This document shows, in pieces, positions 1 to 64,000 of a stretch of 64,000 bases of DNA (positions are counted from its first letter, which is position 1; the number at the start of each line of letters is the position of its first letter). Position numbers and translations under genes: made by a program. Where the stretch lies: the NCBI GenBank assembly GCA_026388655.1, contig JAPLJI010000004.1, positions 1,543-65,542 of the forward strand, in the 5' to 3' direction. Under the pieces are notes generated by a model. That model worked only from the letters and a program-made list of their open reading frames with translations. It did no database searches and was not told the origin of the DNA. The DNA comes from Pseudomonadota bacterium (lineage in GTDB: Bacteria; Desulfobacterota; JAPLJL01).

Positions 1-353
1 AGAAGATCGGCCGCGAGGTCATCCCCTGCAAGAACGGCGCGGAATTCATCTCCAACGCCACCCGCCGCATGCGGGAAAAGCAGCCGGTCAACCTGGGGAT
101 CCTGGACGTGGAGATGCCGATTATTAACGGAATTCAAGCGGCGGTTTCTCTCCGGGAGATTGAAAAGGGATTAAGCGCCAAGAAAAAAATCCCCCTCCTC
201 TTTTTCACGGTGAGGAAATGTGACGATGAATTCAAGAAATTCCTGAAATCCTTCGAGCCTTCCAGTTACGTGAATAAAGGCGCGAGCGATTCCCCGGAAG
301 AACTGGCCAACCGGGCCTACCGAGTAATCTCCAGGCTTCTCTCCAGCGTCTAG
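1..353 (+). CDS. Response regulator receiver domain protein, 5'-truncated by the window edge (C-terminal part only)
   Basis: Open frame runs from the window start to a stop at 353. The translation contains a CheY-like receiver motif (ILDVEMPIINGIQAA). Confidence 0.55.
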   Translation, partial: KIGREVIPCKNGAEFISNATRRMREKQPVNLGILDVEMPIINGIQAAVSLREIEKGLSAKKKIPLLFFTVRKCDDEFKKFLKSFEPSSYVNKGASDSPEELANRAYRVISRLLSSV

Positions 354-358
354 CGCTC

Positions 359-1174
359 TTATTCCTTGTGTTTAAGGGATTGACTGAACATGCCCTTGGC
401 CACCTGCCGGAAGAGCGCGGGGGAAAACCTCTTGATGTTATAACAAATCTTAGCAAAGGCGGTAATCACCAGGACCGCCTGGTTCCGCTTGACCCCCCGG
501 ATGATCAGCAGGGACGCTTTTTCCGGAGTCATTTTCATGAAAACCGGCGGCTTGGTAACTTCCTTCTTGAATCCCTTCACCCGGGTGGAATCAAAGATGT
601 TGGTCCGGATCACGGCCGGGCAGACGACGGTTACCCCGATCCCGAACCGCTCCACCTCGGTGCGCAGGACCTCGGTCAGGCCGACCAGGCCGAATTTGCT
701 GGCGGTATAAGCGCCGCTGGCCGGCAAACCGGTCAACCCCGCCCCGGAGGACACGTTCACGATGTGCCCCGACCCCCGCTCCACCATGTGGGGGAGCAGA
801 TAATACAGGGTGTGGACCGAACCCCAGAAATTTACCCCCATGACCCAATCCCAATCTTCCAGGGACATGTCCTTGAGTTCGCAGCCCAGGCCCACCCCGG
901 CGTTGTTCATTAAAATGTCCACCCTTCCGAATTCCTTTAACGCGGTCTGGCAGAGTTTCTCGACATCATCCCGCTTGGAGACATCCGTCATCACGGTCAG
1001 GGCTTTCCGTCCCATCGCGCGAATCTTATCGGCGGTGGCATTTAAGCCCTTGGCATTGGCCCGAGTGGCAAGCACCAGGTCGCACCCTTCCCGCGCAAAC
1101 GCCAGGGAGGTAGCCTCGCCAATTCCGGTGGCCGCCCCGGTCACCAGCGCAATTTTGTTTTTTAAATCTTTCAC
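359..1174 (-). CDS. Short-chain dehydrogenase/reductase (SDR) family oxidoreductase
   Basis: 271-aa ORF with an N-terminal TGAATGIG Rossmann motif, an NNAG motif and a catalytic YTASK (YxxxK) motif. Confidence 0.85.
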   Translation of the reverse strand: MKDLKNKIALVTGAATGIGEATSLAFAREGCDLVLATRANAKGLNATADKIRAMGRKALTVMTDVSKRDDVEKLCQTALKEFGRVDILMNNAGVGLGCELKDMSLEDWDWVMGVNFWGSVHTLYYLLPHMVERGSGHIVNVSSGAGLTGLPASGAYTASKFGLVGLTEVLRTEVERFGIGVTVVCPAVIRTNIFDSTRVKGFKKEVTKPPVFMKMTPEKASLLIIRGVKRNQAVLVITAFAKICYNIKRFSPALFRQVAKGMFSQSLKHKE

Positions 1175-1366
1175 GTTCTCCCCCTTTCTAAAATTCTTTC
1201 CGGGTTTTCTTTAATAATTTCCCCTAAAATATAATTATTTAAATGAATAAGTCAAAACTATTTAGGTTAAGCACAAAGTTCAAAGCTCAAATGCCCCTTT
1301 TCCAAACCAGAAACTCGAAACCAGAAACCAGAAACCCTTTGGCATTCAAATAAGGAGGATAACCTG

Positions 1367-1894
1367 ATGGCCATCTATGAATTTGAAGGGAAAAAGCCCA
1401 GGCTGGAGGAAGGCGTATACATTCACCCCTCCGCCAGCGTGATCGGGGACGTCATCATCGGGAAAAATTGTTTCGTCGGGCCCGGGGCCGTGCTCCGGGG
1501 TGATTTCGGCGGGATCCGGATCGGGGATGGAACCTGTGTCCAGGATAACGCGGTAGTCCATGCCGATCCGGAATTCACCGCCTCCTTCGGCCGGGGCTGC
1601 CATATCGCCCACGGGGCGGTCGTCCATCATTCCGAGATCGGGGATAATGTCCTGATCGGAATCGGGGCCATCATCCTTCCCCAATGCCGGATCGGGGACG
1701 ACGTGCTGATCGCCGCCGGCACCCTGCTCACGCCTAACACCCGGATTCCTTCCGGGAAGATGGTGATGGGAAGGCCGGGTAAGGTCACCCGGGACCTTCA
1801 GCCGGAAATGATCGATTTTATCAAGCTGGGCAACCTGGCTTATCAGGAACTCTCCGGCCGTTACCGTTCCGGGCTTAAGCTTATCAGCCTGTGA
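1367..1894 (+). CDS. Hexapeptide-repeat (left-handed beta-helix) protein, gamma-carbonic anhydrase-like CaiE/PaaY family
   Basis: 175-aa ORF with repeated hexapeptide [LIV]G-x-x-x-x pattern and His ligands typical of gamma-CA/PaaY. An AAGGAGG RBS lies 7 nt upstream of the ATG. Confidence 0.8.
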   Translation: MAIYEFEGKKPRLEEGVYIHPSASVIGDVIIGKNCFVGPGAVLRGDFGGIRIGDGTCVQDNAVVHADPEFTASFGRGCHIAHGAVVHHSEIGDNVLIGIGAIILPQCRIGDDVLIAAGTLLTPNTRIPSGKMVMGRPGKVTRDLQPEMIDFIKLGNLAYQELSGRYRSGLKLISL

Positions 1895-2054
1895 CCTTCC
1901 CCCGGACGGGATCGTTCCGGCCTTTTGAGAAAATAGTGATCGGGGCTTGGGCGCCTTCGATTACCCCAGCGAGGAATGTCAAGAACGGAATCGATCAGAT
2001 CTTGGTTATTTCTCGGGGTTTAAAACTCACAGGAAATCCGGTCCAGGGTTTTAA

Positions 2055-2402
2055 TTACCCTTTCAAAATCCTGCGGATCACATCATACAGGAGTCTGACC
2101 TTGGTTTCATCCTTGGCAAAGAGAAGACGATTAACCCGTTCGCGGTAATCCAGGTGTTTCCGGCCTTTTTTCTTTTCCACCGGATCCTGGACTTCAAAAT
2201 CCATGAGTTTGTTGATCGGCACCTGCAAGCTGCCGGCCAAAACCGCGATGGCCGGCAATGAGGGTGACCGCTTCCCCGCTTCCAAGAGGGCGATATAGTT
2301 GGCGCTCAGGTTGGTGAGCTGAGCCAGTTCCCTCTGACTTAAGCCGGTTTCCGTCCGTAAAGATTTGAGCCGCCGTCCGAATTTGAGATAAAGATCTTCC
2401 AA
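2055..2402 (-). CDS. XRE-family helix-turn-helix transcriptional regulator
   Basis: 115-aa ORF with the HTH_XRE signature (GLSQRELAQLTNLSANYIALLEAGKRSPSL). Confidence 0.75.
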   Translation of the reverse strand: MEDLYLKFGRRLKSLRTETGLSQRELAQLTNLSANYIALLEAGKRSPSLPAIAVLAGSLQVPINKLMDFEVQDPVEKKKGRKHLDYRERVNRLLFAKDETKVRLLYDVIRRILKG

Positions 2403-2561
2403 AATGACCCTCCTTCCGATTTCCGGGAATTATCATAAAAAGGGGGGGAAAAAGAAGTAAGGAAAACGCCGTAGTTTAGGAAAAATACAACTTTAATGTT
2501 AACTGATCGTGATGAAATTTTCCCTTGCGTCGCGGGCTTTTGGTTAGGGGCGGGCTCGGCT

Positions 2562-3869
2562 TCATTCCCCGCTGGTGATTCCCTCCTTAGCTTTTTCCGC
2601 CGGCGTTTCCGTGGGTGGGATGACCCGGATTCGGACGATCCTGATCCCGGAGACATCCACCGCTTCGAGCTGGTGGTTGCCGACGCTGACCAGATCGCCA
2701 TTGTGCGCGGTCCGACCCAGTAGATTGATGAACAATCCCCCGATGGTCTGCCCCTTCCCTATCTGCGGGTGCTGCAGGCTCTGACCGGTCTGCCGGTTAA
2801 AATCCACCACCTTCATCCTGGCCAGAACCAGGTAATGCCCATCCGGCTCCTTCTGAATCGCCTCCAGTTCTTCCTGGTCAAACTCATCCCGGATCTCGCC
2901 CACGATCTCCTCCAGGATGTCTTCCGCGGTCACCAACCCGACGGTGGCCCCGAATTCATCCTTCACGATCGCCATGTGGGAAAAGCTGATCTGCATTTCC
3001 CGGAGAAGCTCGAGCGTCTTCTTCCCGGCCGGGACCCGCAGCACCGGGCGGATGATGTCCCGGTGGGTTCCCTTCAAAACCCCCCGGGAGATCGCGATCA
3101 CATCCTTCAGGTGAACCACACCCACGACATGATCGAGATCCCCCCGGTAAACCGGAACTCGGGTATACCTGTCCTCCACCATCTGGCTTAAAACCTGTTC
3201 CGGACCGGCATCCTCCGAAACCGCGAAAATTTCCGCCCGCGGCACCATCACCTCCGCCACGGTGGTCTTGGAGGCCTGGAGCGCGGCGCCCACGATGACC
3301 GCCGGGTATTTTTCGATCGAGCCGGTCCGGGCCCCCACCCGCACCAGGCGGAGGATCTCCTCTTCGCTGACCGCTTGCTCCAGGGCCTCCCGTCCCCCCA
3401 GAATCTTGATCAAAGGCGCGGTGATCAATTCCAGAAACTTGCTGAGGGGCCAGAGCAAACCTTGAATCGCGTACAGGGGAAGCGCAACCAGGCTGGAATA
3501 CCTTTCCGGGTTGTTCGCGGCCAGGGTTTTCGGGATGATTTCACAGAAAATCAGGATGACCGCGGTCATGATTCCGGTGGCCGCCAGCACCCCCAGTTTC
3601 TCTCCCCAGATGCCGACAAACAAGGATGCCGCCACGGCGCTGGCCGCGATATTCGCGAGGTTGTTTCCAATCAGAATCGAGGAAAGAAACCGGGAGGTGG
3701 AAGAAAGGATATGGCGGATCACCACCGCGGTGGCCTGGCCCGCCCCGGCTTTCGACTCCACCGCCGCCAGTCGCAGGCGTAAAAGCGCGGTCTCGCTCAT
3801 AGCAAAAAATGCCGAGAATAATAGACAAATAAAAATTATCAGGATTTCATTCATGTAACTCATGCTCAC
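2562..3869 (-). CDS. CNNM/CorC/HlyC-family membrane protein (DUF21 transmembrane region, CBS pair, CorC_HlyC C-terminal domain)
   Basis: 435-aa ORF with an N-terminal hydrophobic DUF21-like region (SAFFAMSETAL), central CBS-type domains and a transporter-associated C-terminal domain. Confidence 0.85.
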   Translation of the reverse strand: MSMSYMNEILIIFICLLFSAFFAMSETALLRLRLAAVESKAGAGQATAVVIRHILSSTSRFLSSILIGNNLANIAASAVAASLFVGIWGEKLGVLAATGIMTAVILIFCEIIPKTLAANNPERYSSLVALPLYAIQGLLWPLSKFLELITAPLIKILGGREALEQAVSEEEILRLVRVGARTGSIEKYPAVIVGAALQASKTTVAEVMVPRAEIFAVSEDAGPEQVLSQMVEDRYTRVPVYRGDLDHVVGVVHLKDVIAISRGVLKGTHRDIIRPVLRVPAGKKTLELLREMQISFSHMAIVKDEFGATVGLVTAEDILEEIVGEIRDEFDQEELEAIQKEPDGHYLVLARMKVVDFNRQTGQSLQHPQIGKGQTIGGLFINLLGRTAHNGDLVSVGNHQLEAVDVSGIRIVRIRVIPPTETPAEKAKEGITSGE

Positions 3870-3924
3870 CTCCGGATCTATTCAAACTTCATGATTATCC
3901 AACCATTGGGGAAAACCAGTTGGT

Positions 3925-3961
3925 TAAGATAAAATAAAGAACCCCGGTTAATCCCGGGGTT
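3925..3961 (-). terminator. Putative intrinsic terminator after ridA (hairpin aaccccgg-ttaatc-ccggggtt followed by a T-rich tract on the minus strand)
   Basis: Perfect 8-bp inverted repeat at 3940-3961 overlapping the ridA stop. On the minus strand it is followed by cttTATTTTATc. Confidence 0.4.
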
Positions 3962-4427
3962 CGACTTCCACGATCAGGTCCAGTTCCACCGCGGCCCCGC
4001 CGGGGAGCTCGGCCACCCCCACCGAAACCCGGGAGTGCCGCCCGGCCTCGCCAAACACTGCCAGCAGGATATTGCTGGCCCCGTCTGCCACCTGCGCCTG
4101 TTCTGTGAATCCCAGGGCCGAATTAACATAGCAGTTCAGGCGGATAATTTTCTTTACCGCGGCCAGGTTTTTGATCTCGCTTTTAATCGCCGCCAATCCG
4201 TTTAAAAGCGCCAGGCGGGCCGCCTCCTGTCCATCCTTGAGATTGAGTTCCTGCCCCAGTTTCCCGACCGAAACCAGCCTTCCTTCCAGCCGGGGAAGCA
4301 TCCCGCTGACAAAAACTAGATTCCCCACCCGCACCACGGGTAGATAGGCCCCCAGGGGGCGGGGAGGGTCAGGCAGTCTTAACCCCAGTTCGGTGATCCG
4401 GTCTTCAATTTGGAGATCTTTAATCAT
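3948..4427 (-). CDS. ridA: RidA/YjgF/TdcF-family reactive-intermediate (enamine/imine) deaminase
   Basis: 159-aa ORF with the C-terminal motif AAVELDLIVEV and overall YjgF-family similarity. Confidence 0.8.
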   Translation of the reverse strand: MIKDLQIEDRITELGLRLPDPPRPLGAYLPVVRVGNLVFVSGMLPRLEGRLVSVGKLGQELNLKDGQEAARLALLNGLAAIKSEIKNLAAVKKIIRLNCYVNSALGFTEQAQVADGASNILLAVFGEAGRHSRVSVGVAELPGGAAVELDLIVEVEPRD

Positions 4428-4469
4428 AAATCAAGGTCAGCTCTTTCCAGAACGTTTAGCATTTATTAT

Positions 4470-4560
4470 GTAGTTGCCCGATTTATTTATCCCGACATCG
4501 GGAGGGATCGGGCTCTGAAGGATTTTTTTCAGACCGAGCCTCATAAATGAGGCAACTACA
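4470..4560. repeat. REP-like palindromic elements in inverted pair (gtagttgcccgatttatttatcccgac ... gaggcaactac)
   Basis: GTAG-initiated palindromic units with a CCGATTnATCGG core. The same family recurs at 5044-5130, 5591-5638, 14004-14099, 25311-25409, 46340-46370 and 51927-51981. Confidence 0.7.
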
Positions 4561-4868
4561 AATTCATTATCCAGATCCGAAATCCCCGTCATTTCGCTAC
4601 GGGAATGACTGATGAGGAAACATTTAAGACCACATGCATTATTCATTATAATAGCAATCAGAATGGGATGGGAATCGGCCATGACCAAGACAATAATATT
4701 TTATTCTTTTTTTATTACCCCTTTATCTAAATCTTCTCCCCTGCGGGGAGAGGGAAGGGTGAGGGGGAAAAATCAAGAGGCAGGGTGCGGGCCTTCTGGT
4801 CTCTGGAAGGCGCCCTCCCGGGCCTCCCGGCCCGGGACTCCGGCCTTCGAGCAAAATCCAGAGGCTTA

Positions 4869-4984
4869 ACGAACGCAACGAAACCCGTTGTTGTTGTTCT
4901 GGTTCGTCGGGTTGTTGTTGTTCCGATTGGATGCGCGCAGGTTGTTGGTGTTGTTGTTCCAGCTCCCGCCGCGCAAGACCCGGT
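4869..4984 (-). other. DGR-type template repeat (TR): AAC-codon-rich 116-nt copy of the 3' end of the FGE-domain gene
   Basis: Minus-strand translation ...YNRVLRGGSWNNNTNNLRASNRNNNNPTNQNNNNGFRCVR* parallels the C-terminus of the 5683-6726 protein. It differs from 5686-5801 only at TR adenines, at about 17 sites. It has no upstream start codon and no ORF context. Confidence 0.8.
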
Positions 4985-5043
4985 TGTATCCGGGCCCGCC
5001 CCCTTTCAATCATGACCGTCATTCCTAGATTGACCGTTGTTTC

Positions 5044-5130
5044 GTAGTCCGCCGATTTATCGGCACCGTAGTCCGCCGATTTATTTATCCCGATTTCAGA
5101 GGGACCTGTCCCGTCCCTGGCGGGATCGGC
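5044..5130. repeat. REP cluster (gtagtccgccgatttatcggcaccgtagtccgccgatttatttatcccga...) flanking the 3' side of the RAYT gene
   Basis: Tandem GTAG-REP units of the same family as 4470-4560. Confidence 0.7.
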
Positions 5131-5545
5131 ATTCATTTTTATAAAAATCCTCAAACTCGATCTTCTCCACCAACGGGTTATTCTGAACATACTCCCGAAT
5201 CCGACGGAGGGCTTCTTCATTCCTGATCACATGCTCATAATAATTCGGCTGCCACAATTTCCTCCCCGCCTTCTTGCTCGTTTTTGCCTTGAATCTTCTC
5301 ACCACTTCACCCAATTTCAACCCGCATCCGGTTAAAACCAATATCAGGTGAAGGTGATCGGCCATTAAAACATGGAAATCCAGCCCGATACCCTTGATTG
5401 CCGGCAAATCCCGGATCTCTTCCTCAATCAATTTCAAATCATCCGCTGAAAATCCGGCGCGGTCATTGGAAGCTATGGTTACGAAGTAGTGGCCATCGGC
5501 TGAATAGTCGTAATTCTTCAGCCGAATATTTTTTAGGCCTTTCAT
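5096..5545 (-). CDS. REP-associated tyrosine transposase (RAYT; IS200/IS605-like Y1 HUH transposase)
   Basis: 149-aa ORF. The HUH motif HLHLIL and catalytic-Tyr region WQPNYYEHVIRNE align with E. coli RAYT (HMHCIW / WQPRFWEHAIRN). It is flanked on both sides by GTAG-type REPs. Confidence 0.85.
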   Translation of the reverse strand: MKGLKNIRLKNYDYSADGHYFVTIASNDRAGFSADDLKLIEEEIRDLPAIKGIGLDFHVLMADHLHLILVLTGCGLKLGEVVRRFKAKTSKKAGRKLWQPNYYEHVIRNEEALRRIREYVQNNPLVEKIEFEDFYKNECRSRQGRDRSL

Positions 5546-5590
5546 TTTTCGTTATTCAAAACCGCCGATCCCGCCCAGTGACGGGACACG

Positions 5591-5638
5591 TAAATCGGCG
5601 AACTACAAAAACAAATGCCCCATAAATGGGGCAACTAC
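5591..5638. repeat. REP units (taaatcggcgaactac ... ggggcaactac) flanking the 5' side of the RAYT gene
   Basis: Same REP family, lying between the RAYT gene and the VR/stop of the FGE-domain gene. Confidence 0.65.
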
Positions 5639-5682
5639 ATTTTCCCAAATTCCAAACTCCAAAATTCCAAAACTATTTAGAC

Positions 5683-6726
5683 CTAACGAACGCAACGAAA
5701 CCCGTAGCTGCCGTTCTGGTTCGTCGGGTTGTAGTAGCCCCGAAAGGATGCGCGCAGGTAGACGGTGACGTTGTCCCAGCACCCGCCGCGCAAGACCCGG
5801 TATGACCCCGAAGAAGGCCCCTGCGGATCCTGCGTCGGGCTGGTTGAGTAATACGCCGAATCATACCAGTCATTCACCCACTCCCAAACATTCCCGGCCA
5901 TGTCATAAAGGCCATATCCATTCGGGGCAAAGCTCCCCATCGCGATCGTATCATCCGGAGAACATGAATCATACTGCGACCCGTTATTCGCCCCCAAGGT
6001 ACAGGTGGGCGAATCATCCCCCCACGGATACCTCTTGCCCGCCAATCCTCCCCGCGCCGCATACTCCCACTCCGCCTCCGTCGGCAGTCTCCCTCCCGTC
6101 CATTGGCAAAATGCCTTCGACTGGCTCCAATCCACATAGATCACCGGGTAATTGTCGTAGATTGCATTTCCATAATATGAAGAGCGGGTATAGGAAGAAC
6201 TGCTTCCCGGGGCGGTGCAGGACCCCGCATCCACGCAGGCCTTGTATTGGGCGTTGGTCACTTCATAAACATTCATCTGGAAAGCCGAGATGCAGACATT
6301 ATGAACCGGTCGTTCTTCTGATCCGCCCTCATAGAAGGCATCGCCCATGTTGAAACAGCCGGCAGGGATGATGGAGGTCATTTGGCTCACGCCCTCAACG
6401 CACTGACCCGCCGAGCAGTAATATCCCGTTCCACACGCCGTCACCGTCCCCCACTCCCAACACGGATCCGCATCGGTATTTCCGCAGGTCTGATATCCGC
6501 TCCCCGAACACTGCTTCGCCCCATTGGTTGAACATTCATTGGTGCATCCATAACAAGTTTCCGTGTTATAGCCCGACCCATTCTGGTCGCAGGGGTTGTT
6601 GAAATCGTAGCCGCAAGCCAAAAATAGCATAGGGCAAAGGGCAAGGAGCAAGGCGGGAAAAACGAAAGAAAATAATGAACGACGAAAAGAAAGCAATGAG
6701 TGTAAAACAAAGGGAAATTTTTTCAT
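5683..6726 (-). CDS. Secreted formylglycine-generating-enzyme (FGE/sulfatase-modifying factor, C-type lectin fold) domain protein with a Cys-rich N-terminal domain; putative DGR target
   Basis: Start reassigned to ATG at 6726 (MKKFPF..., signal peptide, RBS AAGGGGAGGGGAG). It carries the FGE signature RLPTEAEWEYAARGG and GNVWEWV, and its C-terminal 39 codons form the variable repeat. Confidence 0.85.
   Translation of the reverse strand: MKKFPFVLHSLLSFRRSLFSFVFPALLLALCPMLFLACGYDFNNPCDQNGSGYNTETCYGCTNECSTNGAKQCSGSGYQTCGNTDADPCWEWGTVTACGTGYYCSAGQCVEGVSQMTSIIPAGCFNMGDAFYEGGSEERPVHNVCISAFQMNVYEVTNAQYKACVDAGSCTAPGSSSSYTRSSYYGNAIYDNYPVIYVDWSQSKAFCQWTGGRLPTEAEWEYAARGGLAGKRYPWGDDSPTCTLGANNGSQYDSCSPDDTIAMGSFAPNGYGLYDMAGNVWEWVNDWYDSAYYSTSPTQDPQGPSSGSYRVLRGGCWDNVTVYLRASFRGYYNPTNQNGSYGFRCVR
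5686..5801 (-). other. DGR-type variable repeat (VR) at the 3' end of the FGE-domain gene
   Basis: 116 nt matching 4869-4984 with mismatches only opposite TR adenines. TR AAC codons become TAC, GAC, GTC, TTC, GGC and AGC codons in the VR. Confidence 0.8.
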
Positions 6727-6829
6727 CGCCAAGCTCCCCTCCCCTTGAGATGATCCTCCGATTGCAACGGTCTCTTTAAATTCAGGTCGCTCATTTTCCA
6801 ATTCATCCATTAATTACCTACACAATTTT

Positions 6830-8719
6830 TTAAAACCGCCATTCCGCGCCCATCCCGCCGGGAAACGCGAACGCTTGAAAGGCGTAGGGGAGGGCCTCGT
6901 GCCCTCCCACCCCTGGGCGGGGATAAACCCCGCCCCTACCTTCTGATTGGTCCGTTCGGGGAGCGAACCCTACCCTCGAACCCTCGAACCCTGGGACCCT
7001 TGAACCCTTTATTTCTTTCGGCAACGAGGGACGGGAAAACAAGGCGATGACTGCGGTGATGACCCCCGCCCCGACTATTCCCAGGCCGATATAGGTGACA
7101 TTCCGGTTCGATTCGGTGTCGCTCCGGAAGCGGTCAAGGTCGGCCTGGACTGACGCGCCCTTATAACTGTCATGCGCCGAATCGGCCCGGACCTTGAATA
7201 AAACCGCCAGCGCCGTCCCCGCCGCCGCGATTCCGGCCCCGGAGATGGTAAAGACATTCGCGACCTTCCTCTTGGTTTTGAGCGTAGACAGGTATCCGGG
7301 CCTGAAACCCAAGGCGACGTTCAACTGCTTTTCCTCGCCCCGCCCGATCTCGATCTCGCTGGCCTGGGCTTGGTAATTCCCCCCGCCCCTGATCTCCATC
7401 TGGTGCTTTCCCCAGGCTACCTTTTCCTTCGTGACCGGGGTGTTCCCGAGTGACTTCCCATCCACCAGCACCGCCGCCCCCGAAGGCCGGGATTGAACGG
7501 TCAAATAACCGAAATTCGGCTTCAGCCGGGCCTCCAGCGTCTTCTCCTCCCCGACCTTAACCGCCGCTTCGTACTCCAGGGCTTCATAATCGGGGGCGGA
7601 GACCTTGACCCGGTATTTCCCCGGCGGGACCAGGTAATCGCACGGGGTTGAATTCGCCGGCAATCCGGCGATTTCAACCCTGGCCCCGGAGGGATCCGAA
7701 ATCACCCTGATTAACGCCCCTTTGACCAGATTGAGCGTGACCATTTCTTCCGTCCTAGAAATGCTGACATCCTTGCCCGTCCGCACATACCCTTTCTTCT
7801 CCGCCTCCACCCGGTGCGTCCCCATCGCCACCTCCGTGAGCGTGGCCGGCGAGGAACCCGCTTCCCGGCCGTCCAAGTAGATCCTGGCCTCCGGGGGTTC
7901 GGTGATCACCGTGAGCCGGGCCTTCATCTCCTCCATCGGCACGGTGACGTTGGTGAACTGGTCCCTGACGACCGTCACGTTGATCCGACCGTAATAATTC
8001 CCCTTCCTGGCTTCCACCTGGTAATCCCCCGCGGGAAGGTTTGCGAGGGTTAGGGGGGTATCGCCAACCCGTTGATCGTTCAGCGTGACCGCCGCCCCCG
8101 GGGGATCGGTCTTGAGGTAAAGGCCGCCCTTGGCCCCTTCACCCCTTTGGGAGGGGGTAAACCCCTCCCCTACACCCGGAGGAGAGGGAAAAACACCGCT
8201 TTTGGGAGTAAAGGTTACCGGGAGGCCCATCAGCTTCCCCGCCAAAACCCGGACCAGATCCAGGAGATCCTCCGGCTCGCACCGGCACTTCTCCGAGGCC
8301 GATGACTCGATCTTCCCCGTTTCCACGTTCACGAGCTGAATCATCCCGATGGAGGTCTCCCCGAGCCGGTTCATGCTTCCGGTGACGACCTTCCCTACCC
8401 CGAGGAGCTTCCCCATGTCCACCCGGCATTTTTCTTCCACGCAATCCTTTACCTGAAAACCCTGCTCCTCCAAAATCTTGTCCCGGTTGGCCCGGTCAAT
8501 CACCTCGTAGCGGCCGATCTTGACCAGCTCGTCAATCACGGCGTTGGTGAGAATCACCTTGAGGGACGGGTCCAGCCCCTTCGCCACGTCCAGGTCAATG
8601 ACCGCGATATAGTTCTGCACCCGCTCGATTTTCCCCTCCTCCGCCGCGGCCGGGGCCGGTAAACTTAAAGGAAACACTGTCAGGGTGAAAATCAAGAAAA
8701 GAAAAAACCTGGATCGCAT
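6830..8719 (-). CDS. Secreted PEGA-domain repeat protein with an N-terminal CsgG/LpoB-like domain and a C-terminal TM anchor
   Basis: Start reassigned to ATG 8719 (MRSRFFLFLIFTLTV signal peptide, GGGAGG RBS). Several PEGA-like repeats follow (P-x-GA-x-V/I-x-x-DG-x-x-x-G-x-TP). The 3' end of the ORF runs into low-complexity intergenic repeats, so the true stop may lie earlier. Confidence 0.6.
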   Translation of the reverse strand: MRSRFFLFLIFTLTVFPLSLPAPAAAEEGKIERVQNYIAVIDLDVAKGLDPSLKVILTNAVIDELVKIGRYEVIDRANRDKILEEQGFQVKDCVEEKCRVDMGKLLGVGKVVTGSMNRLGETSIGMIQLVNVETGKIESSASEKCRCEPEDLLDLVRVLAGKLMGLPVTFTPKSGVFPSPPGVGEGFTPSQRGEGAKGGLYLKTDPPGAAVTLNDQRVGDTPLTLANLPAGDYQVEARKGNYYGRINVTVVRDQFTNVTVPMEEMKARLTVITEPPEARIYLDGREAGSSPATLTEVAMGTHRVEAEKKGYVRTGKDVSISRTEEMVTLNLVKGALIRVISDPSGARVEIAGLPANSTPCDYLVPPGKYRVKVSAPDYEALEYEAAVKVGEEKTLEARLKPNFGYLTVQSRPSGAAVLVDGKSLGNTPVTKEKVAWGKHQMEIRGGGNYQAQASEIEIGRGEEKQLNVALGFRPGYLSTLKTKRKVANVFTISGAGIAAAGTALAVLFKVRADSAHDSYKGASVQADLDRFRSDTESNRNVTYIGLGIVGAGVITAVIALFSRPSLPKEIKGSRVPGFEGSRVGFAPRTDQSEGRGGVYPRPGVGGHEALPYAFQAFAFPGGMGAEWRF

Positions 8720-9053
8720 TTTGACCTCCCGGATAGGAATCATCGGTGAACATTTTATCATATGGTCCCTCAAAATGTTAAATGAACCTCTCCGCGGCAA
8801 GACCGCGGGGTATCTTTCTCAAAACGATTCTTAAGCTTTGGGTTGTCATTCCCGTCCCGCATCAGAGTGCGGAATGACGGGCATGGCAGACTGGATTCCC
8901 CCGGATCAAGTCCGGGGCAGGCTTTATCAAGCGCGGAAAAACAGAATAAGGTAACCCCGCCAACCGCAGGACGCCAAACCTTTTGCTTAAAAGTAGAACC
9001 GATTACGAAACTGTTATATATTAAGATGCACATTTAAAAATAAGGAGGTTGCC

Positions 9054-10595
9054 ATGGGAATCCTGAATCAATGGAAAAAAATGCCCGGGGCGGACAAAAA
9101 GCTTCATCCCTTCGATAAACTTTACGGGTTGGTGACCCTGGGGATCATCGAATCCTTCGGCCGGGGCTTCAACCTCCTCGGAAAAGTAATCCCCGCGGCC
9201 AACCGGAAATGGGAACCGGGGGAAAGACTCCAGGTCCTTTTCCTCGCTTATTCCGGCGCCCGCAATACCGGGGCCGAGGTCCGGGTGGCGGAGTGCATCG
9301 ACCAGGTCAACCAGGTCCTGGGTGAGGAAAACGTGGACATCAACATGACCACCCTGAACCTGGAAGAAGCCCAGGAATACTTCAAAAACAACAAGGTCAA
9401 CCTTAAATTCATGAGCTCGGTGTTCTTCGGGGACGTTTTCAAGCTGGCGCTCAAGAATCACATGATCGTCCTGGTGGAAGGCTCCTGCTGGAAGGAAAAT
9501 TTCGCCTCCGCCCTGCTCCATTATTTCCTCTACGGTTCCGGGCTCGCGGCCCGGCTCGGCAAGCCCTGTTTTTTCTACGCGGTGGACGCCGGGGACATGA
9601 GCCGGTTCAACAACTTTCTTTCCTGGTATCTCTCCAAGGACGCCCACCTGATCACCCGGACGGTTGACGCCAAAAAGGTCCTGGACAAGATTGACCTCCC
9701 GGGGGCCACGGTCCGGGTTGACACCGCCTGGACCCTCCGGGCGGAAAGCCTGGATTGGGGGGCCAAGCTGCTGAAAGAGAGGGGATGGGATGGGAAGAAA
9801 CCCCTGATCGGGATGGCCATGCAGAACTATTTCTGGTGGCCGGTCATCCCCGATGTCGCCCGCTTCGCGAAGAGCCTGGTTACCGGCGACAAGAAAAACC
9901 AGTACAAGATGATTTATTTCTACGACTACGACGAGCAGGATGAGAAGCTCTACCAGAAATTTTCCGAGCTGGTCGCCCGCTCTCTTGACTGGGCCGCCGA
10001 TACCTACCAGGCCCAGATTGTCCTGGTCGGGATGGAAGCGGTGGATGAGAATGCCTGCCGGGATGTCGTGAAAATGATGAAAAACAAGGCCATCCTGATT
10101 TCCTGCAACGAGTTCGTCGGGGTTCAGATCGCCTCGTTCCTCCGCAACCTCAACCTTCTGATCACCACCCGCTATCACGCCATGGTTCTCTCGATGCCGG
10201 GGACGATTCCCTTCGTCGGGCTTTCCCGGGACGAGCGCATCCGCGGGGTCATGCAGGAAATCAAGCTTTTTGAGAAATATTACCTGGACTACCAGGACGC
10301 CGACCTGGAAAACCGCCTCCGGGGCATGGTCAGCGCGATCATGGATAGTCCCGAGGAGCAGCAGCGGATTAAAAAAGTGATCCGGGAAAATCTACCCTAT
10401 TATTTCGCCCAGATGGGAATGCTCGGCCTGGATATCCGGAATATCGTCAGCGAATCCTTCCCGGGATTCCCCCTGAAAAAGCTCGACGAGAACAAATTGG
10501 AAAACCTGATCCCCCACGTGCCGCCCGACCTCGCGGGCGACGCCCAGAAGAAGTTTCTGGAACTGAGAAAAAGCTCTGGAAAGCTGGGCGGCTAG
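9054..10595 (+). CDS. Polysaccharide pyruvyl transferase family protein (CsaB/WcaK-like)
   Basis: 513-aa ORF. The C-terminal part contains the TTRYHAMV motif typical of PS_pyruv_trans, and cell-surface polysaccharide genes lie nearby. Confidence 0.6.
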   Translation: MGILNQWKKMPGADKKLHPFDKLYGLVTLGIIESFGRGFNLLGKVIPAANRKWEPGERLQVLFLAYSGARNTGAEVRVAECIDQVNQVLGEENVDINMTTLNLEEAQEYFKNNKVNLKFMSSVFFGDVFKLALKNHMIVLVEGSCWKENFASALLHYFLYGSGLAARLGKPCFFYAVDAGDMSRFNNFLSWYLSKDAHLITRTVDAKKVLDKIDLPGATVRVDTAWTLRAESLDWGAKLLKERGWDGKKPLIGMAMQNYFWWPVIPDVARFAKSLVTGDKKNQYKMIYFYDYDEQDEKLYQKFSELVARSLDWAADTYQAQIVLVGMEAVDENACRDVVKMMKNKAILISCNEFVGVQIASFLRNLNLLITTRYHAMVLSMPGTIPFVGLSRDERIRGVMQEIKLFEKYYLDYQDADLENRLRGMVSAIMDSPEEQQRIKKVIRENLPYYFAQMGMLGLDIRNIVSESFPGFPLKKLDENKLENLIPHVPPDLAGDAQKKFLELRKSSGKLGG

Positions 10596-10668
10596 AAGGC
10601 GGGAAGGCTCCAAAATCACAAAAATTAATGTTGGGGTGCCCTCCAAACCCCCAACCGCCAACTTCCAA

Positions 10669-11391
10669 CTAATCGGGGGATTTTTTCTTCTGCAGGGTAT
10701 CCCGGATCTGTGAAATCATCCCCTGCAAGATCCTGATCTCCTGTTCGGAGAGGCCGGAGCGGTAAAACATCCTCCGGATCTTGACCATCATCCGGGTCGG
10801 ATCATCCTCGCGGAGAAAACCTATTTCCTTCAACAAGACCTCGAACCTCTTGAACATTGATTCCAGATTCCGGGTCGTGGCCAGCCGGGGGATGTCCTTT
10901 TCCCGCAGAGCCAGCATCAGATCGTAGCCCACGATCGCCACCGCCTGGGCCAGGTTGAAGGAATCATTAGCGGAAGGAGACGGGATCCTTACCACCCAGC
11001 GGCAGAGTTTGAGCTCCCGGGTGGTCAAACCCCTATCCTCGGGCCCGAAAACCACGGCGATCTGGTTGACCCGGGCCAGGGGCGCCGCCATGTCGGCCAT
11101 CTCCCGGGGGCCAATCGAATGACCGCGCTGGATGCCTTTTCTCCGGGTGGTCCCGATCACCAGGCCCATCTCGTCCACCGCCTCCGCCAGGCTTGGATAA
11201 ACCCCGGCGTTTTCCAGAATCTTCTGGGACTGGTTCGCCCACTTCCGGGCTTCATCGCCGATCTTCACCCGCGGGTTGACCAGGGCCAGCCGGGAGAATC
11301 CCAGGTTGTCGAGAACCCGGGCCGCCGCCCCCAGGTTGCCTTCATATTTAGGCTCGACCAGGATGAAATGTACCCTCTGGAAAGCATTCAT
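10669..11391 (-). CDS. trmJ: SpoU/TrmH-class tRNA (cytidine/uridine-2'-O)-methyltransferase, TrmJ-like
   Basis: 240-aa ORF starting FILVEPKYEGNLGAAARVLDNLG...LALVNP, which resembles the TrmJ N-terminus, plus a SpoU methylase fold. Confidence 0.7.
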   Translation of the reverse strand: MNAFQRVHFILVEPKYEGNLGAAARVLDNLGFSRLALVNPRVKIGDEARKWANQSQKILENAGVYPSLAEAVDEMGLVIGTTRRKGIQRGHSIGPREMADMAAPLARVNQIAVVFGPEDRGLTTRELKLCRWVVRIPSPSANDSFNLAQAVAIVGYDLMLALREKDIPRLATTRNLESMFKRFEVLLKEIGFLREDDPTRMMVKIRRMFYRSGLSEQEIRILQGMISQIRDTLQKKKSPD

Positions 11392-11526
11392 AAGTCCTTC
11401 ATCGGCTGTCAGCTTTCAGCCTTCAGCGATAGACCTGTTCTACTCCATCCTCAACGCAGGCTAAAGCCTGCGACTACCATTTTACCAATTCCGCAATCTG
11501 CATTCCGCAATCCGCATTCGAAAGGT

Positions 11527-11555
11527 TTGACCTCCCTCGGTTGGAAATTTATAAT
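11527..11555 (+). promoter_or_regulatory. Sigma70-type promoter for gap-pgk: TTGACC (-35), 17-nt spacer, TATAAT (-10)
   Basis: Perfect or near-perfect consensus hexamers at 11527-11532 and 11550-11555, about 60 nt upstream of the gap ATG. AAAGGAGG RBS at 11599-11606. Confidence 0.6.
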
Positions 11556-11613
11556 AACGGCATTCTCAATTAAATTTCAAACCTTTTTTTAGTTTAGAAA
11601 GGAGGATGTAGAA

Positions 11614-12612
11614 ATGGCGATCAAAATTGGTATCAGTGGATTCGGCCGAATCGGTCGGCTGGTCTTGCGGGCCGCACTGGAAAATAAGGATATCGAAGTG
11701 GTGGCGATCAACGATATCGCGGACATCGGGACCATCGCCCATTTGCTGAAATACGACTCGGTCCACGGCCATTTCCCCGTAAAGGTCGAAGTGGCGGATA
11801 ACGCCCTGGTCGTGGGCGGCCGGAAAATCCAGGTCTTCGCCAAGAAAGACCCGGCCGAGCTTCCCTGGAAGGACCTGGGAGTGATAGTGGCCCTGGAATG
11901 TTCCGGGAAATTCGTGGACCGGCCCGGCGGGGAAAAACACTTGAAGGCCGGCGCCCAGAAGGTCATCATCTCCGCCCCCGCCAAGGATCCGGACATCACC
12001 ATTGTGATGGGGGTCAATGATGACAAGTATGACAAGAGCAAGCACCACATCCTTTCCAACGCCAGTTGCACCACCAACTGCCTGGCCCCCGTGGCCAAGG
12101 TGATAAACGAAAAGTTCAAGATCAACTACGGCCTGATGACCACCATCCACGCCTACACCAATGACCAGCAGATTCAGGACGCCCCCCACAAGGATCTCCG
12201 CCGGGCCCGCGCCGGCGCCCTCTCCATGATCCCCACTACCACCGGCGCCGCCAAGGCGGTCGGGGAAGTCCTGCCCGAGCTCAAGGGCAAACTCGACGGC
12301 ATGTCCATCCGGGTTCCCACCCCCAACGTCTCGGTCGTGGACGTGGTCCTGATGGTGGATAAGGACACCAATGAAAAGGAAGTCAACGAAGCCCTGATCG
12401 CCGCCAGCGAGGGAAAGCTCAAGGGCATCCTCGCCTGCGCCAAGGAGCCCCTGGTTTCCATCGATTTCAACGGCGACACCCACTCCTCCATCGTCGACAT
12501 CCCCTCCACCCGGGTCATGGAAAAACGCATGGTCAAGATTATTTCCTGGTATGACAACGAAATCGGCTTCTCCCACCGGATGTGCGACCTGGCCAAGCTC
12601 ATCGGGAGTTAA
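11614..12612 (+). CDS. gap: Glyceraldehyde-3-phosphate dehydrogenase, type I
   Basis: 332 aa with [12 protein letters not shown]-binding motif and the active-site [10 protein letters not shown]. Confidence 0.95.
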
Positions 12613-12628
12613 AGCCAAGGGGGAGAAA

Positions 12629-13813
12629 ATGGGAATCAAATATATTGACGAGCTGGATATAAAGAATAAGCGGGTCTTTATCCGGGTCGATTTCAATGTC
12701 CCTCTGAAAGATGGGAAGATTACCGATGACACCCGGGTCCGGGCGGCCCTGCCCACGATCAACCACGCGGTCAAACAGGGGGCCCGGGTCATCCTGGCTT
12801 CCCACCTGGGACGACCCAAGGGGGGGCCGGACGCCAAGCTTTCCCTGAAACCGTTGGCGGCCCACCTTGGAAGCCTGCTCAAGCAGGAGGTCAAGTGCGC
12901 CCCGGATTGCATCGGGGATGAAGTCGGGAAAATGGTTAACGGGATGAAACCCGGCGAGGTTATCCTCCTGGAAAACCTGCGCTTTCACCCCGAGGAGGAA
13001 AAAAACGACCCGGAATTCTCCAAGAAGCTGGCCGGCCTGGCGGATGTTTACATCAACGACGCCTTCGGCACCGCCCACCGGGCCCACAGCTCCACCGAAG
13101 GCATGGCCCATTTCGTTAAGGAAATCGGGGGAGGATTCCTCCTCCGGGACGAGCTAAAGAACCTGGAAGGACTGCTCAAGAATCCGGAGAAACCATTTGT
13201 CGTGATCCTCGGGGGCGCCAAGGTTTCCGACAAGATGGGGGTGATCGACAACCTCAGTGGAAAAGCCGACGTGATTTTGGTCGGCGGGGGCATGGCTTAC
13301 ACCTTCCTAAAAGCCCGGAAGATCGAGATCGGCGCCTCGAAGGTTGAGGAAAACCTGGTCTACGACGGGATGATGATGCTCGGGCGCGCCACCACCCGGA
13401 AAACCCGGATCCTGCTCCCGGTTGACCACGTGGTGGCCGATAAATTCGAGGAAGGCACCCCGCCCCAGGTCGAAGCGAAAAACGCGATCCCGGCCGGCAA
13501 GATGGGTCTGGACATCGGCCCAGCTACCATCGAGCTTTTCAAAAAGGAAATCGCATCCGCCAAGACCATCTTCTGGAACGGCCCGCTCGGGGTTTTTGAG
13601 TGGTCCGGGTTCGAGAAAGGCACCCTCGAGATCGCCAAGGCGATCGCCGAGTCCAAGGCGGTCAAGGTCGCCGGCGGGGGTGACACCATCGCCGCCATTG
13701 AAAAAGCCAAGGTGGCGGACAAGTTCACCCACATCTCGACCGGCGGCGGCGCCAGCCTCGAACTGCTCGAAGGCAAAAAGCTCCCCGGCGTGGAGGTTTT
13801 AAGAAAAGATTGA
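12629..13813 (+). CDS. pgk: Phosphoglycerate kinase
   Basis: Start moved to ATG 12629 (GGGGGAGAAA RBS). The protein [26 protein letters not shown]... is canonical PGK. The upstream part of ORF 12551 overlaps the gap 3' end and is not coding. Confidence 0.93.
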
Positions 13814-13887
13814 TAATTGTAGGGCTCGGTTCCGAACCGGGCCGATTCTCGGTTCGTTCGGGGAACGAACCCTGTAAATAAAATTAA

Positions 13888-13914
13888 GGCCCGCGATTTG
13901 CGGGCCTTTTTTTG
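13888..13914 (+). terminator. Rho-independent terminator after pgk (ggcccgcg-attt-gcgggcc + TTTTTTT)
   Basis: GC-rich perfect hairpin followed by a 7-T run, 75 nt after the pgk stop. Confidence 0.8.
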
Positions 13915-14003
13915 CTCTATTATAAAATCGTAGTGGCCGACCTTGGTCGGCAAGTAAGTCGAGCAAGCTCGACCGCTACAGTTTGATCAGAAATAACTCG
14001 GAA

Positions 14004-14099
14004 GGCCGATAAATCGGCAAACCACAAAACAATGTTTCGTTTTTCTTCGTAGTTGCCCGATTCATCGGGCGCATTTTAACCGGCCGACAAATCGGCCGG
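14004..14099. repeat. REP-family palindromes (ggccgataaatcggc; gtagttgcccgattcatcgggc; ccggccgacaaatcggccgg)
   Basis: Three units with the CCGAnnAATCGG palindromic core, one of them GTAG-initiated. Confidence 0.6.
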
Positions 14100-14942
14100 T
14101 TACAACAAACGGCAGTATTCTTTCGTGGCTTCTTCCCAGGAGCGGAGCGGACTGATCCCAAGCGGAGCGAGATTTAAAGAGACCAGGGGACTTTGCGGCG
14201 GTCTTTTGGCCGGGAGCGGAACCAGCCAGGAATTGACGGGTACAATCGCCGTCGGGTCCAGACCGGCGGACTCTAAAACCAACCGGGCCTGATCCACCCG
14301 TGAACAGCTCCCCGAGTTGGTTACATGATACGTGCCGAAGCCTTCCTTTCGGGATATTTCTTGGATAATTCGGGCCAGGTCCGGGGCGTAAGTGGGGCTC
14401 CCGATCTGATCCTGAAAAATCCGGGGATGTAACCCTTTTTTCACCTGGGCGACGACCCAGCTGGGGAAATCCTTGCCGGGTTTGCCGAAAAGCCAGGCGG
14501 TCCGGACGATGTAATGTTCCGGGAGAAGCTCCCGAACATAATTTTCCCCGGCCAGCTTGCTGGAACCGTATACGCTGATCGGTTTGGTGGAATCCTGCTC
14601 GGTATATGGGTCCCTCTTGGTTCCGTCAAAGACGTAATCTGTACTGATATAAACCAGGCGGGATCCGGCCTTTTTGGCCCCCACCGTCACGTTCCGGGTC
14701 CCGAGCGCGTTGATTTTAAAAGCCGATTCCGGTTTCTTTTCACAGCCATCCACATCGGTCATGGCCGCGGTATGAATAACCAGCTCCGGGTGAACCTTCT
14801 CAATCAGAGTGGTGATGGAATCAAGATCGGCGATGTTGGCTTCTTCCAGATCGATCCCGACGACCTCGTTTTCCGTGGAAGTAAAAACCTCCCGGACCTT
14901 CCCCCCCAGCATCCCCTGGCTTCCGGTGATTAAAACTTTCAT
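14100..14942 (-). CDS. rmlD: dTDP-4-dehydrorhamnose reductase
   Basis: Start reassigned to ATG 14942 (MKVLITGSQGMLG...). RmlD/RfbD family, last gene of the rml block. Confidence 0.85.
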   Translation of the reverse strand: MKVLITGSQGMLGGKVREVFTSTENEVVGIDLEEANIADLDSITTLIEKVHPELVIHTAAMTDVDGCEKKPESAFKINALGTRNVTVGAKKAGSRLVYISTDYVFDGTKRDPYTEQDSTKPISVYGSSKLAGENYVRELLPEHYIVRTAWLFGKPGKDFPSWVVAQVKKGLHPRIFQDQIGSPTYAPDLARIIQEISRKEGFGTYHVTNSGSCSRVDQARLVLESAGLDPTAIVPVNSWLVPLPAKRPPQSPLVSLNLAPLGISPLRSWEEATKEYCRLL

Positions 14943-15115
14943 AAAGAATTCCTGGAATTTGATGTGTCCTTCCCGCGGAAGCGGGAATCCAGGCAAGGAT
15001 CAAATCCTGGATTCCGCATCAAGTGCGGAATGACGTAAAAAGACACCCTCCTGGCAAGACTGCGGTGAATTGCATGTCCGAATTCCATTTGAACTTTTGA
15101 TTTTGAACTTTGGAT

Positions 15116-16141
15116 TTATTTGTTGATTCTCCACCCATACGTCTTTTCATAATATTTCTGGTATTCACCCGATTTGATCCGCCCCCACCAGGATTTGTTT
15201 TTTACATACCAATTAATCGTATCCTTAATTCCCTGCGCGAAATTAACCCGGGGGCGCCAGCCCAGCTCGCGCTCGATCCGGGTAAAATCAATCGCGTAGC
15301 GGCGGTCGTGGCCCGGCCGGTCGGCCACATGCTTGATCAGGCTGTCCGGTTTCCCCAAAGTCTCTAAAATCAACTTCACGATCTCGATATTGGTCCATTC
15401 GTTTCCGCCCCCGACATTGTAAACCTCCCCCGGCTTGCCCTTTTCCAGGACCAGGAGCAGGGCCCGGCAGTGGTCTTCCACGTGAATCCAGTCCCGGACC
15501 TGCAAGCCGTCTCCGTATACCGGCAGGGATTTATCCTCCAGGGCGTTGCTGATCATCAGGGGAATCAGCTTCTCGGGGAATTGATAGGGCCCGTAATTGT
15601 TGGAACAGCGGGTAATGAGCACCGGCAGCTTATAAGTCTCGAAGAAAGCCAGGCTGAGGAGATCGGCGCCGGCCTTGCTGGCGGAATAGGGACTGCGCGG
15701 GGAAAGCGGGGTGGTCTCCACAAACTTCCCGGTCGGTCCGAGCGATCCATATACCTCATCGGTGGAAATCTGCAGGAACCGTTTCACCCCGCGCTTCCGG
15801 GCGGTCTCCAGGAGGGTCAGCGTCCCGGTGACATTGGTGCGGATAAAATCCTCCGCGGACTCAATCGAGCGATCGACGTGCGATTCCGCGGCGAAATTGA
15901 TGACCGTATCAATTGAATTGGCGGTCCAGATTTCTTCCATGATTTTGGGATCGGCGATGTCACCCCGGACAAAACGGTAATTCGTCCCGGCGAGTTCTTC
16001 CAGCCCTTCCAGATTTTCCAGGTTTCCGGCGTAGGTAAGCTTGTCGAGGTTGACGACGCCGATTACCGGACGCTCGCGAACGAGGAAACGGATAAAATTA
16101 GAGCCGATAAAACCAGCCCCGCCCGTTATCAGAATCTTCAT
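15116..16141 (-). CDS. rmlB: dTDP-glucose 4,6-dehydratase
   Basis: 341 aa, MKILITGGAGFIGSNF..., extended SDR with catalytic YSASK. Confidence 0.92.
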   Translation of the reverse strand: MKILITGGAGFIGSNFIRFLVRERPVIGVVNLDKLTYAGNLENLEGLEELAGTNYRFVRGDIADPKIMEEIWTANSIDTVINFAAESHVDRSIESAEDFIRTNVTGTLTLLETARKRGVKRFLQISTDEVYGSLGPTGKFVETTPLSPRSPYSASKAGADLLSLAFFETYKLPVLITRCSNNYGPYQFPEKLIPLMISNALEDKSLPVYGDGLQVRDWIHVEDHCRALLLVLEKGKPGEVYNVGGGNEWTNIEIVKLILETLGKPDSLIKHVADRPGHDRRYAIDFTRIERELGWRPRVNFAQGIKDTINWYVKNKSWWGRIKSGEYQKYYEKTYGWRINK

Positions 16142-16398
16142 ACTTTGTAAATCCCCATGACCAATTTACAAATCCCAAACAAATCCCAAATCCCAATGTC
16201 AAAAAGGAAACCACATTTTTATGTGATTCCTTGTTTTTGAAAATAAGATCATAAGCAAAGTCCGGAAAATCGCCTCGCCCTGTTCTTCCCCTTCAGGGCG
16301 ATTCTCACCGAGGAAGAGAAAATGTTCTTCTTGGTCTTATTATTGGGATTTTGGTCATTGGTAATTGTTTGGGATTTGGGATTTTGAAATTGGGATTT

Positions 16399-16854
16399 TT
16401 ACCCATGTTTGGGTTTCCAATCGTAAGGAACCTTGTCCGTGAAAGGATCCTCCCGGTACTCATCCGGTCCGTCGTATTTGTATACCTCGGTGGGACAATT
16501 CAGCATCAGGGCTTCCTTCCCTCCGACCGCGCAGAAACCATGCCACACCAAGTGGGGAATCTTGACCAGGATCGGGTTCTTCTCCCCGACGAAATATTCG
16601 TTGATTTCCTTGTAGGTTGAAGAATCCTTTCGGTTGTCAAAAAGAACCAGCTTGGCCATCCCCCGGACGACGGTAATAAAATCGGTTTGTACCTTGTGGT
16701 AATGCCAGGCCTTGATCATGCCGGGATAAGCCATGGTGACATAAACCTGCCCGAACCGAACAAATAAGGAATCATCATTCCGCAGGATTTCCATCAACCA
16801 GCCCCGCTCGTCCGGGATCACCCTTAATTTTTTCGTTTCCACTCCCTGGATCAT
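16399..16854 (-). CDS. rmlC: dTDP-4-dehydrorhamnose 3,5-epimerase
   Basis: 151 aa cupin fold with RmlC motifs (RGWLMEI, HYHK). Confidence 0.85.
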   Translation of the reverse strand: MIQGVETKKLRVIPDERGWLMEILRNDDSLFVRFGQVYVTMAYPGMIKAWHYHKVQTDFITVVRGMAKLVLFDNRKDSSTYKEINEYFVGEKNPILVKIPHLVWHGFCAVGGKEALMLNCPTEVYKYDGPDEYREDPFTDKVPYDWKPKHG

Positions 16855-16919
16855 TTCACCTCCCTCTATTCCTCCATTAGAAATTCGGCATTAGAAATTA
16901 GACATTGGATATTAGATAT

Positions 16920-17654
16920 TTACTTAAATTTATTCCCTATTTTCTTCTCCGCCACCAGGTTGGTCGCCCGCCGGAGCGAATCGAACGTCCCCGCGTCGGT
17001 CCACCAGCCTCTTAAAATACTGAAAGACAGCTCTCCCCACTTCAAATAATGGTTGTTTACGTCCGTGATCTCCAGTTCTCCCCGGCCGGATGGCTTCAAG
17101 GTTTTGATAATGTCAAACACCCGGCAATCGTAAAAATAAATCCCGATCACCGCGAAATTGGAAGGCGGCCGCTTCGGCTTCTCCAGGATCTGTTTCACCT
17201 TTCCCTTGACGACCTCCGCCACCCCGAACCTTTCCGGGTCCGGCACTTCCTTCAGCAGGATCTTGGCCCCTTTTTTCTGGCGCTTATATTCCTGGACCGC
17301 CGGTTTGATGCTTCCCTCGATGATATTATCCCCCAGAAACACGCACAGGGGCTCGCCCGCGCAGAAATACTCCGCCAGCCGCAGGGCGTCCGCGATCCCG
17401 CCCTCGCCTTCCTGGTAGGTGTAATTCAAATGCTTCAGCCCGAACTCGCTCCCATTCCCCAGGAGCCGCAGGAAATCCCCGGCGTGCGGTCCGCCGGTCA
17501 CGATCAGGATATCGGTTATCCCCGCCTGCACCAGCGATTGGAGCGGATAATAAATCATCGGCTTGTCGTAAACCGGCAAGAGATGCTTGTTGGTAATCTT
17601 GGTCAAGGGACTCATCCGGGTGCCCAGCCCGCCGGCCAGAATTACGCCTTTCAT
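16920..17654 (-). CDS. rmlA: Glucose-1-phosphate thymidylyltransferase (short form)
   Basis: 244 aa, MKGVILAGGLGTRMSPLT... nucleotidyltransferase signature, in the rmlACBD context. Confidence 0.8.
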   Translation of the reverse strand: MKGVILAGGLGTRMSPLTKITNKHLLPVYDKPMIYYPLQSLVQAGITDILIVTGGPHAGDFLRLLGNGSEFGLKHLNYTYQEGEGGIADALRLAEYFCAGEPLCVFLGDNIIEGSIKPAVQEYKRQKKGAKILLKEVPDPERFGVAEVVKGKVKQILEKPKRPPSNFAVIGIYFYDCRVFDIIKTLKPSGRGELEITDVNNHYLKWGELSFSILRGWWTDAGTFDSLRRATNLVAEKKIGNKFK

Positions 17655-17865
17655 AATCCGCCCTCCATCTGATTCATCTGGTCTGTCTGGTCTATTTTAG
17701 CAAGGAGCAGAGAGCATAGCGCATAGGGTTTAACTCGAAACTCTGAACCCTCGGCCCTTTTTTTCCATTCTGCAATCCTCAGCAAGGCTGAAGCCTTGCC
17801 CTACATCTCCCCTTGGCCCCTGGAACCCTCGAACCCTTGAACCCTATTTTTTATTCCGTATTGTC

Positions 17866-19596
17866 TCATCTGATTCTGAGAAAATACGGCGCCAGGGCGA
17901 GGTTTTGCGGCGAGAGGAAAAGAGAAAGAATCGGATTTTGAGTCAGGTTTCGCAACCGGAACTGATCCTCCAGTTCTTGAAAACCATCAGACAAAGAAAC
18001 CGGGTTCAAATAAGCTATCGGAGAGCCCGCCCTCGCGTATCCTCCCCCGATCATGCCCCGGAGGATCTCCTTTTTCCAGGACCTGCGCCGGGGGAGTTCC
18101 AGGATTGGGATCTTATCTTCCGGGGAAATCCCCGCCAGCTCCTTGGCCCGCCGAATCGCCTCCGACAACCCGCCCAGGTGGTCCACCAGATTCAAACTTA
18201 CCGCCTGCGTTCCGGTCCAGACCCGGCCCTCGGCAAGCTGGGAGAGTGTCCTCATTTTCATATTGCGCCCTTCCCCGATCCTCTCCAGCATTTTCCGGTA
18301 GGTGAATTCCAGATGCCGGCGCAGCAGCGCGTGTTCCTTCTGGGTCAGGGATCTGAAACTGCTGAGCATGTCGGCCCGCTCCGCGCTTTTGAAAATCTCG
18401 GGATTGGCCCCCAGCTTTCCCAGCAGATCCAGGATCACGAACTTTCCGAAGAATACCCCGATGGAACCGGTGAGGGTCAGGGGATTGGAAAAGATTTCGC
18501 TCGCCCCGGCGGCCAGATAATAAGCCCCGGAAGCCGCCATCCCCCCGCAGGAAATCACCACCGGCTTTTTCTCCCGCAGGCGGATTACCGCCCGCCAGAG
18601 GGCGTCGGAAGCATCCGCCGACCCGCCCCCGCTGTCCACCCGGAGAACCGCCCCCGCGATGCTCTTTTCCCGGGCGATTTGATCCAGGAGAGGAACCAGC
18701 GTATCCGCCCCTGTCATCCGCGTTCCCTGGAACGGGTCTTCCAGGCTTTCCCCGGACCGGATCGTGCCTTCCACGAAGACAACCGCGAGCCGCTGTCTCC
18801 GTGGTCTCCGGGGAGAAAAATGAAAAGAAAGAGGCATCTGGTCCCCGGGGATCATCACGATTTTGTCTTTCCAACGCTCCTCGACCAGTCGGGGAATCTC
18901 GTCCGGGAAACCCAGGGCGTCCACCAGTTTCAATTTCTGGGCCTCGGCCGCAGTCAGGATCGCCGAGTCTGTTATTTTCTTAATCCCCCCCGCGGAAAGC
19001 TTCCGGTTCTTCTGCAAGGTGTTGTTGTAATAACCGGTAATCTCTTCCAGGATGGATTGGATTTCCTCCCGATGCGGTTGGCTGGGAGAAGTCCGGGTAA
19101 AAATCTCGGGAGCGGACTTGTAACGGCCGATCCGCTCGAATTCCGGTTTCACCCCGAATTTTTTCAAGGTGTCCCGGAGGTAGACGATCTCCACCCGGAA
19201 TCCCGGCAGAAAAAGACTGCCGGCGGGGTTCATCACGATCAGGTCGGCCAGCGAAGCCAGGAGATAATGGGAGGATTCCCCGCTGTTCAAATACACGATC
19301 AGGCGTTTGCCCCTTTTCTTCAGATCTACCAGGGCCTGGTATATTTCGGATAGGCGCCCCATTCCCAGCTGGAGTTGACCCAGCCTGAGGATGATTCCGT
19401 CAACCCATTTTTCTTCCGAAAGCAGGGCCAAATGGTGAATTACCTGGTGCATCGAACTGATATTCGTGAAAAATGGAATGGGGGGGATCCGCTCCGGGAG
19501 ATGTTCCGGCAGGGATATTTCAATATAGTTGCCGCCCCGGCTAATGGGGCGGAGCAACTTTCTTTTCAGACCCAGGGGAAGACTATAACCGAACAT
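17866..19596 (-). CDS. sppA: Signal peptide peptidase SppA (67K type, protease IV)
   Basis: 576 aa with two ClpP/crotonase-like halves and the serine-protease region GGMAASGAYY. Confidence 0.8.
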   Translation of the reverse strand: MFGYSLPLGLKRKLLRPISRGGNYIEISLPEHLPERIPPIPFFTNISSMHQVIHHLALLSEEKWVDGIILRLGQLQLGMGRLSEIYQALVDLKKRGKRLIVYLNSGESSHYLLASLADLIVMNPAGSLFLPGFRVEIVYLRDTLKKFGVKPEFERIGRYKSAPEIFTRTSPSQPHREEIQSILEEITGYYNNTLQKNRKLSAGGIKKITDSAILTAAEAQKLKLVDALGFPDEIPRLVEERWKDKIVMIPGDQMPLSFHFSPRRPRRQRLAVVFVEGTIRSGESLEDPFQGTRMTGADTLVPLLDQIAREKSIAGAVLRVDSGGGSADASDALWRAVIRLREKKPVVISCGGMAASGAYYLAAGASEIFSNPLTLTGSIGVFFGKFVILDLLGKLGANPEIFKSAERADMLSSFRSLTQKEHALLRRHLEFTYRKMLERIGEGRNMKMRTLSQLAEGRVWTGTQAVSLNLVDHLGGLSEAIRRAKELAGISPEDKIPILELPRRRSWKKEILRGMIGGGYARAGSPIAYLNPVSLSDGFQELEDQFRLRNLTQNPILSLFLSPQNLALAPYFLRIR

Positions 19597-19679
19597 TGTC
19601 TGTTTCAGGTATTTAAAGTATTGTTTTCGCCAGCAATATTACATTATCAATAAAGATAAAATTAGTAAACGGAATCGAG

Positions 19680-20597
19680 ATGAGCAAACTTCCCGAATTA
19701 CCGCATCGTCCCCACGATTTTTACCGGATCGAAAGCCGTTTTATCGAATTTAAGCCCGCGGCTGATTATCCCCGGCCGGTGAAAGTTCATTACAAGGTAG
19801 CCGGCGAGGGTAAGCCTCTTATCCTGGTTCACGGCCTGATGACCTCGGCCTACTCCTTCCGCTACGTGATCTCCCCTCTGGCCAAATCCTTCCGGGTCTA
19901 TGTCCCGGACCTGATCGGGGCGGGGTTAAGCGGAAAGCCGGCTGATTTCAATTACTCCATCCGGAGAATCGGAGAATTCATTTCCCGTTTTCTCCAGGAA
20001 CTGAAGCTGGAAAAACCCATCGTGATCGGGAATTCCCTGGGCGGCCTCTACGTTCTCAGCCTGGCCCTGGATCACCCCGAGCAGGTAAACCGCCTGGTGG
20101 TGATCCATTGCCCCGGATTCCCCATGTTCCGGCTGAAAGCCCTGGGTTTCCTGCTCAAAATCAGCCCCCTGGTTCGGGCTTACCGGGCCTTCACCCTGCG
20201 TTTCGCCCATCAATTCGTCCGGAATTCCATTTTTTACCAGGATAAAAACATGCTCTCCGAGGAAGAGGTCAAGGAATACGGCCGGCTCTTTTCCAGCCCC
20301 GAAGGCGCGGTCGCTTTCACACACATTCTAAAGGAAAGCCTCGATTCGAAAGCCAGCGCCGAGCTTATCTCCCGCCTGACCAAAATGAAAGAAGAAGGGA
20401 AAAAATTCCCCTTCCCCGTCCTTTTGATGTTCACGGATAAGGACCGCCTGGTCCCCGCCGAGTTCGGCGACCGTTTCCACGAGATCATCCCCGGCTCCCG
20501 GCTGGAAAAATTCTCCAACACCTCTCACTTCATCCACGTGGAAAGACCGGAAGAAACCGTCGAACTCATCCGTAAGTTTTCTGAAGTTACAGACTAA
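19680..20597 (+). CDS. Alpha/beta-hydrolase fold protein
   Basis: 305 aa with the nucleophile elbow GNSLGG and an HG oxyanion motif (LVHGL). Confidence 0.8.
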   Translation: MSKLPELPHRPHDFYRIESRFIEFKPAADYPRPVKVHYKVAGEGKPLILVHGLMTSAYSFRYVISPLAKSFRVYVPDLIGAGLSGKPADFNYSIRRIGEFISRFLQELKLEKPIVIGNSLGGLYVLSLALDHPEQVNRLVVIHCPGFPMFRLKALGFLLKISPLVRAYRAFTLRFAHQFVRNSIFYQDKNMLSEEEVKEYGRLFSSPEGAVAFTHILKESLDSKASAELISRLTKMKEEGKKFPFPVLLMFTDKDRLVPAEFGDRFHEIIPGSRLEKFSNTSHFIHVERPEETVELIRKFSEVTD

Positions 20598-20951
20598 GAT
20601 TTTTCATACATGTCCAAATTGGATGGAATTATCGGACGAAAACTAAATGATGAAACCTGATTTTGAAAATCACGGATATGACCCCCTCTCCTCTCCGAGC
20701 CGTAGGCTCCTACGAGCCGGAAGCCCCGCCCTCTCCCTCGAGGGGAGAGGGAAAGGGTGAGGGTGAATATTTTAATCTGGAAAGCTGTGAAGATATTTAA
20801 CTTTGAACTTTGAACTTTGAACCTTGAACTTTGAACCTTGAACCTCTTAACCTTGAACCGTGAACCGTGAACCCCATGTCCTCCGACCTGTCCTACGAAG
20901 CTTTAGCGTAGTTGGAAGCCTTGGCGAAGGAGGATTTAACCCTATTTCATA

Positions 20952-21783
20952 ATGAGAGCTTTTGTCACCGGAGGAAACGGATTTCTCGGCAGTCACCTGG
21001 TGGAAACCCTGGTGAAACGGGGATACGAGGTTACCTGCCTGGTTCGGAAGACCAGCAACCTTTGCTGGCTGGATAATTGTAAAGTCCAATACGTTTACGG
21101 CGACATGGGCCTGGGCGACCAGGGACTGGCGGAGGGCCTGCAGAACGCCGACATCGTTTTCAACCTGGCCGGGAAAACCATGGCCCTTTCCCGCGACGAA
21201 TATTTCCAGGTCAATTCCATCGCCCCGGATCGAAATGGAGAAACGCGTCCTGCGGTATAAAAGCCAAATCCCGATCGCCATCGTCCGGCCAGGCCCAATA
21301 TATGGGCCCCGGGATTACGCGTTTCTCGACGTGTTTAAAACCTTGAAAAACGGGATCCGGATCGATGTCTACGGAAAGCCCAAGATCCTCAACATGGCTT
21401 ATGTCCAGGATATCGTGGACGGCATCATCCTGGCGGGGGAAAAGGATTTTGCTTCCGGCGAGATTTTCCTTCTGGGAGACAGTAAAAATTATGACTGGGA
21501 CGAGATCATGACCATTCTGGGCCGGACGCTCGGGAAAAAGGGCCTCAAGATCGCGGTCCCGGTGCCCCTTCTTTACCTGGTCGCGGGGATCTCCGAACTC
21601 ATCGCCCAGATCCGGCGGAAACCCGTGATGCTAAACCTGCAAAAGGTCCCGGAGATGATCCAGCAGAACTGGGCTTTCAGCGTCGGCAAGGCCCGGAAAA
21701 TGCTCGGCTACGAGCCCCAGGTTGATCTGGCCCGGGGATTCCAGCTCACGCTGGAATGGTATAAACAAGCCAAATGGCTTTAG
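20952..21783 (+). pseudogene. NAD-dependent epimerase/dehydratase pseudogene (frameshift near 21235-21260 and loss of the catalytic YxxxK segment)
   Basis: ORFs 20952-21260 (Rossmann N-terminus MRAFVTGGNGFLGSHL) and 21235-21783 (C-terminal half) are in different frames. Compared with the intact paralogue at 22805-23827, about 55 residues including the S/YxxxK region are missing. Confidence 0.55.
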
Positions 21784-21959
21784 AATAAAGGGTTCAAGGG
21801 TCTTAGGGTCCAAGGGGTCAAGTAAAGATTTGAAAAACCCTTGTTGGCGTCATCCTGAGCTTAGCGAAGGATCTTCTTTTCTTGAATCCTTGATCCTTGA
21901 TCCTTGCACCCTCGAACCCTGGAACCCTGGAACCCTTGGACCCTAGGACCCTATCCAAA

Positions 21960-22676
21960 ATGTTTCTAAAAGATCTCCTCGATTATTTCCGCGGGCAGGA
22001 CCGGCGCAGCGCCACTATCCTTTTAAGCTCGGTCGTCCTGATGGTGATATATCTCTACCAGGGCAACCATAATTTTTTCCTTTTTCATTTCGGAAGCGGA
22101 TTCTACGACCGGAACCAGGCCCTGACCTTCGGCCAAGTCTATCAATGCACAGTCGCCTTCCTGCTCTGGGCACTGGTCCCGATTCTCCTGATCAAATTTT
22201 TTATCGGGGACGACCTGAAAGATTACGGGATCTGCCTGGGGGACTGGCGGTTCGGTCTGAAGTTTTTTCTCCTGTCGATTCCTATCCTGCTCCCCCTTCT
22301 TTACCTGACCTCCTTGAACCCGGAATTCCCGGCCGAGTACCCCCTCGCCCCGCTGGCCGCACAGGGAGTCAGAGGTTTTATCCTCTGGGAGCTTTGTTAT
22401 CTGGTTTACTACCTGGGGTTTGAGTTCATTTTCCGCGGTTACATGCAGCTGGGGCTCCTGAAGCGACTGGGGCCATTCCTGGCGATAATGGCACAAACCA
22501 TCCCTTCCACCATTGTCCACTGGGGAAAACCGGAGGGAGAAACCATCGCGGCGATTGTCGCCGGTCTCGCCTTCGGCGCCCTGGCCATACGGACCCGCTC
22601 GATTCTCTGGGGTCTCCTGGTTCATTACTTCGTGGGGATCGCTACCGATTTTTTCTGCTTGCTTCAACGGATTTAA
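21960..22676 (+). CDS. CPBP-family (CAAX/Abi) intramembrane metalloprotease
   Basis: Start taken as ATG 21960 (MFLKDL). Multi-pass membrane protein with motifs EFIFRG, an FxxxH-like segment (TIVHW) and HYFVGIATD. The upstream part of ORF 21897 lies in intergenic repeats. Confidence 0.6.
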   Translation: MFLKDLLDYFRGQDRRSATILLSSVVLMVIYLYQGNHNFFLFHFGSGFYDRNQALTFGQVYQCTVAFLLWALVPILLIKFFIGDDLKDYGICLGDWRFGLKFFLLSIPILLPLLYLTSLNPEFPAEYPLAPLAAQGVRGFILWELCYLVYYLGFEFIFRGYMQLGLLKRLGPFLAIMAQTIPSTIVHWGKPEGETIAAIVAGLAFGALAIRTRSILWGLLVHYFVGIATDFFCLLQRI

Positions 22677-22804
22677 AAATAGTTTCGGGTTTCCCTCCGG
22701 GCCGTAGGCCCTACAGGGCCGGAGGCGAGTCTCTAGTTTCGGGTTTAAGGTTACTGATGATTTGGTATTTGGGTATTGGAACTTGGTGATTGGTTATTGA
22801 TTAG

Positions 22805-23827
22805 ATGAAGGCTTTAGTCACCGGCGCGGACGGCTTTATCGGCTCCAACCTGGTTTCCGCGCTCCTCGCGCGCGGGTTCGAGGTCAGGGCCCTGGTCTTC
22901 CCCGGGTCCCCGAGCCGCAACCTGGAAGGCCTCCCCGTGGAAATTCATCACGGGGATCTGACCCGGCCCGAGACCCTTCTCCCCGCCACCGCGGGGGTGG
23001 ATTATGTCTTTCACCTGGCCGCCAAGGTAACCGACTGGGGACCGCTGTCCGAGTTCCGAAAAGTTATCGTCGAGGGAACCAAGAATATCCTGGCCGCCTC
23101 CGCGGAAAACCGGGTCAAGCGTTTCCTTTATGTCAGCACCCTGGCCGTTCACCGCTACCGCGATTATATCGACGGGGATGAAACCGCTCCCCGCGATTGC
23201 CGATATCCTTCTTACGGGGTCACCAAGATCGAGGCCGAAGACCAGGTCAATTTTTTCCAGAAATCCGGACGGCTCGGAACGGTGATTGTCCGCCCGGGTC
23301 TTTTTCCCTTCGGCCCCAACGATCGCACCAGTTTTTTTCAGCTGGCCCGGGCCCTGGAGGGGGGCGTTTTCGGTTTCATCCGCGGGGGGAAAAAACTCCT
23401 CTGCACCTCCTATGTGGAAAACCTGGTGGAGGGAATGATCCTGGCCGCGCTGAATCCCCGGGCCGAAGGCCAGGTATATATCCTGACTGACGGAATCAAG
23501 ATCACCTGGAAGGAACTTTTCGAAATTTTTACCCGGCACCTGGGGAAAAAACCGGTCTGGATAAACATCCCCTATCCCCCCGTATATCTGGTAGCCCTCC
23601 TCTGGGAGTCACTTTACCGGCTCTTCGGCGTCAAAACCGCCCCCCTTCTGACCCGCTACCGGGTTTCCCTGCAGGCTTACCACCTGCATTTTGACTGCCG
23701 GAAAGCCCGGGAAGAATTAGGCTACCGTCCCCAGGTGGATTTAGAAGAAGGAATCCGTCGAACCGTGGCCTGGTATCAAAAAGCAAAACAAATTGACGAC
23801 TTGTCCCGAGCTACGGCGAGGGATTGA
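22805..23827 (+). CDS. NAD-dependent epimerase/dehydratase family protein
   Basis: 340 aa, MKALVTGADGFIGSNLV Rossmann motif, catalytic PSYGVTK (YxxxK). Confidence 0.85.
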   Translation: MKALVTGADGFIGSNLVSALLARGFEVRALVFPGSPSRNLEGLPVEIHHGDLTRPETLLPATAGVDYVFHLAAKVTDWGPLSEFRKVIVEGTKNILAASAENRVKRFLYVSTLAVHRYRDYIDGDETAPRDCRYPSYGVTKIEAEDQVNFFQKSGRLGTVIVRPGLFPFGPNDRTSFFQLARALEGGVFGFIRGGKKLLCTSYVENLVEGMILAALNPRAEGQVYILTDGIKITWKELFEIFTRHLGKKPVWINIPYPPVYLVALLWESLYRLFGVKTAPLLTRYRVSLQAYHLHFDCRKAREELGYRPQVDLEEGIRRTVAWYQKAKQIDDLSRATARD

Positions 23828-24086
23828 CGATTGACGATTGGGAGAAAAGTAGCAGGGAGCAAAGAGCCGTTGGCAAGAAACAGGTAGGCGCAGGCTTTAG
23901 CCTGCGTTCTTAATAATTGGCTGCAAATTGCCGAATGTATTGGTCGTTTATCCTGTAAGGAAGCTTGCTCGACTGAAAATTTGCAGGGCAAGCCCTGCCA
24001 CTACGATCAAAAAATCAGAAAGCCAACGCCGAAGTTGAAACCCCCAAACCAATTGCCTAAGATGTAATAAACGCCAGCATCAAGAA

Positions 24087-25202
24087 ATGAAAACCCACAC
24101 CCAAGAGGACCGGCTCGCCCGCGAACTCAACAAAACCGCAGAGAAGAACTATGCCGAGCTGGACCGGAAGCTCAAGGATCGTTTCCACAACCTGAACCAT
24201 AAAATCTCCCTGGCGATCAAGCAGGCGGAAAAATCCCGGGGCGGCCGGGGTGAAAACGGGGAGCAACTCAACCGGATCCTTGGACAAATGGACCTGTCTT
24301 TAAAGCACCTGGAGGAACTCGAAGGCCGGATCAAGGGAACGGATAACAAAAAGGAAGACGACTCAACCTCTCTCTCCCTTTTCCAAAAATTCCGCCAGGA
24401 AAAACCGGTCCGGAAATACATCCGGAAAATCAGGATGATCGGAACCGCCGAGGAGGTGGACGATTTCGGCTACGACCCGGTCTTCTGGGACCTGGTGGAA
24501 CCCATTTTTGAATTCTTTTACAAGAAATACTGGCGGATCACCGCGATCGGGATTAAAAACATCCCCTACTCGGGGCCGGCCCTCCTGGTATCCAACCATT
24601 CGGGAATGCTTCCTTACGACGGGGCCATGATCTCCATCGCCGTCCTCAAGGAGCACCCGGCCAACCGGAAGGCGCGCTTCCTGGCCGAGGATTTCGTCAG
24701 CCGTTGGCCGGTGATGGCCCCTTTCGTCGCCAAGTGGGGTATGCCCCGGGCCTGCCCGGAAAACGCCGAGCGGCTCCTCCGGCAAGGCGAGCTGGTCGGG
24801 GTCTTCCCCGAGGGTCTGAAAGGAATCGGGAAGGAGTTCCGCTACCGCTACCGGGTGCAGAGATTCGGGCGGGGGGGGACCATCCGGCTCTTGGTGCGGA
24901 CCCGGGCGCCCGCTATCCCGGTGGCGGTGGTAGGGGCCGAGGAGATCCATCTCATCATTGCCCGGGCCGACTTCCTCTCCCGGTTTACCGGTATCCCGAT
25001 CACCCCGATCCCGGCCTCCCTCCTCCCCCTCCCCACCAAGTGGACCATCCAGTTCGGGGAGCCGATCCACTACGATCAGTACACGGAAAAAGACTTGGAC
25101 GACGATATCCTGATCAACCAGCTCAACGAGGAACTCCGGGCCCGGGTCCAGGGGATGATCCTTGAGGGCCTGAAAAAACGCCGTTCCATCTTTTTCGGCT
25201 GA
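24087..25202 (+). CDS. Lysophospholipid/1-acylglycerol-3-phosphate acyltransferase-family protein with an N-terminal coiled-coil extension
   Basis: 371 aa. The HX4D acyltransferase motif NHSGMLPYD and FPEG motif are present. The N-terminal roughly 120 aa is charged and helical. Confidence 0.6.
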   Translation: MKTHTQEDRLARELNKTAEKNYAELDRKLKDRFHNLNHKISLAIKQAEKSRGGRGENGEQLNRILGQMDLSLKHLEELEGRIKGTDNKKEDDSTSLSLFQKFRQEKPVRKYIRKIRMIGTAEEVDDFGYDPVFWDLVEPIFEFFYKKYWRITAIGIKNIPYSGPALLVSNHSGMLPYDGAMISIAVLKEHPANRKARFLAEDFVSRWPVMAPFVAKWGMPRACPENAERLLRQGELVGVFPEGLKGIGKEFRYRYRVQRFGRGGTIRLLVRTRAPAIPVAVVGAEEIHLIIARADFLSRFTGIPITPIPASLLPLPTKWTIQFGEPIHYDQYTEKDLDDDILINQLNEELRARVQGMILEGLKKRRSIFFG

Positions 25203-25310
25203 TCAACCCATTCCGCAGACTTGTTGGATTAATTATTCCGTTACCCCAAGGCTGGGGTTCGGGTTGAGATCGTTAACCCGAAAAATGCGGCTAATATTTT
25301 CAATCTAATT

Positions 25311-25409
25311 GTAGTTGCCCGATTTATTTATCCCGACTCCAGAGGGATTTATCAAGATATCGGAGGGATCGGGCTTTATGCAAAACCGCCGATGAATCGG
25401 CATACTACA
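25311..25409. repeat. REP-family cluster (gtagttgcccgatttatttatcccgac ... ccgccgatgaatcggcatactac)
   Basis: Near-identical to the REPs flanking the RAYT at 4470-4560. Confidence 0.7.
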
Positions 25410-25491
25410 AAAAATCCGCTCGCTAATGACGAAAAGGCGAAACTAGCTACGGATTTCGGGTTAGTCTTTTTATCCCCTGGAAAATCCCTAC

Positions 25492-27423
<1,932 letters not shown>

Positions 27424-27825
27424 ATCCTATTCGTCATCCCCGCGAAGCTTGTCCTCGAAGTCTTTAATCGGGGAGCGGGGATCCATAAGAATTGGTGGCA
27501 AATTTTTCACGCAAGCTGGATTCCTCCCGCCCCTGGCGGGACGGGAATGACTTTGCGGTTTGTCGCTTTAACTTGGCCCCTTGAAACCTCGAACCCTTGA
27601 ACCCTTCCGATCGGCTTTCAACCTAGTGTAGTGTCTCAGCAACGGCTTTACAGTGATCATAATCCTTGGTTTTGATGATGTAGGGGCGGCTTTCTATAGC
27701 CGCCCGACGAGGGAGCCAGTCCCTCGAAGTTGCTCGGGATAAATGGAATGGTTTATCCTGAAGGGACTCATCCTGAAGGGCTCCCCTACAAGAGACGTCC
27801 ATGTGTAAAGATTTTCATGAAACAC

Positions 27826-28905
27826 TCAACCCAGCTGTTTTAAAAACTCCGAGATTCCGTAGCACTCGTGATTCTTCCACCGGTAACGGGTCAGGGCCTC
27901 CACCACCAGTGTCCGGTGGCCTTCCTCCTCCAGTACCAGCGGGATCGGGTTTACCGCCTCTCCCTCAAAAATCACCGTCTTTCCACTCACGTCCTCGGCA
28001 TGAATCCGCAAATGCTTCTGAATCAGGTCGCCGGGTTCGAATTCGGTCTCAAGCTCGAAACGGCGGATGGGATGGTTTTTCCCGTCGTGAAACATGAACC
28101 CCGCGAAAACCTCCATCCGGCCGATCACCGCCCGGGAGAGATTCAGGCTGAGCTCGGTTCCGAACTGGGCCGTCATCCAGCGCCAGAAGCTGGGGGCTTT
28201 CCAGTCCCGCACCCCCCAGCTGTGATCCCGGTGGCCGCTGCCTTGGAAATCATAATCCTGCGATCCGATCCGGATCCGGCCCCGGACCGTGCCGGACTGC
28301 TCGTAATGGAAAGACGCCACCTTGGCCGCGTTCCTAAGTGCCAGCAGCGGGATCTTGTGCTCTACGATATGCTCAGAAAACGCCCGGGGATCGAGATGGT
28401 GATAGTCGAAAATCGGGGATACCCCTTTGAACTCAAGTTCCAGTGCGACTTCCGGCATCTCGACCGAATCGGGGGCAATCGTTTCGCGCTGGAGCAGCTT
28501 CCGCGGCTCCGGGATCCTGACCATTCCCCCCTGGAAACTGATCTTCCAGTCCTTCCCCGGCACCACCCTTTTATAAACGAGCGGCCCGGTTTCCAGGTTG
28601 TCGGGGTTCTCCGAAATCGGGGGATCATTCTTGAAAAGCAGGGCCGCCCCGTCCGGTGAATAAAGGGCCAGGATACCGACCACGGTCTTCTGGTTGGGCA
28701 GGATCCCGATCCGGGTGAAACCGCCTAGGCCATTCCGGTGTTCGAAGAAATTAAAGTAATAGCTCTCGTTCCAGAGCCGGTCCGAACCGAAGGAATGGTT
28801 GAACTCATCCTTTTCGTCCAAAACCCGGCCCCGGACAGCGCGCTCGAGTTTCATCAAGCCCATCAGGGCATTTACTTTTAACCTGCCCATCATCCCGATC
28901 GCCAT
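27826..28905 (-). CDS. Hypothetical protein (possible AttH/CrtC-like hydratase fold; contains SGHRDHSWG motif)
   Basis: 359-aa ORF with good coding periodicity. Family assignment is tentative. Confidence 0.45.
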   Translation of the reverse strand: MAIGMMGRLKVNALMGLMKLERAVRGRVLDEKDEFNHSFGSDRLWNESYYFNFFEHRNGLGGFTRIGILPNQKTVVGILALYSPDGAALLFKNDPPISENPDNLETGPLVYKRVVPGKDWKISFQGGMVRIPEPRKLLQRETIAPDSVEMPEVALELEFKGVSPIFDYHHLDPRAFSEHIVEHKIPLLALRNAAKVASFHYEQSGTVRGRIRIGSQDYDFQGSGHRDHSWGVRDWKAPSFWRWMTAQFGTELSLNLSRAVIGRMEVFAGFMFHDGKNHPIRRFELETEFEPGDLIQKHLRIHAEDVSGKTVIFEGEAVNPIPLVLEEEGHRTLVVEALTRYRWKNHECYGISEFLKQLG

Positions 28906-29032
28906 TCATTCCTCCTTTAACCGGTTTCCGGTTATTTGCTACTTTTTACTTTCCCAACAATCGACAATCGTCAATCCCTCCGGGCCGTAGGCCCTACAGG
29001 GCCGGAGGCGTAAATCGTCATTTTTTAGTTTT

Positions 29033-30472
29033 TCATCTCCCCCATTTTCCCCCTTTGATCTTCTCCATCTCTTCCTTGATCTTTTTAGCATCGGGCGATT
29101 CCGGATCGTAAAATTCCAGAGCCTTATGAAAATGAAACCTGGCGTTTTCCAAGTCCCCGATCAGAAAATAACTCCGGCCCAGGTAATAATGAGCCTGCCC
29201 ATATTTTTCCATCTCGCCGTAAACAATGCCCAGCTCATAGCAGGCATCCACCAGGTCGTGATCCAGCGCGATCGCGCTTTCCAGGGCTTTGATCGCCGGT
29301 TCAGGTTTCTTGGCTTCATGGTAAGCCTGCCCCAAGGCTAAAAATAAACTTTTGTTCTTGGAATCTAGCTCGGTGGCCTGGCTGAAGCTTGCCGCGGCGG
29401 AATCGAAATCACCCTTTGGGAGGTAGACGTTTCCAAGCTCCCAGAGAATCTGCGCGTTCGGTCCGGACAAATCCAGGGCCTTACCGAGTTCAGCCAGCGC
29501 CTCGCCCCACATCTTCTGCCGCTGGTAAAGAAGCCCCAATCCGAAATGCAGATCCGGATTTTTAGGATCACTCTTCAACTTTTCATCAAAATAACCGCGG
29601 GCCACGTTAATCTCTTTATATTCCGCGATCAATTTGGCCTGGATCAGCTTCAGCCGGTCGGAACCAACCAGATTTATTGCCGCCGGGGAAGCGGGTGGAG
29701 ACAGGCTTTCCAGGTAACCGATCCTCTGGATCAGGGGCGGGTGGGTCTCGAGATAGGGAGCCAGGGTTCCGCTCTCGATCCCTTCTTCCTTCACCAGCCG
29801 TCCCAGAAAGCGGATGATCCCGTGCGGGTCGTAGCCGGCCCGGCTCAAATAGCCGATCCCGTACTGGTCAGCCTCCTCTTCATCCAACCGGGTGTATCCG
29901 AGCGCCACGCTTTCCACCCCGGCGATGGTCCCGGCGATAATGGCCTGGCCCGCTTGCGGATTCGGAACCATCATCCCGGCCATGATCCCGGCAATGGTGG
30001 GCAGGGCCATCCCCTGCTGCTGCTGGATCATCCGGGCGATATGGCGTCGGGCCACGTGGGCGATTTCATGACTCAGAACCCCAGCGAGCTCGGATTCATT
30101 ATTAGCCTCGCCGGCCAATCCGGCGGTAATAAAAATCTGCCCGGCCGGCCCCGCAAAGGCATTGATCCGGGGATCGGCCAGGATGTAAAAATGAAAGGGA
30201 AACGGCTGTTCCTGGGCCTGGACGGAGATTCGCTGGCCGATGGCGTCAAGATAGCCGGTGACAAAAGGATCATCGATAAATTTCACCGTTCTTTTAAGCT
30301 CGAATAAAAACATCTCACCCAGGCGTCCTTCCTCGGCCGGGCTGGGAAGAAAAATGCGGTTAAAGGGGCTGTCCTCCCGGATCCGCCAGAAGCAGCCGGC
30401 CAAAATACAATTGATAAAGATGAGTGAAAAGTAAAAAGGAAAAAGTAAAAAGGCTTTTCTTTTCTTATACAC
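29033..30472 (-). CDS. M48-family Zn-metalloprotease with C-terminal TPR repeats (BepA/YfgC-like)
   Basis: 479 aa, N-terminal signal/TM segment, HEIAH zinc motif, several TPR-like repeats in the C-terminal half. Confidence 0.8.
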   Translation of the reverse strand: MYKKRKAFLLFPFYFSLIFINCILAGCFWRIREDSPFNRIFLPSPAEEGRLGEMFLFELKRTVKFIDDPFVTGYLDAIGQRISVQAQEQPFPFHFYILADPRINAFAGPAGQIFITAGLAGEANNESELAGVLSHEIAHVARRHIARMIQQQQGMALPTIAGIMAGMMVPNPQAGQAIIAGTIAGVESVALGYTRLDEEEADQYGIGYLSRAGYDPHGIIRFLGRLVKEEGIESGTLAPYLETHPPLIQRIGYLESLSPPASPAAINLVGSDRLKLIQAKLIAEYKEINVARGYFDEKLKSDPKNPDLHFGLGLLYQRQKMWGEALAELGKALDLSGPNAQILWELGNVYLPKGDFDSAAASFSQATELDSKNKSLFLALGQAYHEAKKPEPAIKALESAIALDHDLVDACYELGIVYGEMEKYGQAHYYLGRSYFLIGDLENARFHFHKALEFYDPESPDAKKIKEEMEKIKGGKWGR

Positions 30473-30693
30473 AGCGTCTTAAGTAATTGCGCATTAATCG
30501 TCATTCCCGTCCCGTCATCGGCGGGAGGAATCCAGAAAAACAATCTGGATTCCGGGTCAAGCCCGGAATGACAAGGATTTTTGACATACACGCATAATTG
30601 TTTTGTTATTTATAATCATATCTAAATTACTCTTTGCTCTTTTTCCCTATGCGCTATGCGCTTTGCTTCTTGCTCTTTGCTCCTTGCCCCTGA

Positions 30694-33411
30694 TCAGTTG
30701 CTCAGTATTACCTCCCCCCGGTCGCCATCGACGGTGATCAGCTCGCCGTCCCGGATGATCCGGGTGGCTCCCTTAACGTTGATGACCCCGGGAATCCCGT
30801 ATTCCCGGGCCACGATCGAGCCATGGGACAACAGGCCCCCGACATCCACCACCAGTCCCCGGGCCACCAGGAAAAGCGGGGTCCAACCCGCGTCGGTTAC
30901 CGGGGCCACCAGGATCTCTCCCGGCAAAATCTTCGCCTCCGTCCGGGGGGAAAGAATCACCCGGGCTTTCCCGGTCACTCTCCCCGGGCTGACCGGGATG
31001 CCCTTTAATACCCGGGCGGAACGGTCCACCTCCGGGGTGGTCCGGGGCCGGGGGACCGGCCGGCCGCGGAATGATTCCGGGAGCTCGATCTCCTGGTTTA
31101 TCCGGTATTCTTCCCGGCGGCGCCGGATCCTGAGGGCGAGGTCGGGAGGAGGGGCCTCCCCCTTCACCAGGGGCAGGATTTCCTCGATCTTCAGGAAATA
31201 AAGATCCTCCGCGTTCCCGATTATTCCCTTTTCCCGGAGATGGCGGGAGAAAATCCGGCAGACCTTCTTGACCGTGTTGGCCCCCATCATCGCCAGGCCC
31301 TTCATTTCCTCCCGGAGCGGGATGAAGGTATGGCAGCCCCGGAGCACCTTGCGGAAAATCGGCTTCTGCCAGGATTTCAGGCGGGTTTCGACTTCCCGCG
31401 TCGCCTTCTCCCGTTCCAGCTTCTGCCTCTCCTCGATCCTGGAGGGATCCTGGCCCGGCTCGATCCCCAGGAAATTCTGGATCATCTCGAAAACGTAGCT
31501 CGGATCCTCCTCCCAGGATGGGAATATCACCTCGGCCTCGGAAACGCTCCGGAAGCCGTACCGGTCCAGGAATTGTTTAAGCTTCTCCCGGAACCTGGCG
31601 GCCGACTCGTTGCTTTCACCCTTCAGTTTTTCCCCGATCTCCCTCGCGCGGAAGGAAGTGAACAATGTTTTCAGCTCGGGAGAATCCATCACTGCCCGGG
31701 AAAGGTTATAGATTTCGAAGCTCGGGCGCGCGCTCTCCAGGTTGTTGAGGCCGGTCACGAGCCGCGCCGCCAGGCCGCCGTATTCATCCCCGAGCCAGCG
31801 GGCGGTGAGCTTCCTCAACGCCTCGAAGTAGCCGACGGCAAGCTGGCTGGCGGCGATATGCACGCCGAGAACCGCGGCCCCCTCTTCCTGCACCGCCGCC
31901 ATCCGGTCGGCGATCTCGGGCAGGGGAATACTGCGAAGGTTTTGCCTTTTTTCCTCCGCGATCCGGCGGAAGACCTCGGCGTGCCAGGACCGGGCCCGCC
32001 CGGGCACCTCCCTTTCGAATCGGATCGCCCGAAAGAGGAAACCCGGAAACCGGAGGTACTTGCGAAGCTCTTTTCGCCACGGCTCCCGGGGCGCTTCCTT
32101 CCCCATCCCCGGTATGGGCCGGTCAAACTCGGCGGCGGTGGCCCCCGGGATCTGGGCGGTCATCCCCCGGAAGGTAGTGATATTCAGGTGCGCCCGCCCG
32201 TAGAAGAAACCCAGGAAAATGTAGGGGGGCGGATTGGGCGGGAGTTTGAAGAGCCCGAGCTCCAGGTTAGGCAGGCGGAAACCATTTTCCAGGCCGATCA
32301 TTCCGGAAAGCGTGAAAGGAGTAAGCACCCCCGGTACCACCTCGCTGATGTTGGCCGAGGTAAACTCGGGGAAACGGGGATCAATCGGGGTATCAAATTC
32401 CGAAACCCATTCGGCGGGAAGTTTTTCTTCTTCCGGCTTTTCCTTTTTTACCGCCGCGATCCGGCGGGATTGCAGGATGAAGATTTCCTCCCCCACCCGG
32501 GCCCATTCGATATCCTGGGGCTGGCCATAATGTGATTCTATCTCCAGGCAGATCCGGGCCAGTTTCCGGATTTGGTCCCGAGATAGGCAGGGTTCCCGCC
32601 GGAGCTTTTCCTCCACCGGGATTTCCTTGCTGCCCTTACCCCGTTCCAGGTCCAGGATGATCTTGACCCGCTTTTCCCCGATCTCCTCTGATTGAATCGC
32701 GAGGTCGGCTTTCCGAACCGCGATCTGGTCCGGCTGGACCTTCCCGGAAACCACCGATTCACCCAGGCCAAAACTTGCGTTAATGAGCATTTCCTCGGTT
32801 CTTCCGCTCAAGGGATGCGCGGTAAAAACCACCCCGGCCGCCTCGGCCGGCACCATCATCTGAACTACCGGGGCGATAAACACCGCGGAATGGTCCAGGG
32901 AAAGCTTGTGGCGGGCCAGGGTGGCGCGGGAGGTAAACAAGGAGGCCCAGCACTTTACCACCTGCTGAATGAGTTCATCCTCACCCTTGACCCCGTAATA
33001 GGTGTCCATCTGGCCAGGGAAAGAGCTCCGGGAAAGATCATTGGTCCCGACCGAAGAGCGAACCGCAACCAGGGGAATCTGGTCTTCCCGGCCGAGGCGG
33101 CGATAGGCGGACTGGATCTCTTCCCGGATTTCCGGGGGGACCGGGGCCGCCGAAACAATCTCCCGGATACCCTGGGTTTTGGCCTCCAGGTCGGAGAGAT
33201 CGGTAAAATCAATGCGGCCAAGAATCTCGTTGATTTTCTCCGAGAGGAGGTTTTTTTCGAGAAAATCCTCAAAGGCGATCATCCGGACGCAGAAACCGTC
33301 GGGGACGGGGAACCCGGCCCGGGCGAGTTCGCCCAGATTGCCTCCTTTCCCTCCCACGAGGGAGATATCTTTAACCGAAATTTGGGAGAGAGGAACGGTG
33401 TATTTGTTCAT
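30694..33411 (-). CDS. PEP synthase-like (pyruvate, water dikinase family) PEP-utilising enzyme
   Basis: 905 aa. N-terminal PPDK_N-type ATP-grasp region (VGGKGGNLGEL) and C-terminal mobile domain with phosphohistidine motif GGLLSHGSIVAREYGIP. Confidence 0.8.
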   Translation of the reverse strand: MNKYTVPLSQISVKDISLVGGKGGNLGELARAGFPVPDGFCVRMIAFEDFLEKNLLSEKINEILGRIDFTDLSDLEAKTQGIREIVSAAPVPPEIREEIQSAYRRLGREDQIPLVAVRSSVGTNDLSRSSFPGQMDTYYGVKGEDELIQQVVKCWASLFTSRATLARHKLSLDHSAVFIAPVVQMMVPAEAAGVVFTAHPLSGRTEEMLINASFGLGESVVSGKVQPDQIAVRKADLAIQSEEIGEKRVKIILDLERGKGSKEIPVEEKLRREPCLSRDQIRKLARICLEIESHYGQPQDIEWARVGEEIFILQSRRIAAVKKEKPEEEKLPAEWVSEFDTPIDPRFPEFTSANISEVVPGVLTPFTLSGMIGLENGFRLPNLELGLFKLPPNPPPYIFLGFFYGRAHLNITTFRGMTAQIPGATAAEFDRPIPGMGKEAPREPWRKELRKYLRFPGFLFRAIRFEREVPGRARSWHAEVFRRIAEEKRQNLRSIPLPEIADRMAAVQEEGAAVLGVHIAASQLAVGYFEALRKLTARWLGDEYGGLAARLVTGLNNLESARPSFEIYNLSRAVMDSPELKTLFTSFRAREIGEKLKGESNESAARFREKLKQFLDRYGFRSVSEAEVIFPSWEEDPSYVFEMIQNFLGIEPGQDPSRIEERQKLEREKATREVETRLKSWQKPIFRKVLRGCHTFIPLREEMKGLAMMGANTVKKVCRIFSRHLREKGIIGNAEDLYFLKIEEILPLVKGEAPPPDLALRIRRRREEYRINQEIELPESFRGRPVPRPRTTPEVDRSARVLKGIPVSPGRVTGKARVILSPRTEAKILPGEILVAPVTDAGWTPLFLVARGLVVDVGGLLSHGSIVAREYGIPGVINVKGATRIIRDGELITVDGDRGEVILSN

Positions 33412-33568
33412 GACTTATAAGGGTTCAAGGGGTCGAGGGGCCAAGGGGTCGAGTGAATGATTGGAATCAATGAAATTAAATGGTAAAAATTGGTCATTGG
33501 TCATTATTAACGGGGAATTATTTGAAAATCTGAGACTAGATTTGAATCCAGGTTGACTCTATCAATTG

Positions 33569-34060
33569 CTATTCCGGGCTTCCGCTCCCCGGTTCCTGCG
33601 TCGCCTTCCGGGCCCGATCCACCATCGTGTCGTAACTGCCCCGGACGCTTCTCTCGACTTGATTGAGTATTTTCTTGGGGAAAGAAAGCTCGCGCTTGGT
33701 GTAATAGTTGTACACCCGGTCAAACTGGTATATCCCCAGGTTTACCGGGATGGAATAATCGATGGAGACCTCGAGGTATTCCCGATTCGGTCCCCACGCG
33801 ATTTTGATAATGTCATCGCTTAAGTTCACGCCATTGGCCGCGGCCTGGTCCGCAATCTCCTTTTCCAACTGGGCATCGCTCTTGTTCATTCCTTCGAGGG
33901 TAATATTCCCCACCGCGGTTTCAAACTTCCCGGCCTGCGTGGAAGATCCTACCATCTGAACCACCACGAAAATAATCGCGGCCGCCACCGCGACAAAGAT
34001 TATGATGCCGATAAGGGCGGAGCCATTTTCCTTCCCGATTCCCATATTTCGCATGCTCAT
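33569..34060 (-). CDS. Small membrane-anchored protein (DUF4845-like)
   Basis: 163 aa with one N-terminal TM helix followed by a soluble domain. Confidence 0.5.
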   Translation of the reverse strand: MSMRNMGIGKENGSALIGIIIFVAVAAAIIFVVVQMVGSSTQAGKFETAVGNITLEGMNKSDAQLEKEIADQAAANGVNLSDDIIKIAWGPNREYLEVSIDYSIPVNLGIYQFDRVYNYYTKRELSFPKKILNQVERSVRGSYDTMVDRARKATQEPGSGSPE

Positions 34061-34363
34061 AATTTAATCGAATTCCGCCATTTTGCCAACTTTGAACCCC
34101 ATTGAAAATTTACCATTTGTTTTTTTCAATAGGGTTCAAGGGTTCGAGGGTCCAAGGGAAAAATTTAAATTCAGCTCTGGATTCCTGCTTTGGCAGGAAT
34201 GACCTTATTTTTTTCATTCGTCAATCGTCATTCGTCAATCGTCAATCCTTTTTAACTCGAAACCCAAAACTCACAACTCGAAACTGTTATTACCCTTCGA
34301 CTCCTCGGCCCCTTGGACCCTAGAACCCTTGGACCCTGTTATAATTAATAGTTAGGGCTGGTC

Positions 34364-34741
34364 GGGCGGCCGCTCCGACGTCCGGGCAACCGGGCTCGGG
34401 GAGGAAAGTCCGGACTCCATAGGGCTGGGTGCCCGCTAACGACGGGTCAGGGTAACCCCAAATGGGGTAAACCTGAAGGAAAGTGCCACAGAAAACATAC
34501 CGCCCTGAGAGCAATCGAGGGGTAAGGGTGAAAAGGCGAGGTAAGAGCTCACCGCCCCGAAGGTAACTTCGGGGGCAGGGTAAACCCCACCCGGAGCAAG
34601 GCCAAATAAGGGAGCGTTTGAGGGTGGCCCGCCCGATGCTCCCGGGTAGGTTGCTTGAGGCCCCGGGTAACCGGGGTCCCAGAGAAATGGCCGCCGTTCC
34701 GCCTTAGGCGGGATACAGAATCCGGCTTATAGACCAGCCCC
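34364..34741 (+). ncRNA. rnpB: RNase P RNA, bacterial type A
   Basis: Contains GGAAAGTCCGGACTCCATAGGGC, the P4 region, AAGTGCCACAGAAAACATACCGCC, and a P1 pairing between gggcuggucg at the 5' end and agaccagccc at the 3' end. About 378 nt. Confidence 0.9.
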
Positions 34742-34874
34742 CTTTATTAATACTGAGCCCAGCGCTGAGAGCAAAGCGCATGGAGCACGGAGCATAGAGC
34801 AAAGAGCGGAGAATGAATTACCCCGCCCTCGGACCAGAAAACCCGCAAGCCGCGACTCAATCAATTCGAATTTT

Positions 34875-36434
34875 TTAGTAAATCAGCTGCCGCAGGAATC
34901 CCTGGCAGATGCCCTTAGCGACCACCCGCCCGGACATGGCCGAAAAGACCACCCCTCCCGGCCAGACGGAGTAATGCCCCGCGTTGAACAGGTTTTTAAT
35001 CGGGGTGCGGAAATTGACGTATTTGTCCTTCAATGGGCTCTGGAAGGAATCGTAGGTCCAGCCCATGATCGCCCCTTCCTCGTTCAGGGTCCAGCGCGAC
35101 ATCGACCGGGGCGTGGCCAGCTCCTTATACACCACCCTCTTCGCCAGCCCCGGGATGATGTACTCGGTCTTCCGGATGATATCTTCCAGGACCTTCTGCT
35201 TGAGCTCCCGGTATTCCGGGCTCCGGGCCATGGGATCTGCGGAGCCGGTCCCCCAGCCGTTCCGCCAGTGGTAGGAGGTGAAAACCTGGACGACCAGGGA
35301 GCTTTTACCCGGGGGGGCCAGATGGGGAAGGTCGAGGGAGGGCGCGCTGATAAAGGACCAGCCCTTGTTGTGGGCCTCCGGGTCGTAGATGTCCCGGGCC
35401 GCGGTTTCATAGGTGCGCCAGTAAATGGTGTGGTTGGTCTTCATATATTTGCGCAATTCCCCGGCGTCCATATCCAGCCCGAGGAAAGCCGAGCTGACCG
35501 CGGGGGTAAGCTGGCCGGCGGTAAAGATCTGCCGCTCCCGGTGATCCCATTCTTCCGGCCGGTCCAGCATGGTGTTGATCAGCCGCTTGAGGTTGCCGGC
35601 GTTGATGAAATAGTCGGCCTGGAAACGCTCCTTCCCGGAGGTCTCGACTTCGGTCGCAACCTTTCCCGAGGTAATCACCTTGTCCACGGTGGACTTGAAG
35701 CGGATCTCCCCGCCCCGCTCCCGGTAGGCGTCGGCCAGCTTGTTCATCAATCCCTGGAGGCCGGCCCGAGGATACCAGTAATCTTCGGTGAAGGTGTACC
35801 AGAAGATGTAATGCATCATCAGCGGCACGTTTTTGAGACTGCTTTCCCCGCAGAGGTAGAGCAGGCGCGGCTCGTCGGCGAACATCTCCAGGGCCTTTTC
35901 TTCGCCGGTGGTCTTCATCATCTCCCGGCCTTTCCGGACCATGAAACCGGCCCGGGACATCATCCGCAGGTTGGCGCGCACCTTCTCCCAGCCGTCCACC
36001 ACAAAGGGCTGGGGGCCGCCCCCGAACATCTTTCTCATGCTGTTGCAGATCGGCACGATGTAATCGAACCACTGGTCGACCCCGCGGGTTGAGCCGGGAA
36101 AGGCTTTTTTAAAGTCATCCCGCATCTGCCCGTATTCCAGGAAGGGGCAGTCGAGGTCGGGCGTGGCCCAGCGGAAGCGGGCCCGGATCCACTCGCCCGG
36201 GTCGTAGAGCCCGAGCTCCTTGAGGATGGGGAAGATGATCCCCACGTTCTCGGTTGACTGGTCGCCGCAGTCGAAGTAGAACCCCTGGCGCCAGATGCCG
36301 GACATGTTCCCCCCCACCTGGTGGCCGTGCTCGAGGATCAGGGAGCGCTTTCCCAGCTTCTGCAGGTGGAGGCCGGCGATGAGCCCGGCGATTCCGCCGC
36401 CAATAACGATGACGTCGTATTTATTGGAGGACAT
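34875..36434 (-). CDS. Phytoene-desaturase (CrtI)-family FAD-dependent oxidoreductase
   Basis: 519 aa, dinucleotide-binding motif DVIVIGGGIAGLIAG. Confidence 0.8.
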   Translation of the reverse strand: MSSNKYDVIVIGGGIAGLIAGLHLQKLGKRSLILEHGHQVGGNMSGIWRQGFYFDCGDQSTENVGIIFPILKELGLYDPGEWIRARFRWATPDLDCPFLEYGQMRDDFKKAFPGSTRGVDQWFDYIVPICNSMRKMFGGGPQPFVVDGWEKVRANLRMMSRAGFMVRKGREMMKTTGEEKALEMFADEPRLLYLCGESSLKNVPLMMHYIFWYTFTEDYWYPRAGLQGLMNKLADAYRERGGEIRFKSTVDKVITSGKVATEVETSGKERFQADYFINAGNLKRLINTMLDRPEEWDHRERQIFTAGQLTPAVSSAFLGLDMDAGELRKYMKTNHTIYWRTYETAARDIYDPEAHNKGWSFISAPSLDLPHLAPPGKSSLVVQVFTSYHWRNGWGTGSADPMARSPEYRELKQKVLEDIIRKTEYIIPGLAKRVVYKELATPRSMSRWTLNEEGAIMGWTYDSFQSPLKDKYVNFRTPIKNLFNAGHYSVWPGGVVFSAMSGRVVAKGICQGFLRQLIY

Positions 36435-36634
36435 GGATTCTCTCCTTTAACTGATCAGCCCGAAAATTACAGTTGAACCACAATTTTCGTCTGAAAGACC
36501 GCCAACAAAATTGTGGGCGGGGTTAACCCCACTGCTACGAAGGGCGGCCCTTCGGGCAAATTCCTCAAACTGAGGAATTTGGGTTGGCCGGGGTTTTCGC
36601 GCCGGTGCCCGGCTGGTCCGCTGAGTGCTGACCA

Positions 36635-37450
36635 TCAGCTGATCTCGACAAACGGTTCAATCCGCTTCTGGAAATTCTCCTTCAGCCGGGGATTGTCGAG
36701 TTTCAGTTTGATCGCCTTTTGGGGGCACAGGCGGGCGCAGCGGCCGCAGGCCCGGCATCTTTCGCTGATCACCGAGCGGCCGTCCTTGATGGTAATCGCC
36801 CCGATATAGCATCTCTCCGCGCAGGTGCCGCAGCCGACACATTCATCGGTCACCTCGACCGATAATCCTTCCAGGGGGATAAATATCTTGTCCAGGTGTT
36901 CGGTGGGTAGCCATCTCATGTTACGGGTGATGCAACAGCATTCGCAGCAAAAACAAACCGTCAGAAGCTTGCCCCGGTCCTTGATGCCGTAGATGAAATT
37001 GTCCACCCGGGCCTTGCCAAGCACGGGAACCAGGTCGGCCTTCATCGCTTTTTCCAGATGCTGGAGGGCTTCTTTTTCCGAGGCCATGTGGCTTAAGCTC
37101 TGGGGCACCTCCCGGGCGGATTCCCCCATGAGCAAACAGCCGATCTCCTCGGGGTAATGTTGGCATTCCCAGGCCTTGCGGCAACCGCAGAAATCCACAA
37201 TCGCCCGGTACTTGGATTTGCGGATGTAATCCGCCACCAGCTCCGGGGGCAGAGGGGTATTGGCAGTCCTCTCGATATCCTGATTGACCGGAAGCCAGCT
37301 GATATTGGTCTTATCGGTTCGGGTCCAGGGATGGTGGTCACGCAGGACAGGAAGAGAACCCACCCGGAAAATCGCCCGCATGAACCGCATCCCCATCCGC
37401 ATCATGGGAGGCCAGGTGGATTGCTCGACAAAAGCTTTCTTTCTGGGCAT
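36635..37450 (-). CDS. Cys-rich Fe-S protein with two ferredoxin-type [4Fe-4S] motifs and an unusual CFCCECCC motif (paralogue 1)
   Basis: 271 aa with CxxCxxCxxxC x2 (CVGCGTCAERC, CRACGRCARLCP) plus DFCGCRKAWECQHYP and CFCCECCC motifs. Confidence 0.65.
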   Translation of the reverse strand: MPRKKAFVEQSTWPPMMRMGMRFMRAIFRVGSLPVLRDHHPWTRTDKTNISWLPVNQDIERTANTPLPPELVADYIRKSKYRAIVDFCGCRKAWECQHYPEEIGCLLMGESAREVPQSLSHMASEKEALQHLEKAMKADLVPVLGKARVDNFIYGIKDRGKLLTVCFCCECCCITRNMRWLPTEHLDKIFIPLEGLSVEVTDECVGCGTCAERCYIGAITIKDGRSVISERCRACGRCARLCPQKAIKLKLDNPRLKENFQKRIEPFVEIS

Positions 37451-37534
37451 GTTAACCTTCGTTGACCGCTTGAGGATCGTTCCGATAGTTTAAAACATTC
37501 CCAGGCGAATTTTGTATATCGGCTTCCTCTGCGG

Positions 37535-39151
37535 CTACTTTTTTTCCCTCGCCAGGATCATCTTCGCGGTTTCCAGGCCGGAGAGGAGGACCGCGGACTG
37601 ACCGCCTCCCGGGAAGGTCCAGGCCCCGGCGAGATAGAGATTGTTGATCGGGGTCTTCTGCGGCAGCCGCTTGAACATGCTCTGGTTGATACTGTATTCC
37701 CAGCCGAAGATCGTGCCTTTCGGATTCAAGGTGTACTTTTCCATGGTTTTGGGGGTTCCCACTTCCATGATTTCAATCGAGGATTTGAGGCTGGGAACGA
37801 TTTTCACGCCCCGCTCGATAAACTTCTGCGCCACCTCTTCCTTGAGGGCTTTGTATTTATCGTAACCCTGGCTCAAGAGCCAGTCACCCTTATAGTCATA
37901 AGGCATCATCGAAACCAGGGCGATCACGTTCTTGCCCTTCGGGGCGTCGGTCGGATCCGCCATGGTGTAATTAATCACACCGAACATGGCTTTCTCCGGG
38001 ATGCCTTCGCGGAAGTATCGGAAGGTCTCCGCCTGGTCCCAACCGGGGTTGACGAAATAAGAATGGATTCCGGGGGGGAATTCACCGGTTAAATCCTTGT
38101 TCACCCCCAGGTAGACGGCGTAAGCGGAGGCCCCGATTTTCATGGTTTCGAGCTTCTGCAAATAGTCCTTGGGCAGGTACTCACGGCCGATCAGCTTGAA
38201 AAAGGTATCGGGCGCGTTGGCATTCGAGACCACATACCGGCAGGGGAATTCCTTCCCGTCCTTGGTCTGGACCGCCGTGGCCAATCCGTCTTTCATCACG
38301 ATCTTGGTAACCAGGGTGTTGAGCAGGACCTTGCCCCCGTGCTCTTGGACGACCTCGGCCAGGGCTTTCGTCACTGCCTGCGACCCGCCCTCGAAATAGT
38401 AGAACCCGTGAAAGTGATAACTGATCCACATCATCGCGAAGAGCATGCCGGAAACATTGTCCGGATCAATGCCGGTGTAGGCCATCAGCTGGGTAAAGAG
38501 CGTGAAGAGCTTCGGGTCCTTGATATATTTACCGAGCGTGTCGGTGCTGTTCCCTGTCCAAAACTTACCGAGGATCCAGAGCTTGCAGGGACTGGTTAGA
38601 ATTTTGAGAAGCGAGCCCGCCACATTCTTTTTATCCTGGAGGTTCATGAGATTCATCATGATGTAGTCTATGGACTGAAGCTCCTTCCAGAGCTTGTCTA
38701 TCCCCTTGGACTCGCCGGGGAATTTTTCCTTGAGGAGCTGCCGGTATTTCTCGGCATCGGCGGGGATGTCGAAGTAGGTATCCGGGAAAACCGACCTGTA
38801 GGCGGGATCGGTCTTGTGGAGTTTGACCTTTTTATCGATCCCGAGATCGTCAAACGCCTCGATCCCCATCCCATCCATGGCGTGGAGCGAGACCTCAAAC
38901 CGGTAATCCCCCCGCTCAAAGGCACTCATGTAGCCGCCGACTTTGTCGTGCTGTTCGATGACCAGGACCTTCAGGCCTCCCAGGGCGAGCTTGGCGGCCG
39001 CCGCCATTCCCCCTCCCCCCGCGCCGACCACCACCGCGTCATAACCGTCCGGGCTGAGCTTGGCCTTGACCGGTCCCTGCGAGCAGGAATACCCGGCGAA
39101 AACCAGGAATAAAAAAGCCAGCACCCAAGAAATCTTCTTTGCTCTCTTCAT
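37535..39151 (-). CDS. CrtI-family FAD-dependent oxidoreductase, probable lipoprotein
   Basis: 538 aa with a signal peptide and lipobox-like FAGYSC. FAD motif DAVVVGAGGGGMAAA. Confidence 0.8.
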   Translation of the reverse strand: MKRAKKISWVLAFLFLVFAGYSCSQGPVKAKLSPDGYDAVVVGAGGGGMAAAAKLALGGLKVLVIEQHDKVGGYMSAFERGDYRFEVSLHAMDGMGIEAFDDLGIDKKVKLHKTDPAYRSVFPDTYFDIPADAEKYRQLLKEKFPGESKGIDKLWKELQSIDYIMMNLMNLQDKKNVAGSLLKILTSPCKLWILGKFWTGNSTDTLGKYIKDPKLFTLFTQLMAYTGIDPDNVSGMLFAMMWISYHFHGFYYFEGGSQAVTKALAEVVQEHGGKVLLNTLVTKIVMKDGLATAVQTKDGKEFPCRYVVSNANAPDTFFKLIGREYLPKDYLQKLETMKIGASAYAVYLGVNKDLTGEFPPGIHSYFVNPGWDQAETFRYFREGIPEKAMFGVINYTMADPTDAPKGKNVIALVSMMPYDYKGDWLLSQGYDKYKALKEEVAQKFIERGVKIVPSLKSSIEIMEVGTPKTMEKYTLNPKGTIFGWEYSINQSMFKRLPQKTPINNLYLAGAWTFPGGGQSAVLLSGLETAKMILAREKK

Positions 39152-39344
39152 TTTACCCTCCTTAGATAGTGTGGCTGCTTTTAACGATTTTCTTCCAGTA
39201 TAACCATATTTAAGTTTGCATAGAATTTTATGTTTATCAAGAAAAGAGAATCTTCCTTGAAAAATACATTATTTTGCGATTATTTTACATATTGCGCTTA
39301 TTTTACATTTCTGATAACTTGGAAAACAGAAAAAATTTCAATAT

Positions 39345-40217
39345 ATGATTCCGGTAAAATTTAAAAACATTCTCTCTTCCCCCGAAGATAAGTTTCGCCT
39401 CACCCGGCTTTTTATTCCCCCGGGCAGCCAGATCTACGGCCATTCGCACGACTTTGCCGAAGTTAACTGGATGGACAGCGGGGAGGCTTTGCACGTGGTC
39501 AATGGGGAATCGGTTTTAATGAGGCCCAACCACCTAGTTATGATCCGGAAGAAAGATAAACACGAATTCCGGAATACCGGCGAAAGCCCTTTTATCCTGG
39601 TCAGCCTCGCGTTTCGAGAGGAAATCCTCGGGGATATCCGCGAACGGTATTTCCCCGACAATCCATCATTTTTCGGGGGCGATTCCAAGCTGCCCAGGAT
39701 GGTGGAACTCGACGGCAACCTCCGCCGTCATGCCGATGAACTCGTGGACCTGATGCTCTACTCCCCGCGCACCCAGTTTTACCTCGACCTGCTGCTTTTG
39801 AATCTGCTTTTCCTCATCGAAAACCAGCCTTCCCGGGAAATCCCGCCTTTATGTCCCGACTGGCTGAAGCGGGCTTACGGCACGATCCAGAATCCGGAAT
39901 TGTTAACCGGCGGGGTAAAAAACTTTCAAAAACTTTGCGGCAAATCCGCCACCCATGTATCCCGGGCCTGCCAGAAGTGGTTTAAGGCCACCCCCTCGGA
40001 GGTGGTCAACCGCTTCCGGATGGACTTTGCCGCCCGGGAGCTGGCCGGAACCGAACGCCCGATCGTCGAAATCTGCCTGGGCATGGGTTTCGATTCCCTG
40101 AGCCATTTCTACAGCCTGTTTAAAAAACGCCACGGCATTTCCCCCCGAGGATACCGCCTCCGGAACCGGGGGGGAACCTTTGCCGGAGAGATAAATAATG
40201 GATATCCCATTCATTGA
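39345..40217 (+). CDS. AraC-family transcriptional regulator (N-terminal cupin, C-terminal HTH_AraC)
   Basis: 290 aa with two AraC-type helix-turn-helix units in the C-terminal 100 residues. Confidence 0.8.
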   Translation: MIPVKFKNILSSPEDKFRLTRLFIPPGSQIYGHSHDFAEVNWMDSGEALHVVNGESVLMRPNHLVMIRKKDKHEFRNTGESPFILVSLAFREEILGDIRERYFPDNPSFFGGDSKLPRMVELDGNLRRHADELVDLMLYSPRTQFYLDLLLLNLLFLIENQPSREIPPLCPDWLKRAYGTIQNPELLTGGVKNFQKLCGKSATHVSRACQKWFKATPSEVVNRFRMDFAARELAGTERPIVEICLGMGFDSLSHFYSLFKKRHGISPRGYRLRNRGGTFAGEINNGYPIH

Positions 40218-40264
40218 AAATTCCGTTCGTAGTATTTTGCCTTGAATCGGGGAAAGGTTTAAAA

Positions 40265-41140
40265 ATGAAAGAGAAATTAAAAAGAAAATGGTTTCCCGGG
40301 ATATTTGATTTCATCAATTTTAAGCCCCGGAATCCCCGTCTCCTCAAATATGTTTTTTACCCGCCGGGGATGAGGTTCGGCTTCAAGATGCTGGCCCGGA
40401 TGTTCAAGGCAGCGAACCTGCCGCTGATCAATCGGATCCATCCCTGGGTGAGTAATGAAAAAAACCGTCTGTTTATTATTCCGGTGCAGGAGACGCTCGA
40501 ACTCGGGGAGAGCGTGACCGTGCCCTACCAGCTGGTGGAGACTTTCATCGAGAGGTCCTCCTACCGTGTGATCATCGATTTCTGTGCCTGCCGGAAGGCC
40601 GGCGAATGCCAGCATTATCCCAGTGACTTGGGCTGCTTGATCATGGGCGAGGATTCCCGGAGGATTCCCACCACCTGGGCCCGCCCGGCTTCAAAGGAGG
40701 AGGCCCGGGAGCACCTCCAGAAAGGAATCAAGGTCGGCTTGCCGGTTTTCGCCGGCAAGCCCCGGGTGGATAACTATATCTTCGGGGTGCCGGATATGGG
40801 CCGGATGTTCAGCGTCTGCTTCTGCTGCGAGTGCTGCTGCCTCGGGAACACGATCAACCGTTACCTGCCCCCGGAGAAGCTGAGAATCCAGTACAATCGG
40901 CTTCCGGGCCTCGAGATCTTGGTGGATCAGGAAAAGTGCACGGGGTGCGGTACCTGCGTCGAAACCTGCCCCCTCGGACTTATCAGGATGGTGGATAAAA
41001 AGCCGCTGATCCCCGACGACTGCCAGGGCTGCGGCCGCTGCGCCAAGTACTGCCCCAACAAGGCGATTCACCTGAAGCTCGATAACCCCGGCTACCTGGA
41101 AAGCGCCATTAAAAACCTGGAGTCAGTGATTAAAATTTAG
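40265..41140 (+). CDS. Cys-rich Fe-S protein, CFCCECCC family (paralogue 2)
   Basis: Start set to ATG 40265 (GGAAAGG RBS; ORF 40214 begins with TTG). Motifs DFCACRKAGECQHYP, CFCCECCC, CTGCGTCVETCP, CQGCGRCAKYCP. Confidence 0.65.
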   Translation: MKEKLKRKWFPGIFDFINFKPRNPRLLKYVFYPPGMRFGFKMLARMFKAANLPLINRIHPWVSNEKNRLFIIPVQETLELGESVTVPYQLVETFIERSSYRVIIDFCACRKAGECQHYPSDLGCLIMGEDSRRIPTTWARPASKEEAREHLQKGIKVGLPVFAGKPRVDNYIFGVPDMGRMFSVCFCCECCCLGNTINRYLPPEKLRIQYNRLPGLEILVDQEKCTGCGTCVETCPLGLIRMVDKKPLIPDDCQGCGRCAKYCPNKAIHLKLDNPGYLESAIKNLESVIKI

Positions 41141-41223
41141 TGCCGGAGTTGTTGGCGGGGCCCCGGATGTTTCCGTGATGCCCCTGCCCGGCGGATCCAT
41201 ATTTTCAGGAGAGGAGAAAGAAA

Positions 41224-42054
41224 ATGGATGCTGTCCCTTTGACCAAGTTGGACGAGAAGATAGCCAAGTTCTCCAAGAATCGAACCGTTCTGCGGACCAT
41301 GCTGGCGGTGATCAGGTCCATCTTCCGGGTGATCTCCCTCCCGGGAATCCGCGACCGGCATTCCTGGGTCCACCCGGAAAAGAACATGTCCACCGTCCTG
41401 CCGATTAATAAAGAACTGAAACAAAACGGCGTTCTGGTTCCCGTCCCGATCGTGTCCGAGCTGATTAATAAATCATCCTACCGCATGATCATGAATGTCT
41501 GCGGCTGCCGCCAGGCCTACGACTGTAAAAACCATTCCGCCGAGATCGGGTGTTTGTTCATGGGAGAAAGCGTCCGGAAAATCCTCCGCGGGCTCGGCCG
41601 ACCGGTCTCCCGGGAAGAGGCGATCGCGCACCTGCACCGGGCGATCGACAACGGCCTGGTCCCCGCCGTCGGCAAAGCGAATGTTGACACCTTTCTTTAC
41701 CAGCTCCCGAGCGACGGAAAATTCGTCAGCGTGTGCTTCTGCTGCCACTGCTGCTGCCTGGGCGGCGCCTTCAAGAACCTCCCTGCCGAGCACTTCAACC
41801 GCATCTCCCCCCGGCTCGAAGGACTGAAGATCGAAGTGACCGACACGTGCACCGGCTGCGGGACCTGTGTGGAATATTGCCTCTACGAGGCCATTACGAT
41901 TGAGGACGGCCGGGCCGTTCACAGCGAGATCTGCCGAGGCTGCGGCCGCTGCGCGACTTACTGCCCCGCGAACGCCGTGAGCATCTCCCTAAATAATTCC
42001 CATTTTAAGGATGATGTTCTCAGTCGAATCAGCCGTTATGGGGATGTGAGTTGA
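41224..42054 (+). CDS. Cys-rich Fe-S protein, CFCCHCCC family (paralogue 3)
   Basis: 276 aa with the same architecture (CGCRQAYDCKNH, CFCCHCCC, two ferredoxin motifs). GGAGAGGAG RBS. Confidence 0.65.
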   Translation: MDAVPLTKLDEKIAKFSKNRTVLRTMLAVIRSIFRVISLPGIRDRHSWVHPEKNMSTVLPINKELKQNGVLVPVPIVSELINKSSYRMIMNVCGCRQAYDCKNHSAEIGCLFMGESVRKILRGLGRPVSREEAIAHLHRAIDNGLVPAVGKANVDTFLYQLPSDGKFVSVCFCCHCCCLGGAFKNLPAEHFNRISPRLEGLKIEVTDTCTGCGTCVEYCLYEAITIEDGRAVHSEICRGCGRCATYCPANAVSISLNNSHFKDDVLSRISRYGDVS

Positions 42055-42126
42055 AAAATCGGTTTTTTCCCTTCTTTATCCATTTGCTCATAATTTGTGG
42101 TCATAAATTCTGATTTTTGATTTATT

Positions 42127-43008
42127 TCACCTCCACTCGATGCTGGGCCGGCGGCGCTCCACCAGGCGCCGGAATTTCACCTCCTGGTATCCCAGGGTCA
42201 TGACCCCAAAGCAGCGATGATCTTTAGGGAGTCCCAGAAATTTCTTCAGCTTGGGATCGTACTTGGCGGAATTTTCGATGAATCCGTTAAAGCAGACACC
42301 CACCCCCAGGCTGTGGGCCATCAGGGCGCAATAATTAATGGCGGCGACGCAGTTGAAAGCCGAGCTGGAATCCCAGGCGGGAGCATGGACCAGGATTACC
42401 GCCCGCGCGTTCCAGAAGGCCCGGTCCACCCCGCTCTTGGTCGACTCGATCACGGACTTGGCCGCCGGGATGTAATCCTGCAAGAACTTGACGGTCTTGC
42501 GCCCGAGGATGAAGCCGGCGTAGAAGGCGACGATCGGGTTGCTCATCATCCCGAAGGCTTTCTCCATGCCGCTGACCGTAATCTCTCTGAGTTTGACGAT
42601 TTCCCGGGGATCGGTGAAAACCAGGTAATGAACGTTCTGGCTGTTGCTTCCGGTCGGGGCGTACCTCCCGGCCTCGATGATTTTTTCCAGGACCTCCCGG
42701 GGAACCGGCTCCGGCCGGTAAAAGCGCACCGAACGGCGCTCCCGGAGGAGCTTTAAAACAGCCTCGGGGTTAACGGCCGGACCGGGGCCCGTGGTTAGAT
42801 GGCTCTCCACCTTGGCTTCCGGATGGAAAATGGCCTCGGTGGGGCAGACCGCTCCGCAATGCCCGCAGGCGACGCAAAACTCCCTTCGCTCGACGGCGGC
42901 GATCTTGTTTTGCATCCCCAATACCAGAGCGGGACAATACTTCACGCAGAGGCCGCAACCAGTGCATTTCCCGCTGATTATCTCCGGCGGGGGTGGGATT
43001 CGTTTCAT
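42127..43008 (-). CDS. Ferredoxin-nitroreductase fusion protein (N-terminal 2x[4Fe-4S] plus nitroreductase-fold FMN domain)
   Basis: 293 aa, CTGCGLCVKYCP and CVACGHCGAVCP motifs, then a nitroreductase-family region (RRSVRFY..., RYAPTGSNSQ). Confidence 0.75.
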   Translation of the reverse strand: MKRIPPPPEIISGKCTGCGLCVKYCPALVLGMQNKIAAVERREFCVACGHCGAVCPTEAIFHPEAKVESHLTTGPGPAVNPEAVLKLLRERRSVRFYRPEPVPREVLEKIIEAGRYAPTGSNSQNVHYLVFTDPREIVKLREITVSGMEKAFGMMSNPIVAFYAGFILGRKTVKFLQDYIPAAKSVIESTKSGVDRAFWNARAVILVHAPAWDSSSAFNCVAAINYCALMAHSLGVGVCFNGFIENSAKYDPKLKKFLGLPKDHRCFGVMTLGYQEVKFRRLVERRRPSIEWR

Positions 43009-43363
43009 CTTATTCCTCCTTATCTCTATTGGGTGAGATTAATGTTTAAGGGAATAATACCCATCGCCCAGTTTTAATGGAAGATGGGATCTTCCCTTTA
43101 CTATTGCCGATTGCAGATTTCGGAATTTAGAAATACGATCATCAAGATTTTTTTAATGTCACTTCTACGAAACATATCCTCGAAGCCTTTAATCGGGGAG
43201 CAGAAATCCAGGGGTCAGGGATTAGAATAACTTCTGGATTCCTCCCGCCAAGCCTGTCCCCGCAGGTCTTAAGCGGGGAGCGGGACGGGAATGACAAACC
43301 GAAACGAATACCTCTTATTCAAAATCCAATGATGAGATAATTTCACCTGATTAATTTCTTTTC

Positions 43364-44089
43364 TCAGGTGAGCAGCTTTAGCGCGAGGGATAAGGTTTCC
43401 TCGGCCTCGGATTCGCTGGCCACCCCCAAGGCCACGCCCGCCACCTTTTGGCTGGCTACCCAGGGAAGCGATTCGGTGGGCGGGATTTTTCCCGCCCCCA
43501 GAATCTTCTTGGCCACGATCGGGCATTTGAATTTTTTGATCTCCTCCAGAAGCTCGGGGAGATTCCCAATCATTATCCCCCGCGGGTTCAGGGGAACCAT
43601 GAGCATCTGGAAATCCAATTTGCTTTCCACCAGCGCCCGGAGGGTGGGAACAGCGCGGTGAACCGCCAGCCCGGGTATAATCCCGGCCTTCCGAATCAGC
43701 GAAAGGTGTCCGGAGATCATCTCGAAATCGAGATGATCCGTTTCCATCCCGTGCAAAAGAGCGACCCGGGCGTTTACGCGAAGCAAAAGCTCGATCCCGC
43801 TTTCCACCTCGTTGGGGACCAGGGTCCCCACCACCACCGGCTCGATTCCCTCCTGTTTCCTGGCGTTTTCAATCGCCTCGATGACCCGGGGGAAAGCCAC
43901 CGCCTGAATTCCCCTTACCCCGATTTTCCAGGCCTTAAGAATCAGATCGACCATATTCTCGGGATGCTCGTAAAAATGCTCGAAATATTCGGGCGCCCGG
44001 GAGCCGAACTGCCCCGCCCCGAGGAAAGGAGAAGTCCCCAGAAGCACCCGGGGAATCTGTTGTTTGGAAATCTGAAAAAATGCCGTCAT
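43364..44089 (-). CDS. Hypothetical protein (possibly TIM-barrel like)
   Basis: 241-aa ORF with good codon periodicity. No family recognised with confidence. Confidence 0.4.
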   Translation of the reverse strand: MTAFFQISKQQIPRVLLGTSPFLGAGQFGSRAPEYFEHFYEHPENMVDLILKAWKIGVRGIQAVAFPRVIEAIENARKQEGIEPVVVGTLVPNEVESGIELLLRVNARVALLHGMETDHLDFEMISGHLSLIRKAGIIPGLAVHRAVPTLRALVESKLDFQMLMVPLNPRGIMIGNLPELLEEIKKFKCPIVAKKILGAGKIPPTESLPWVASQKVAGVALGVASESEAEETLSLALKLLT

Positions 44090-44854
44090 CCGTAAGTTAA
44101 GAGTTTTGAGTAGAGAGTTAAGATGAAAAATTGTAAAAAGCTTCTTACATACTGATTGAATTTTTAATATTCAATTTACATAATCAATAAATAAATATCA
44201 ATATTTTCCAGGAAAAATAAATGCTTACGATGGGCCCCGCAGCCAGTATCAACCCTTCGACTTCCCTGGTCTAAAGACCGGGGTATGCTCAGGGTTGATA
44301 CTGAGCGGCGCCTTTTTTCCTTCAGGGTGAATCCCCTCAGGATAAACCCTGCCCTCAAGGACGGGGTTTGGGCGCCGTCGAAGTATCAAGATTCCGGCGG
44401 CGGGCCAGAGGCTTTCCGGGAACCAGCCCCATTTTTTCCCCTCCCTCAATATGTAGGGCCTGTTCCCAGAACAGGCCGTTATGAAAGCCGATCCCCTTTT
44501 CTCCCCTCCCTCGATGGGAGCCACCCCACTTTCTCCCCTCCCTTGATGGCCTCCGGCTCTGTAGAGCCTCCGGCTCGGAGAAGAGGGGACTGAGGGGAGG
44601 GTGTGAGGAATTTATTGGCTTGTTTCCAGCACGATAGGTGGAAGCTTATCTTGAACCAGACTTTTCTGTCTGAATTCGAAGCTTGTTGCCTCTTTTCTGC
44701 TGCGGGATTCTTAGGAAACTACTGTTGGGCTGGTTGATCAGATTGCGAAATTTCCGTAGCCGTATGGTCCTTCATTCATTCAAACCTATTTTGGCCCCCT
44801 ACACATAAGTCCATATTTCAATTAGGTCCCCCAAATCAATTCTGGCGGGGTCGG

Positions 44855-45937
44855 TTGTTGACGCCGGGGGCAGGGCGTGGCAAAGTTGGCCCAATGAGTG
44901 AAGTGGGACGGATGGTGCGGCAAGCGATGTGGTGGGCCACGTGGCTTTCTCTCGCCACGACAGGATGCGGTGGATCGGGTAACGACCAGCGGACGCCTGA
45001 CGCCGGCCAGGGGTTCGGACACAACAGTCCCCGGCCCGATTGCCACTATGCAGTGGATCCGAGTAGGGTGCCCTACGCGATGCCGCAGGTCGTGGCAACA
45101 GCCTGGGGTGCACCGGTCAAGTTACCCACCCTGAACACGCCTTGCCCCGAGGACGCTATCGAAATCAGCCGCGACGGTACGACGCTCTACTTCTATTGGT
45201 CTCCGACGGTGAACGCCTCCTTCGATGAACGGCTCAACGGCACCACGGGCACCTACTACGCGCAGCGGGTCGCCGCCGACTTAGGATCCTTTGCCAATCC
45301 ACGATTCTTTGACCTTCGCAGGGGTGTATCGGGCGGTGCAAGTGACGGTGAGGTGAGCTTCACTCCGACCGGGGAGTACGTGTATTTCCACTCCACTCGA
45401 TCTGCGAATACCGGCTACCGGCAGTCGCCACCTGTCGATGACCCCATGGACATCTACGTTGCGCCAATCGTCAACGGCGAACCCGGCCCCGCCGAGAATC
45501 TCGGGGAGGTGGTCAACTCGGCATACCTCGACGGCGAACACTGCCTCAGCCCTGACGGGACCAAGCTCTACCTGGCGTCCACGCGCCCCGGCGGCCTGGG
45601 CGGGGCCGACATCTGGGTGTCTGCGAGGGCGGGGAATGCCTGGAGTGAGCCTGCGAACCTCGGAGCGCCGATCAACTCGACTGGCGGCGAACTGCAACCA
45701 GCGTTCGCTGCGGATGACCCAAACACTATGTTCTTCGTATCGGACCGCGACGGGCCGGCCAGCATCTACAAGGCCACCTTCGACGGCGCGGTCTGGAGCG
45801 CTCCCGTGATGATGCTTACCGGATATGTGGGCGAGCCCTCTCTGATGACCGACGGAAGCGTCATGTACTTCGTGCACGTGCTGGTGGACGACAAGGGCGT
45901 CTTCGGGTCAGATATCTGGTATGTGAAGCGGAACTGA
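44855..45937 (+). CDS. PD40 (TolB-like beta-propeller repeat) domain lipoprotein
   Basis: 360-aa ORF. The true start is probably an internal Met (MVRQAMWWATWLSLATTGCGG, signal peptide plus lipobox-like). Repeated PD40-like units (SPDGTKLYLASTRPGGLGGADIW). Confidence 0.55.
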   Translation: MLTPGAGRGKVGPMSEVGRMVRQAMWWATWLSLATTGCGGSGNDQRTPDAGQGFGHNSPRPDCHYAVDPSRVPYAMPQVVATAWGAPVKLPTLNTPCPEDAIEISRDGTTLYFYWSPTVNASFDERLNGTTGTYYAQRVAADLGSFANPRFFDLRRGVSGGASDGEVSFTPTGEYVYFHSTRSANTGYRQSPPVDDPMDIYVAPIVNGEPGPAENLGEVVNSAYLDGEHCLSPDGTKLYLASTRPGGLGGADIWVSARAGNAWSEPANLGAPINSTGGELQPAFAADDPNTMFFVSDRDGPASIYKATFDGAVWSAPVMMLTGYVGEPSLMTDGSVMYFVHVLVDDKGVFGSDIWYVKRN

Positions 45938-46195
45938 CTCCGTCGTTGATCCCGGCACCGACCTTGCGGACATTGAACCTCAGGCGGGCTCTCTTTCGCC
46001 GGTGTGGTTCAGCCGCGGAGCCGAGAGCTGATATTGCCCCCGAAAATGGGCACACGACTAAGCACATTTTGCCATCGCCGATGACTCATACTCAAAAGGT
46101 GTAACGTAATCGAGTGTAGTATGGAGCCTTCGGGAATTATAGAAAGATTCAATATACTCGAACAATACTTTTCGCAAGAAATTCCAAAAATTCCA

Positions 46196-46262
46196 GGGTC
46201 AGGTCTTTATCTTGCTATTTGCGATAATTTTCTCCACCTTCTTCCGAAACTTCAAATCCTCT
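46196..46262. repeat. Copy 1 of a roughly 70-bp direct repeat (caggtctttatcttgctatttgcgataattttctccaccttcttccgaaacttcaaatcctc)
   Basis: About 88% identical to 48623-48690 in the same orientation. The two copies bracket the OYE reductase gene. Confidence 0.7.
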
Positions 46263-46459
46263 TCCACTTTCCTCTTCATGTTGCTAACACACCGGCTCCC
46301 CCGGTATACCCCAGACCGAACTTCTCGCCAATTACCTTCTATCTCAATCCCAACACCCGCCGGGATAAATAAATCGCCACCCGCCGCGCCTTGCTCGTCT
46401 TCCAAACACCAAAGTAAAGACTTGACCCTAGAATTTGCCAGAATTTCGCTACTTCTGAT

Positions 46460-48397
46460 TCAGATTTTTCTCCCGACGTCAAACCCTTCCCGGATCGCCT
46501 GGAGGACATCCCGGGGCGACGCGCAATCGCCGATCCGGTAGATCTCGGGAATCTTATCCATAAGTTTCCAGAAAAGCCCGTCGTTCTGCCGGTTGGCCTG
46601 GATGACGATCAGGCTGTCGATCTTTTCGATGTTCTGGGTGAGTTGGGTGAAATTGTTGCGCACAATAAGAGTGTCCCCGGTGAATTCCAGGGCCTCGCTC
46701 GACTCCATAAAGGTCACTCCCTTGGTCAGCATCCGCATAAACATGATGGGGATCTCGGTGATTCCCAAGAACATGCCGGGGTAAGGGAGGGGCGTCACCA
46801 GAGTAACTTTCTTTTCCATTCCGGCGAGGTGGTCGGCGAGGGTAACCGCCTGCTGTTTGAAGACGGTGTCCACGATCACGACGTGCTCGCCCAGAGGGAC
46901 GTTCTCCCACAAAACCTGGACCAAGTGATGCACGTTGGGAAGATCTCCGCCGGGAAATTCGGGTTTGGTAGGAAGGGACCCGGTCGCCAGGACGACGGCA
47001 TCGGGCGATTCCCCGAGGATGACACGCTCGTCCGCTTCTTTCCCCAGAACGATTTTCACTCCGAGCTTGTCGAGTTGGAACCGGCGCCATCGGATAAGCT
47101 CGTTGAACTCGCCCCGCTCCGGGATCCGGGTGATGATATTCACCTGCCCCCCCAGGTCCTTCTCCTTTTCGAAGAGGACGACCTGGTGCCCCCGCTCCGC
47201 CGCCGTGCGGGCGGCTTCCATGCCGGCCGGACCGCCGCCGACCACGACGACTTTTTTCTGTTTTCGCGCCGGAGCGAACGTGGTTTCCGCCTCCCGGCCC
47301 ACCCGGGGGTTCTGCGTACAGGTGATGGATTTGAGCCGGAATCCCCTTCCAATGCATCCCTGGACGCAGGCGATGCAGTGGCGGATCTCGTCGAGCTTTC
47401 CCGCCTGGGCTTTTTTCGAAATCTCCGGGTCGGCGATCTGGGCCCGGGTCATCACCACCAGGTCGGCGTGGCCATCCTCGAGGATCTTCTCCGCCTGGAC
47501 CGGGTCGTTGATCCGGACCGAGGCGAAGACGGGGATTTTCTCCACCGCTCTCCGGATCGCGGAATGAAAGGGAATGAAGAATCCCAGGGGAATATACCCG
47601 GGGCCGATGACCAGCCCGTAATGCGCGAACTGGGAGCCGGCCGAACAATTGATGTAGTTCACCTTCCCGGTGGCTTCGAGTGTCCGGGCCACCTCCTGCA
47701 TTTTTTCGTTGTCCATGCCCCCGGGGTGAAGATCGTCGCCGCTGATGCGGAACCCGAGGGCCATTTCTGGACCGATTTCCTGGCGGACCCGGTCGATAAG
47801 TTCGAACGCGAACCGCATCGGCTCGCCGTATTTGTCTTTTCGCTGGTTTCCCCAAGGCGACCAGGACTGCTGGATCAGGTAGCCGTGCGTCCCGTGGAGT
47901 TCCACCCCATCGAGTCCTGCCTCGCGAGCCGTCCGGGCGAATACCGTGAAGCATTCAATGATGTCCCCAATTTCCTTCTGGGTGAGGACCATCGGCCTTT
48001 CCCGGGTGGAAAAAGAAGGTATGTCCGAGAAGGATTCCAGCGGGGTTAAGTTCTGCGTGCTGTCCCACTCTTTGCCGTGGTGAAAAAGCTGGATGAAAAC
48101 TTTTGTCCCGTGCTCGTGAAGGGTCTCCGACATCCGGCGCAGGCGGGGGAGGAGCTCATCCGGGGGGAGGAGCGGCTCGTTGCCGAAGATCAAGTTGGAA
48201 GGATGCACCGGGCAGGCCCCGATGACAATCAGCCCGCATCCGCCCTCGGCGCGGGCCCGCATATATTCGATATATCTGTCTGCGGGAAGGTTGCGTTGAA
48301 AAAATCCGAAACCGGTTTCGTGACTGCTCATCACGATCCGGTTTTTTACCTCTACCGGACCCAACTTGATCGGCGAAAAGAGATGGTCGAATTTCAT
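46460..48397 (-). CDS. Old-Yellow-Enzyme-family NADH:flavin oxidoreductase fused to an FAD/NAD(P)-binding domain (2,4-dienoyl-CoA reductase-like)
   Basis: 645 aa with an N-terminal OYE TIM-barrel (HGTHGYLIQQ) and a C-terminal pyridine-nucleotide-disulfide-like domain (VVVVGGGPAGMEAA). Confidence 0.85.
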   Translation of the reverse strand: MKFDHLFSPIKLGPVEVKNRIVMSSHETGFGFFQRNLPADRYIEYMRARAEGGCGLIVIGACPVHPSNLIFGNEPLLPPDELLPRLRRMSETLHEHGTKVFIQLFHHGKEWDSTQNLTPLESFSDIPSFSTRERPMVLTQKEIGDIIECFTVFARTAREAGLDGVELHGTHGYLIQQSWSPWGNQRKDKYGEPMRFAFELIDRVRQEIGPEMALGFRISGDDLHPGGMDNEKMQEVARTLEATGKVNYINCSAGSQFAHYGLVIGPGYIPLGFFIPFHSAIRRAVEKIPVFASVRINDPVQAEKILEDGHADLVVMTRAQIADPEISKKAQAGKLDEIRHCIACVQGCIGRGFRLKSITCTQNPRVGREAETTFAPARKQKKVVVVGGGPAGMEAARTAAERGHQVVLFEKEKDLGGQVNIITRIPERGEFNELIRWRRFQLDKLGVKIVLGKEADERVILGESPDAVVLATGSLPTKPEFPGGDLPNVHHLVQVLWENVPLGEHVVIVDTVFKQQAVTLADHLAGMEKKVTLVTPLPYPGMFLGITEIPIMFMRMLTKGVTFMESSEALEFTGDTLIVRNNFTQLTQNIEKIDSLIVIQANRQNDGLFWKLMDKIPEIYRIGDCASPRDVLQAIREGFDVGRKI

Positions 48398-48622
48398 GGT
48401 TCCTCCTTATCATTTGCCGGCGCGGGCCTTCGGGATGTCCTTTACTTCTTGACATTTAAAGAGATTCAACCCCTCCGGTAAATCCGCCGACTGTGAAAAA
48501 ATCCCTTTCCCTCGCAAAACCGTTCGCGATACCGCGCTCTGCTCCAAACCAAGTTCCCGGGCCATATCAACATTTCGCATCCACCTCACCAACTCTCCCG
48601 CCTCCACTCCATAAGAAAATTT

Positions 48623-48690
48623 TAGGGACAGGTCTTTACCTTGGCATTTGCGATTATTTTCTCCTCCTTCTTCCGAAACTTCAAATCCTC
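48623..48690. repeat. Copy 2 of the roughly 70-bp direct repeat
   Basis: See 46196-46262. Confidence 0.7.
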
Positions 48691-49060
48691 CTCCTCTAAT
48701 AATTGTTTATTATGATAAACAATTTACATCAAAATTGTTTACCTTGATAGATTTTTTAAAACAATCGTAAATAATGCCGGTGTGAGTAGCATTTATATAG
48801 ACCGTTGCTAACCTCTCGATATGTCATTCCTTCATTTCATTCAGGACGGCGCCTGAGTCCTTCGCTCTTTGTCATCCTGAGCACATTCGCTTCACTCAGT
48901 GTAAACTCCGTGAAGGATCTCGAAGGGCTCAGGATAAACCTTGCGGTGAGCGAAGCGAATCTGTTCGCGAAGGATCTGGTTTTTCGGATTTCTCCGACAG
49001 AAGAGAGATTCTTCGCCCCTCGAAAACATTGGGGCTCAGAATGACATTTTTCCTGAAAAT

Positions 49061-49897
49061 CTATAATCCGAACAATTTGACCGCGTTGCCCCTCAGGATT
49101 TTTTCTTTGGCTTCCCCGGCCAATGACAATCCTTGGATCTTTCTAAGCTCCGTATCAACATCGTAGGGAATATTGGGAAAATCGGTGCCGTAGAGAATCC
49201 GGTCCTGGTGTCTGACCAGGTACTTCAAGAAAGATTCCGGACCGGGCACGTCGGGGAAAAAACCCGAGAAAACCATCGTGTTGTCGGTGTAAAGATTTTT
49301 ATACTCGTCCATCAGGGCGAAACATCTCTCAAATTCGTCGGCGCAGAAATGGGGGACCACGCACTTCATTCCCGGGTAGCGTTTTAGCATTTTCTCCAGA
49401 AAACCCGCTCCCGAGAAAGCGCTGGTGATATTCGAGTACCCCCCCAGATTGGGCCCGGATCCGGCATGGATAACCAGAACCTTGTCGTTCTCCGCAATCG
49501 TATCGTAAATCGGAAACATTCTTTCGTCATCCGGGCTGATCGCGATCACGTGGCAGTGAAGCTTAACCCCCTTGAACCCTTTCTGAAAACACCTTTTGAG
49601 TTCACCTCCGGGATCCTCGTCCTCCGGGTGAACCGCGGCGAATGGGATCACCTCCGGGTACTTGTCTTTGAATTCCGCCGTCCACTCGTTAATCATCCGG
49701 GAAATACCCGGCTTGTGGGCGTAGTTGTAGCAGACGAATCGCTCCGCCCCCATCTCCTTGAGCAATTTAACCAGCGTATCGGTCGGCAATTTGTAATTGA
49801 TATTCCAGGCAAAGGTGTCAAACCACTTCCAGATGGATTTGAAAATTCCTTCCGGGAAAAAGTGCACGTGGGAATCTATGAAACCTTGTTCAGCCAT
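49061..49897 (-). CDS. Amidohydrolase-2 family metal-dependent hydrolase (TIM barrel)
   Basis: 278 aa with an N-terminal IDSHVHFF metal-binding motif. Confidence 0.75.
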   Translation of the reverse strand: MAEQGFIDSHVHFFPEGIFKSIWKWFDTFAWNINYKLPTDTLVKLLKEMGAERFVCYNYAHKPGISRMINEWTAEFKDKYPEVIPFAAVHPEDEDPGGELKRCFQKGFKGVKLHCHVIAISPDDERMFPIYDTIAENDKVLVIHAGSGPNLGGYSNITSAFSGAGFLEKMLKRYPGMKCVVPHFCADEFERCFALMDEYKNLYTDNTMVFSGFFPDVPGPESFLKYLVRHQDRILYGTDFPNIPYDVDTELRKIQGLSLAGEAKEKILRGNAVKLFGL

Positions 49898-50020
49898 TTT
49901 CAGGTTCAGGGTTCACGGTTTGAATATGTAATGTCATTCCTGCGGAAGCAGGAATCCAGTTCTTAAAAACATTTAATTTATTTGCTCTGGATCCCAGCTT
50001 TCGCTGGGATGACGATCATA

Positions 50021-51031
50021 CTATGTAGGAAATATTTTAAGAATATCTGAAAAAATACTCTCTTCCCCTTCCCGCACTTTTTCCAGATCCCCCGCGGCTT
50101 TCTCGAGCAGGGAAACCTCCTTGGTCTCACTCACTTCTTTCAGGGTCACGGAAAGCTCGGTCCAGTCCCGCGCCACCTGCCGCATCCTCTCCGACAGGGA
50201 ATATTTCTTCATTTCCGGGAGAATTTCTTCCGCCTCCTTTAAAAAATCCGCGTACATCAGCCGGAAGGCGCCCCCGCCCGTCCCCCGGCGTTCGATCAGC
50301 TGGTAGGAAAAACGGGCGATCCATTCCATATCCTGCAAATCCTTCCAGCCCGGCATTTCGCGGACGGTGTTTTTCATCCCCTCCACGCCGCCGGGATAGT
50401 CCGGATCGCCGGTGGGCAGAAGCTCCTGGGCCTGTTTTCTCAAAGCCAGGGGAATCGCCACTTCGAGAGGATTCATTTTCACGTCCAAACGGGCGGGGAA
50501 ATAATTGTTCTCGAGAAAGAAGGGGAAAAAGTTGGAGGTCCGGGCTTTTTTCAGCGATTCATATGGGATCTCCTGCAAGCCTTCCCATTGGGTATCACCG
50601 ACGAGAACCACCCTTTTTTCGTCGTCATATCCCCAGACTGACACCACATGGCCGTTGAAATGGGTGGAGGATTTGTAATAGTCGATGTAAAAAATATCCG
50701 ACTGGATCAGGACGGGAACCCCCTGGCCGACGATCTCCTGGACCACCTGCAGGGCGTGGTCCGGATCGGGGTCGGTGTTCCAGAGAAAATCCATCCCCAG
50801 GCTGATGAAGAAATTGCCCTCGAGTCCGGCGCTCCGGGTAAAAAGCGCCCGGGTGGGCTTGTAGAGGTCTCCCTTCATATAATAGAAACCCAGGCCCGCC
50901 CCCAGTCCCAGGCAGAGGGGCTCGGAGAAATTCCGGCCGTAGAAGTACGAGATGCTGGAAAGCGCCGTCGAGGCGCAGTGCTTCCCGGGCCGGTGCACCC
51001 ATCCTTTGATAATTTTCTTCATGGGCGACAT
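50021..51031 (-). CDS. BtrH_N / DUF4872 family protein (papain-like fold with conserved Cys)
   Basis: 336 aa with the N-terminal KHCASTALSSISYFYG and GLGAGLGFYY motifs characteristic of the butirosin BtrH N-domain family. Confidence 0.55.
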   Translation of the reverse strand: MSPMKKIIKGWVHRPGKHCASTALSSISYFYGRNFSEPLCLGLGAGLGFYYMKGDLYKPTRALFTRSAGLEGNFFISLGMDFLWNTDPDPDHALQVVQEIVGQGVPVLIQSDIFYIDYYKSSTHFNGHVVSVWGYDDEKRVVLVGDTQWEGLQEIPYESLKKARTSNFFPFFLENNYFPARLDVKMNPLEVAIPLALRKQAQELLPTGDPDYPGGVEGMKNTVREMPGWKDLQDMEWIARFSYQLIERRGTGGGAFRLMYADFLKEAEEILPEMKKYSLSERMRQVARDWTELSVTLKEVSETKEVSLLEKAAGDLEKVREGEESIFSDILKIFPT

Positions 51032-51106
51032 TTTAGCATTCTTGTAGGATGGATATAATAAATCAGCATATTAATTCCAATGCTTATTTACACGAGTTTA
51101 TCAACT

Positions 51107-51250
51107 GTCATTCCCGCGAAAGCGGGAATCCAGATCCTTTTTGTCATCCCCGCGAAAGCGGGAATCCAGATCCTTTTTGTCATCCCCGCGAAAGCGGGAA
51201 TCCAGATCCTTTTTGTCATCCCCGCGAAAGCGGGGATCCAGGAGTGGAAA
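51107..51250. repeat. Tandem array, 4 x 36 bp, of the palindromic unit GTCAT(T/C)CCCGCGAAAGCGGGAATCCAGATCCTTTTT
   Basis: Exact head-to-tail copies with no spacers. Each unit contains a tcccgc/gcggga stem. A related half-unit follows at 51250-51304. Confidence 0.9.
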
Positions 51251-51332
51251 CTGGATTCCCCCGGATCAAGTCCGGGGCAGGCTTAGTCAAGCCCGGAATG
51301 ACAATCATTCTTTGCTGGATGGGGAAAGGAAA

Positions 51333-51779
51333 ATGAACTGCTTTCAATGCGGGGCGGAAATGACACCCGAGACCAAATTCTGTCCGAAGTGCGGCGTGAA
51401 AAACATGGAAAGAAGGATTTTACACCCCACCTGCCCCCGGTGCCGGAACGAATTTTCGGAGGGAACCAAGTTCTGTCCCCAGGATGGGTTGGAACTCCGG
51501 GATAAAGACGAGATCGCGTACGCGGATCTCCCCGGGGCTTACCAGAACGCCTTCAAGAAATTCAATCAAAAGGGATTCCGGCTGACCTGGAGCTGGATGG
51601 GTTTCTTCTTTGGCGGGATCTGGTACCTGGTCAAGGGAATGTGGGCCAAGGGGCTGATCATACTCTGCCTTACTGTGATCACCGCGTTTCACGCCTTCCC
51701 CTTCACCTGGCTTTACTGCGTCTTCTTCGGCAAATACGACTATTACCTTCTCAAGGTCAAGGACAAACAGCTCTGGTAA
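51333..51779 (+). CDS. Zinc-ribbon plus DUF2628-like small membrane protein
   Basis: Start reassigned to ATG 51333 (GGGAAAGGAAA RBS). Two CxxC-x-CxxC zinc-ribbon pairs precede a hydrophobic C-terminal domain. The upstream 64 codons of ORF 51141 merely translate the tandem repeat. Confidence 0.6.
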   Translation: MNCFQCGAEMTPETKFCPKCGVKNMERRILHPTCPRCRNEFSEGTKFCPQDGLELRDKDEIAYADLPGAYQNAFKKFNQKGFRLTWSWMGFFFGGIWYLVKGMWAKGLIILCLTVITAFHAFPFTWLYCVFFGKYDYYLLKVKDKQLW

Positions 51780-52095
51780 ACTAGTAAAGTTCAAATATCA
51801 AAGTTCAAATTTCAAATGAAGCTCAAAATCCAAATTTCAAATTGGAAAAATCAAGGAAAGTTATATTGAAATGGTAGAAAATATTTCTGTTCCCTCGAAC
51901 CCTATTTTAATAACAACCTATATTTTGTAGTTCGCCGATTAATCGGCGCTTTTAAAACCTGCCTGATGAATCGGGCAACTACAAGAAAAAATTAAATCGA
52001 TTGCGTTTCATGCTTTGCTCTGTGATTTCGCAGGCTGAAGCCTGCGGCTACAGCTCTCTGCCCTTTGCGCTTTGCCCTCTGCTTCAGCGGACCTT

Positions 52096-53256
52096 TTAGA
52101 GCGTATTCGCCACCACCATCCGCTGGACTTCCTGGGTTCCCTCGTAGATCTGGGTGATCTTGGCGTCCCGCATGTACCTTTCCACTGGGTATTCCTTGGA
52201 ATAACCGTAGCCGCCGAGAACCTGGACGGCTTCCACGGTGGCCCACATGGCCACGTCCCCGCAGAAAGTCTTGGCCGCCGAGGAAAGCCGGACCTGCTCC
52301 GGGAGAAGCCGGCTCAAATCCTTGGGACATTCCTGGAGCACCGAGGCGCACTTGTAAAGGAGCTGGCGGCCCGCCTCCACCTGGATGGCCATGTCCGCGA
52401 GCTTGAAGGAAATCCCCTGGAAGGACATGATCGAGCTCCCGAAGGCGATCCGTTCCTTGGCGTAATTGGTCGCGTACTCGGCCGCGCCCGCGGCGATCCC
52501 GAGGGCCTGGGCGGCGATCCCCGGCCGGCTGAAATCCAGGGTTTTCATCATGATGGTGAATCCCATCCCCTCCTGGACCAGGATGTTCTCCGCCGGCACC
52601 TTGCAGTCCTCGAAAATCAGCTCCACCGTGTCCGAGGAGCGGATTCCCATCTTGTCCTCTTTCTTTCCGACCTTGAAGCCGGGGGTATTCTTCTCCACGA
52701 TAAAAACGCTCCCCTGCCGGTGAGACTTCTGCTCCGGGTTGGTGATGGTGTAAATCGTCAGGGTGTCGGCCACCCCGCCGTTGGTGATGAAGTTCTTGCT
52801 CCCGTTCAGGACGTAGTAATCGCCCTTTTTCTCGGCCTTGCACTTCAACCGGGCTACGTCGGAGCCTCCGCTCGGCTCGGTCAGTCCGAAAGCCGCGAGC
52901 TGCTTGCCGGTGGAAAGCCCCGGCAGGTATTTGTCCCTCTGCTTGTCGTTGGCCGCCAGGAGAATCGGGAGCGAACCCAGCTCTTGCACCGCCGGCAGGA
53001 GTCCGACCGAGGCATCCACCTTGGAAAGCTCCTCGATCACCAGAATCAGGCTGAGCAGTCCGGAATCGGCCCCGCCGTATTTCTCAGGGAAATCAATCCC
53101 CAGGAGGCCATTGTCCCGCAAAAGCTGCGCCATCTCCCAGCTGAACTTGCCCTCTTTGTCACGGTGCTCGGCCCCCGGCTCCACCTGGGCCTTGGCCATC
53201 TTGCGGACGGTATCCTGCAGCATTTTTTGTTCTTCGGTCAGCTCGTACTGCGCCAT
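52096..53256 (-). CDS. Acyl-CoA dehydrogenase
   Basis: 386 aa with all three ACAD domains and the catalytic-base region YEGTQEVQRMVVA. Confidence 0.9.
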   Translation of the reverse strand: MAQYELTEEQKMLQDTVRKMAKAQVEPGAEHRDKEGKFSWEMAQLLRDNGLLGIDFPEKYGGADSGLLSLILVIEELSKVDASVGLLPAVQELGSLPILLAANDKQRDKYLPGLSTGKQLAAFGLTEPSGGSDVARLKCKAEKKGDYYVLNGSKNFITNGGVADTLTIYTITNPEQKSHRQGSVFIVEKNTPGFKVGKKEDKMGIRSSDTVELIFEDCKVPAENILVQEGMGFTIMMKTLDFSRPGIAAQALGIAAGAAEYATNYAKERIAFGSSIMSFQGISFKLADMAIQVEAGRQLLYKCASVLQECPKDLSRLLPEQVRLSSAAKTFCGDVAMWATVEAVQVLGGYGYSKEYPVERYMRDAKITQIYEGTQEVQRMVVANTL

Positions 53257-53346
53257 TTTGATTCTCCTTTCTTTCCTGCCCTTACTCCCCCAAAATAGGA
53301 ATGTTATTGTAGAATTTAGGAACTTGATAATTCAAGGGGGAATATT

Positions 53347-53763
53347 ATGGATGCCCAGGTCCGGCCGGATAAGATGAAAGCTCTCCAGGAAAAAATGGAT
53401 CGCTTGGGGATATTTGAAAAAGACCTGATCGAGAAATTCGTGCGCTCCGGCGGCAAGGGGGGCCAGAAGGTCAACAAGGCCTCTTCCTGCGTTTACCTGA
53501 AGCACCTACCCACCGGCGTCGAGGTCAAGTGCCAGCAGGAAAGATACCAGTCCCTGAACCGTTTCCTGGCCCGCCGCCTCCTGGCCGACAAAATCGAAAC
53601 CCTGGTCCGGGGCCAGCTCAGCCGGGAGGAGCAGGAAAGAGAAAAAATCCGCCGGCAGAAACGCCGGCGCTCCCGCCGGGCTAAAGCCAGGATGCTGGAG
53701 GATAAGCACGCTCAGTCCGATAAAAAGTTTCTGCGCTCGAAAGACTTTTCACTGGACGAATAG
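53347..53763 (+). CDS. arfB: Peptidyl-tRNA hydrolase ArfB (alternative ribosome-rescue factor B, ICT1/YaeJ family)
   Basis: 138 aa with the GGQ motif (SGGKGGQKVNK) and a basic C-terminal tail. Confidence 0.8.
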   Translation: MDAQVRPDKMKALQEKMDRLGIFEKDLIEKFVRSGGKGGQKVNKASSCVYLKHLPTGVEVKCQQERYQSLNRFLARRLLADKIETLVRGQLSREEQEREKIRRQKRRRSRRAKARMLEDKHAQSDKKFLRSKDFSLDE

Positions 53764-53902
53764 TTTATCCCGGCTGTTAGTCAGTCTTTCAATTCTCGGA
53801 CAAATTGCCGGCTCCCCTCCCTCGATGGCCTCCGGCTCTCCCCCATCAAGGGGGAGGGACATGGAATTTGCGTAATAAATCTGAAGATAGATGAAGTTTT
53901 GA

Positions 53903-54424
53903 TTAAGCCCGGGCTGAAGCGGCGAGATTCTTTTCCCAGGTCAGCTTGGCGTCGCCGGGGGCGTAGAAATCGTCCAGCCGTGAAGCCAGGCGGTAACCCG
54001 AGAGCTCGTAAAACCTCCAGGTCGGCTCGTAATCGGGCCGGGAGCTCGTTTCGATATAAACCCGTTCACCACCCAGTTTGCGAATTGCCTTCTCGGTTTC
54101 CGAAAGCAGAACCCGGCCGAACCCCTGCCGGCGCAATTCCTCGCTGACCGCGATCCAGTAAAGGTCGAAGCTTTTCTGGGTGCAGGGGATCGGACCGTAG
54201 CAGGTATACCCCACCACCCGGTTCTCAATCTCCGCGAAAAAGAAATGGTATCCGCTGGCCGGGCCCCGGGCGAGCCTCTCCTCGATCAACTCCTCCGCCA
54301 CCGCTATTTCAAAATCGAAAAAATATTTATTCGAAATCAGGATTTCCCTGACCGCCTTCGGATCACCCGGCAAAACCTTTTCCCTCAGTAAAATTTTCAG
54401 CTTTGCTGTTTCCTTCTTTTTCAC
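53903..54424 (-). CDS. GNAT-family N-acetyltransferase
   Basis: 173 aa with the acetyl-CoA binding motif RRQGFGRVLL. Confidence 0.8.
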   Translation of the reverse strand: MKKKETAKLKILLREKVLPGDPKAVREILISNKYFFDFEIAVAEELIEERLARGPASGYHFFFAEIENRVVGYTCYGPIPCTQKSFDLYWIAVSEELRRQGFGRVLLSETEKAIRKLGGERVYIETSSRPDYEPTWRFYELSGYRLASRLDDFYAPGDAKLTWEKNLAASARA

Positions 54425-54641
54425 TTCTCTTGAACCCTCGGCCCTTATCGTAGCCCGTTCTTTTCCGGTATTCCGTCTACGGTCTGCCGTCCGCTATTTT
54501 CTTTTTGGGGGGTGGTTTTCTGAAAACCCAAATAAACCAAAAAAATGCATTAAACGTTTTGCTCTATGCCCTATGCTCTTTGCGCTTTGCGCTTTGCCCT
54601 TTGCGGCGGTCGGCGGTCGGCCGTCTGCGGTCATTATGATT

Positions 54642-55655
54642 TTAGGCGGCATTATCACCGGGGGTCAACGTGCCCAGCGCGTCCTGGAGAAGCCGTTCAA
54701 TCACTTCGGGGAAAGTAATCCCCGCCCGGTGTAGGGCCGTGGCAAATCCGGCGTCCGGGGACAGGCAGGGATTGGCGTTTACCTCCAGAATCCAGGGCCG
54801 TTTTTCACCGTCGATACGGAAATCCACCCGGGCATAACCCCGGAGGCCGAAAATCTCCCAGGCCGCCAGGGAAATTTTTTCCAGCTTTTCAATGATCGGC
54901 TGATCCTCGGGGGGAAAATCGAGGCATGAAATCGTGTTCTGAAACTCGTAAGAACTCTCAACCCATTTGGCCTGGTAACCCACGATTTTGAGCCGATCCG
55001 GGCCATAGCCGGCAAACTGGATCTCTGTGGGCGGAAGCGCTTCCGGCCCCCGCGGCCCGGCCAGAAGCGTAACATTGATCTCCCGCCCTTCGACATATTG
55101 CTCGGCGAAGAAAGTCCGGCCGGATTTGTTTTCGGAAAGCTTCTTCAGCCGCTCGCGGAATGATTGTTCCCCCTCCACCTGCGCCACCGAATCGTCGTTG
55201 ATCAGCATGGAACCGTGTTCCCAGATCGATTTAAAGACCACGCGCTCTCCCGTTTTCGGCGTTCGCGCGAAAGGTTCATCCACCACCCACCAATCCGGGG
55301 TGGGCAGTCCTTCCCGGCGCATGATCTTCTTGGCGATCAGCTTGTTGGTGGAAAGCATCATCGGAATCGAAGGCACGCCGGTAAAAGGAATGCCCAGGGC
55401 CTCCAAAAACGCGGGCGCAAAATAAATCAGCCGTTCGTGAATGCCCACCGATTCCACCAGGTTGAATACACAAGCGGGCTTGACCCGGTCCAGAGCCCGG
55501 CTGATCTCCGCCAGATCAGACCCAAAGGGAACCGACTCGGGGCGATGTCCCAGCTCCACCAGGGCCCGGGTTACGGTTTCGCGCTGGGTTTCATTATCCA
55601 GCTCTTCCGGAGGGGCCCCGGGGTCAACAGGGTTGTGCAGAACCGCGACTTTCAT
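54642..55655 (-). CDS. ATP-grasp ligase of the D-alanine--D-alanine ligase family
   Basis: 337 aa with a pre-ATP-grasp N-domain and an ATP-grasp region (FVKSIWEHGS, EINVTLL, ILEVNANP). Confidence 0.7.
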   Translation of the reverse strand: MKVAVLHNPVDPGAPPEELDNETQRETVTRALVELGHRPESVPFGSDLAEISRALDRVKPACVFNLVESVGIHERLIYFAPAFLEALGIPFTGVPSIPMMLSTNKLIAKKIMRREGLPTPDWWVVDEPFARTPKTGERVVFKSIWEHGSMLINDDSVAQVEGEQSFRERLKKLSENKSGRTFFAEQYVEGREINVTLLAGPRGPEALPPTEIQFAGYGPDRLKIVGYQAKWVESSYEFQNTISCLDFPPEDQPIIEKLEKISLAAWEIFGLRGYARVDFRIDGEKRPWILEVNANPCLSPDAGFATALHRAGITFPEVIERLLQDALGTLTPGDNAA

Positions 55656-55963
55656 CTCTTGATGAATGGAGCCCCACGGGCAAAGCCAGTAGTACCTCCA
55701 TATTTATTACCCGCCGTCGCTTACCTGTCCGACATAGCTTTAGCGAAGTCGAAAGCTATGGCGGGTTATCCGCCTTAATGAATATGCGAACATCCGCCGA
55801 AGCTGGAATCAAAACCTCTTTCTTCCTTACCATCATCTTCCGCATTCATCTACGGCTAAAAGCCGTGGTTTTCTGCGGAGGCGGATAAATTTTCAGTAAG
55901 CGAACCCGGGATAATTTCTCCAGGTTCAATTTTCTCATTAATTAGCCTTGAAATATAGCCTGC

Positions 55964-57127
55964 TTATTTTTTCGGTCGGTCCGGCTTTTTTTCTTTCCGG
56001 GCCCGGGTCCAGGCCGACTTGACTATTTGACTGATGAGTTCCACATACGGCATCCCGATCGCGGTGCAGAGCATGGGGAGGTCGGAGTGGGTCGGGTGCA
56101 TTCCGGCCAGCGGATTTACCTCGAGAATATGCAGGCGGCCCCGGGCATCCTCACGCAGATCCACCCGGCCGGCGTCCCGGCATTTTAAAACCTGCCAGGA
56201 CTGCAAACCCAAAACGGCGGCTCGCCGGGCCTGGCGATCCCGGACCAGACGATAATCCACCAGGGTCTCGCAATATTCCTTATTCTGAAAAGAATAAACC
56301 CCTTCCTCCGCCCCGGGCTTCAAGGCGATCTCAAAAACCCCCAAGGCCCGGGCCTCGCGGCCGGATCCAAGAATCCCGACGGTGAATTCCCGCCCGGGCA
56401 GGTAGGTTTCGACCAGGACCGGCTGGCGGAATCTTTTCAGCAGGTCGCGCAAGACCCGGGCCAGGGTTCTCCGGTTTTCAATTTTGGACCAGGGCCCGAT
56501 CCCCTTGCTGGTCCCCTCGGCCACGGGCTTGGCGAAAAGCGGAAACGGAAGCCACACTTCCCGGATTTCCATTTCGCTTTCGACCAGGAAAAAATCCGGC
56601 GTTAATAACCCGGCGTCCCGGAGAACGTGCTTGGTAAAAGCCTTGTGCAGGGTCAGCCCGAGCACCACTGGGTCGGAAAAGGTGTACGGGATATTGTAAA
56701 CGTCGAGGATGGCCGGCACCTGGGCTTCCCGGGCCAGGCCGTACATTCCCTCGGCTACATTGAAAACCAGGTCCCAGCTCTCGCCGGCGGAAAGCCGCTT
56801 GATCAGACTCCGGGCGTTGCCGATCCGCCGGGTCCGGTAACCCAGGCGCCGCAGGGCCGATTCAATCTCGTTAATGGTTTCGGGCCGGTCAAACTCGGCG
56901 GTTTCCTCCTCGCCGAAACCTTCCCGGAGATAATCGTCCCGTAGATCATAGGTCAAACCGATCAGGATCTGGGATTTGCTTTTTTTCCTGGAAGCCATCG
57001 AGATTTTCCTGGCTGGCAAAATACTTCCGCTTTTCCGATCCGTCAAGAAATTTCCGGCCCGGGAGAACCCGGGCCGGCGGCCGACTGAATCTCGGAGAAA
57101 ATTTCCGCGAGGCTGAGATTTACTCAA
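55964..57127 (-). CDS. ATP-grasp ligase of the D-alanine--D-alanine ligase family (second copy)
   Basis: 387-aa ORF. An alternative start at ATG 56998 (MASRKK) is plausible. ATP-grasp motifs are present (LFAKPVAEGTSKGI, ILEVNPLAG). Confidence 0.7.
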   Translation of the reverse strand: MSKSQPRGNFLRDSVGRRPGFSRAGNFLTDRKSGSILPARKISMASRKKSKSQILIGLTYDLRDDYLREGFGEEETAEFDRPETINEIESALRRLGYRTRRIGNARSLIKRLSAGESWDLVFNVAEGMYGLAREAQVPAILDVYNIPYTFSDPVVLGLTLHKAFTKHVLRDAGLLTPDFFLVESEMEIREVWLPFPLFAKPVAEGTSKGIGPWSKIENRRTLARVLRDLLKRFRQPVLVETYLPGREFTVGILGSGREARALGVFEIALKPGAEEGVYSFQNKEYCETLVDYRLVRDRQARRAAVLGLQSWQVLKCRDAGRVDLREDARGRLHILEVNPLAGMHPTHSDLPMLCTAIGMPYVELISQIVKSAWTRARKEKKPDRPKK

Positions 57128-58400
57128 CCGGATCGGGATAGCTGAAAACCCGGTTCTGAAAATTTTTCAGCAGAATCTCATCCCGGTTCCGACCCACCAC
57201 CGACTCGGGGATCAGGGCGATTTTTCCCCCGCCCCCGGGCGCGTCAATCACGAAGTTCGGCACCGCGTAGCCGGAGGTATGACCCCGGAGGCCGGAGATG
57301 ATTTCCAATCCTTTTTCCACCGGGGTGCGAAAATGGGATGAACCCGTGATCGGATCGCATTGATATAAATAGTAGGGTCGGACCCGGATCCGCATCAGCC
57401 CCTGGAATAATTTTTTCATCGTCGCGAGGTCATCGTTTATCCCTTTAAGCAGGACGGTCTGGCTGCCGAGGGGGATCCCGGCGTCGGCCAGGCGCTCGCA
57501 GGCCCGGGTCACTTTCATGTTCAGCTCTTCCGGGTGGGTAAAATGAATGCTCATCCAGATCGGGTGGTAGCGCTTGAGCATCTGCGTGAGCTTGGGGGTG
57601 ATCCGCTGGGGCAGGGCCACGGGAGCCTTGGTGCCGATCCGAATGATCTCCACATGCCGGATTTGCCGGAGCCGGGAGAGCAGGTACTCCAGATTGTCGT
57701 CGGAAAGGGTGAGCGGATCTCCCCCGGAAAGGAGGACATCGCGAATCTCCCGGGTTTCCTCGATATACTCAATCGCCCGTTCCCAGCGCTCCCGGTTGGG
57801 GGCCACCCGCCCGGTGGCGACCATGCGCGAACGGGTGCAGTAACGGCAATGCACCGAGCAGGTATCGGACACCAGGAAAAGCAGGCGGTCGGGATAGCGG
57901 TGCACGATTCCCGGCACCGGGCTCATGGAATCCTCCGCCAGGGGATCTTCCGCTTCCCCCGGCGAGTGGATTAGCTCCTGGATTACCGGGATGACCGAGC
58001 GCCGCAAGGGATGGTCCGGGTTGTCCGGATCGAGAAGGCTGGCGTAATACGGTGTCACCGCCACCGGCAGGCGGTCCTTGAGCCGGGCGAATATTTCCTT
58101 CTCTCCGTCGCTGAAATTCAGGACGCGCGCCAGGGAATCATAATCGCGCAGCCGGTTCGAGAGCTGCCAGCGCCAATCATTCCATTCGATATCCGTGGTT
58201 TCCGGGAAGAAACGTCTCTGAAAACTTTTTACCCGACTTAGATTCGGCGGGGTTATTTTGGGAAACTCCCCCGCCAGGCGAGAATGTAAGGGGGACTCGA
58301 TTACAGCCGTCCCCGCGGACCCGGAGGAAAATTCAGGTTCCAGAGGATCCAAACTTGGAGGTTGTTCCGAAGCTACTCCGCTCTCATTCGAGGTTTCCAT
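57120..58400 (-). CDS. kamA: Lysine 2,3-aminomutase-family radical SAM enzyme (KamA/AblA-like)
   Basis: 426 aa with CSVHCRYCTRS (CxxxCxxC) radical-SAM motif and KamA-family N- and C-terminal regions (EWNDWRWQL). Confidence 0.85.
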   Translation of the reverse strand: METSNESGVASEQPPSLDPLEPEFSSGSAGTAVIESPLHSRLAGEFPKITPPNLSRVKSFQRRFFPETTDIEWNDWRWQLSNRLRDYDSLARVLNFSDGEKEIFARLKDRLPVAVTPYYASLLDPDNPDHPLRRSVIPVIQELIHSPGEAEDPLAEDSMSPVPGIVHRYPDRLLFLVSDTCSVHCRYCTRSRMVATGRVAPNRERWERAIEYIEETREIRDVLLSGGDPLTLSDDNLEYLLSRLRQIRHVEIIRIGTKAPVALPQRITPKLTQMLKRYHPIWMSIHFTHPEELNMKVTRACERLADAGIPLGSQTVLLKGINDDLATMKKLFQGLMRIRVRPYYLYQCDPITGSSHFRTPVEKGLEIISGLRGHTSGYAVPNFVIDAPGGGGKIALIPESVVGRNRDEILLKNFQNRVFSYPDPVE

Positions 58401-58849
58401 AAAATTGCCCCTCTCTTTTCTGGTTGAAAGTTGGTTCCGGGCGATAAAATCCCGAGGAAATTTCCGACGGCTCTTTCAGGCAGGACTCAATATTCCTATA
58501 TATGCTATCTATTAGGGAAATTATTTCCCATATGTCCGTGAAGTCCATATCTTGATGTTGATAATTCTATTATCCAATATATTGTATGTCAAGCAATTTT
58601 TCATAAAAATAAAAATCCGACTAACCGGCCGAAATGTTCTGAAATGAAAATAAAAACCGTCCAGTCGGTCCGTTTCGTCGAAAATTGTACACAAATTGGG
58701 GTGCTTTATAAGGAGTAAATCAAGAAAAAAATATTTTTTCGAGGGAGAATATGAACCTTAATGAACTTCACCGCGGCAAGACCGCGGGGAATTACAAGTT
58801 TAATTAGATCACGGTCCCGGGAAAAAACGTGGTGGGAAAAAATTCTTTT

Positions 58850-59706
58850 CTACTCGATCCCGACGATAACCCTGGCCAGCTTCTTCTTGGCCTCGAGATC
58901 TCCCTGCCGGAGAATCATCACCCGCTGGGCCTGGGGCGAGCCGGCGCCCTGCATCGCCTCGATCAGCGAGGTCGGCCCGGTCAGATTCTCGATCATCCTG
59001 CCGATTCTGATCCGGTTTTCCGTCGGAACGTCCGCGCGGGAGCGGAAATATTTTTCCACGTATCTGCCGACCTCCGGGGAATGCAGATCCTTCTCCGAGG
59101 GCAGGGTCGCCACAAAACCGCCGGCGATATCGTGGGAGAGGCGCGCGATCTCGTATAAAAATCTGGTCACATTCAACTTGGTGACATTGGCGTAAAGCGG
59201 GTTGACCACGAAAGCCCCGGCCTTGGTCCGGATTCCCAAGGTCGAGCGCGCAGCCTTCGAGCCGTCGGTGTCGTTCATCTGGCGTCCGAAAATCAGCTTG
59301 ATCCCCGGGGCGTCCAGTGGTAATCGGTCCCGTATTTCTGATCGATCTCGTAGGAAACCGAGTAAACCGCGTTTAACCCGTCGAATCCCACGCACCGCTG
59401 GAAACAGGCCGCGGTCTTCTGCCCGGCCAGCCTGAACATCTTCACCTTCTTGACCAGGTCCTCCCGGCTCTGGTGGATGTGCGTGAACCGGTTGATCCGC
59501 TCGCCGGAGAGATGCGAATCGGCGAGGAAAAGGTCCTGGTATTCCGGGATCAAGGCGAGCTCGTAGGTCATGGCCGCGCAGTTAAAATGCGGCTGGAACA
59601 GGGAATGCTCCGCGGGTTGGGAAATTTTCTGGCCCTGGGCGAAAACCTGCGGCCTTAATTTTCCCAGGCTTTCCCGGTAACCGTCGGCGGTCAGTATTTT
59701 CATCAT
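58850..59706 (-). pseudogene. abfD: 4-hydroxybutyryl-CoA dehydratase/vinylacetyl-CoA isomerase (AbfD, HpaB family) pseudogene with a roughly 200-codon internal deletion and a frameshift
   Basis: ORF 59293-59706 matches AbfD residues 1-135 (NCAAMTYELA, KTAACFQRCVGFD, YEIDQKYGT). ORF 58850-59395 matches the AbfD C-terminus (HGAGSPQAQRVMILRQG). The two ORFs overlap out of frame and the central catalytic region is absent. Confidence 0.7.
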
Positions 59707-59964
59707 TCCCCCCTCTTAAAATAATTACCAATTCTCAAGTCCCAATTTCCAAACTCAAAACCAGAAACATTTTTATGTCGGTGTTTTTAACTCGAAACTC
59801 GAAACTGTTTTTAAATTCCGCAATCCCTCCCCTCCGGCCTGTAAGCCTTACGGGCTGGAAGCGAGGGCCGGAGGCCGCAATCCACAATTCTCAGCAAGGC
59901 TGAAGCCTTGCCCTACATTTCCCCTTGGCCCCTGGAACCCTAGAACCCTTGAACCCTGGTTTTA

Positions 59965-61164
59965 TTAGTCCAGCTTCATCGTCTTGATCAGTTTCCGAGC
60001 CTTATTCTGATAAAAAATGTTTTCCGCCTCCGCCGGGGGAAGGGATTTGGGATCCTGGCCCAGGACAAATTCCAGGCTCTGCCTGGCTTGGACCGGGTCG
60101 TCGAGCGAAATAGCGCACTCGGCCAGGGCCTGATTGGTTTCCAGATAACCGGGCATGAAGACCGCGGACAGCTTCAGCAACGGAACCACCCGTTCCGGGT
60201 CAAAGCCCAGGATGGGCAAGAATCTCCGGGTGAGCGAACCGGCATAAGCCAGGCAGTAACCGATGTACCGGGAAGACCCCAGATAGAAATAAACCGGCTC
60301 TTCCTGGATGGAGATTTTTACATAATGAAAAATCTCGGGGGCCAGGCGGGCTTGGCGTAGAAATGAACCCTCCTTGGCGTAACGGGCCAGGGAGGCTCCG
60401 GTCCAAAAATTCGCCCCCGCGTGCCGCGGCTTTAATGCCACCGCTTTCACCCCGAATTCATAACCGCGGTGGTAAAGCTTTTCTCTTTCCTCCCTGGTTT
60501 CCCCGTTTTCACCCAGCCAGTAATAAGCCCGGGCCAGCCAGGCATAAGCCGCGAAGGCCTGGGGATCCCCCTGGGTGATCCGCTCCCAGATGTCGATTGC
60601 CCGGCGGGCCTCGTCGAGATTGCCCCTTTTGTCCCAATGAGCCAGGGCTTCCCGGTAAGCCGGAACGCCTTCCGGCACCGGGAGCTCCCTTCCCGCCGGG
60701 ATCTTTTCCGCCAGTTTCTTGATCACCGGGTCGGCCAGGTTGGCCTGGTCGGCGAAACCGATCGCCGAGGAAAGCCAGTAAAGGGCATAGACATTTTCGG
60801 GATCCGCCTGCAAAACCTTCTGGCTATGCCGGCCGGACTCTTTCATGATGCTTATGCCTTTTTTCTCCTGGCTCTCTTTAACCCCCTGGATGAAATAAAC
60901 CCGGGCCAGCCATAATTCGGGCTCGATCTGATCGGGATGATTGGCCGCCAGCTTTTTAAACAACTCCAGCGTCTGATCGATATTCTTGCTTTTCTCCCGC
61001 TTCTCCCAGAAGGAAAGGGCTTCCTTCCAGAGCGGATCATCCTGGCGGGTCGGCGGCTCCGGAACAAAAACCTGTTCGATCACCGCGGCTAGAGCGTCAC
61101 GCTCGCAAACAACCAGGAAGAAGATCGATCCCAGGGCCAGTAATAACTTTTTCATCCGCGTCAT
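59965..61164 (-). CDS. Secreted hypothetical protein with TPR-like helical repeats
   Basis: 399 aa with an N-terminal signal peptide (MTRMKKLLLALGSIFFLVV) and a repetitive helical pattern. Confidence 0.5.
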   Translation of the reverse strand: MTRMKKLLLALGSIFFLVVCERDALAAVIEQVFVPEPPTRQDDPLWKEALSFWEKREKSKNIDQTLELFKKLAANHPDQIEPELWLARVYFIQGVKESQEKKGISIMKESGRHSQKVLQADPENVYALYWLSSAIGFADQANLADPVIKKLAEKIPAGRELPVPEGVPAYREALAHWDKRGNLDEARRAIDIWERITQGDPQAFAAYAWLARAYYWLGENGETREEREKLYHRGYEFGVKAVALKPRHAGANFWTGASLARYAKEGSFLRQARLAPEIFHYVKISIQEEPVYFYLGSSRYIGYCLAYAGSLTRRFLPILGFDPERVVPLLKLSAVFMPGYLETNQALAECAISLDDPVQARQSLEFVLGQDPKSLPPAEAENIFYQNKARKLIKTMKLD

Positions 61165-61177
61165 CGGTTTCCTCCTC

Positions 61178-62038
61178 TTATTTTATCTTCTTGCCATCCG
61201 GCCCGTATTCATAGAAACCCCGGCCGGTCTTGCGCCCCAGCCAGCCTTTTTCCAGCATTTCCTGGATCTGGGGCGGTGGATCGAAACCCAGGACCATGAA
61301 AATCCCCGCCATCACATCCACCCCGGCGCCGTCGATCACCTCAAACGGCCCCGCCGCCCAGCCGTAGCCCAGGCGCATGCCGGTATCGATATCCTCGGGC
61401 GTGCCGATCCCCTCCGAATAACAGCGCAGGGCCTCGAGCGCCGCCGCAAAAAATATCCGGTTCACCAGGAACCCCGGGCTGGGCTTCCTGACCACGACCG
61501 GGGTTTTCCCGACCTTCCGGGCAAAGGCCTTGGCTTCTTCCAGCGTGGCTTCCGAGGTCTCCGGGCCCAGCACCAGTTCGACCAGGGCCATCAGCGGCAC
61601 CGGCCCGAAAAAATGCGTGCCGATGAAACGGTGGGGATTCGGCACTTTTTCTGAAAGCGATTCCATCGGGATGCTCGAGGTATTGGAACTGATCAGCGCG
61701 TCGGGGCGGACGACTTTCACCAGTTCTTCCAGAAGCTCCTGTTTTACCGGGATGCTCTCGTAAACCGCCTCGATCACCAGGTCACAGCCGGCCAGTTCCT
61801 TGAGGCTTTCCGCCTTCCGGACCCGGGCCATCACCTCGTCGGGGTTACCCCCAAAAGTGCCCTTGGCCTTGAGTTTATCCAGGGATCCCCGCATTTTGGA
61901 GAGTGATTTCTCCATGGCTTCCGCCTGGCTGTCGTGAATGAGCACTTCATACCCCGCCATCGCCGACACCTGGGCGATTCCCGTCCCCATGAAACCGGTG
62001 CCGGCCACCCCCACTCTCTTGATTTTCGACTCGCTCAT
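61178..62038 (-). CDS. hbd: 3-hydroxyacyl-CoA / 3-hydroxybutyryl-CoA dehydrogenase
   Basis: 286 aa, NAD motif VGVAGTGFMGTGIA, and the 3HCDH N- and C-domains. Confidence 0.88.
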   Translation of the reverse strand: MSESKIKRVGVAGTGFMGTGIAQVSAMAGYEVLIHDSQAEAMEKSLSKMRGSLDKLKAKGTFGGNPDEVMARVRKAESLKELAGCDLVIEAVYESIPVKQELLEELVKVVRPDALISSNTSSIPMESLSEKVPNPHRFIGTHFFGPVPLMALVELVLGPETSEATLEEAKAFARKVGKTPVVVRKPSPGFLVNRIFFAAALEALRCYSEGIGTPEDIDTGMRLGYGWAAGPFEVIDGAGVDVMAGIFMVLGFDPPPQIQEMLEKGWLGRKTGRGFYEYGPDGKKIK

Positions 62039-62216
62039 TTTTTCCGCTCCCGATTAACTATTGATTTGGTTTCTCTGGTTTCTTTAGTTTCTCTGGTTCT
62101 TTAACCCACCCAACAACCCAGCCACCTAGCTACCCCAAACGCAGGCTGAAGCCTGCGGCTACCTGTAATCGGCTTTTCCTGTCCGCAGTCCGCGTTCGGT
62201 GGTCGGCGGTCAGCAT

Positions 62217-63299
62217 TTATTTGAACTCGATGCTCCCCTTCTCAATCACCTTGGCGGCCTGCTGGATCAGAATCATTGCGCCCATCCCCATGATGGCGAA
62301 CCGGGGATCCTGCGTGTAGCCCTTGGCGAACCGGTAGTAAATCTGCTGGACGATGACCGCTAGCTTGAACAGAGCGAAAGCGAAATAAAAATTTATCCGG
62401 GAGACATCCCGGCCGGTTTTTTCGGCGTAATAATCCACGATTTCCCTGCGTGTGGGCGAGCCCTCCAGGTTGGTCGGCAGCATGCGGACCATCATCAGCT
62501 CTTCGGGATCACCGTCGCGGAGCCAGTAGCTGATGGCCACGCCCAAGTCCAGGAGCGGGTCCCCGATGGTGCTCATCTCCCAGTCCAGGACCCCGATTAT
62601 CCTGGTCAGGTCGTTCGGGTCGAGAACCACGTTATCGAACTTATAATCATTGTGAATAATGGTGGCGGGGGGGGACTCGGGAACATTTTCCCGGCACCAC
62701 TTCACCACCGGGCCCACTTCGGGGATTTCGTCGGTCTTGGCCCTTTCATAGCGGTCCGCCCAACCCTCAACCTGGCGCCGGAGAAAGCCCTCGGGCTTGC
62801 CGATGTCCTGGAGTCCGATGGCCGCCCAGTCAATCGCGTGGATGGCCGCCAGATTGTCAATCAGAGAAAAAGAAAGCCTCCGCATCATAGCTGGGTTTAT
62901 TTCCATCCCCTCGGGCAGATCCTTACGCAGGATTATGCCCTTCTTGCGCTCCATCACGTAGAAAGGCGCGCCCATCACCGAGGCGTCTTCGCAGTAGGCC
63001 AGGGGTTTCGGGGCCGGGGAATATACCTTGCAGAGTTTTGACAGGATCCGATACTCACGGCTCATGTCGTGCCCGGCCTTGATGTCCTTGGCCCCGAAGG
63101 GAGGCCGGCGCAGGACCAGCTCGGTCTCTCCCACCCGGAGAAGATAGGTGAGGTTCGAATGCCCGCTCGGGAACTGTTCGATGACCAGTTCGCCGGTGAG
63201 GCCCGGGACATTCTTCTTCAGGTAATCCCCGACCCGGGGCAGATCCAGCTCCTCGCCCTTCCTGACTTTGCGGGCGGGATCGATGAATGACATTATCAT
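62217..63299 (-). CDS. Phosphotransferase (APH-like kinase) family protein, ACAD10/11-associated type
   Basis: 360 aa with the Brenner motif HNDYKFDNVV and DWEMSTIGDP. It sits next to acyl-CoA dehydrogenase genes. Confidence 0.75.
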   Translation of the reverse strand: MIMSFIDPARKVRKGEELDLPRVGDYLKKNVPGLTGELVIEQFPSGHSNLTYLLRVGETELVLRRPPFGAKDIKAGHDMSREYRILSKLCKVYSPAPKPLAYCEDASVMGAPFYVMERKKGIILRKDLPEGMEINPAMMRRLSFSLIDNLAAIHAIDWAAIGLQDIGKPEGFLRRQVEGWADRYERAKTDEIPEVGPVVKWCRENVPESPPATIIHNDYKFDNVVLDPNDLTRIIGVLDWEMSTIGDPLLDLGVAISYWLRDGDPEELMMVRMLPTNLEGSPTRREIVDYYAEKTGRDVSRINFYFAFALFKLAVIVQQIYYRFAKGYTQDPRFAIMGMGAMILIQQAAKVIEKGSIEFK

Positions 63300-63442
63300 C
63301 CTCCTTATAAGTTTCGGGTTTCGGGTTTCGGGTTTAGAGTTTTGAATTTGAGACTTGGTTATTGGTCATTGTTTGGTTATTGGTGCTTGGTCATTGGGAT
63401 TTGATTAGACATTAGAAATTTGGCATTAGAAATTCCGTCCTA

Positions 63443-64000
63443 TTATTGCGGAGATGGATAATCCCGCATGATCCGTTTGGCCACCACCGACTTGTGCACC
63501 TCGTCCGCGCCATCGTAGATCCGGGCCGCCCGCTCGGCTCTGGCGAAGTATGAAAGGACCGTGTCATCGCTTACCCCCAAGCCCCCGTGCACCTGAATGG
63601 CCCGGTCGATCACTTTCTGCATTATGGGCGCGACGAAAAACTTGATCAGGGAGATCTCTTCCCGGGCCGCGTACAAACCCTCGGTCTCGATTTTCCAGGC
63701 CGCGTGCAGGATCATTAGTTTCGCCGCGTGGATCTCGGCCCGGCTCTCGGCGATCCAGGCCTGGATGATCTGCTTTTCGGAGAGATATTTCTTTCCGATC
63801 TTCCGCTCCGCCGCCCGCCGGCACATCATCTCGAAGCTCCGGTTGCAGACCCCTATCCAGCGCATGCAGTGGTGGATCCGTCCCGGGCCCAGCCGATCCT
63901 GGGCGATGACAAAGCCGTTCCCCTCCGGCCCCAGCAGGTTGGAGAGCGGCACCCGGCAGTTCTCGTACATGATTTCCCCGTGACTGGCGTAATCGTCGCC
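63443..64000 (-). CDS. Acyl-CoA dehydrogenase, C-terminal part (N-terminus lies beyond the window end)
   Basis: ACAD C-terminal domain (RIYDGADEVHKSVVAKRIM). The ORF is open to the window edge. Confidence 0.75.
   Translation of the reverse strand, partial: GDDYASHGEIMYENCRVPLSNLLGPEGNGFVIAQDRLGPGRIHHCMRWIGVCNRSFEMMCRRAAERKIGKKYLSEKQIIQAWIAESRAEIHAAKLMILHAAWKIETEGLYAAREEISLIKFFVAPIMQKVIDRAIQVHGGLGVSDDTVLSYFARAERAARIYDGADEVHKSVVAKRIMRDYPSPQ

What the first reader, a model, noticed from the sequence alone, without database searches (positions are those of the whole stretch)
4430..5682. The DGR-like cassette lacks an RT and Avd within 64 kb; a RAYT/REP module sits between VR and TR
A canonical DGR is arranged target(VR)-avd-TR-RT within 1-3 kb. 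Here the order on the minus strand is target/VR, then REPs, then a RAYT gene (5096-5545), then REPs, then the TR, then about 430 bp of REP-rich non-coding DNA (4430-4868), then ridA. No ORF in the whole window carries reverse-transcriptase motifs, and none resembles a small helical Avd. Three explanations are possible. The RT may act in trans from elsewhere in the genome. A RAYT/REP invasion may have deleted or displaced the avd-RT half, leaving an orphan TR/VR. Or this may be an unusual architecture. The RAYT is co-oriented with the TR, so read-through transcription could supply TR RNA.
Basis: partly seen in the sequence, partly recalled or inferred. Interest (0 to 1): 0.75.

Follow-up and report, generated by a model that had tools for sequence, protein, structure and literature searches.

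The report
Decaying DGR cassette colonised by RAYT/REP
This is the leftover of a protein-diversifying retroelement (a DGR): the template repeat and its variable copy survive, but the helper gene avd was overwritten by a REP-associated transposase, no reverse transcriptase lies nearby, and the variable region no longer varies. It is a clear snapshot of DGR decay rather than a new mechanism.

Summary
The TR (4862-4985, minus strand) and VR (5679-5802) differ at 18 positions in 120 nt, all at TR adenines (P=3e-11). A Y1/HUH RAYT gene (5096-5545), bracketed by inverted GTAG-type REPs, lies between them. No RT or Avd is detectable anywhere in the 64 kb.

Relatives explain the arrangement. A related species (L025) and a related cassette (L029) have target–avd–TR–spacer. 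The window keeps only about 27 nt of the avd 3' end (4986-5012) next to the TR. Sister strains at about 98% identity have lost the TR by a clean 150-nt deletion and carry a different RAYT in the same slot. More distant relatives keep only the target gene.

The VR core is identical in five same-species loci, including the TR-less strains, and its amino-acid sequence is identical in eight protein versions. It has therefore not been rewritten since these strains split. RAYT-A orthologues elsewhere sit in unrelated contexts with the same REPs and no DGR parts, so the RAYT link is incidental.

Best reading: a recently inactivated DGR remnant colonised by REP/RAYT elements (0.65). An RT and Avd acting in trans is not excluded (about 0.2). 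One thing is unexplained: the TR 3' half plus spacer is about 97% identical between species whose synonymous sites are near saturation.

The parts
3948..4427 (-). ridA/YjgF-family gene; it marks the downstream boundary of the locus
   Evidence: PF14588 at E=2.7e-25 and PF01042. It is syntenic in L018, L019, L021 and L022.
4470..4560 (.). REP-A inverted pair (REPIN-like): GTAGTTGCCCGATTTAT ... ATAAATGAGGCAACTAC
   Evidence: (I5). It is absent at this position in sister strain L018, where the interval holds other sequence.
4599..4861 (-). Conserved non-coding block immediately 3' of the TR (spacer-like, 'Sp'). It contains a 9-bp GC hairpin with a GGGA loop at 4816-4837 and a second hairpin at about 4733-4752.
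   Evidence: 4599-4845 is 98.8% identical to L018, which has no TR. The TR 3' half plus the first ~150 nt of this block are about 97% identical to L025 (5 differences, counted by eye on the alignment), while dS of the flanking genes is 0.46-1.1. It is homologous to the sequence after the TR of L029 and after the VR of L024. There is no Rfam match.
4862..4985 (-). Template repeat (TR)
   Evidence: 123-nt direct repeat with 5679-5801. All 18 mismatches in the 120-nt core are at TR adenines, P=3e-11, and there are 15 in-frame AAC codons. It is missing from sister strains through a clean deletion of window 4847-4996.
4986..5012 (-). Remnant of the 3' end of avd (TGATTGAAAGGGGGCGGGCCCGGATAC)
   Evidence: It aligns with the last codons of avd in L029 and L025 (GAAAGGGTGCGGGCCG / GAAAGGGGGCGGGCCC). 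The first 13 nt are also kept in L018, next to its TR deletion.
5044..5130 (+). Two REP-A copies flanking the 3' end of RAYT-A. The second overlaps the last codons of the ORF.
   Evidence: (D3, I1, I2, I4).
5096..5545 (-). RAYT-A, a REP-associated Y1/HUH tyrosine transposase of 149 aa (HUH motif in DHLHLIL, Tyr motif in NYYEHVIR)
   Evidence: PF01797 at 27.7 bits against a cutoff of 23. NF047646 at 66.7 bits, below its cutoff of 80. It is 100% identical to an NCBI MAG protein. Orthologues at 68-78% identity are flanked by the same REP-A family in other genomes.
5563..5640 (-). Two REP-A copies flanking the 5' end of RAYT-A, inverted relative to 5044-5130. The 5616-5633 hairpin is terminator-like after the target gene.
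   Evidence: (D2, I1-I4).
5679..5802 (-). Variable repeat (VR), encoding the C-terminal ~40 residues of the target
   Evidence: There are no variable columns in the VR core among the five same-species loci, while the rest of the gene carries the nucleotide polymorphism. The amino-acid sequence is identical in eight protein versions.
5683..6810 (-). DGR target gene: predicted lipoprotein with a Cys-rich region and an FGE-sulfatase (C-type-lectin-fold) domain. The likely true start is near 6726 (MKKFPF...LFLAC).
   Evidence: PF03781 at E=3e-61. Homologues are listed. The pairing with the upstream PEGA gene is conserved in L025, L027 and L028.
6880..6939 (.). REP-B pair (GTAGGGGAGGG... / ...GGGGATAAACCCCGCCCCTAC), the REP family that flanks RAYT-B in sister strains
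6830..8800 (-). PEGA-domain protein with a CsgG/LpoB-like N-terminus; conserved upstream partner of the target gene
   Evidence: PF08308 at E=1.3e-52; synteny.

Best explanation
The locus is the remnant of a chromosomal diversity-generating retroelement whose ancestral order was PEGA – target(VR) – avd – TR – spacer.

In the past, TR-spacer RNA was reverse-transcribed with adenine-specific errors, and the cDNA replaced the VR. This explains the clean pair with adenine-only mismatches.

In this lineage avd was then truncated to about 27 nt, and the gap was filled by a RAYT gene with its cognate REPs. No RT or Avd gene is present in cis. The VR has not been rewritten since this strain split from its sister strains. 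Those sisters have gone one step further: they deleted the TR and carry a different RAYT/REP family in the same slot.

The RAYT/REP module is an opportunistic occupant of a recombination-prone intergenic region, not a working part of the DGR.

Shown directly: the anatomy, the absence of RT and Avd, the avd remnant, the TR deletion in the sisters, VR invariance, and the unrelated contexts of RAYT-A orthologues. Inferred: the order of events, and that the cassette is now silent.
For: 1. The TR/VR pair is genuine: 18 of 18 mismatches fall on TR adenines (P=3e-11), with 15 in-frame AAC codons.
2. No RT or Avd is found in 64 kb by motif, phmmer/tblastn, profile HMM or Pfam.
3. Relatives show the ancestral layout. 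L029 has target – intact avd (NF033474, 106 bits) – TR, with 23 of 23 mismatches on adenine, – homologous spacer. L025 is syntenic (PEGA – target) and has avd–TR–spacer.
4. The window keeps the avd 3' end at 4986-5012.
5. Sister strains (about 98% identical; L018, L019, L021, L022) lack exactly window 4847-4996 (the TR). They keep the first 13 nt of the avd remnant and the spacer, and they carry RAYT-B, which is 32% identical to RAYT-A, with REP-B.
6. The VR core has no variable column among five same-species loci, and its protein sequence is identical in eight versions, whereas the rest of the gene is polymorphic. An active DGR should re-randomise 18 sites.
7. Other decay states occur in the clade. 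L025 has an avd with an in-frame stop, also seen in a second independent contig (P0129), and a chimeric TR with many non-adenine mismatches. L024 has its VR fused directly to the spacer. L027 and L028 keep the target only.
8. RAYT-A orthologues (68-72% identical) lie among glycosyltransferase, radical-SAM or methylmalonyl-CoA mutase genes. They are flanked by the same REP-A and have no TR, spacer, avd or RT.
9. Incomplete, transposon-shaped DGR loci are already documented (PMC10907252).
Against: - The rest of the genome could not be searched, so an RT and Avd elsewhere are not excluded.
- The TR has no non-adenine mismatch to the VR (0 in about 82 non-A sites). The last homing was therefore recent, and decay of the TR itself is not yet visible.
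- The TR 3' half plus about 150 nt of spacer are about 97% identical to L025, although synonymous divergence of neighbouring genes is 0.46-1.1. That suggests ongoing constraint, or conversion from a functional master copy.
- Assemblies are consensus sequences and would hide low-frequency VR variants.
- Only two independent strains carry the window-type allele (the window, which is P0121, and P0124), so VR constancy among TR-bearing strains rests on few genomes.
Confidence: 0.65

Rival explanations
1. Satellite TR served in trans. The TR-spacer RNA made here is used by an RT and an Avd encoded at a second DGR locus elsewhere in the genome, so the cassette is still able to diversify the target.
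For: - avd, TR and brt work when supplied in trans, and remote or incomplete loci diversified in trans are described (PMC5758913; PMC10907252).
- The TR/VR pair is clean.
- The TR 3' half plus spacer is far more conserved than neutral sites: about 97% against pS of 0.34-0.58.
- No relative shows an RT directly after the spacer, which fits a family of RT-less cassettes.
- A related cassette with an intact avd and a homologous spacer (L029) occurs in what looks, from adjacent accession numbers (ERZ272476xx-481xx), like the same ENA series as the sister strains. Its contig breaks inside the spacer, as expected for a repeated sequence.
Against: - The VR is invariant across all same-species assemblies, and identical in strains with and without the TR.
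- Sister strains lost the TR without any change to the VR or target gene.
- The 19-nt TR 3' end gave no window-type hit in the JGI metagenome scan. Two sister-strain contigs (L019, L023) come from JGI metagenomes, but it is not verified that those samples are in the scanned set.
- Avd would also have to come from elsewhere.
- No RT was found on any of the contigs recovered from this clade.
Confidence: 0.2
2. The RAYT is functionally tied to the cassette. It could supply the TR transcript by read-through, act as the ssDNA nuclease for cDNA integration, or mobilise a REP-flanked TR-spacer module between loci.
For: - RAYT-A is co-oriented with the TR, with no predicted terminator between them.
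- The window-type TR-spacer lies within 0.5 kb of RAYT-A and REP-A in two species, in different orders.
- The roughly 190-nt TR-3'/spacer block is much more conserved than its flanks, and in the window it is bracketed by REP-A copies.
Against: - RAYT-A orthologues elsewhere have no DGR parts nearby.
- Sister strains carry an unrelated RAYT-B in the same slot and have no TR.
- The intact-looking relative L029 has avd, not a RAYT, between VR and TR.
- RAYT-A itself is only 75% identical between the two species, so it did not travel with the conserved block.
- The literature library holds no paper that mentions both DGRs and REP-associated tyrosine transposases.
Confidence: 0.04
3. Artefact. Either the TR/RAYT segment is a mis-join in the MAG contig, or the RT lies in the roughly 2.2 kb of the source contig outside the window.
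For: - TR and VR repeats commonly break or mis-join metagenome assemblies; the L029 and P0127 contigs end at the TR or spacer.
- The segment 4846-5692 is seen only in this contig.
Against: - Both junctions are coherent. The avd remnant and spacer are shared with sister strains.
- The VR 3' flank allele also occurs in P0124, L027 and L028.
- RAYT-A is bracketed by its own cognate REPs.
- An RT in the missing 2.2 kb would still lie either at least about 4.9 kb or about 58 kb from the locus, so it would not restore a canonical cassette.
Confidence: 0.03

Closest known systems
Canonical DGR of Bordetella phage BPP-1 (mtd/VR – avd – TR – spacer – brt)
   Same: There is a C-terminal VR in a C-type-lectin-fold target. 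The TR lies downstream with adenine-only mismatches and AAC codons. A remnant of avd abuts the TR 5' end, and a structured spacer lies 3' of the TR.
   Different: There is no RT and no functional avd. A RAYT gene and REPs occupy the avd position. The GC hairpin with a GRNA loop, which Guo et al. (PMC3240598) find after the VR, here lies 29 nt after the TR. The locus is chromosomal and not phage-borne. The VR shows no variation.
Incomplete, transposon-shaped DGR loci of Thiohalocapsa sp. PB-PSB1 (Doré et al. 2024, PMC10907252)
   Same: These are DGR loci lacking RT and/or TR, reshaped by mobile elements and MITE-like repeats. Some are non-diversifying, and for others trans-action was proposed.
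   Different: Here the invaders are REP/RAYT elements rather than IS transposons. A graded decay series is visible across strains and species at one syntenic locus. No partner RT is known.
Remote (non-adjacent) DGR targets, e.g. Treponema and lineage-4 DGRs (Wu et al. 2018, PMC5758913)
   Same: A VR-bearing target lies far from any RT.
   Different: In those cases the TR stays beside the RT and only VRs are remote. Here the TR itself sits with the VR and no RT does.
RAYT/REP (REPIN) systems, e.g. E. coli TnpA-REP/RayT and the Pseudomonas REPIN-RAYT pairs (from my own knowledge of Nunvar 2010, Bertels and Rainey 2011, Ton-Hoang 2012)
   Same: A Y1 HUH transposase is flanked by inverted REPs that start with GTAG. 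The same REPs are dispersed as inverted pairs in intergenic regions.
   Different: It is located inside a DGR cassette. A second RAYT family (RAYT-B with REP-B) replaces it allelically in strains about 98% identical.

Membership tests
Diversity-generating retroelement (DGR) | TR/VR direct-repeat pair whose differences are confined to TR adenines | tested here: met
   All 18 mismatches in 120 nt fall on TR adenines, P=3e-11.
Diversity-generating retroelement (DGR) | DGR-clade reverse transcriptase encoded in the cassette | tested here: not met
   No RT in 64 kb by motif scan, phmmer/tblastn, a two-sequence RT profile, and Pfam on the ORFs scanned. The rest of the genome could not be tested.
Diversity-generating retroelement (DGR) | Accessory gene avd next to the TR (present in about 74% of DGRs; Wu 2018) | tested here: not met
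   Only a roughly 27-nt 3' remnant remains at 4986-5012. The Avd profile has no hit in the window. Relatives L029 and L025 do have avd.
Diversity-generating retroelement (DGR) | VR at the C-terminus of a C-type-lectin/FGE-sulfatase-fold target protein | tested here: met
   PF03781 at E=3e-61, with the match running to the last residue.
Diversity-generating retroelement (DGR) | GC-rich hairpin with a GRNA loop 4-34 bp downstream of the VR (Guo 2011) | tested here: not met
   After the VR the first hairpin is a REP (loop TTTA) about 45 nt away. A hairpin that fits the rule (9-bp GC stem, GGGA loop) lies 29 nt after the TR, at 4816-4837.
Diversity-generating retroelement (DGR) | Evidence of ongoing diversification (VR polymorphism at adenine-templated sites) | tested here: not met
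   There are no variable columns in the VR core among five same-species loci, and the protein sequence is identical in eight versions. Read-level data are not available.
RAYT / REP system | Y1 HUH tyrosine-transposase fold of the REP-associated subfamily | tested here: inconclusive
   PF01797 is above its cutoff (27.7 against 23). NF047646 REP_Tyr_transpos scores 66.7 bits, below its curated cutoff of 80, while RAYT-B of the sister strain scores 101. JGI names several homologues RayT.
RAYT / REP system | Gene flanked by REPs in inverted orientation that begin with GTAG | tested here: met
   Inverted arms at 5068-5092 / 5582-5606 and 5040-5059 / 5591-5610 (I2 and I4). The GTAG starts are listed.
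RAYT / REP system | The same REPs dispersed in intergenic regions of the genome | tested here: met
   There are 12 copies in the window against 0.22 expected, including pairs at 14009-14065, 25311-25408 and 51927-51982.
RAYT / REP system | Orthologous RAYTs associated with the same REP family in other genomes | tested here: met
   L030-L033 carry GTAGTCTGCCGATTTATCGGCGG arrays on both sides of the gene.
RAYT / REP system | Single-copy, vertically inherited gene | not testable with these tools
   Only one copy occurs in the window, and the whole genome is not available. The allelic replacement by RAYT-B in sister strains argues against simple vertical stability at this slot.

The most novel reading that the evidence does not exclude
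The window-type TR-spacer is a working 'satellite' template. This clade would carry several RT-less target–(avd)–TR–spacer cassettes that are all served in trans by one master RT (and Avd) elsewhere, possibly on a mobile element shared between species. That would explain three things: no cassette in the clade has an RT after its spacer; contigs break inside the spacer; and the TR 3' half plus spacer is about 97% identical between species whose synonymous sites are near saturation. Because surveys anchor on the RT, they would never see such cassettes.
Probability: 0.2. Interest if true: 0.65.

Novelty: new member of a known kind. Interest (0 to 1): 0.4.

Why it matters
DGR catalogues are built by finding the RT first, so TR/VR pairs without an RT, and the way DGRs die, are almost undocumented. 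This syntenic locus offers a stepwise series:

- intact avd–TR;
- avd with a stop codon and a chimeric TR;
- avd overwritten by a RAYT;
- TR deleted;
- VR fused to the spacer;
- bare target gene.

The series shows that a diversified VR can be frozen and kept as an ordinary gene. It also shows that REP/RAYT elements, including two different families swapping in one slot at about 98% genome identity, quickly occupy the vacated space. For annotation it is a warning: an adenine-only TR/VR pair is not evidence of current hypermutation. If the trans reading were correct instead, RT-less satellite templates would enlarge the known reach of DGRs.

Tried and rejected
**Searches that found nothing useful**
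- Exact scans for the TR 3' end (GGGTTTCGTTGCGTTCGTT) in genome contigs and metagenome contigs gave only chance or unrelated hits. One of them, L005, is a complete Cytophagia DGR (VR–RT–avd–TR) whose TR is 78% similar. That fits the shared AAC/CLec scaffold rather than close kinship.
- Three viral-contig scans for spacer or TR-end strings returned nothing.
- Exact-protein look-ups of the window's target, RAYT and ridA failed. GAPDH succeeded and gave the sister loci.
- Rfam found nothing at the locus, only RNase P at 34354-34745.
- blastn of the TR-spacer against plasmids gave only short GC-rich chance hits.
- The nearest annotated Avds are 35-42% identical, from cyanobacterial and Prosthecochloris plasmids. 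The Prosthecochloris cassette is FGE–HRDC–avd–RT.

**Ideas considered and dropped**
- ORF 4437-4688 (minus) as an RT N-terminal remnant: it matches no family.
- ORF 4723-5220 (minus), which spans the TR: it is an out-of-frame run with no family match.
- The window's VR end (..GFRCVR*) as a product of conversion by the TR: rejected, because TR-less L027 and L028 carry the same allele and flank.
- L027 and L028 as remote targets still being diversified: rejected, because their VRs are no more variable than the rest of the genes at about 91% identity.
- Covariation support for a spacer RNA structure: there are too few distinct sequences. The MFE z-score is only -1.6.
Full report
**1. What is in the sequence**

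Reading the minus strand from 8800 down to 3948, the locus runs as follows:
- a PEGA-domain gene (6830-8800);
- a REP-B pair (6880-6939);
- the target gene (5683-6810; FGE-sulfatase domain, E=3e-61, reaching the last residue; lipoprotein-like N-terminus);
- two REP-A copies (5563-5640);
- a 149-aa Y1/HUH transposase (5096-5545);
- two more REP-A copies in the opposite orientation (5044-5130);
- a 27-nt stretch (4986-5012);
- the TR (4862-4985);
- a spacer-like non-coding block (4599-4861);
- a REP-A inverted pair (4470-4560);
- ridA (3948-4427).

TR and VR form a 123-nt direct repeat 817 nt apart. In the 120-nt core the TR has 38 adenines, and all 18 TR/VR mismatches fall on them (hypergeometric P=3e-11). 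In the target's reading frame the TR has 15 AAC codons. This is the signature of DGR mutagenic retrohoming, and it is far beyond chance.

**2. RT and Avd are absent from the window**
- A motif scan on six frames found no YxDD preceded by a motif-4-like sequence.
- phmmer --max and tblastn with BPP-1 Brt and Avd found nothing better than E=0.6.
- A two-sequence RT profile (Brt plus the RT of the Cytophagia DGR in L005) and a five-sequence Avd profile, run with --max on every stop-to-stop fragment of 25 aa or more, hit only the positive controls.
- Pfam on ORFs of 130 aa or more, for the locus itself and for 20.8-64 kb, gave ordinary housekeeping families, no RVT_1 and no bAvd. ORFs at 1-3.9 kb and 9-20.6 kb were not scanned directly. 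The syntenic genes of L018 carry precomputed Pfam hits without RVT_1 or bAvd.

The window appears to come from a 66,225-nt contig of an NCBI MAG labelled 'Proteobacteria bacterium' (P0121 = MCX5865893.1 and P0131, both 100% identical). At most 2.2 kb is therefore unseen.

**3. The RAYT/REP module is real and self-contained**

The protein passes PF01797. Its best NCBIfam match is the REP-associated tyrosine transposase model, although at 66.7 bits it is below the cutoff of 80. It carries HUH (DHLHLIL) and Tyr (NYYEHVIR) motifs.

It is bracketed by inverted REPs that start with GTAG (I1-I4). The same REP motif occurs 12 times in the window, as six pairs, against 0.22 expected. Orthologues at 68-72% identity from other metagenomes are flanked by the same REP family (GTAGTCTGCCGATTTATCGGCGG). 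They lie among glycosyltransferase, radical-SAM or methylmalonyl-CoA-mutase genes, with no TR, spacer, avd or RT nearby. The RAYT therefore has no conserved association with DGR parts.

**4. Sister strains**

An exact look-up of the window's GAPDH returned six contigs from ENA and JGI metagenomes that are about 98-99% identical and colinear with the window. Four of them cover the locus. In these four:
- Window 4847-4996, the TR with about 15 nt on its 3' side and about 11 nt on its 5' side, is cleanly missing. The sequence reads ...TGATTGAAAGGGG|CCGGAGTCCCGGG..., and the spacer beyond is 98.8% identical.
- The slot between the VR and that junction holds a different RAYT. RAYT-B is 153 aa, scores 101 bits on NF047646, and is 32% identical to RAYT-A. 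It has a different REP family, REP-B.
- The last codons of the target differ (..GFRCCQDK* instead of ..GFRCVR*).
- Otherwise the VR is identical to the window's at every adenine-templated site.

Across five loci the VR core has no variable column, while the nucleotide polymorphism lies in the rest of the gene. Across eight protein versions of the 90% cluster the VR residues are identical.

An active DGR would have re-randomised up to 18 sites. Instead the VR predates the split of strains with and without a TR and has not changed since.

**5. Relatives that show the ancestral state**
- **L025** (Logan). This is the syntenic orthologue in a related species; PEGA is 86% and the target 79% identical at nucleotide level. 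Its order is target – avd – TR – spacer – REP-A pair – RAYT-A. Its avd matches bAvd but has an in-frame TGA after codon 75, and a second independent contig gives the same 75-aa product (P0129).
- **L029** (ENA). A related cassette has a short FGE target, an intact avd (NF033474, 106 bits), a TR with 23 of 23 mismatches on adenine, and a homologous spacer. The contig ends 125 nt after the TR.
- **The window.** The 27 nt at 4986-5012 align with the last codons of these avd genes. Avd therefore once abutted this TR, and all but its 3' end has been replaced by RAYT-A and REPs. L018 retains the first 13 nt of the same remnant, so the avd truncation probably predates the split and the TR deletion came later.

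**6. Other decay states in the clade**
- The L025 TR is a chimera. Its 5' half is L029-type and its 3' half is window-type. It has many non-adenine mismatches to its own VR, which fits an L029-type TR better.
- In L024 a lone target in a CODH/ACS context has its VR fused directly to spacer-like sequence, as expected from VR×TR recombination. There is no TR or RT in 10 kb.
- In L027 and L028 the PEGA–target pair has neither avd, TR nor RT within ±10 kb. REP-B copies lie downstream, and the VR is no more variable than the rest at about 91% identity.
- No contig from the clade shows an RT.

**7. Mechanism and its rivals**

The best-supported account is historical. TR-spacer RNA was reverse-transcribed by an RT–Avd complex and copied into the VR. 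Loss of avd, and loss or absence of RT in cis, then ended this. The VR was frozen, and REP/RAYT elements colonised the intergenic space. I give this 0.65.

The main rival, an RT and Avd acting in trans (0.2), has some support:
- DGR components work in trans, and incomplete loci diversified in trans are known.
- The TR shows no non-adenine decay.
- The TR 3' half plus about 150 nt of spacer differ from L025 at only about 5 positions, although dS of PEGA and the target is 0.46 and 1.1.

I cannot explain that last conservation. It could reflect constraint on a functional DGR RNA, or conversion or transfer from a master copy.

Against the rival stand the invariant VR, the harmless loss of the TR in the sisters, and the absence of any window-type TR in the JGI scan. 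For the last point, inclusion of the relevant samples in the scanned set is unverified.

A functional role for the RAYT (0.04) is contradicted by sections 3 and 4. An assembly artefact (0.03) is unlikely because both junctions are shared with independent assemblies.

**8. An oddity**

The strongest hairpin of the locus (4816-4837) has a 9-bp GC stem and a GGGA loop on the minus strand. It matches the rule that Guo et al. derived for the element required downstream of a VR: a 7-10 bp GC stem, a GRNA loop, and a distance of 4-34 bp. Here, however, it lies 29 nt after the TR. After the VR there are only REP hairpins.

Because L029 has homologous sequence after its TR, I treat this as the native TR flank of this family. 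Its role is unknown.

**9. Comparison with known systems and verdict**

The locus meets the DGR criteria for the TR/VR signature and the target fold. It fails those for RT, Avd, the VR-side hairpin and ongoing variation. It is a DGR remnant, not a complete DGR.

Incomplete, transposon-reshaped DGR loci have been described in Thiohalocapsa (PMC10907252). Remote targets and trans-complementation are established (PMC5758913). RAYT/REP systems are well known. No paper in the library mentions both DGRs and REP-associated tyrosine transposases.

The finding is therefore a new member of a known kind. Its value lies in the unusually complete decay series and the allelic RAYT swap. Interest is 0.4.

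Noticed in passing
window 4846-5692 versus L018 3054-3949: Strains about 98% identical carry two different RAYT genes (32% identical) with two different REP families in the same intergenic slot, together with different alleles of the last target codons (..GFRCVR* and ..GFRCCQDK*). Both alleles also occur in more distant relatives, which suggests cassette exchange by recombination.
   Followed up: partly
window 4736-4925 versus L025 4262-4453: The TR 3' half plus the first ~150 nt of spacer differ at only about 5 positions between two species whose neighbouring genes have dS of 0.46-1.1. The TR 5' half and the sequence beyond the spacer are much more divergent. The cause (selection, gene conversion or transfer) is unresolved.
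   Followed up: partly
window 4816-4837: A 9-bp GC hairpin with a GGGA loop lies 29 nt 3' of the TR. It fits the published rule for the hairpin required downstream of a VR, but it sits on the donor side.
   Followed up: partly
L025 4206-4322: The TR of the related species is a chimera of an L029-type 5' half and a window-type 3' half. Its avd has an in-frame TGA that is reproduced in a second contig (P0129). A mis-join in the Logan contig cannot be fully excluded.
   Followed up: partly
L024 2190-2400: A lone FGE target in a CODH/ACS (Wood-Ljungdahl) context has its VR followed directly by spacer-like sequence, as if VR and TR had recombined and deleted avd.
   Followed up: partly
window 14009-14065, 25311-25408, 51927-51982: Three further REP-A inverted pairs (REPIN-like) lie in intergenic regions. 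The first is conserved in sister strain L018.
   Followed up: partly
window 34354-34745 (+): Bacterial RNase P RNA class A, 311.7 bits.
   Followed up: no
window 58850-59706 (-): A 4-hydroxyphenylacetate 3-hydroxylase (HpaB)-like gene is split into two overlapping ORFs: HpaB_N at 59293-59706 and HpaB C-terminal at 58850-59395. This is probably a frameshift or a pseudogene.
   Followed up: no
window 20586-21940 versus L018 18890-20296: This is the only other poorly conserved stretch between the window and its sister strain (unaligned or 83-96% identical). L018 has a 327-aa epimerase/3Beta_HSD gene here, whereas the window has two ORFs without Pfam matches (20847-21281, 21235-21783).
   Followed up: no
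L005 5286-8000: The Cytophagia MAG DGR (VR – ORF – RT – avd – TR) also has short palindromic REP-like repeats (TGCAATGCATAAAGGCATTGCACTCC) scattered through its intergenic spaces.
   Followed up: no

Follow-up and report, generated by a model that had tools for sequence, protein, structure and literature searches.

At positions 5044-5638 of the window, that is, of the whole 64-kb stretch of DNA analyzed here, a short open reading frame is enclosed by palindromic units that begin with GTAG, and units of the same kind recur elsewhere in the window. The locus raises the question whether gene and hairpins form a single system, and what it means that the cassette lies between two direct repeats. 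A REPtron is a domesticated single-stranded DNA (ssDNA) transposase gene together with the small GTAG-headed hairpin repeats (REPs) that are thought to be spread by it. The cassette is very probably such a REPtron, composed of a single gene for a REP-associated tyrosine transposase (RAYT), a monomeric Y1 HUH ssDNA nuclease, with cognate REPs on each side. The observations behind this reading are the gene family, the key residues, the layout of the cassette, the covarying hairpin, the association between gene and REP among 80 relatives, and the presence or absence of the units among strains.

The RAYT gene and its protein

The gene, termed RAYT-a, occupies positions 5096-5545 on the minus strand and encodes a protein of 149 amino acids, assigned by motifs, Pfam match and fold; it is present in one copy in the 64-kb window. 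Its predicted product belongs, judged by sequence, to the Y1 HUH nucleases of the RAYT/TnpA_REP type. The preliminary description had recognized a RAYT with the HUH motif HLHLIL in this frame, the translation of which contains both HLHLIL and WQPNYYEHVIRNE, and the assignment is borne out: the protein scores 27.7 bits against the Pfam family Y1_Tnp (PF01797; cut-off 23), and the motif residues are invariant in 50 homologs. The HUH motif consists of H64-L-H66, whereas the catalytic tyrosine is Y119 within REYVQNNP, followed by N123-P124. The catalytic region had previously been placed at WQPNYYEH, but this segment matches the GTAG-recognition region of the Escherichia coli enzyme and supplies the GTAG-contact block of RAYT-a (W98 Q99 .. 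E104 H105 .. R108).

Across the 50 homologs H64, H66, W98, N101, Y102, E104, H105, R108, Y119, N123 and P124 are invariant, with Q99 being nearly so. The key residues align to H59/H61, W94, E100, H101, R104, Y115 and N119 of E. coli TnpA_REP, the residue roles of which have been described (PMC3479197; PMC6006769); W94, Q95, E100, H101 and R104 contact GTAG in that enzyme (PMC6006769). The conserved tyrosine, on which the preliminary description had staked its assignment, is thus present, as Y119 aligns to E. coli Y115. Among solved structures, E. coli TnpA_REP (PDB 4er8) is the top match of RAYT-a both by sequence and by predicted fold, the AF2 model (pLDDT 79.4) giving 4er8_A as the first Foldseek match with a TM score of 0.63.

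The alignment with the E. coli RAYT, earlier called close, was overstated, since the two proteins share 23% identity (E = 6e-6) and RAYT-a reaches 66.7 bits with the NCBIfam RAYT equivalog NF047646, which has a cut-off of 80. The relatives of RAYT-a score 52-76 bits and likewise all remain under this cut-off. RAYT-a and its relatives therefore form a clade distinct from the characterized enzymes, in which the features of the family are still present. As this clade is not caught by the curated NCBI model, the source record names the protein just 'transposase'.

The REP units and their link to the gene

RAYT-a is bracketed by one short and one long REP on each side with the heads pointing outward, which agrees with the earlier description of GTAG-headed palindromes around the gene. 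Upstream, the short REP (GTAGTTGCCCCATTTATGGGGC) lies at 5617-5638 on the minus strand with its head distal, as recognized by pattern and sequence. The upstream long REP at 5563-5606 (minus; fold and sequence) has an outer stem CGCCGAT/ATCGGCG, an asymmetric internal loop TTACGTG and an inner hairpin TCCCG..CGGG. The downstream long REP at 5068-5130 (plus; repeat family D17) is inverted relative to the upstream pair and overlaps the 3' end of the open reading frame, the final ~11 codons and the stop codon of RAYT-a falling within it. The downstream short REP (GTAGTCCGCCGATTTATCGGCA), again recognized by pattern and sequence, is located at 5044-5065 (plus). In a REP of this family, the GTAG head is followed after two spacer bases by a stem of 7 bp, which has a foot rich in G-C and encloses the invariant centre ATTYAT. 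The short form measures 22 nt, and in the long form the loop accommodates a further hairpin.

The pattern GTAGTNNNCNNATT occurs 11 times in the 64-kb window compared to 0.2 occurrences expected, and none of 100 shuffles reaches 11. The occurrences are at 4470+, 4546-, 5044+, 5068+, 5593-, 5625-, 14049+, 25311+, 25395-, 51927+ and 51969-. GTAG is also the most frequent 5' tetranucleotide of the perfect 7-bp hairpins in the window (13 of 96). The total for the window amounts to ~11-14 REP units, or ~0.1-0.2 per kb of this stretch. Outside the cassette, four intergenic sites hold the units, arranged as a triplet or in inverted doublets, and one further site holds a fragment. The REPIN/BIME-like doublet at 4470-4559 combines a long unit (4470-4513, plus) with a short one (4538-4559, minus), has its heads outward and folds into a single long hairpin (z = -7.1). 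Three further sites, recognized by pattern and fold, lie between convergent genes: a doublet at 25311-25408 (long 25311-25374, plus; short 25387-25408, minus), a doublet at 51927-51982 (51927-51948, plus; 51961-51982, minus, with one stem mismatch) and a triplet at 14004-14103. The units of the triplet are headed by GTGG (14004-14025, minus), GTAG (14049-14070, plus) and GTAA (14081-14103, minus), so that two of the three heads are decayed; the GTAA head provides the TAA stop of the open reading frame 14100-14996.

The recurrence sites named in the preliminary description hold for those starting at 4470, 14004, 25311 and 51927, with the two decayed heads of the triplet as a qualification. The site given as 46340-46370, however, is reduced to a headless fragment at 46353-46368 (minus), recognized by sequence as an incomplete piece of the interior of a long REP, CGATTTATTTATCCCG, without GTAG head or right arm. 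Some stems, moreover, read GCCTCAT or GCCCCAT and not CCGAT. BIME-like pairing and secondary structure, proposed as a check, were both found, the inverted doublets forming long hairpins (z from -2.7 to -7.1). A scan with Rfam gave no match near the cassette, RNase P RNA being the sole match in the window.

The link between gene and hairpin was assessed with 80 homologous RAYT genes from metagenomes, in the flanks of which the hairpin with GTAG and ATTYAT centre was scored. Of 77 loci scored upstream of the gene, 58 have the hairpin, as do 61 of 76 scored downstream, and 45 of 73 have it on both sides. REP density is 6.8 per kb near these genes compared to 0.16 per kb farther off, a difference of ~40-fold. 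This comparison across the 80 relatives excludes a local coincidence as the source of the RAYT-REP association. Furthermore, when stems were picked by head and loop alone and then compared with shuffles and slid controls, 91.6% of the stem cells were paired versus 72.3% in shuffles and 22-44% in slid controls, with 193 double changes versus 59 in shuffles. The covariation of the REP stem is therefore strong. The foot of the stem is GCC..GGC in most units.

The exact 22-mer GTAGTTGCCCGATTYATCGGGC was found, among the matches listed, in MAGs labelled Poribacteria, Nitrospirae, Chloroflexi/Dehalococcoidia/Anaerolineae, Elusimicrobia, Nitrospinota, Omnitrophota, Ignavibacteria and Actinomycetota. 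In one Anaerolineae MAG (locus L057) it adjoins a RAYT that is 58% identical to RAYT-a. The REP has thus been conserved base for base across labelled phyla while the RAYT protein fell to 55-60% identity. Two Lake Pavin MAG contigs of similar G+C (L019 and L064) carry the REP and share neither DNA nor other repeat families with the window. A constant REP combined with a diverged protein constitutes a clean natural data set from which the REP positions recognized by the enzyme could be derived, with GTAG, the G-C foot and the centre ATTYAT as the positions in question.

Comparison with known systems and proposed mechanism

The RAYT/REP system described here is of a known kind and is little new in principle; with RAYT-a, the known element is now also represented in an uncultured lineage and in a clade outside the curated NCBI model. 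E. coli TnpA_REP (PDB 4ER8; Bertels group 2, Quentin subclass 2.2) has the same Y1 HUH fold and, as in RAYT-a, an HUH motif, a catalytic tyrosine on the same helix followed by N-P, and the GTAG-contacting W-Q..E-H..R block. The E. coli REPtron also has GTAG-headed REPs in inverted orientation around the gene, and its REPs resemble the long REP of the window in their architecture, with an upper hairpin set above an internal loop and a lower stem of 7 bp (GCCNGAT/ATCNGGC). In contrast to E. coli TnpA_REP (165 aa), the proteins of this clade are shorter (137-149 aa) and miss the ~20-residue C-terminal tail, where E161 both completes the binding of the metal and makes contact with GTAG. The predominant REP here is a short, perfect 22-nt palindrome, whereas that of E. 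coli is bulged and long, and GTAG is placed 2 nt from the stem, unlike in E. coli REPs.

By motifs and REP types compared with Quentin's tables, the cassette is probably to be placed near subclass 2.4 of Quentin et al. (2018), corresponding to Bertels group 4 and exemplified by Aequorivita sublithincola AFL80743.1 with the REP GTAGGCGCGCGATTTATCGCGCGC. The Y motif YIxNNP and the W motif WQ of this subclass match the consensus of the family of RAYT-a, and its REPs, which have three G-C pairs at the foot of the stem, agree with those of the window in this foot and in the GATTTATC / AATTTATT / GATTCATC centre. Its spread over many phyla is patchy, as here, and REPs occur in frame within tnpA, as they do in the RAYT-a relatives L130, L138 and P0071. 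The in-frame REP peptides in the RAYTs of L130 and L138 are VVAQFIEQ and DKSGNYK, whereas the REP-encoded part of RAYT-a itself is limited to the C-terminal tail. RAYT-a agrees with the subclass in WQ but reads DHLH and YVQNNP where the consensus is NH[IFV]H and YIxNNP. It is also shorter than the subclass median (194 aa), and the double-foot REPs of subclass 2.4 were not seen here.

The group 3 (subclass 2.5) RAYTs of Pseudomonas and Stenotrophomonas, which are accompanied by REPINs, resemble the present system in their short perfect palindromes with GTAG 1-2 nt off the stem, in doublets forming a single long hairpin (REPIN), and in having several REP families per genome. However, their Y motif is YI[VI]ANP and D replaces E100, whereas the proteins here have YxxNNP and retain E104; the taxonomic range of group 3 is not that of the RAYT-a family either. 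TnpA of the IS200/IS605 family (IS608, ISDra2) shares fold and chemistry with the RAYTs and is associated with subterminal hairpins with a 5' tetranucleotide guide. The IS200/IS605 enzymes are dimeric, multicopy and often accompanied by tnpB, none of which is seen here, and they carry Y-x3-Q instead of the Y-x3-N-P of RAYT-a, N123 replacing Q. The Y-x3-N-P motif is the signature of class 2 TnpA_Y1 proteins, that is, of RAYTs (PMC6006769).

E. coli TnpA_REP binds, cleaves and rejoins REP ssDNA in vitro in a strand-specific manner, and TnpA_REP of S. maltophilia and Marinomonas has since been included in such in vitro assays (PMC8266576). From homology with the E. coli enzyme, we infer REP binding, cleavage and spreading by RAYT-a. 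The protein would bind the folded REP on one DNA strand, with GTAG being read via the W98-Q99...E104-H105...R108 block and the hairpin via helix alpha-3. Cleavage beside the REP would be carried out by Y119 together with a metal ion bound by H64/H66/N123, and rejoining of the strands could then copy or move REP doublets to intergenic sites elsewhere, which in the window mostly lie between convergent genes. That REPs have proliferated through the RAYT, as first proposed from the window, may well be correct, in view of the REPtron layout, the intergenic doublets and the association across the 80 relatives.

The surrounding DGR remnant and strain differences

The location of the REPtron is unusual, as it lies within the remnant of a diversity-generating retroelement (DGR). 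The RAYT-a cassette sits between the variable repeat (VR; 5683-5801, minus) and the AAC-codon-rich template repeat (TR; 4866-4984, minus), both of which were recognized by TR/VR comparison. The VR forms the 3' end of the DGR target gene 5683-6810, which encodes an FGE-sulfatase domain (PF03781, 207.8 bits). Up to the stop codon, all 18 differences between TR and VR are on TR adenines, with none at the other 81 compared positions. Because of this adenine-only pattern, the 123-nt direct repeats around the cassette are identified as a DGR TR/VR pair, and a target-site duplication or a paralog remnant is ruled out. No YxDD motif of a DGR reverse transcriptase (RT) is present in any frame of the 64 kb, tblastn gave no match to RT or Avd in the window, and the small open reading frames near the TR have no Pfam match; bAvd occurs in the outgroup L201 and, together with RT, in L130. 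The conserved spacer after the TR folds no better than shuffles (z = -0.7). The variable codons of the VR are identical in all strains compared, and the VR is thus frozen.

Related RAYTs lie within other DGR cassettes (L201, L128/L130 and L138), making four arrangements including the window, in two DGR lineages. In the window the RAYT separates VR from TR, in L201 it follows TR and spacer, in L128/L130 it is placed between VR and avd, and in L138 it lies between TR and RT; its orientation is always that of the DGR genes. No paper connecting RAYTs with DGRs was found in the literature searched, and the cassette within a DGR remnant, together with related RAYTs within intact DGRs, is one of three points that give this locus some value, next to the REP conserved across labelled phyla and the turnover of the REPtron at one site.

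To our knowledge, no nuclease is known that performs the nicking or strand transfer in DGR homing. An HUH nuclease at a REP hairpin beside the VR might supply this step; alternatively, the single-stranded intermediates of DGRs might attract REPtrons. It is improbable that the recurrent, co-oriented residence of this clade in DGR cassettes reflects functional coupling. The narrower proposal that RAYT-a is functionally tied to its own DGR, for example by nicking ssDNA at the REP hairpin beside the VR, is very doubtful: the four co-oriented arrangements in two lineages, the overlap of the RAYT stop with the RT start codon in L138 (ATGA) and a REP hairpin 25-45 nt downstream of the VR in both the window and L130 would fit it, but DGR parts accompany only 3 of the 80 RAYT loci, all three from one metagenome pair, and most RAYTs lack a DGR in their vicinity, as at the Poribacteria locus L198. 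In addition, the window yielded neither RT nor avd, its VR is frozen, and REPs are inserted everywhere in these genomes, even in frame within genes. As for mere adjacency by chance, with hairpins unrelated to the gene, nothing but the small REP copy number in the window speaks for it; the ~40-fold enrichment beside homologous genes and the same REP beside the 58%-identical RAYT of L057 leave it practically no probability, and it is counted as refuted.

Strains of the same species differ at the locus. The doublet 4470-4559 is missing from four conspecific assemblies, the whole RAYT-a cassette is missing from conspecific contigs with 98-99% identity to the window in the genes on either side, and conspecific strains carry a different RAYT-REP cassette at the same locus. 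The RAYT of this cassette, RAYT-b, scores 101 bits with NF047646, and its motif YILNNP would suggest a place near subclass 2.7 or 2.5. That doublet and REPtron differ between strains this similar indicates a recent change. A clean insertion footprint for the polymorphic doublet was not found, its junction being a mosaic with another repeat family, and where the strains differ, several repeat families are combined in a mosaic without recognizable cleavage sites. The triplet 14004-14103 is kept in one conspecific strain, where its central head is GTCG; as it is common to the conspecific strain and its heads are decayed, part of the REP family is old and not actively spreading.

An autonomous IS200/IS605-like insertion sequence, in which gene and terminal hairpins move together and the dispersed REPs are solo ends or MITEs, would account for the different RAYT cassette of conspecific strains, for the different positions of the orthologous RAYT in L201 and the window, and for inverted hairpins that bracket the gene like the left and right ends of such elements. 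This is nevertheless improbable, as RAYT-a has the class 2 signature and not the IS200 motif, no tnpB was found, a single RAYT-a copy is present in the 64 kb, IMG/VR scanned with a RAYT profile yielded no relatives, and the 80 homologs are diverse and not near-identical copies; REP-mediated recombination fits the mosaic junctions equally well. It is unlikely that RAYT-a is an intact-looking relic amid old, vertically inherited REPs now useful to the host, for instance in termination or in stabilizing mRNA, with no current mobilization. Such a relic is in line with the three sites between convergent genes, with the triplet kept between strains, and with published accounts in which RAYTs are domesticated, present in single copy and inherited vertically (PMC5581495; PMC8266576). 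However, the RAYT-a frame is intact with all catalytic residues present, and both the doublet 4470-4559 and the REPtron vary among strains that are 98-99% identical. According to the literature, mobility of tnpA_REP is without evidence (PMC8266576), so the different cassettes at this one site provide a directly testable case of REPtron turnover.

The RAYT protein and its residues

The minus-strand ORF at 5096-5545 encodes a protein of 149 aa that is annotated in the source record as 'transposase' only. It passes the Pfam Y1_Tnp model (27.7 bits; cut-off 23), and its top match among solved structures is the Escherichia coli TnpA_REP (PDB 4er8, E = 6e-6). A structure search with an AlphaFold2 model (pLDDT 79.4, with 50 homologs as input) likewise retrieves 4er8 first (TM 0.63), followed by the ISDra2, IS608 and IS200 transposases. 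The likeness to the E. coli RAYT given in the preliminary description thus stands as the best match by sequence and by fold, but not as a close one, the identity being only 23%. The curated NCBIfam RAYT model matches the protein below its cut-off (66.7 vs 80 bits), and relatives of the protein reach 52-76 bits. Because of these sub-cut-off scores, we place the window RAYT in a clade of RAYTs other than that on which this model was trained. Searched with a profile, 1.84 billion cluster representatives yielded 46 clusters at E 1e-30 and 8,610 at E 1e-10.

Residues H64, H66, W98, N101, Y102, E104, H105, R108, Y119, N123 and P124 are invariant in the 50-homolog alignment, and their roles were assigned from the alignment with 4er8 and the structure paper (PMC3479197). 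H64 and H66 correspond to the E. coli HUH histidines H59 and H61, Y119 to the catalytic Y115 and N123 to the metal ligand N119, so that both the HUH motif reported earlier and the conserved tyrosine are present. The block WQPNYYEHVIR aligns with W94-Q95...E100-H101...R104 of the E. coli enzyme, and W94, Q95, E100, H101 and R104 are GTAG-interacting residues (Quentin et al., PMC6006769). The stretch previously taken for the catalytic Tyr region is therefore the putative GTAG-recognition region, and the catalytic Tyr is located 17 residues downstream, in REYVQNNP. The downstream long REP supplies the final ~11 codons and the stop codon of the ORF, and disorder is predicted for this tail (pLDDT <50 for residues 139-149).

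From homology with E. coli TnpA_REP we infer the chemistry of the window RAYT: it would bind the folded REP together with GTAG on one strand, cleave using the Tyr and an HUH-bound metal, and rejoin the strands. E. coli TnpA_REP has a C-terminal tail of ~20 residues, in which E161 completes the active site, whereas the clade of the window RAYT lacks this tail; furthermore, E. coli H123 corresponds to about E127. Because of these differences, metal binding and GTAG reading may differ in detail between the two enzymes.

REP units and their association with the gene

The pattern GTAGTNNNCNNATT occurs 11 times in the window, compared to 0.2 expected. A REP unit consists of a GTAG head, two spacer bases and a 7-bp stem, with an invariant centre ATTYAT formed by the inner two stem pairs and a 2-nt loop. 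The short form comprises 22 nt, and the long forms (4470-4513, 5068-5130, 5563-5606 and 25311-25374) retain the outer stem, and their loop contains, after TTTAYNTRT, a nested second hairpin. In gene orientation, a short and then a long REP precede the RAYT, and a long and then a short REP follow it in the opposite orientation, so that all four heads are directed away from the gene. This bears out the bracketing by GTAG-headed palindromes described before, with two units on each side. Such a layout has been defined as a REPtron for E. coli and others (PMC8266576, PMC6006769), and the window gene with its REPs (5044-5638) is one.

Away from the RAYT, inverted doublets of REP units are found at 4470-4559, 25311-25408 and 51927-51982, and 14004-14103 holds a triplet. 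Of these sites, all but 4470-4559 lie between convergent genes. All four had been listed in the preliminary description, but its further site, 46340-46370, is a headless fragment with just 16 nt of the long REP's interior in common. The BIME-like pairing proposed for checking is found in the doublets, which as single-stranded DNA form one long hairpin; the tandem units flanking the RAYT fold individually. Of the 96 perfect 7-bp hairpins in the window, 13 are preceded on the 5' side by GTAG, more than by any other tetranucleotide, because the window also holds further GTAG-hairpin families whose stems differ. At a density of ~0.1-0.2 REP units per kb, a genome would hold a few hundred copies, were the window representative. 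The decayed head (GTAA) of the REP at 14081-14103 (-) provides, at 14100-14103, the TAA stop of the ORF 14100-14996 (-); stop codons provided by GTAG heads are already known (PMC3733652).

A JGI metagenome profile scan yielded 80 loci encoding RAYT relatives (43-72% identical), at which units were picked by GTAG and the ATTYAT centre alone. REP units are located upstream of the homolog in 58/77 loci, downstream in 61/76 and on both sides in 45/73; they number 6.8 per kb up to 250 nt from the gene vs 0.16 per kb beyond 600 nt. In 145 distinct units, chosen blind to pairing, the stem is paired in 91.6% of cells (72.3% in shuffles), with 193 double-sided changes (59 in shuffles), and sliding the partners leaves just 22-44% of cells paired. 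Stem types in the metagenome units include GCCCGAT, GCCCAAT, GCCTGAT, GCCCCAT, GCTCGAT, GTCCGAT and GTTTGAT, those upstream and downstream of one homolog often being unlike, and long nested forms also occur (loci L124, L132, L163, L165, L184 and L196).

A scan for the 14-mer GTAGTTGCCCGATT, with each species represented by one genome, gave at least 117 stretches. By our own arithmetic, chance alone would give ~4,400 matches in 596 Gb, so that most plain matches are uninformative. Among the matches listed, 47 of ~126 extend into the perfect hairpin GTAGTTGCCCGATTYATCGGGC, which is not explained by chance. These listed hairpins include at least about 33 stretches from Candidatus Poribacteria genomes, as well as MAGs labelled Nitrospirae, Dehalococcoidia, Chloroflexi, Anaerolineae, Ignavibacteria, Elusimicrobia, Nitrospinota, Omnitrophota and Actinomycetota. 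In the Anaerolineae MAG L057, a RAYT 58% identical to that of the window adjoins a GTAGTTGCCCGATTYATCGGGC REP, and a Poribacteria RAYT locus contains 20 REP units in 16 kb. REP families common to several species, and REPs within ORFs, are already known (PMC3733652).

Among described groups, the family motifs WQ and YIxNNP fit best with Quentin subclass 2.4 (= Bertels group 4; PMC6006769 table). Its REPs share with those of the window the G-C pairs at the foot and the GATTTATC / AATTTATT / GATTCATC centre, e.g. GTAGGCGCGCGATTTATCGCGCGC, and its hallmark, in-frame REPs within tnpA, is found in relatives of the window RAYT (loci L130 and L138, protein P0071). However, the window RAYT itself has DHLH and YVQNNP, and the placement is made by motifs and REPs; subclass 2.4 is therefore regarded as the closest described group, and membership is not claimed. 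The RAYT and its REPs are thus ordinary in kind, from a poorly annotated clade widespread in uncultured bacteria.

A diversity-generating retroelement remnant and strain-level exchange

Two copies of a 123-nt repeat in direct orientation (family D5; 4862-4984 and 5679-5801) enclose the RAYT cassette. One copy holds the variable repeat (VR, 5683-5801, read 5801-5683 on the minus strand) at the 3' end of the target gene 5683-6810 (-), which encodes an FGE-sulfatase domain (207.8 bits). The other, AAC-codon-rich and with 38 A in 123 nt, holds the template repeat (TR, 4866-4984, read 4984-4866 on the minus strand). The two are identified from their alignment as TR and VR of a diversity-generating retroelement (DGR), of which adenine-only mismatches are the signature, because up to the stop codon all differences (18/18) fall on TR adenines and none on the remaining 81 compared positions. 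No YxDD motif in any frame, and no detectable Avd or RT, is present in the 64-kb window. The VR 3' end is TR-like (GTTCGTTAG), and relatives have TGCCAGGACAAATAG instead. The position of the cassette within a DGR remnant raises the interest of the RAYT somewhat.

In conspecific strains (contigs L199, L200 and L204-L208), the flanking genes are 97.7-99.2% identical and gene order is kept, but the segment 5691-4846 (VR end, four REPs, RAYT and TR) is replaced by about 900 nt. Within this replacement are the native end of the target gene (..GFRCCQDK*), REPs of a different family (GTAGGGGCGGGGTTTATCCCCGCC and GGGAGGGG..CCCCTCCCCTAC) and another RAYT (153 aa), which shares 32% identity with that of the window and passes the NCBIfam model (NF047646, 101 bits). 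In this comparison, which covered window positions 4428-5691, the TR is absent from these strains. The spacer downstream of it (4845-4599) is kept at 98.8% identity, directly followed by repeats of yet another family in place of the REP doublet 4470-4559. The VR is frozen, as its variable codons are identical in all strains compared. The outgroup L201, with a target protein 76% identical, has the order target gene, bAvd, TR with spacer, REPs and RAYT ortholog. Its TR (about 4205-4321) and spacer are ~97% identical over ~170 nt; its bAvd has an in-frame stop, as does its RAYT (from 4714; 75% DNA identity). Taken together, the comparison gives one locus in three arrangements, the window and L201 differing in the side of the TR on which the RAYT lies. 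Over 17 kb, the window and L208 differ structurally by the REPtron swap, the REP doublet and further changes, which are likewise located in repeat-bearing intergenic DNA. The strain-level swap of one REPtron for another adds somewhat to the interest of the finding.

RAYTs are also found inside other DGRs. L128/L130 is a complete DGR ordered target(VR) - REPs - RAYT - PIN - bAvd - TR - RT (in L130, VR 2756-2868, RAYT 3001-3495, bAvd about 4300-4620, TR 4679-4791 and RT 5011-6078). L138 has the order TR (27-143) - REP cluster - RAYT (503-964) - RT (from 961), with RAYT stop and RT start overlapping (ATGA). In total, the RAYT-DGR cases cover two DGR lineages and four arrangements, and in each the RAYT points the same way as the DGR genes. 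This co-occurrence is suggestive, but the independent cases are few, and all three metagenome RAYT-DGR loci (of 80) come from one pair of samples. The 851 kb of REP-pattern loci contain no TR-like stretch. REPs are nearly everywhere in these genomes, including in frame within DGR target, RAYT and RT (L130 1454-2872, 3001-3495 and 5011-6078; L138 503-964 and 961-1439), where they are translated as VVAPFMGQ / VVAQFIGQ, DKSGNYK and CPIYRA. A literature search found no paper mentioning DGRs together with RAYTs.

Other repeats and features of the window

No second RAYT is present in the 64-kb window. Further hairpin families with GTAG heads and TTYA loops differ in their stems (GTAGNCGCAGGCTTYAGCCTGCG, GTAGGGCAAGGCTTCAGCCTTGC, GTAGGGGNGGGGTTTAYCCCNCC and singletons) and form groups at 11455-11477 (-), 23884-23906 (+), 52029-52051 (-) and 62140-62162 (-); at 17782-17804 (-) and 59894-59916 (-); at 6884-6907 (+), 6916-6939 (-) and 8150-8173 (-); and at 13930-13951 (+), 13958-13979 (-) and 23983-24004 (-). 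The GGGG family of these hairpins is the one flanking the other RAYT of the conspecific strains. A separate palindromic family without GTAG head, TGTCATYCCCGCGAAAGCGGGRATCCAG, occurs at 14965-14992, 49932-49959, 51106-51241 (four copies, period 36 nt), 27415-27551, 30500-30535 and 34170-34224, in part as a short tandem array and as longer nested variants; its copies take the place of the REP doublet 4470-4559 in the conspecifics (L204 9182-9260).

An 8-nt periodic motif, GAACCCTN (complement AGGGTTCN), forms intergenic runs at many sites (6962-7027, 17799-17864, 21788-21835, 21898-21963, 27567-27616, 33419-33466, 34130-34177, 34291-34356 and 59919-59968), and in an 86-nt repeat (17766-17851 / 59878-59963) such a run is joined to a GTAG hairpin. 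The intergenic DNA also contains periodic short repeats of the ATTAGAAATT type (14-nt period), the AAATCCCAA type and GCTCTTTGC heptamers, at 16869-16927, 63404-63434 and 16149-16398, and at 52053-52082, 54561-54604 and 30651-30680; the spacer 16141-16398 is unequal in length between the window and one conspecific strain. A class A bacterial RNase P RNA (Rfam RF00010, 311.7 bits) is encoded at 34354-34745 on the plus strand. A short reading frame at about 46110-46168 (-), which we take to resemble the C-terminal end of IS3-family transposases, adjoins an 82-nt direct repeat (46187-46268 / 48616-48697, 88% identity) and is also near the REP fragment 46353-46368.

Follow-up and report, generated by a model that had tools for sequence, protein, structure and literature searches.

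Cys-rich proteins related to the N-terminal domain of the putative isoprene reductase IsrA in a strain-variable redox gene island with CrtI-superfamily flavoproteins

Organization of the gene island

The island lies in a 64-kb stretch of DNA (64,000 nucleotides, hereafter the window), and all nine open reading frames were recovered at the coordinates of the preliminary description. Three reverse-strand genes encode a cytoplasmic FAD flavoprotein of the CrtI superfamily (A, 34875-36434, 519 aa), a Cys-rich protein ending in a 2[4Fe-4S] ferredoxin domain (B, 36635-37450, 271 aa) and a second FAD flavoprotein, CrtISO/RetSat-like, exported and probably lipid-anchored (C, 37535-39151, 538 aa). Beyond a divergent intergenic region, the forward strand carries genes for an AraC/XylS-type regulator (D, 39345-40217, 290 aa) and two further Cys-rich proteins of the same architecture as B (E, 40265-41140, 291 aa; F, 41224-42054, 276 aa). 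The start of E at 40265 is the most likely one, its orthologue in locus L061 being likewise 291 aa long. Back on the reverse strand are a fusion of a 2[4Fe-4S] ferredoxin domain with an FMN domain of the nitroreductase fold (G, 42127-43008, 293 aa) and a conserved protein (H, 43364-44089, 241 aa) without a match in Pfam, NCBIfam or PDB, which travels with G, its orthologues adjoining G in L061 and L093. The picture of a redox island in which flavoproteins of the CrtI superfamily accompany an AraC regulator and a Fer4-nitroreductase is supported.

Regulator D combines a C-terminal double helix-turn-helix (HTH_18, 65.3 bits, E = 6.2e-18) with an N-terminal cupin sensor domain (AraC_binding, 36.3 bits, 5.4e-9; Cupin_2, 31.6 bits, 1.4e-7), and is syntenic in L061, L067 and L093. 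Within the C/D intergenic region, TRF detected a tandem direct repeat of an 18-nt unit (two copies of TTGCGMTTATTTTACAT, 39274-39308); this unit has two matches in the window, against 0.11 expected, and is unique to that position. The repeat block is invariant in L061, L067 and L093 while the intergenic DNA around it diverges, and it is a candidate operator of D.

Protein G (Nitroreductase 1.1e-29, Fer4 1.5e-10) has NAD(P)H nitroreductases as its relatives in PDB; it is syntenic in L061 and L093 and has a homologue in the L047 cluster. We infer that it is an NAD(P)H-linked module for electron input.

The flavoproteins A and C

A and C both match Pfam Amino_oxidase (7.7e-16 and 1.6e-26, respectively) but score 108.2 and 200.4 bits against NCBIfam crtI_fam (TIGR02734), below its curated cut-off of 238.1; C also stays below the cut-off of carot_isom (201 bits). 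They belong to the CrtI superfamily and are not CrtI proper. The two are only 23% identical. A has the classical GFxFDxG motif, in which it reads G-F-Y-F-D-C-G-D, without a His at the CtmAB flavinylation position. In the family of C, by contrast, F85-x2-S88-L89-H90-A91 is invariant, C itself reading R-F-E-V-S-L-H-A where the published covalent-flavin motif, compared by motif only, is G-F-[LR]-x-[NS]-[TL]-H-A.

C had been proposed to be a lipoprotein. In its own lipobox (...VFAGYS-C), G-Y-S-C is non-canonical with respect to [LVI][ASTVI][GAS]C; most of its close homologues, however, have a signal peptide with a lipobox-like Cys (L-P-S-C, F-L-A-C, T-G-C or similar), others showing an Ala-X-Ala type signal. 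C is predicted to be exported, probably with a lipid anchor, whereas A has no signal peptide.

Architecture of the Cys-rich proteins

B, E and F are paralogues (43% pairwise identity over their full length; 342-417 bits against the family HMM), which bears out the common architecture first noticed in them. The N-terminal ~195 residues are shared and are followed by the 2[4Fe-4S] domain, whose two CxxCxxCxxxC motifs lie above the Pfam gathering thresholds (PF00037, 38.9-55.3 bits against a cut-off of 21.1; PF12838, above 27). Pfam and NCBIfam matches are confined to these C-terminal ~50 residues and belong to Fer4 families. For the N-terminal domain, searches of Pfam, NCBIfam, PDB sequences and PDB folds (Foldseek) gave no match, so the preliminary view that it fits no characterised family holds. 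An AF2 model of B (pLDDT 93.7) predicts a well-ordered alpha/beta N-terminal domain.

This domain (residues ~45-198 in B) contains ten conserved cysteines, arranged in CxCR-x4/5-C-x8-C and CFCC[EH]CCC. C88, C90, C96, C105, C166, C168, C169, C171 and C172 are invariant across 62 homologues and C173 is kept in at least 90% of them; the same alignment shows R91, E127, K146, R148, D150 and N151 to be invariant or nearly so. The six-Cys run is CFCCECCC in B and E and CFCCHCCC in F. DFCxCR-x4-C-x-HYP is exact in B and E but F reads NVCGCRQAYDCKNHS, and of the two ferredoxin motifs given as CxxCxxCxxxCP, both are present, but the Pro follows the second only, in B and F. No export signal was found in B, E or F.

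Proteins of the FrhG/[NiFe]-hydrogenase small-subunit type, in which an alpha/beta domain with Cys ligands precedes a 2[4Fe-4S] domain, are similar to B, E and F in overall layout and length. Foldseek, however, aligns only the ferredoxin part (44-61 columns) and detects nothing similar in the N-terminal domain, so that this assignment is not supported.

Relationship to IsrA

B, E and F belong, as stand-alone proteins, to a superfamily for which neither Pfam nor NCBIfam has a model. At its core lies a Cys-rich alpha/beta domain, which contains CxCR...C...C and, 71-78 residues on, a second CxC-containing motif, directly followed by the 2[4Fe-4S] ferredoxin domain in a constant fusion. A large subfamily of ~368-aa proteins from Dehalococcoidia, Thermodesulfobacteriota and others, named only generically ('4Fe-4S binding protein') and without a characterised member, has this same core and ferredoxin domain. 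It differs from the window type by an extra N-terminal, wHTH-like domain of ~170 aa (a few members carry the Pfam TrmB family) and by its second motif, CNCC[GP]C[CH]C. With at least 2843 clusters at 90% identity, it is far larger than the window type, for which 388 clusters were counted at 50% identity. In L047 and L075, its members lie in tandem with proteins of the 271-aa type.

Only one member of the superfamily has so far been studied. This is the N-terminal domain of IsrA, a putative isoprene reductase from Acetobacterium wieringae ISORED-2, whose isr operon also encodes a '4Fe-4S ferredoxin', VUZ27135.1 (Kronen et al. 2023, PMC10134865). The 'cluster V' Cys6 site in this domain ends a predicted substrate tunnel and was proposed as the active site, possibly containing nickel; the function of IsrA was deduced from proteogenomics only, the protein being biochemically uncharacterised and both isoprene/conjugated diene reduction and nickel unproven (PMC10134865). 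No enzyme of the superfamily has been purified.

The connection was made through profiles of the window-type N-terminal domain (A5) and of the 368/420-aa subfamily (A8). A5 aligns with A8 (hhalign, 98.3%, E = 1.6e-14) over 141 columns spanning both Cys motifs, and A8 aligns with the N-terminus of a 925-aa IsrA-like protein from Subdoligranulum (99.6%, E = 4.4e-24). Directly, A5 and the Subdoligranulum N-terminus give 92.6% (E = 4.5e-7; 24% identity over 105 columns, ending before the second Cys motif), a remote match. At profile level, the window-type domain is thus significantly related to the first ~270 aa of an IsrA-type protein, both directly and by way of A8. The Subdoligranulum protein shows the architecture of IsrA, with HypB and HypA on its flanks, and in this it matches the description of IsrA clade 9 (PMC10134865); the link to A. 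wieringae IsrA itself rests on published architecture, Cys positions and HypA/HypB context.

IsrA and VUZ27135.1 share with B, E and F the motif order (CxC(R)...C...C, CxC..., Fer4 motif) and the spacing. The motifs start at residues 180, 254 and 289 in published IsrA (CxC at 180/182 and 254/256), at 212, 286 and 321 in the Subdoligranulum protein, and at 88, 166 and 204 in B (CxC at 88/90 and 166/168). The two CxC of B are therefore 78 residues apart and the CxxCxxCxxxC lies 38 further on, in agreement with the ~74 and ~35 of IsrA. In both groups the Cys-rich domain lacks an InterPro or Pfam assignment, and both occur in strict anaerobes. On the other hand, B, E and F have neither the wHTH-like leader of ~170 aa nor the GltD/NfnB-like NAD(P)H-FAD module that is fused to the domain in IsrA (clade 9 proteins, of ~900 aa, have Fer4_20 and Pyr_redox_2 domains and a C-terminal Fer4 motif). 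They have ten conserved cysteines, six of them in a run, rather than six to seven, and their neighbours, unlike those of IsrA, are CrtI-like flavoproteins, an AraC regulator and a Fer4-nitroreductase. HypA, present in IsrA operons, adjoins relatives in L075, inside a cluster of seven paralogues (1 of 87 family loci); a search for HypA, HypB and nickel-related genes found none in the window. At 271-291 aa, B, E and F do not extend beyond the 2[4Fe-4S] domain and are therefore relatives of the domain, not IsrA orthologues.

Strain variation and gene context

The triplication is not a fixed feature of the island. B is missing from a strain with 98.6% identity in the flanking DNA, and in L093, L094 and L061 the genes A and C are directly adjacent, with no B between them; F is absent from the close relative STA_72 (L061), an indel revealed by blastn of L061 against the window. 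Of the three paralogues, only E occurs in all four related genomes, with orthologues in L061, L067 and L093. Since B and F vary between close strains, they behave as independent modules rather than obligate subunits.

Among the non-self neighbours within 10 kb of the Cys-rich family, CrtI-like genes form the most frequent family (17 of 80 loci). In the reverse direction, a superfamily member was found at 3 of the 28 loci with C homologues, so that the suspected co-occurrence is real but optional. Immediate neighbours are very heterogeneous, and many copies are solitary. Acyl-CoA dehydrogenases and other flavoenzymes are frequent in the vicinity. Genomes with the family carry multiple copies, in neighbourhoods of catabolic type (acyl-CoA, SDR, AKR and CrtI-like genes). 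In L091, a C orthologue (67% identical to C) has a 367-aa protein of the ~368-aa subfamily 81 bp upstream, and the locus also holds an A orthologue (63%) and CrtI-like proteins that carry a GltD-like NAD(P)H module as a fusion. Other relatives are fused to an SDR domain (P0123, L079) or, on weak but consistent evidence, to SCP2-like, lipid-binding domains (Pfam E = 0.0016; SCP2 is the top PDB match, E = 0.16), and SCP2-like genes adjoin relatives in L091 and L075. The SCP2-like domains make the hydrophobic substrate postulated earlier plausible. Together with the invariant polar residues and the HypA of L075, all these fusions and adjacencies may be read as signs of a catalytic or ligand-binding role of the N-terminal domain.

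Possible function of the island

The account that we favour, although we would give it slightly less than an even chance, is that of an AraC-controlled island in which a hydrophobic unsaturated substrate undergoes a redox reaction, probably hydrogenation, and B, E and F serve as IsrA-type cluster modules. Low-potential electrons would enter through their ferredoxin domain, donated most likely by G, which would be the functional counterpart of the fused NAD(P)H/FAD/Fe-S (GltD-like) module of IsrA, or else by a general ferredoxin. They would pass to a special metal cluster held by seven to ten cysteines of the N-terminal domain, where an alkene, conjugated diene or isoprenoid-like lipid might be reduced. 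A (in the cytoplasm) and C (beyond it) would catalyse adjacent steps on the same class of compound, whether as desaturase, isomerase or saturase, and the two divergent operons would be activated by D, acting through the tandem repeat. Points against this account are the proteogenomic basis of the function of IsrA, the remoteness of the direct alignment, the lack of HypA, HypB and nickel-related genes in the window, the heterogeneous neighbourhoods of the family and the low share of C-homologue loci with a superfamily member.

The preliminary description saw dedicated electron carriers in the Cys-rich proteins, and this remains a less probable but serious alternative: B, E and F would be multi-cluster ferredoxins with one or two extra ordinary Fe-S clusters, shuttling electrons to or from A, C and other flavoenzymes. 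Their 2[4Fe-4S] domain is a classical one, their most enriched neighbours are CrtI-like genes, acyl-CoA dehydrogenases and other flavoenzymes are common beside them, and CrtI-superfamily or related flavoenzymes with a ferredoxin of their own have precedents, CtmAB with CtmE/CtmF being one (PMC4109377). However, direct electron transfer between C and these proteins is unlikely, as C carries an export signal and B, E and F do not, and most C homologues have no such neighbour. SCP2-like and SDR fusions typify enzymes rather than carriers, polar residues are conserved besides the cysteines, and the homologous domain is the sole module left for catalysis in IsrA-like proteins (PMC10134865), so that the carrier label is probably too weak. 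As the only studied relative is a suspected active-site domain, it is more likely that B, E and F are enzymes with greasy, unsaturated substrates than that they simply carry electrons. Handling or sensing of metals outside any metabolic pathway (Ni/Fe storage, cluster scaffolding, redox sensing) appears very unlikely. Such a role would suit the very high Cys density, the metallothionein-like look of CFCCECCC, the HypA adjoining in L075 and IsrA operons and the wHTH-like or TrmB domains of the 368-aa subfamily, but it fits poorly with a constant fusion to an electron-transfer domain, a well-ordered fold, and multiple copies per genome in catabolic-type neighbourhoods.

The island could also be oxidative, A and C forming a CtmAB-like heterodimer that hydroxylates or desaturates a terpene or sterol side chain anaerobically at an allylic position, with B, E and F only accepting the released electrons. 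CtmAB limonene dehydrogenase and delta-24 sterol desaturase act anaerobically on hydrophobic isoprenoid substrates and, like A and C, are pairs of divergent COG1233 flavoproteins encoded with Fe-S proteins (PMC4109377, PMC11061730). CtmA and CtmB are 27% identical (PMC4109377), close to the value for A and C, whose genes are adjacent in three loci and whose orthologues share L091. Yet the covalent-flavin His motif occurs in both Ctm subunits, and here only the invariant S-L-H-A of C resembles it; export of C has no parallel in the Ctm system and makes a heterodimer with A unlikely; A-like genes occur at only 4 of the 28 C-homologue loci; and CtmE, unlike B, E and F, is a 2Fe-2S ferredoxin of the plant type, served by a separate reductase (PMC4109377, PMC11061730). 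Limonene dehydrogenase, an oxidative CrtI-superfamily enzyme, moreover needs a high-potential acceptor, which led to the view that it is unlikely to function where the habitat is strongly reduced (PMC12583861). We therefore favour the reductive direction and consider a CtmAB-like pair improbable.

In the most far-reaching reading, which we put forward as a speculative and rather doubtful proposal, the ten-Cys domain, its thousands of 368-aa relatives and IsrA would represent a widespread class of Fe-S, possibly Ni-Fe-S, enzymes. In anoxic sediments, these would add hydrogen to C=C bonds, unactivated or conjugated, in hydrocarbons, isoprenoids or lipids, and their metal cluster would be of a new type. 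The cluster of the CFCC[EH]CCC variant would be unlike any in a solved structure, and this variant would be deployed in a modular, strain-variable toolkit beside exported and cytoplasmic CrtI-like flavoenzymes.

Organisation of the locus

The genes that the preliminary description had placed in this region are all found in the ORF list at those positions, minor corrections aside. The minus strand carries A (34875-36434), B (36635-37450) and C (37535-39151), followed on the plus strand by D (39345-40217), E (40265-41140, with an alternative TTG start at 40214) and F (41224-42054), and by G (42127-43008), again on the minus strand. Both flavoproteins, A and C, score above the Pfam threshold for Amino_oxidase but do not reach the NCBIfam cut-offs set for CrtI or the named CrtI subfamilies. 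Scans of the same two collections identify D as a cupin-HTH regulator of the AraC type and G as a ferredoxin-nitroreductase fusion, with a nitroreductase-fold FMN domain and two [4Fe-4S] clusters. The 241-aa protein H, encoded beside G, is without relative in Pfam, NCBIfam or the PDB, and its similarity to AKR-Fer4 proteins of a related locus (L075) is not significant.

Directly downstream of A, between it and the gene for a 163-aa protein (33569-34060), lies a full-length bacterial RNase P RNA of class A (34354-34745, plus strand; 311.7 bits, E 1.3e-101). This is the sole Rfam match in the window, with no riboswitch or NiCo element, and a promoter and terminator scan stayed at chance level. 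Farther along, positions 46460-48397 (minus strand) encode a 645-aa Fe-S flavoenzyme of the OYE/FadH type (Oxidored_FMN plus Pyr_redox_2), which is built like 2,4-dienoyl-CoA and aryl-CoA reductases and has mycofactocin-system OYE 2 as its best NCBIfam match (626 bits, cut-off 793); it is syntenic in the related locus L093, and an OYE-like gene also adjoins a homologue of C in L110. A 36-nt tandem repeat at 51106-51241 (3.8 copies, 98% matches, unit TGTCATCCCCGCGAAAGCGGGAATCCAGATCCTTTT, with a GC-rich hairpin inside) is read as a spurious repetitive ORF (51141-51779), and another spurious ORF of like appearance is found at 30283-30591.

A Cys-rich domain outside the curated families

The Cys-rich proteins B, E and F had been described as three paralogues of an architecture that could not be assigned to a characterised family, and both points are borne out: their pairwise identity is 43%, and in HMM searches Pfam and NCBIfam recognise only the last ~50 residues, a 2[4Fe-4S] ferredoxin domain, leaving the first ~195 residues blank. 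Across an alignment of 62 homologues, nine cysteines of this N-terminal domain are invariant (C88, C90, C96, C105, C166, C168, C169, C171 and C172) and C173 is kept in at least 90%, along with the conserved polar residues R91, E127, K146, R148, D150 and N151. The confident AlphaFold2 model of B (pLDDT 93.7) predicts an alpha/beta domain with cysteines at strand ends, followed by a ferredoxin fold. When this model was compared with the PDB using Foldseek, the ferredoxin part alone gave matches, and the N-domain modelled by itself (pLDDT 79.7) gave none (best E 1.2, probability 0.03). Searches of PDB sequences with a single protein (phmmer) and with an N-domain profile (hmmsearch) likewise returned no relative of this domain, the best match, a Prp8 fragment (E 0.15), being judged due to chance. 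A likeness to FrhG or the NiFe small subunit was not supported, as the ferredoxin part alone aligns; the Pfam scans also gave no match to HdrB CCG, to UPF0153 (CxxCxxCC) or to Cys-rich families of the DUF type, all weighed as candidates.

Among 1.84 billion representative proteins, the profile built from all three N-domains picks out only 388 clusters at E <= 0.001. Database names of the homologues are "4Fe-4S binding protein", "ferredoxin" and, oddly, "UDP-glucose 4-epimerase". This last label, which comes from JGI and is borne by many members, is probably a carry-over from rare proteins in which an SDR/epimerase is fused to the Cys-rich domain and Fer4 (homologue P0123; L079 8972-10732). The B/E/F family lies outside every curated family.

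Relationship to IsrA

Proteins of 367-420 aa in three related loci (L047, L075 and L091) resemble B, E and F by BLAST in the ferredoxin domain only, yet show the same kind of motifs, here in the forms CYCR...C...C and CNCCxC[CH]C. Profile comparison joins the Cys-rich cores of the two groups (hhalign 98.3%, E 1.6e-14, 141 columns). The larger proteins, which we call the 368-aa subfamily, comprise at least 2843 clusters at 90% identity, all with generic names.

The link to a studied protein comes from IsrA, the putative isoprene reductase of Acetobacterium wieringae. The first ~270 of its 901 residues have no InterPro or CDD domain and align with a 350-aa "4Fe-4S ferredoxin" of its own operon; ColabFold brings six cysteines of this N-terminus close together, four of them in two CxC motifs (180/182 and 254/256), and farther on, at residue 289, there is a ferredoxin motif (PMC10134865). 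The resulting "cluster V" was proposed to lie closest to the substrate tunnel and perhaps to hold the nickel, HypA and HypB being encoded alongside most IsrA homologues (PMC10134865). According to 2026 preprints, IsrA is still biochemically uncharacterised. As a stand-in for it we used an IsrA-like gene of matching architecture from Subdoligranulum variabile, found by tblastn of an L091 protein against plasmid records; the gene encodes 925 aa in exactly the IsrA architecture, with HypB and HypA as its flanks. At the N-terminus, the encoded protein gives profile matches to the 368-aa subfamily (99.6%, E 4.4e-24) and to the N-domain of the window's family (92.6%, E 4.5e-7), and motif spacing is consistent across the window's family, the Subdoligranulum protein and IsrA. 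These profile matches and this spacing make B, E and F short stand-alone relatives of IsrA's presumed catalytic domain. The nearest relative that has been studied is a putative enzyme, and its key domain is itself missing from the domain databases.

Distribution and gene neighbourhoods

When one genome per species was scanned, 165 relatives came up, most of them in uncultured anaerobic Actinomycetota and Thermodesulfobacteriota and one in Desulfatibacillum alkenivorans, with as many as six of the returned loci coming from a single genome. In the 80 loci kept for neighbour counts, CrtI-like proteins are the commonest non-self family within 10 kb (17/80, several directly adjacent). A spurious "top neighbour" cluster, formed by the ORF antisense to the family gene, was left out of these counts, and a 534-aa ORF in L061 was discarded as the antisense of the A orthologue. 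Other immediate neighbours are mixed (MgsA, acyl-CoA dehydrogenases, hydrolases, AMP-ligases, AraC and TetR regulators) and many family copies stand alone. Conversely, among 28 metagenomic or genomic loci with a C homologue and at least 3 kb of flank, a superfamily member is present in only three and an A-like gene in four. The pairing with CrtI-like flavoproteins pointed out in the preliminary description is thus enriched but optional.

Some loci are more elaborate. Orthologues of A (63%) and C (67%) occur together in L091, where the C orthologue has a 367-aa superfamily member 81 bp upstream and an SCP2-like gene downstream. This locus also encodes two CrtI-like proteins of 963 and at least 1022 aa (2104-4995 and 16524-17635, both minus strand), fused at the C-terminus to a GltD/NfnB-like NAD(P)H/FAD/Fe-S module (Fer4_20 plus Pyr_redox_2); DUF1302/DUF1329 outer-membrane proteins, an acyl-CoA dehydrogenase and an EFR1-like flavodoxin-ferredoxin are present there as well. 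Arrays of seven paralogues are found in L075 (2-8308) and L047 (7136-15796), each made of four tandem B/E/F-like (271-type), two 368-type and one 420-type genes, with AKR-Fer4, SDR and CrtI-like genes alongside; L047 has in addition the acyl-reductase genes LuxC/LuxE and a Fer4-nitroreductase, and in L075 the genes for HypA, a HypB remnant and an SCP2 protein lie in between those of the array. Another subfamily, also found in tandem arrays, has one or two N-terminal domains fused to the core, with a weak but consistent resemblance to SCP2 (Pfam E 0.0016; top PDB match an SCP2 domain, E 0.16). A literature search on COG1233 with 4Fe-4S proteins in anaerobes, and on phytoene, Desulfatibacillum and alkenes, found nothing relevant.

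Strain-level variation and a candidate operator

Comparison with close relatives by blastn leaves a conserved core of C-A, D-E and G-H, with E the sole constant paralogue. B is absent between C and A in L093 and L094, where the flanks are 98.6% identical and the A gene only 93%, and in STA_72 (L061); the LacPavin MAG (L011) has it. The C-A gap lacking B is ~114 bp in L093 (11600-11715) and spans 6987-7181 in L061, the window counterpart being 36435-37534. STA_72 lacks F too, E being followed by G after ~175 bp (L061 10809-10984; window 41141-42126). B comes and goes and A is more diverged than its surroundings, which suggests that the B-A segment has recombined or been exchanged horizontally. 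The triplication reported earlier holds for the window but is not constant, and because only E persists among close relatives, the paralogues behave as modules that are gained and lost, rather than as obligatory parts of a single complex.

Between the divergent genes C and D lies a tandem 18-nt direct repeat (39274-39308; two copies of TTGCGMTTATTTTACAT), the block reading TTGCGATTATTTTACAT A TTGCGCTTATTTTACAT. The repeat is unique in the window, and the block is invariant in three related genomes with diverged flanking sequence, making it a plausible candidate for the operator of the AraC regulator.

Possible function of the locus

Sec-type signal peptides are found on the homologues of C, in most cases together with a lipobox cysteine, whereas A, B, E and F have none; C and the Fe-S proteins are therefore predicted to reside, probably, in different compartments. 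The signal lies within residues 1-25 of C and its homologues, which belong to a CrtISO/RetSat-like FAD family, and is not of the twin-arginine type. Such a flavoprotein would have to obtain FAD and a redox partner outside the cytoplasm.

The best-supported reading of the locus is an AraC-controlled island for the redox conversion of a hydrophobic unsaturated compound. The analysis itself demonstrates homology, architecture, gene-context statistics, variation among strains and export signals. For the island's metal content, catalysis, substrate and electron path we infer the following: B, E and F would be cluster modules of the IsrA type, in which electrons enter through the 2[4Fe-4S] domain and pass to a special cluster bound by 7-10 cysteines; G would be the natural candidate for NAD(P)H-linked input, a function that IsrA has fused into its own chain; and A, inside the cytoplasm, and C, outside it, would carry out flavin-dependent desaturation, isomerisation or saturation of the same class of compounds.

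The main rival to this reading, that B, E and F are no more than elaborate ferredoxins serving the flavoenzymes, is less probable but viable. Less likely still is an oxidative heterodimer of A and C resembling the limonene dehydrogenase CtmAB, with the Fe-S proteins as electron acceptors, as A and C differ both in localisation and in their His motif. Limonene dehydrogenase is a CrtI-superfamily flavoenzyme that works oxidatively and requires a high-potential acceptor (PMC12583861). That requirement, the low-potential type of the ferredoxin domains, and the GltD-like fusions in L091 together favour the reductive direction for the island.

The anaerobic attack on, or reduction of, unfunctionalised alkenes (isoprene, terpenes, polyenes) is largely unknown territory, in which IsrA is the sole candidate enzyme, itself uncharacterised and with a presumed active-site domain that has no family model. 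The IsrA-type domain is also found in short, free-standing proteins whose set of Cys ligands is richer still; it sits in a superfamily of thousands labelled only "ferredoxin" or "4Fe-4S binding protein", and recurs with CrtI-like flavoproteins, with SCP2-like lipid carriers and, in the related locus L075, with HypA. In contrast to IsrA, the proteins of the window are accompanied by CrtI-like flavoproteins, an AraC regulator and a Fer4-nitroreductase, without HypA or HypB. What the window adds is this distinct short architecture, the richer Cys set, the different partners and modularity at the strain level. The misleading "UDP-glucose 4-epimerase" label can be corrected, B, E and F, at 30 kDa, are of a convenient small size for metal analysis and for solving a structure, and the AraC regulator with its candidate operator may offer a handle on the inducing substrate.
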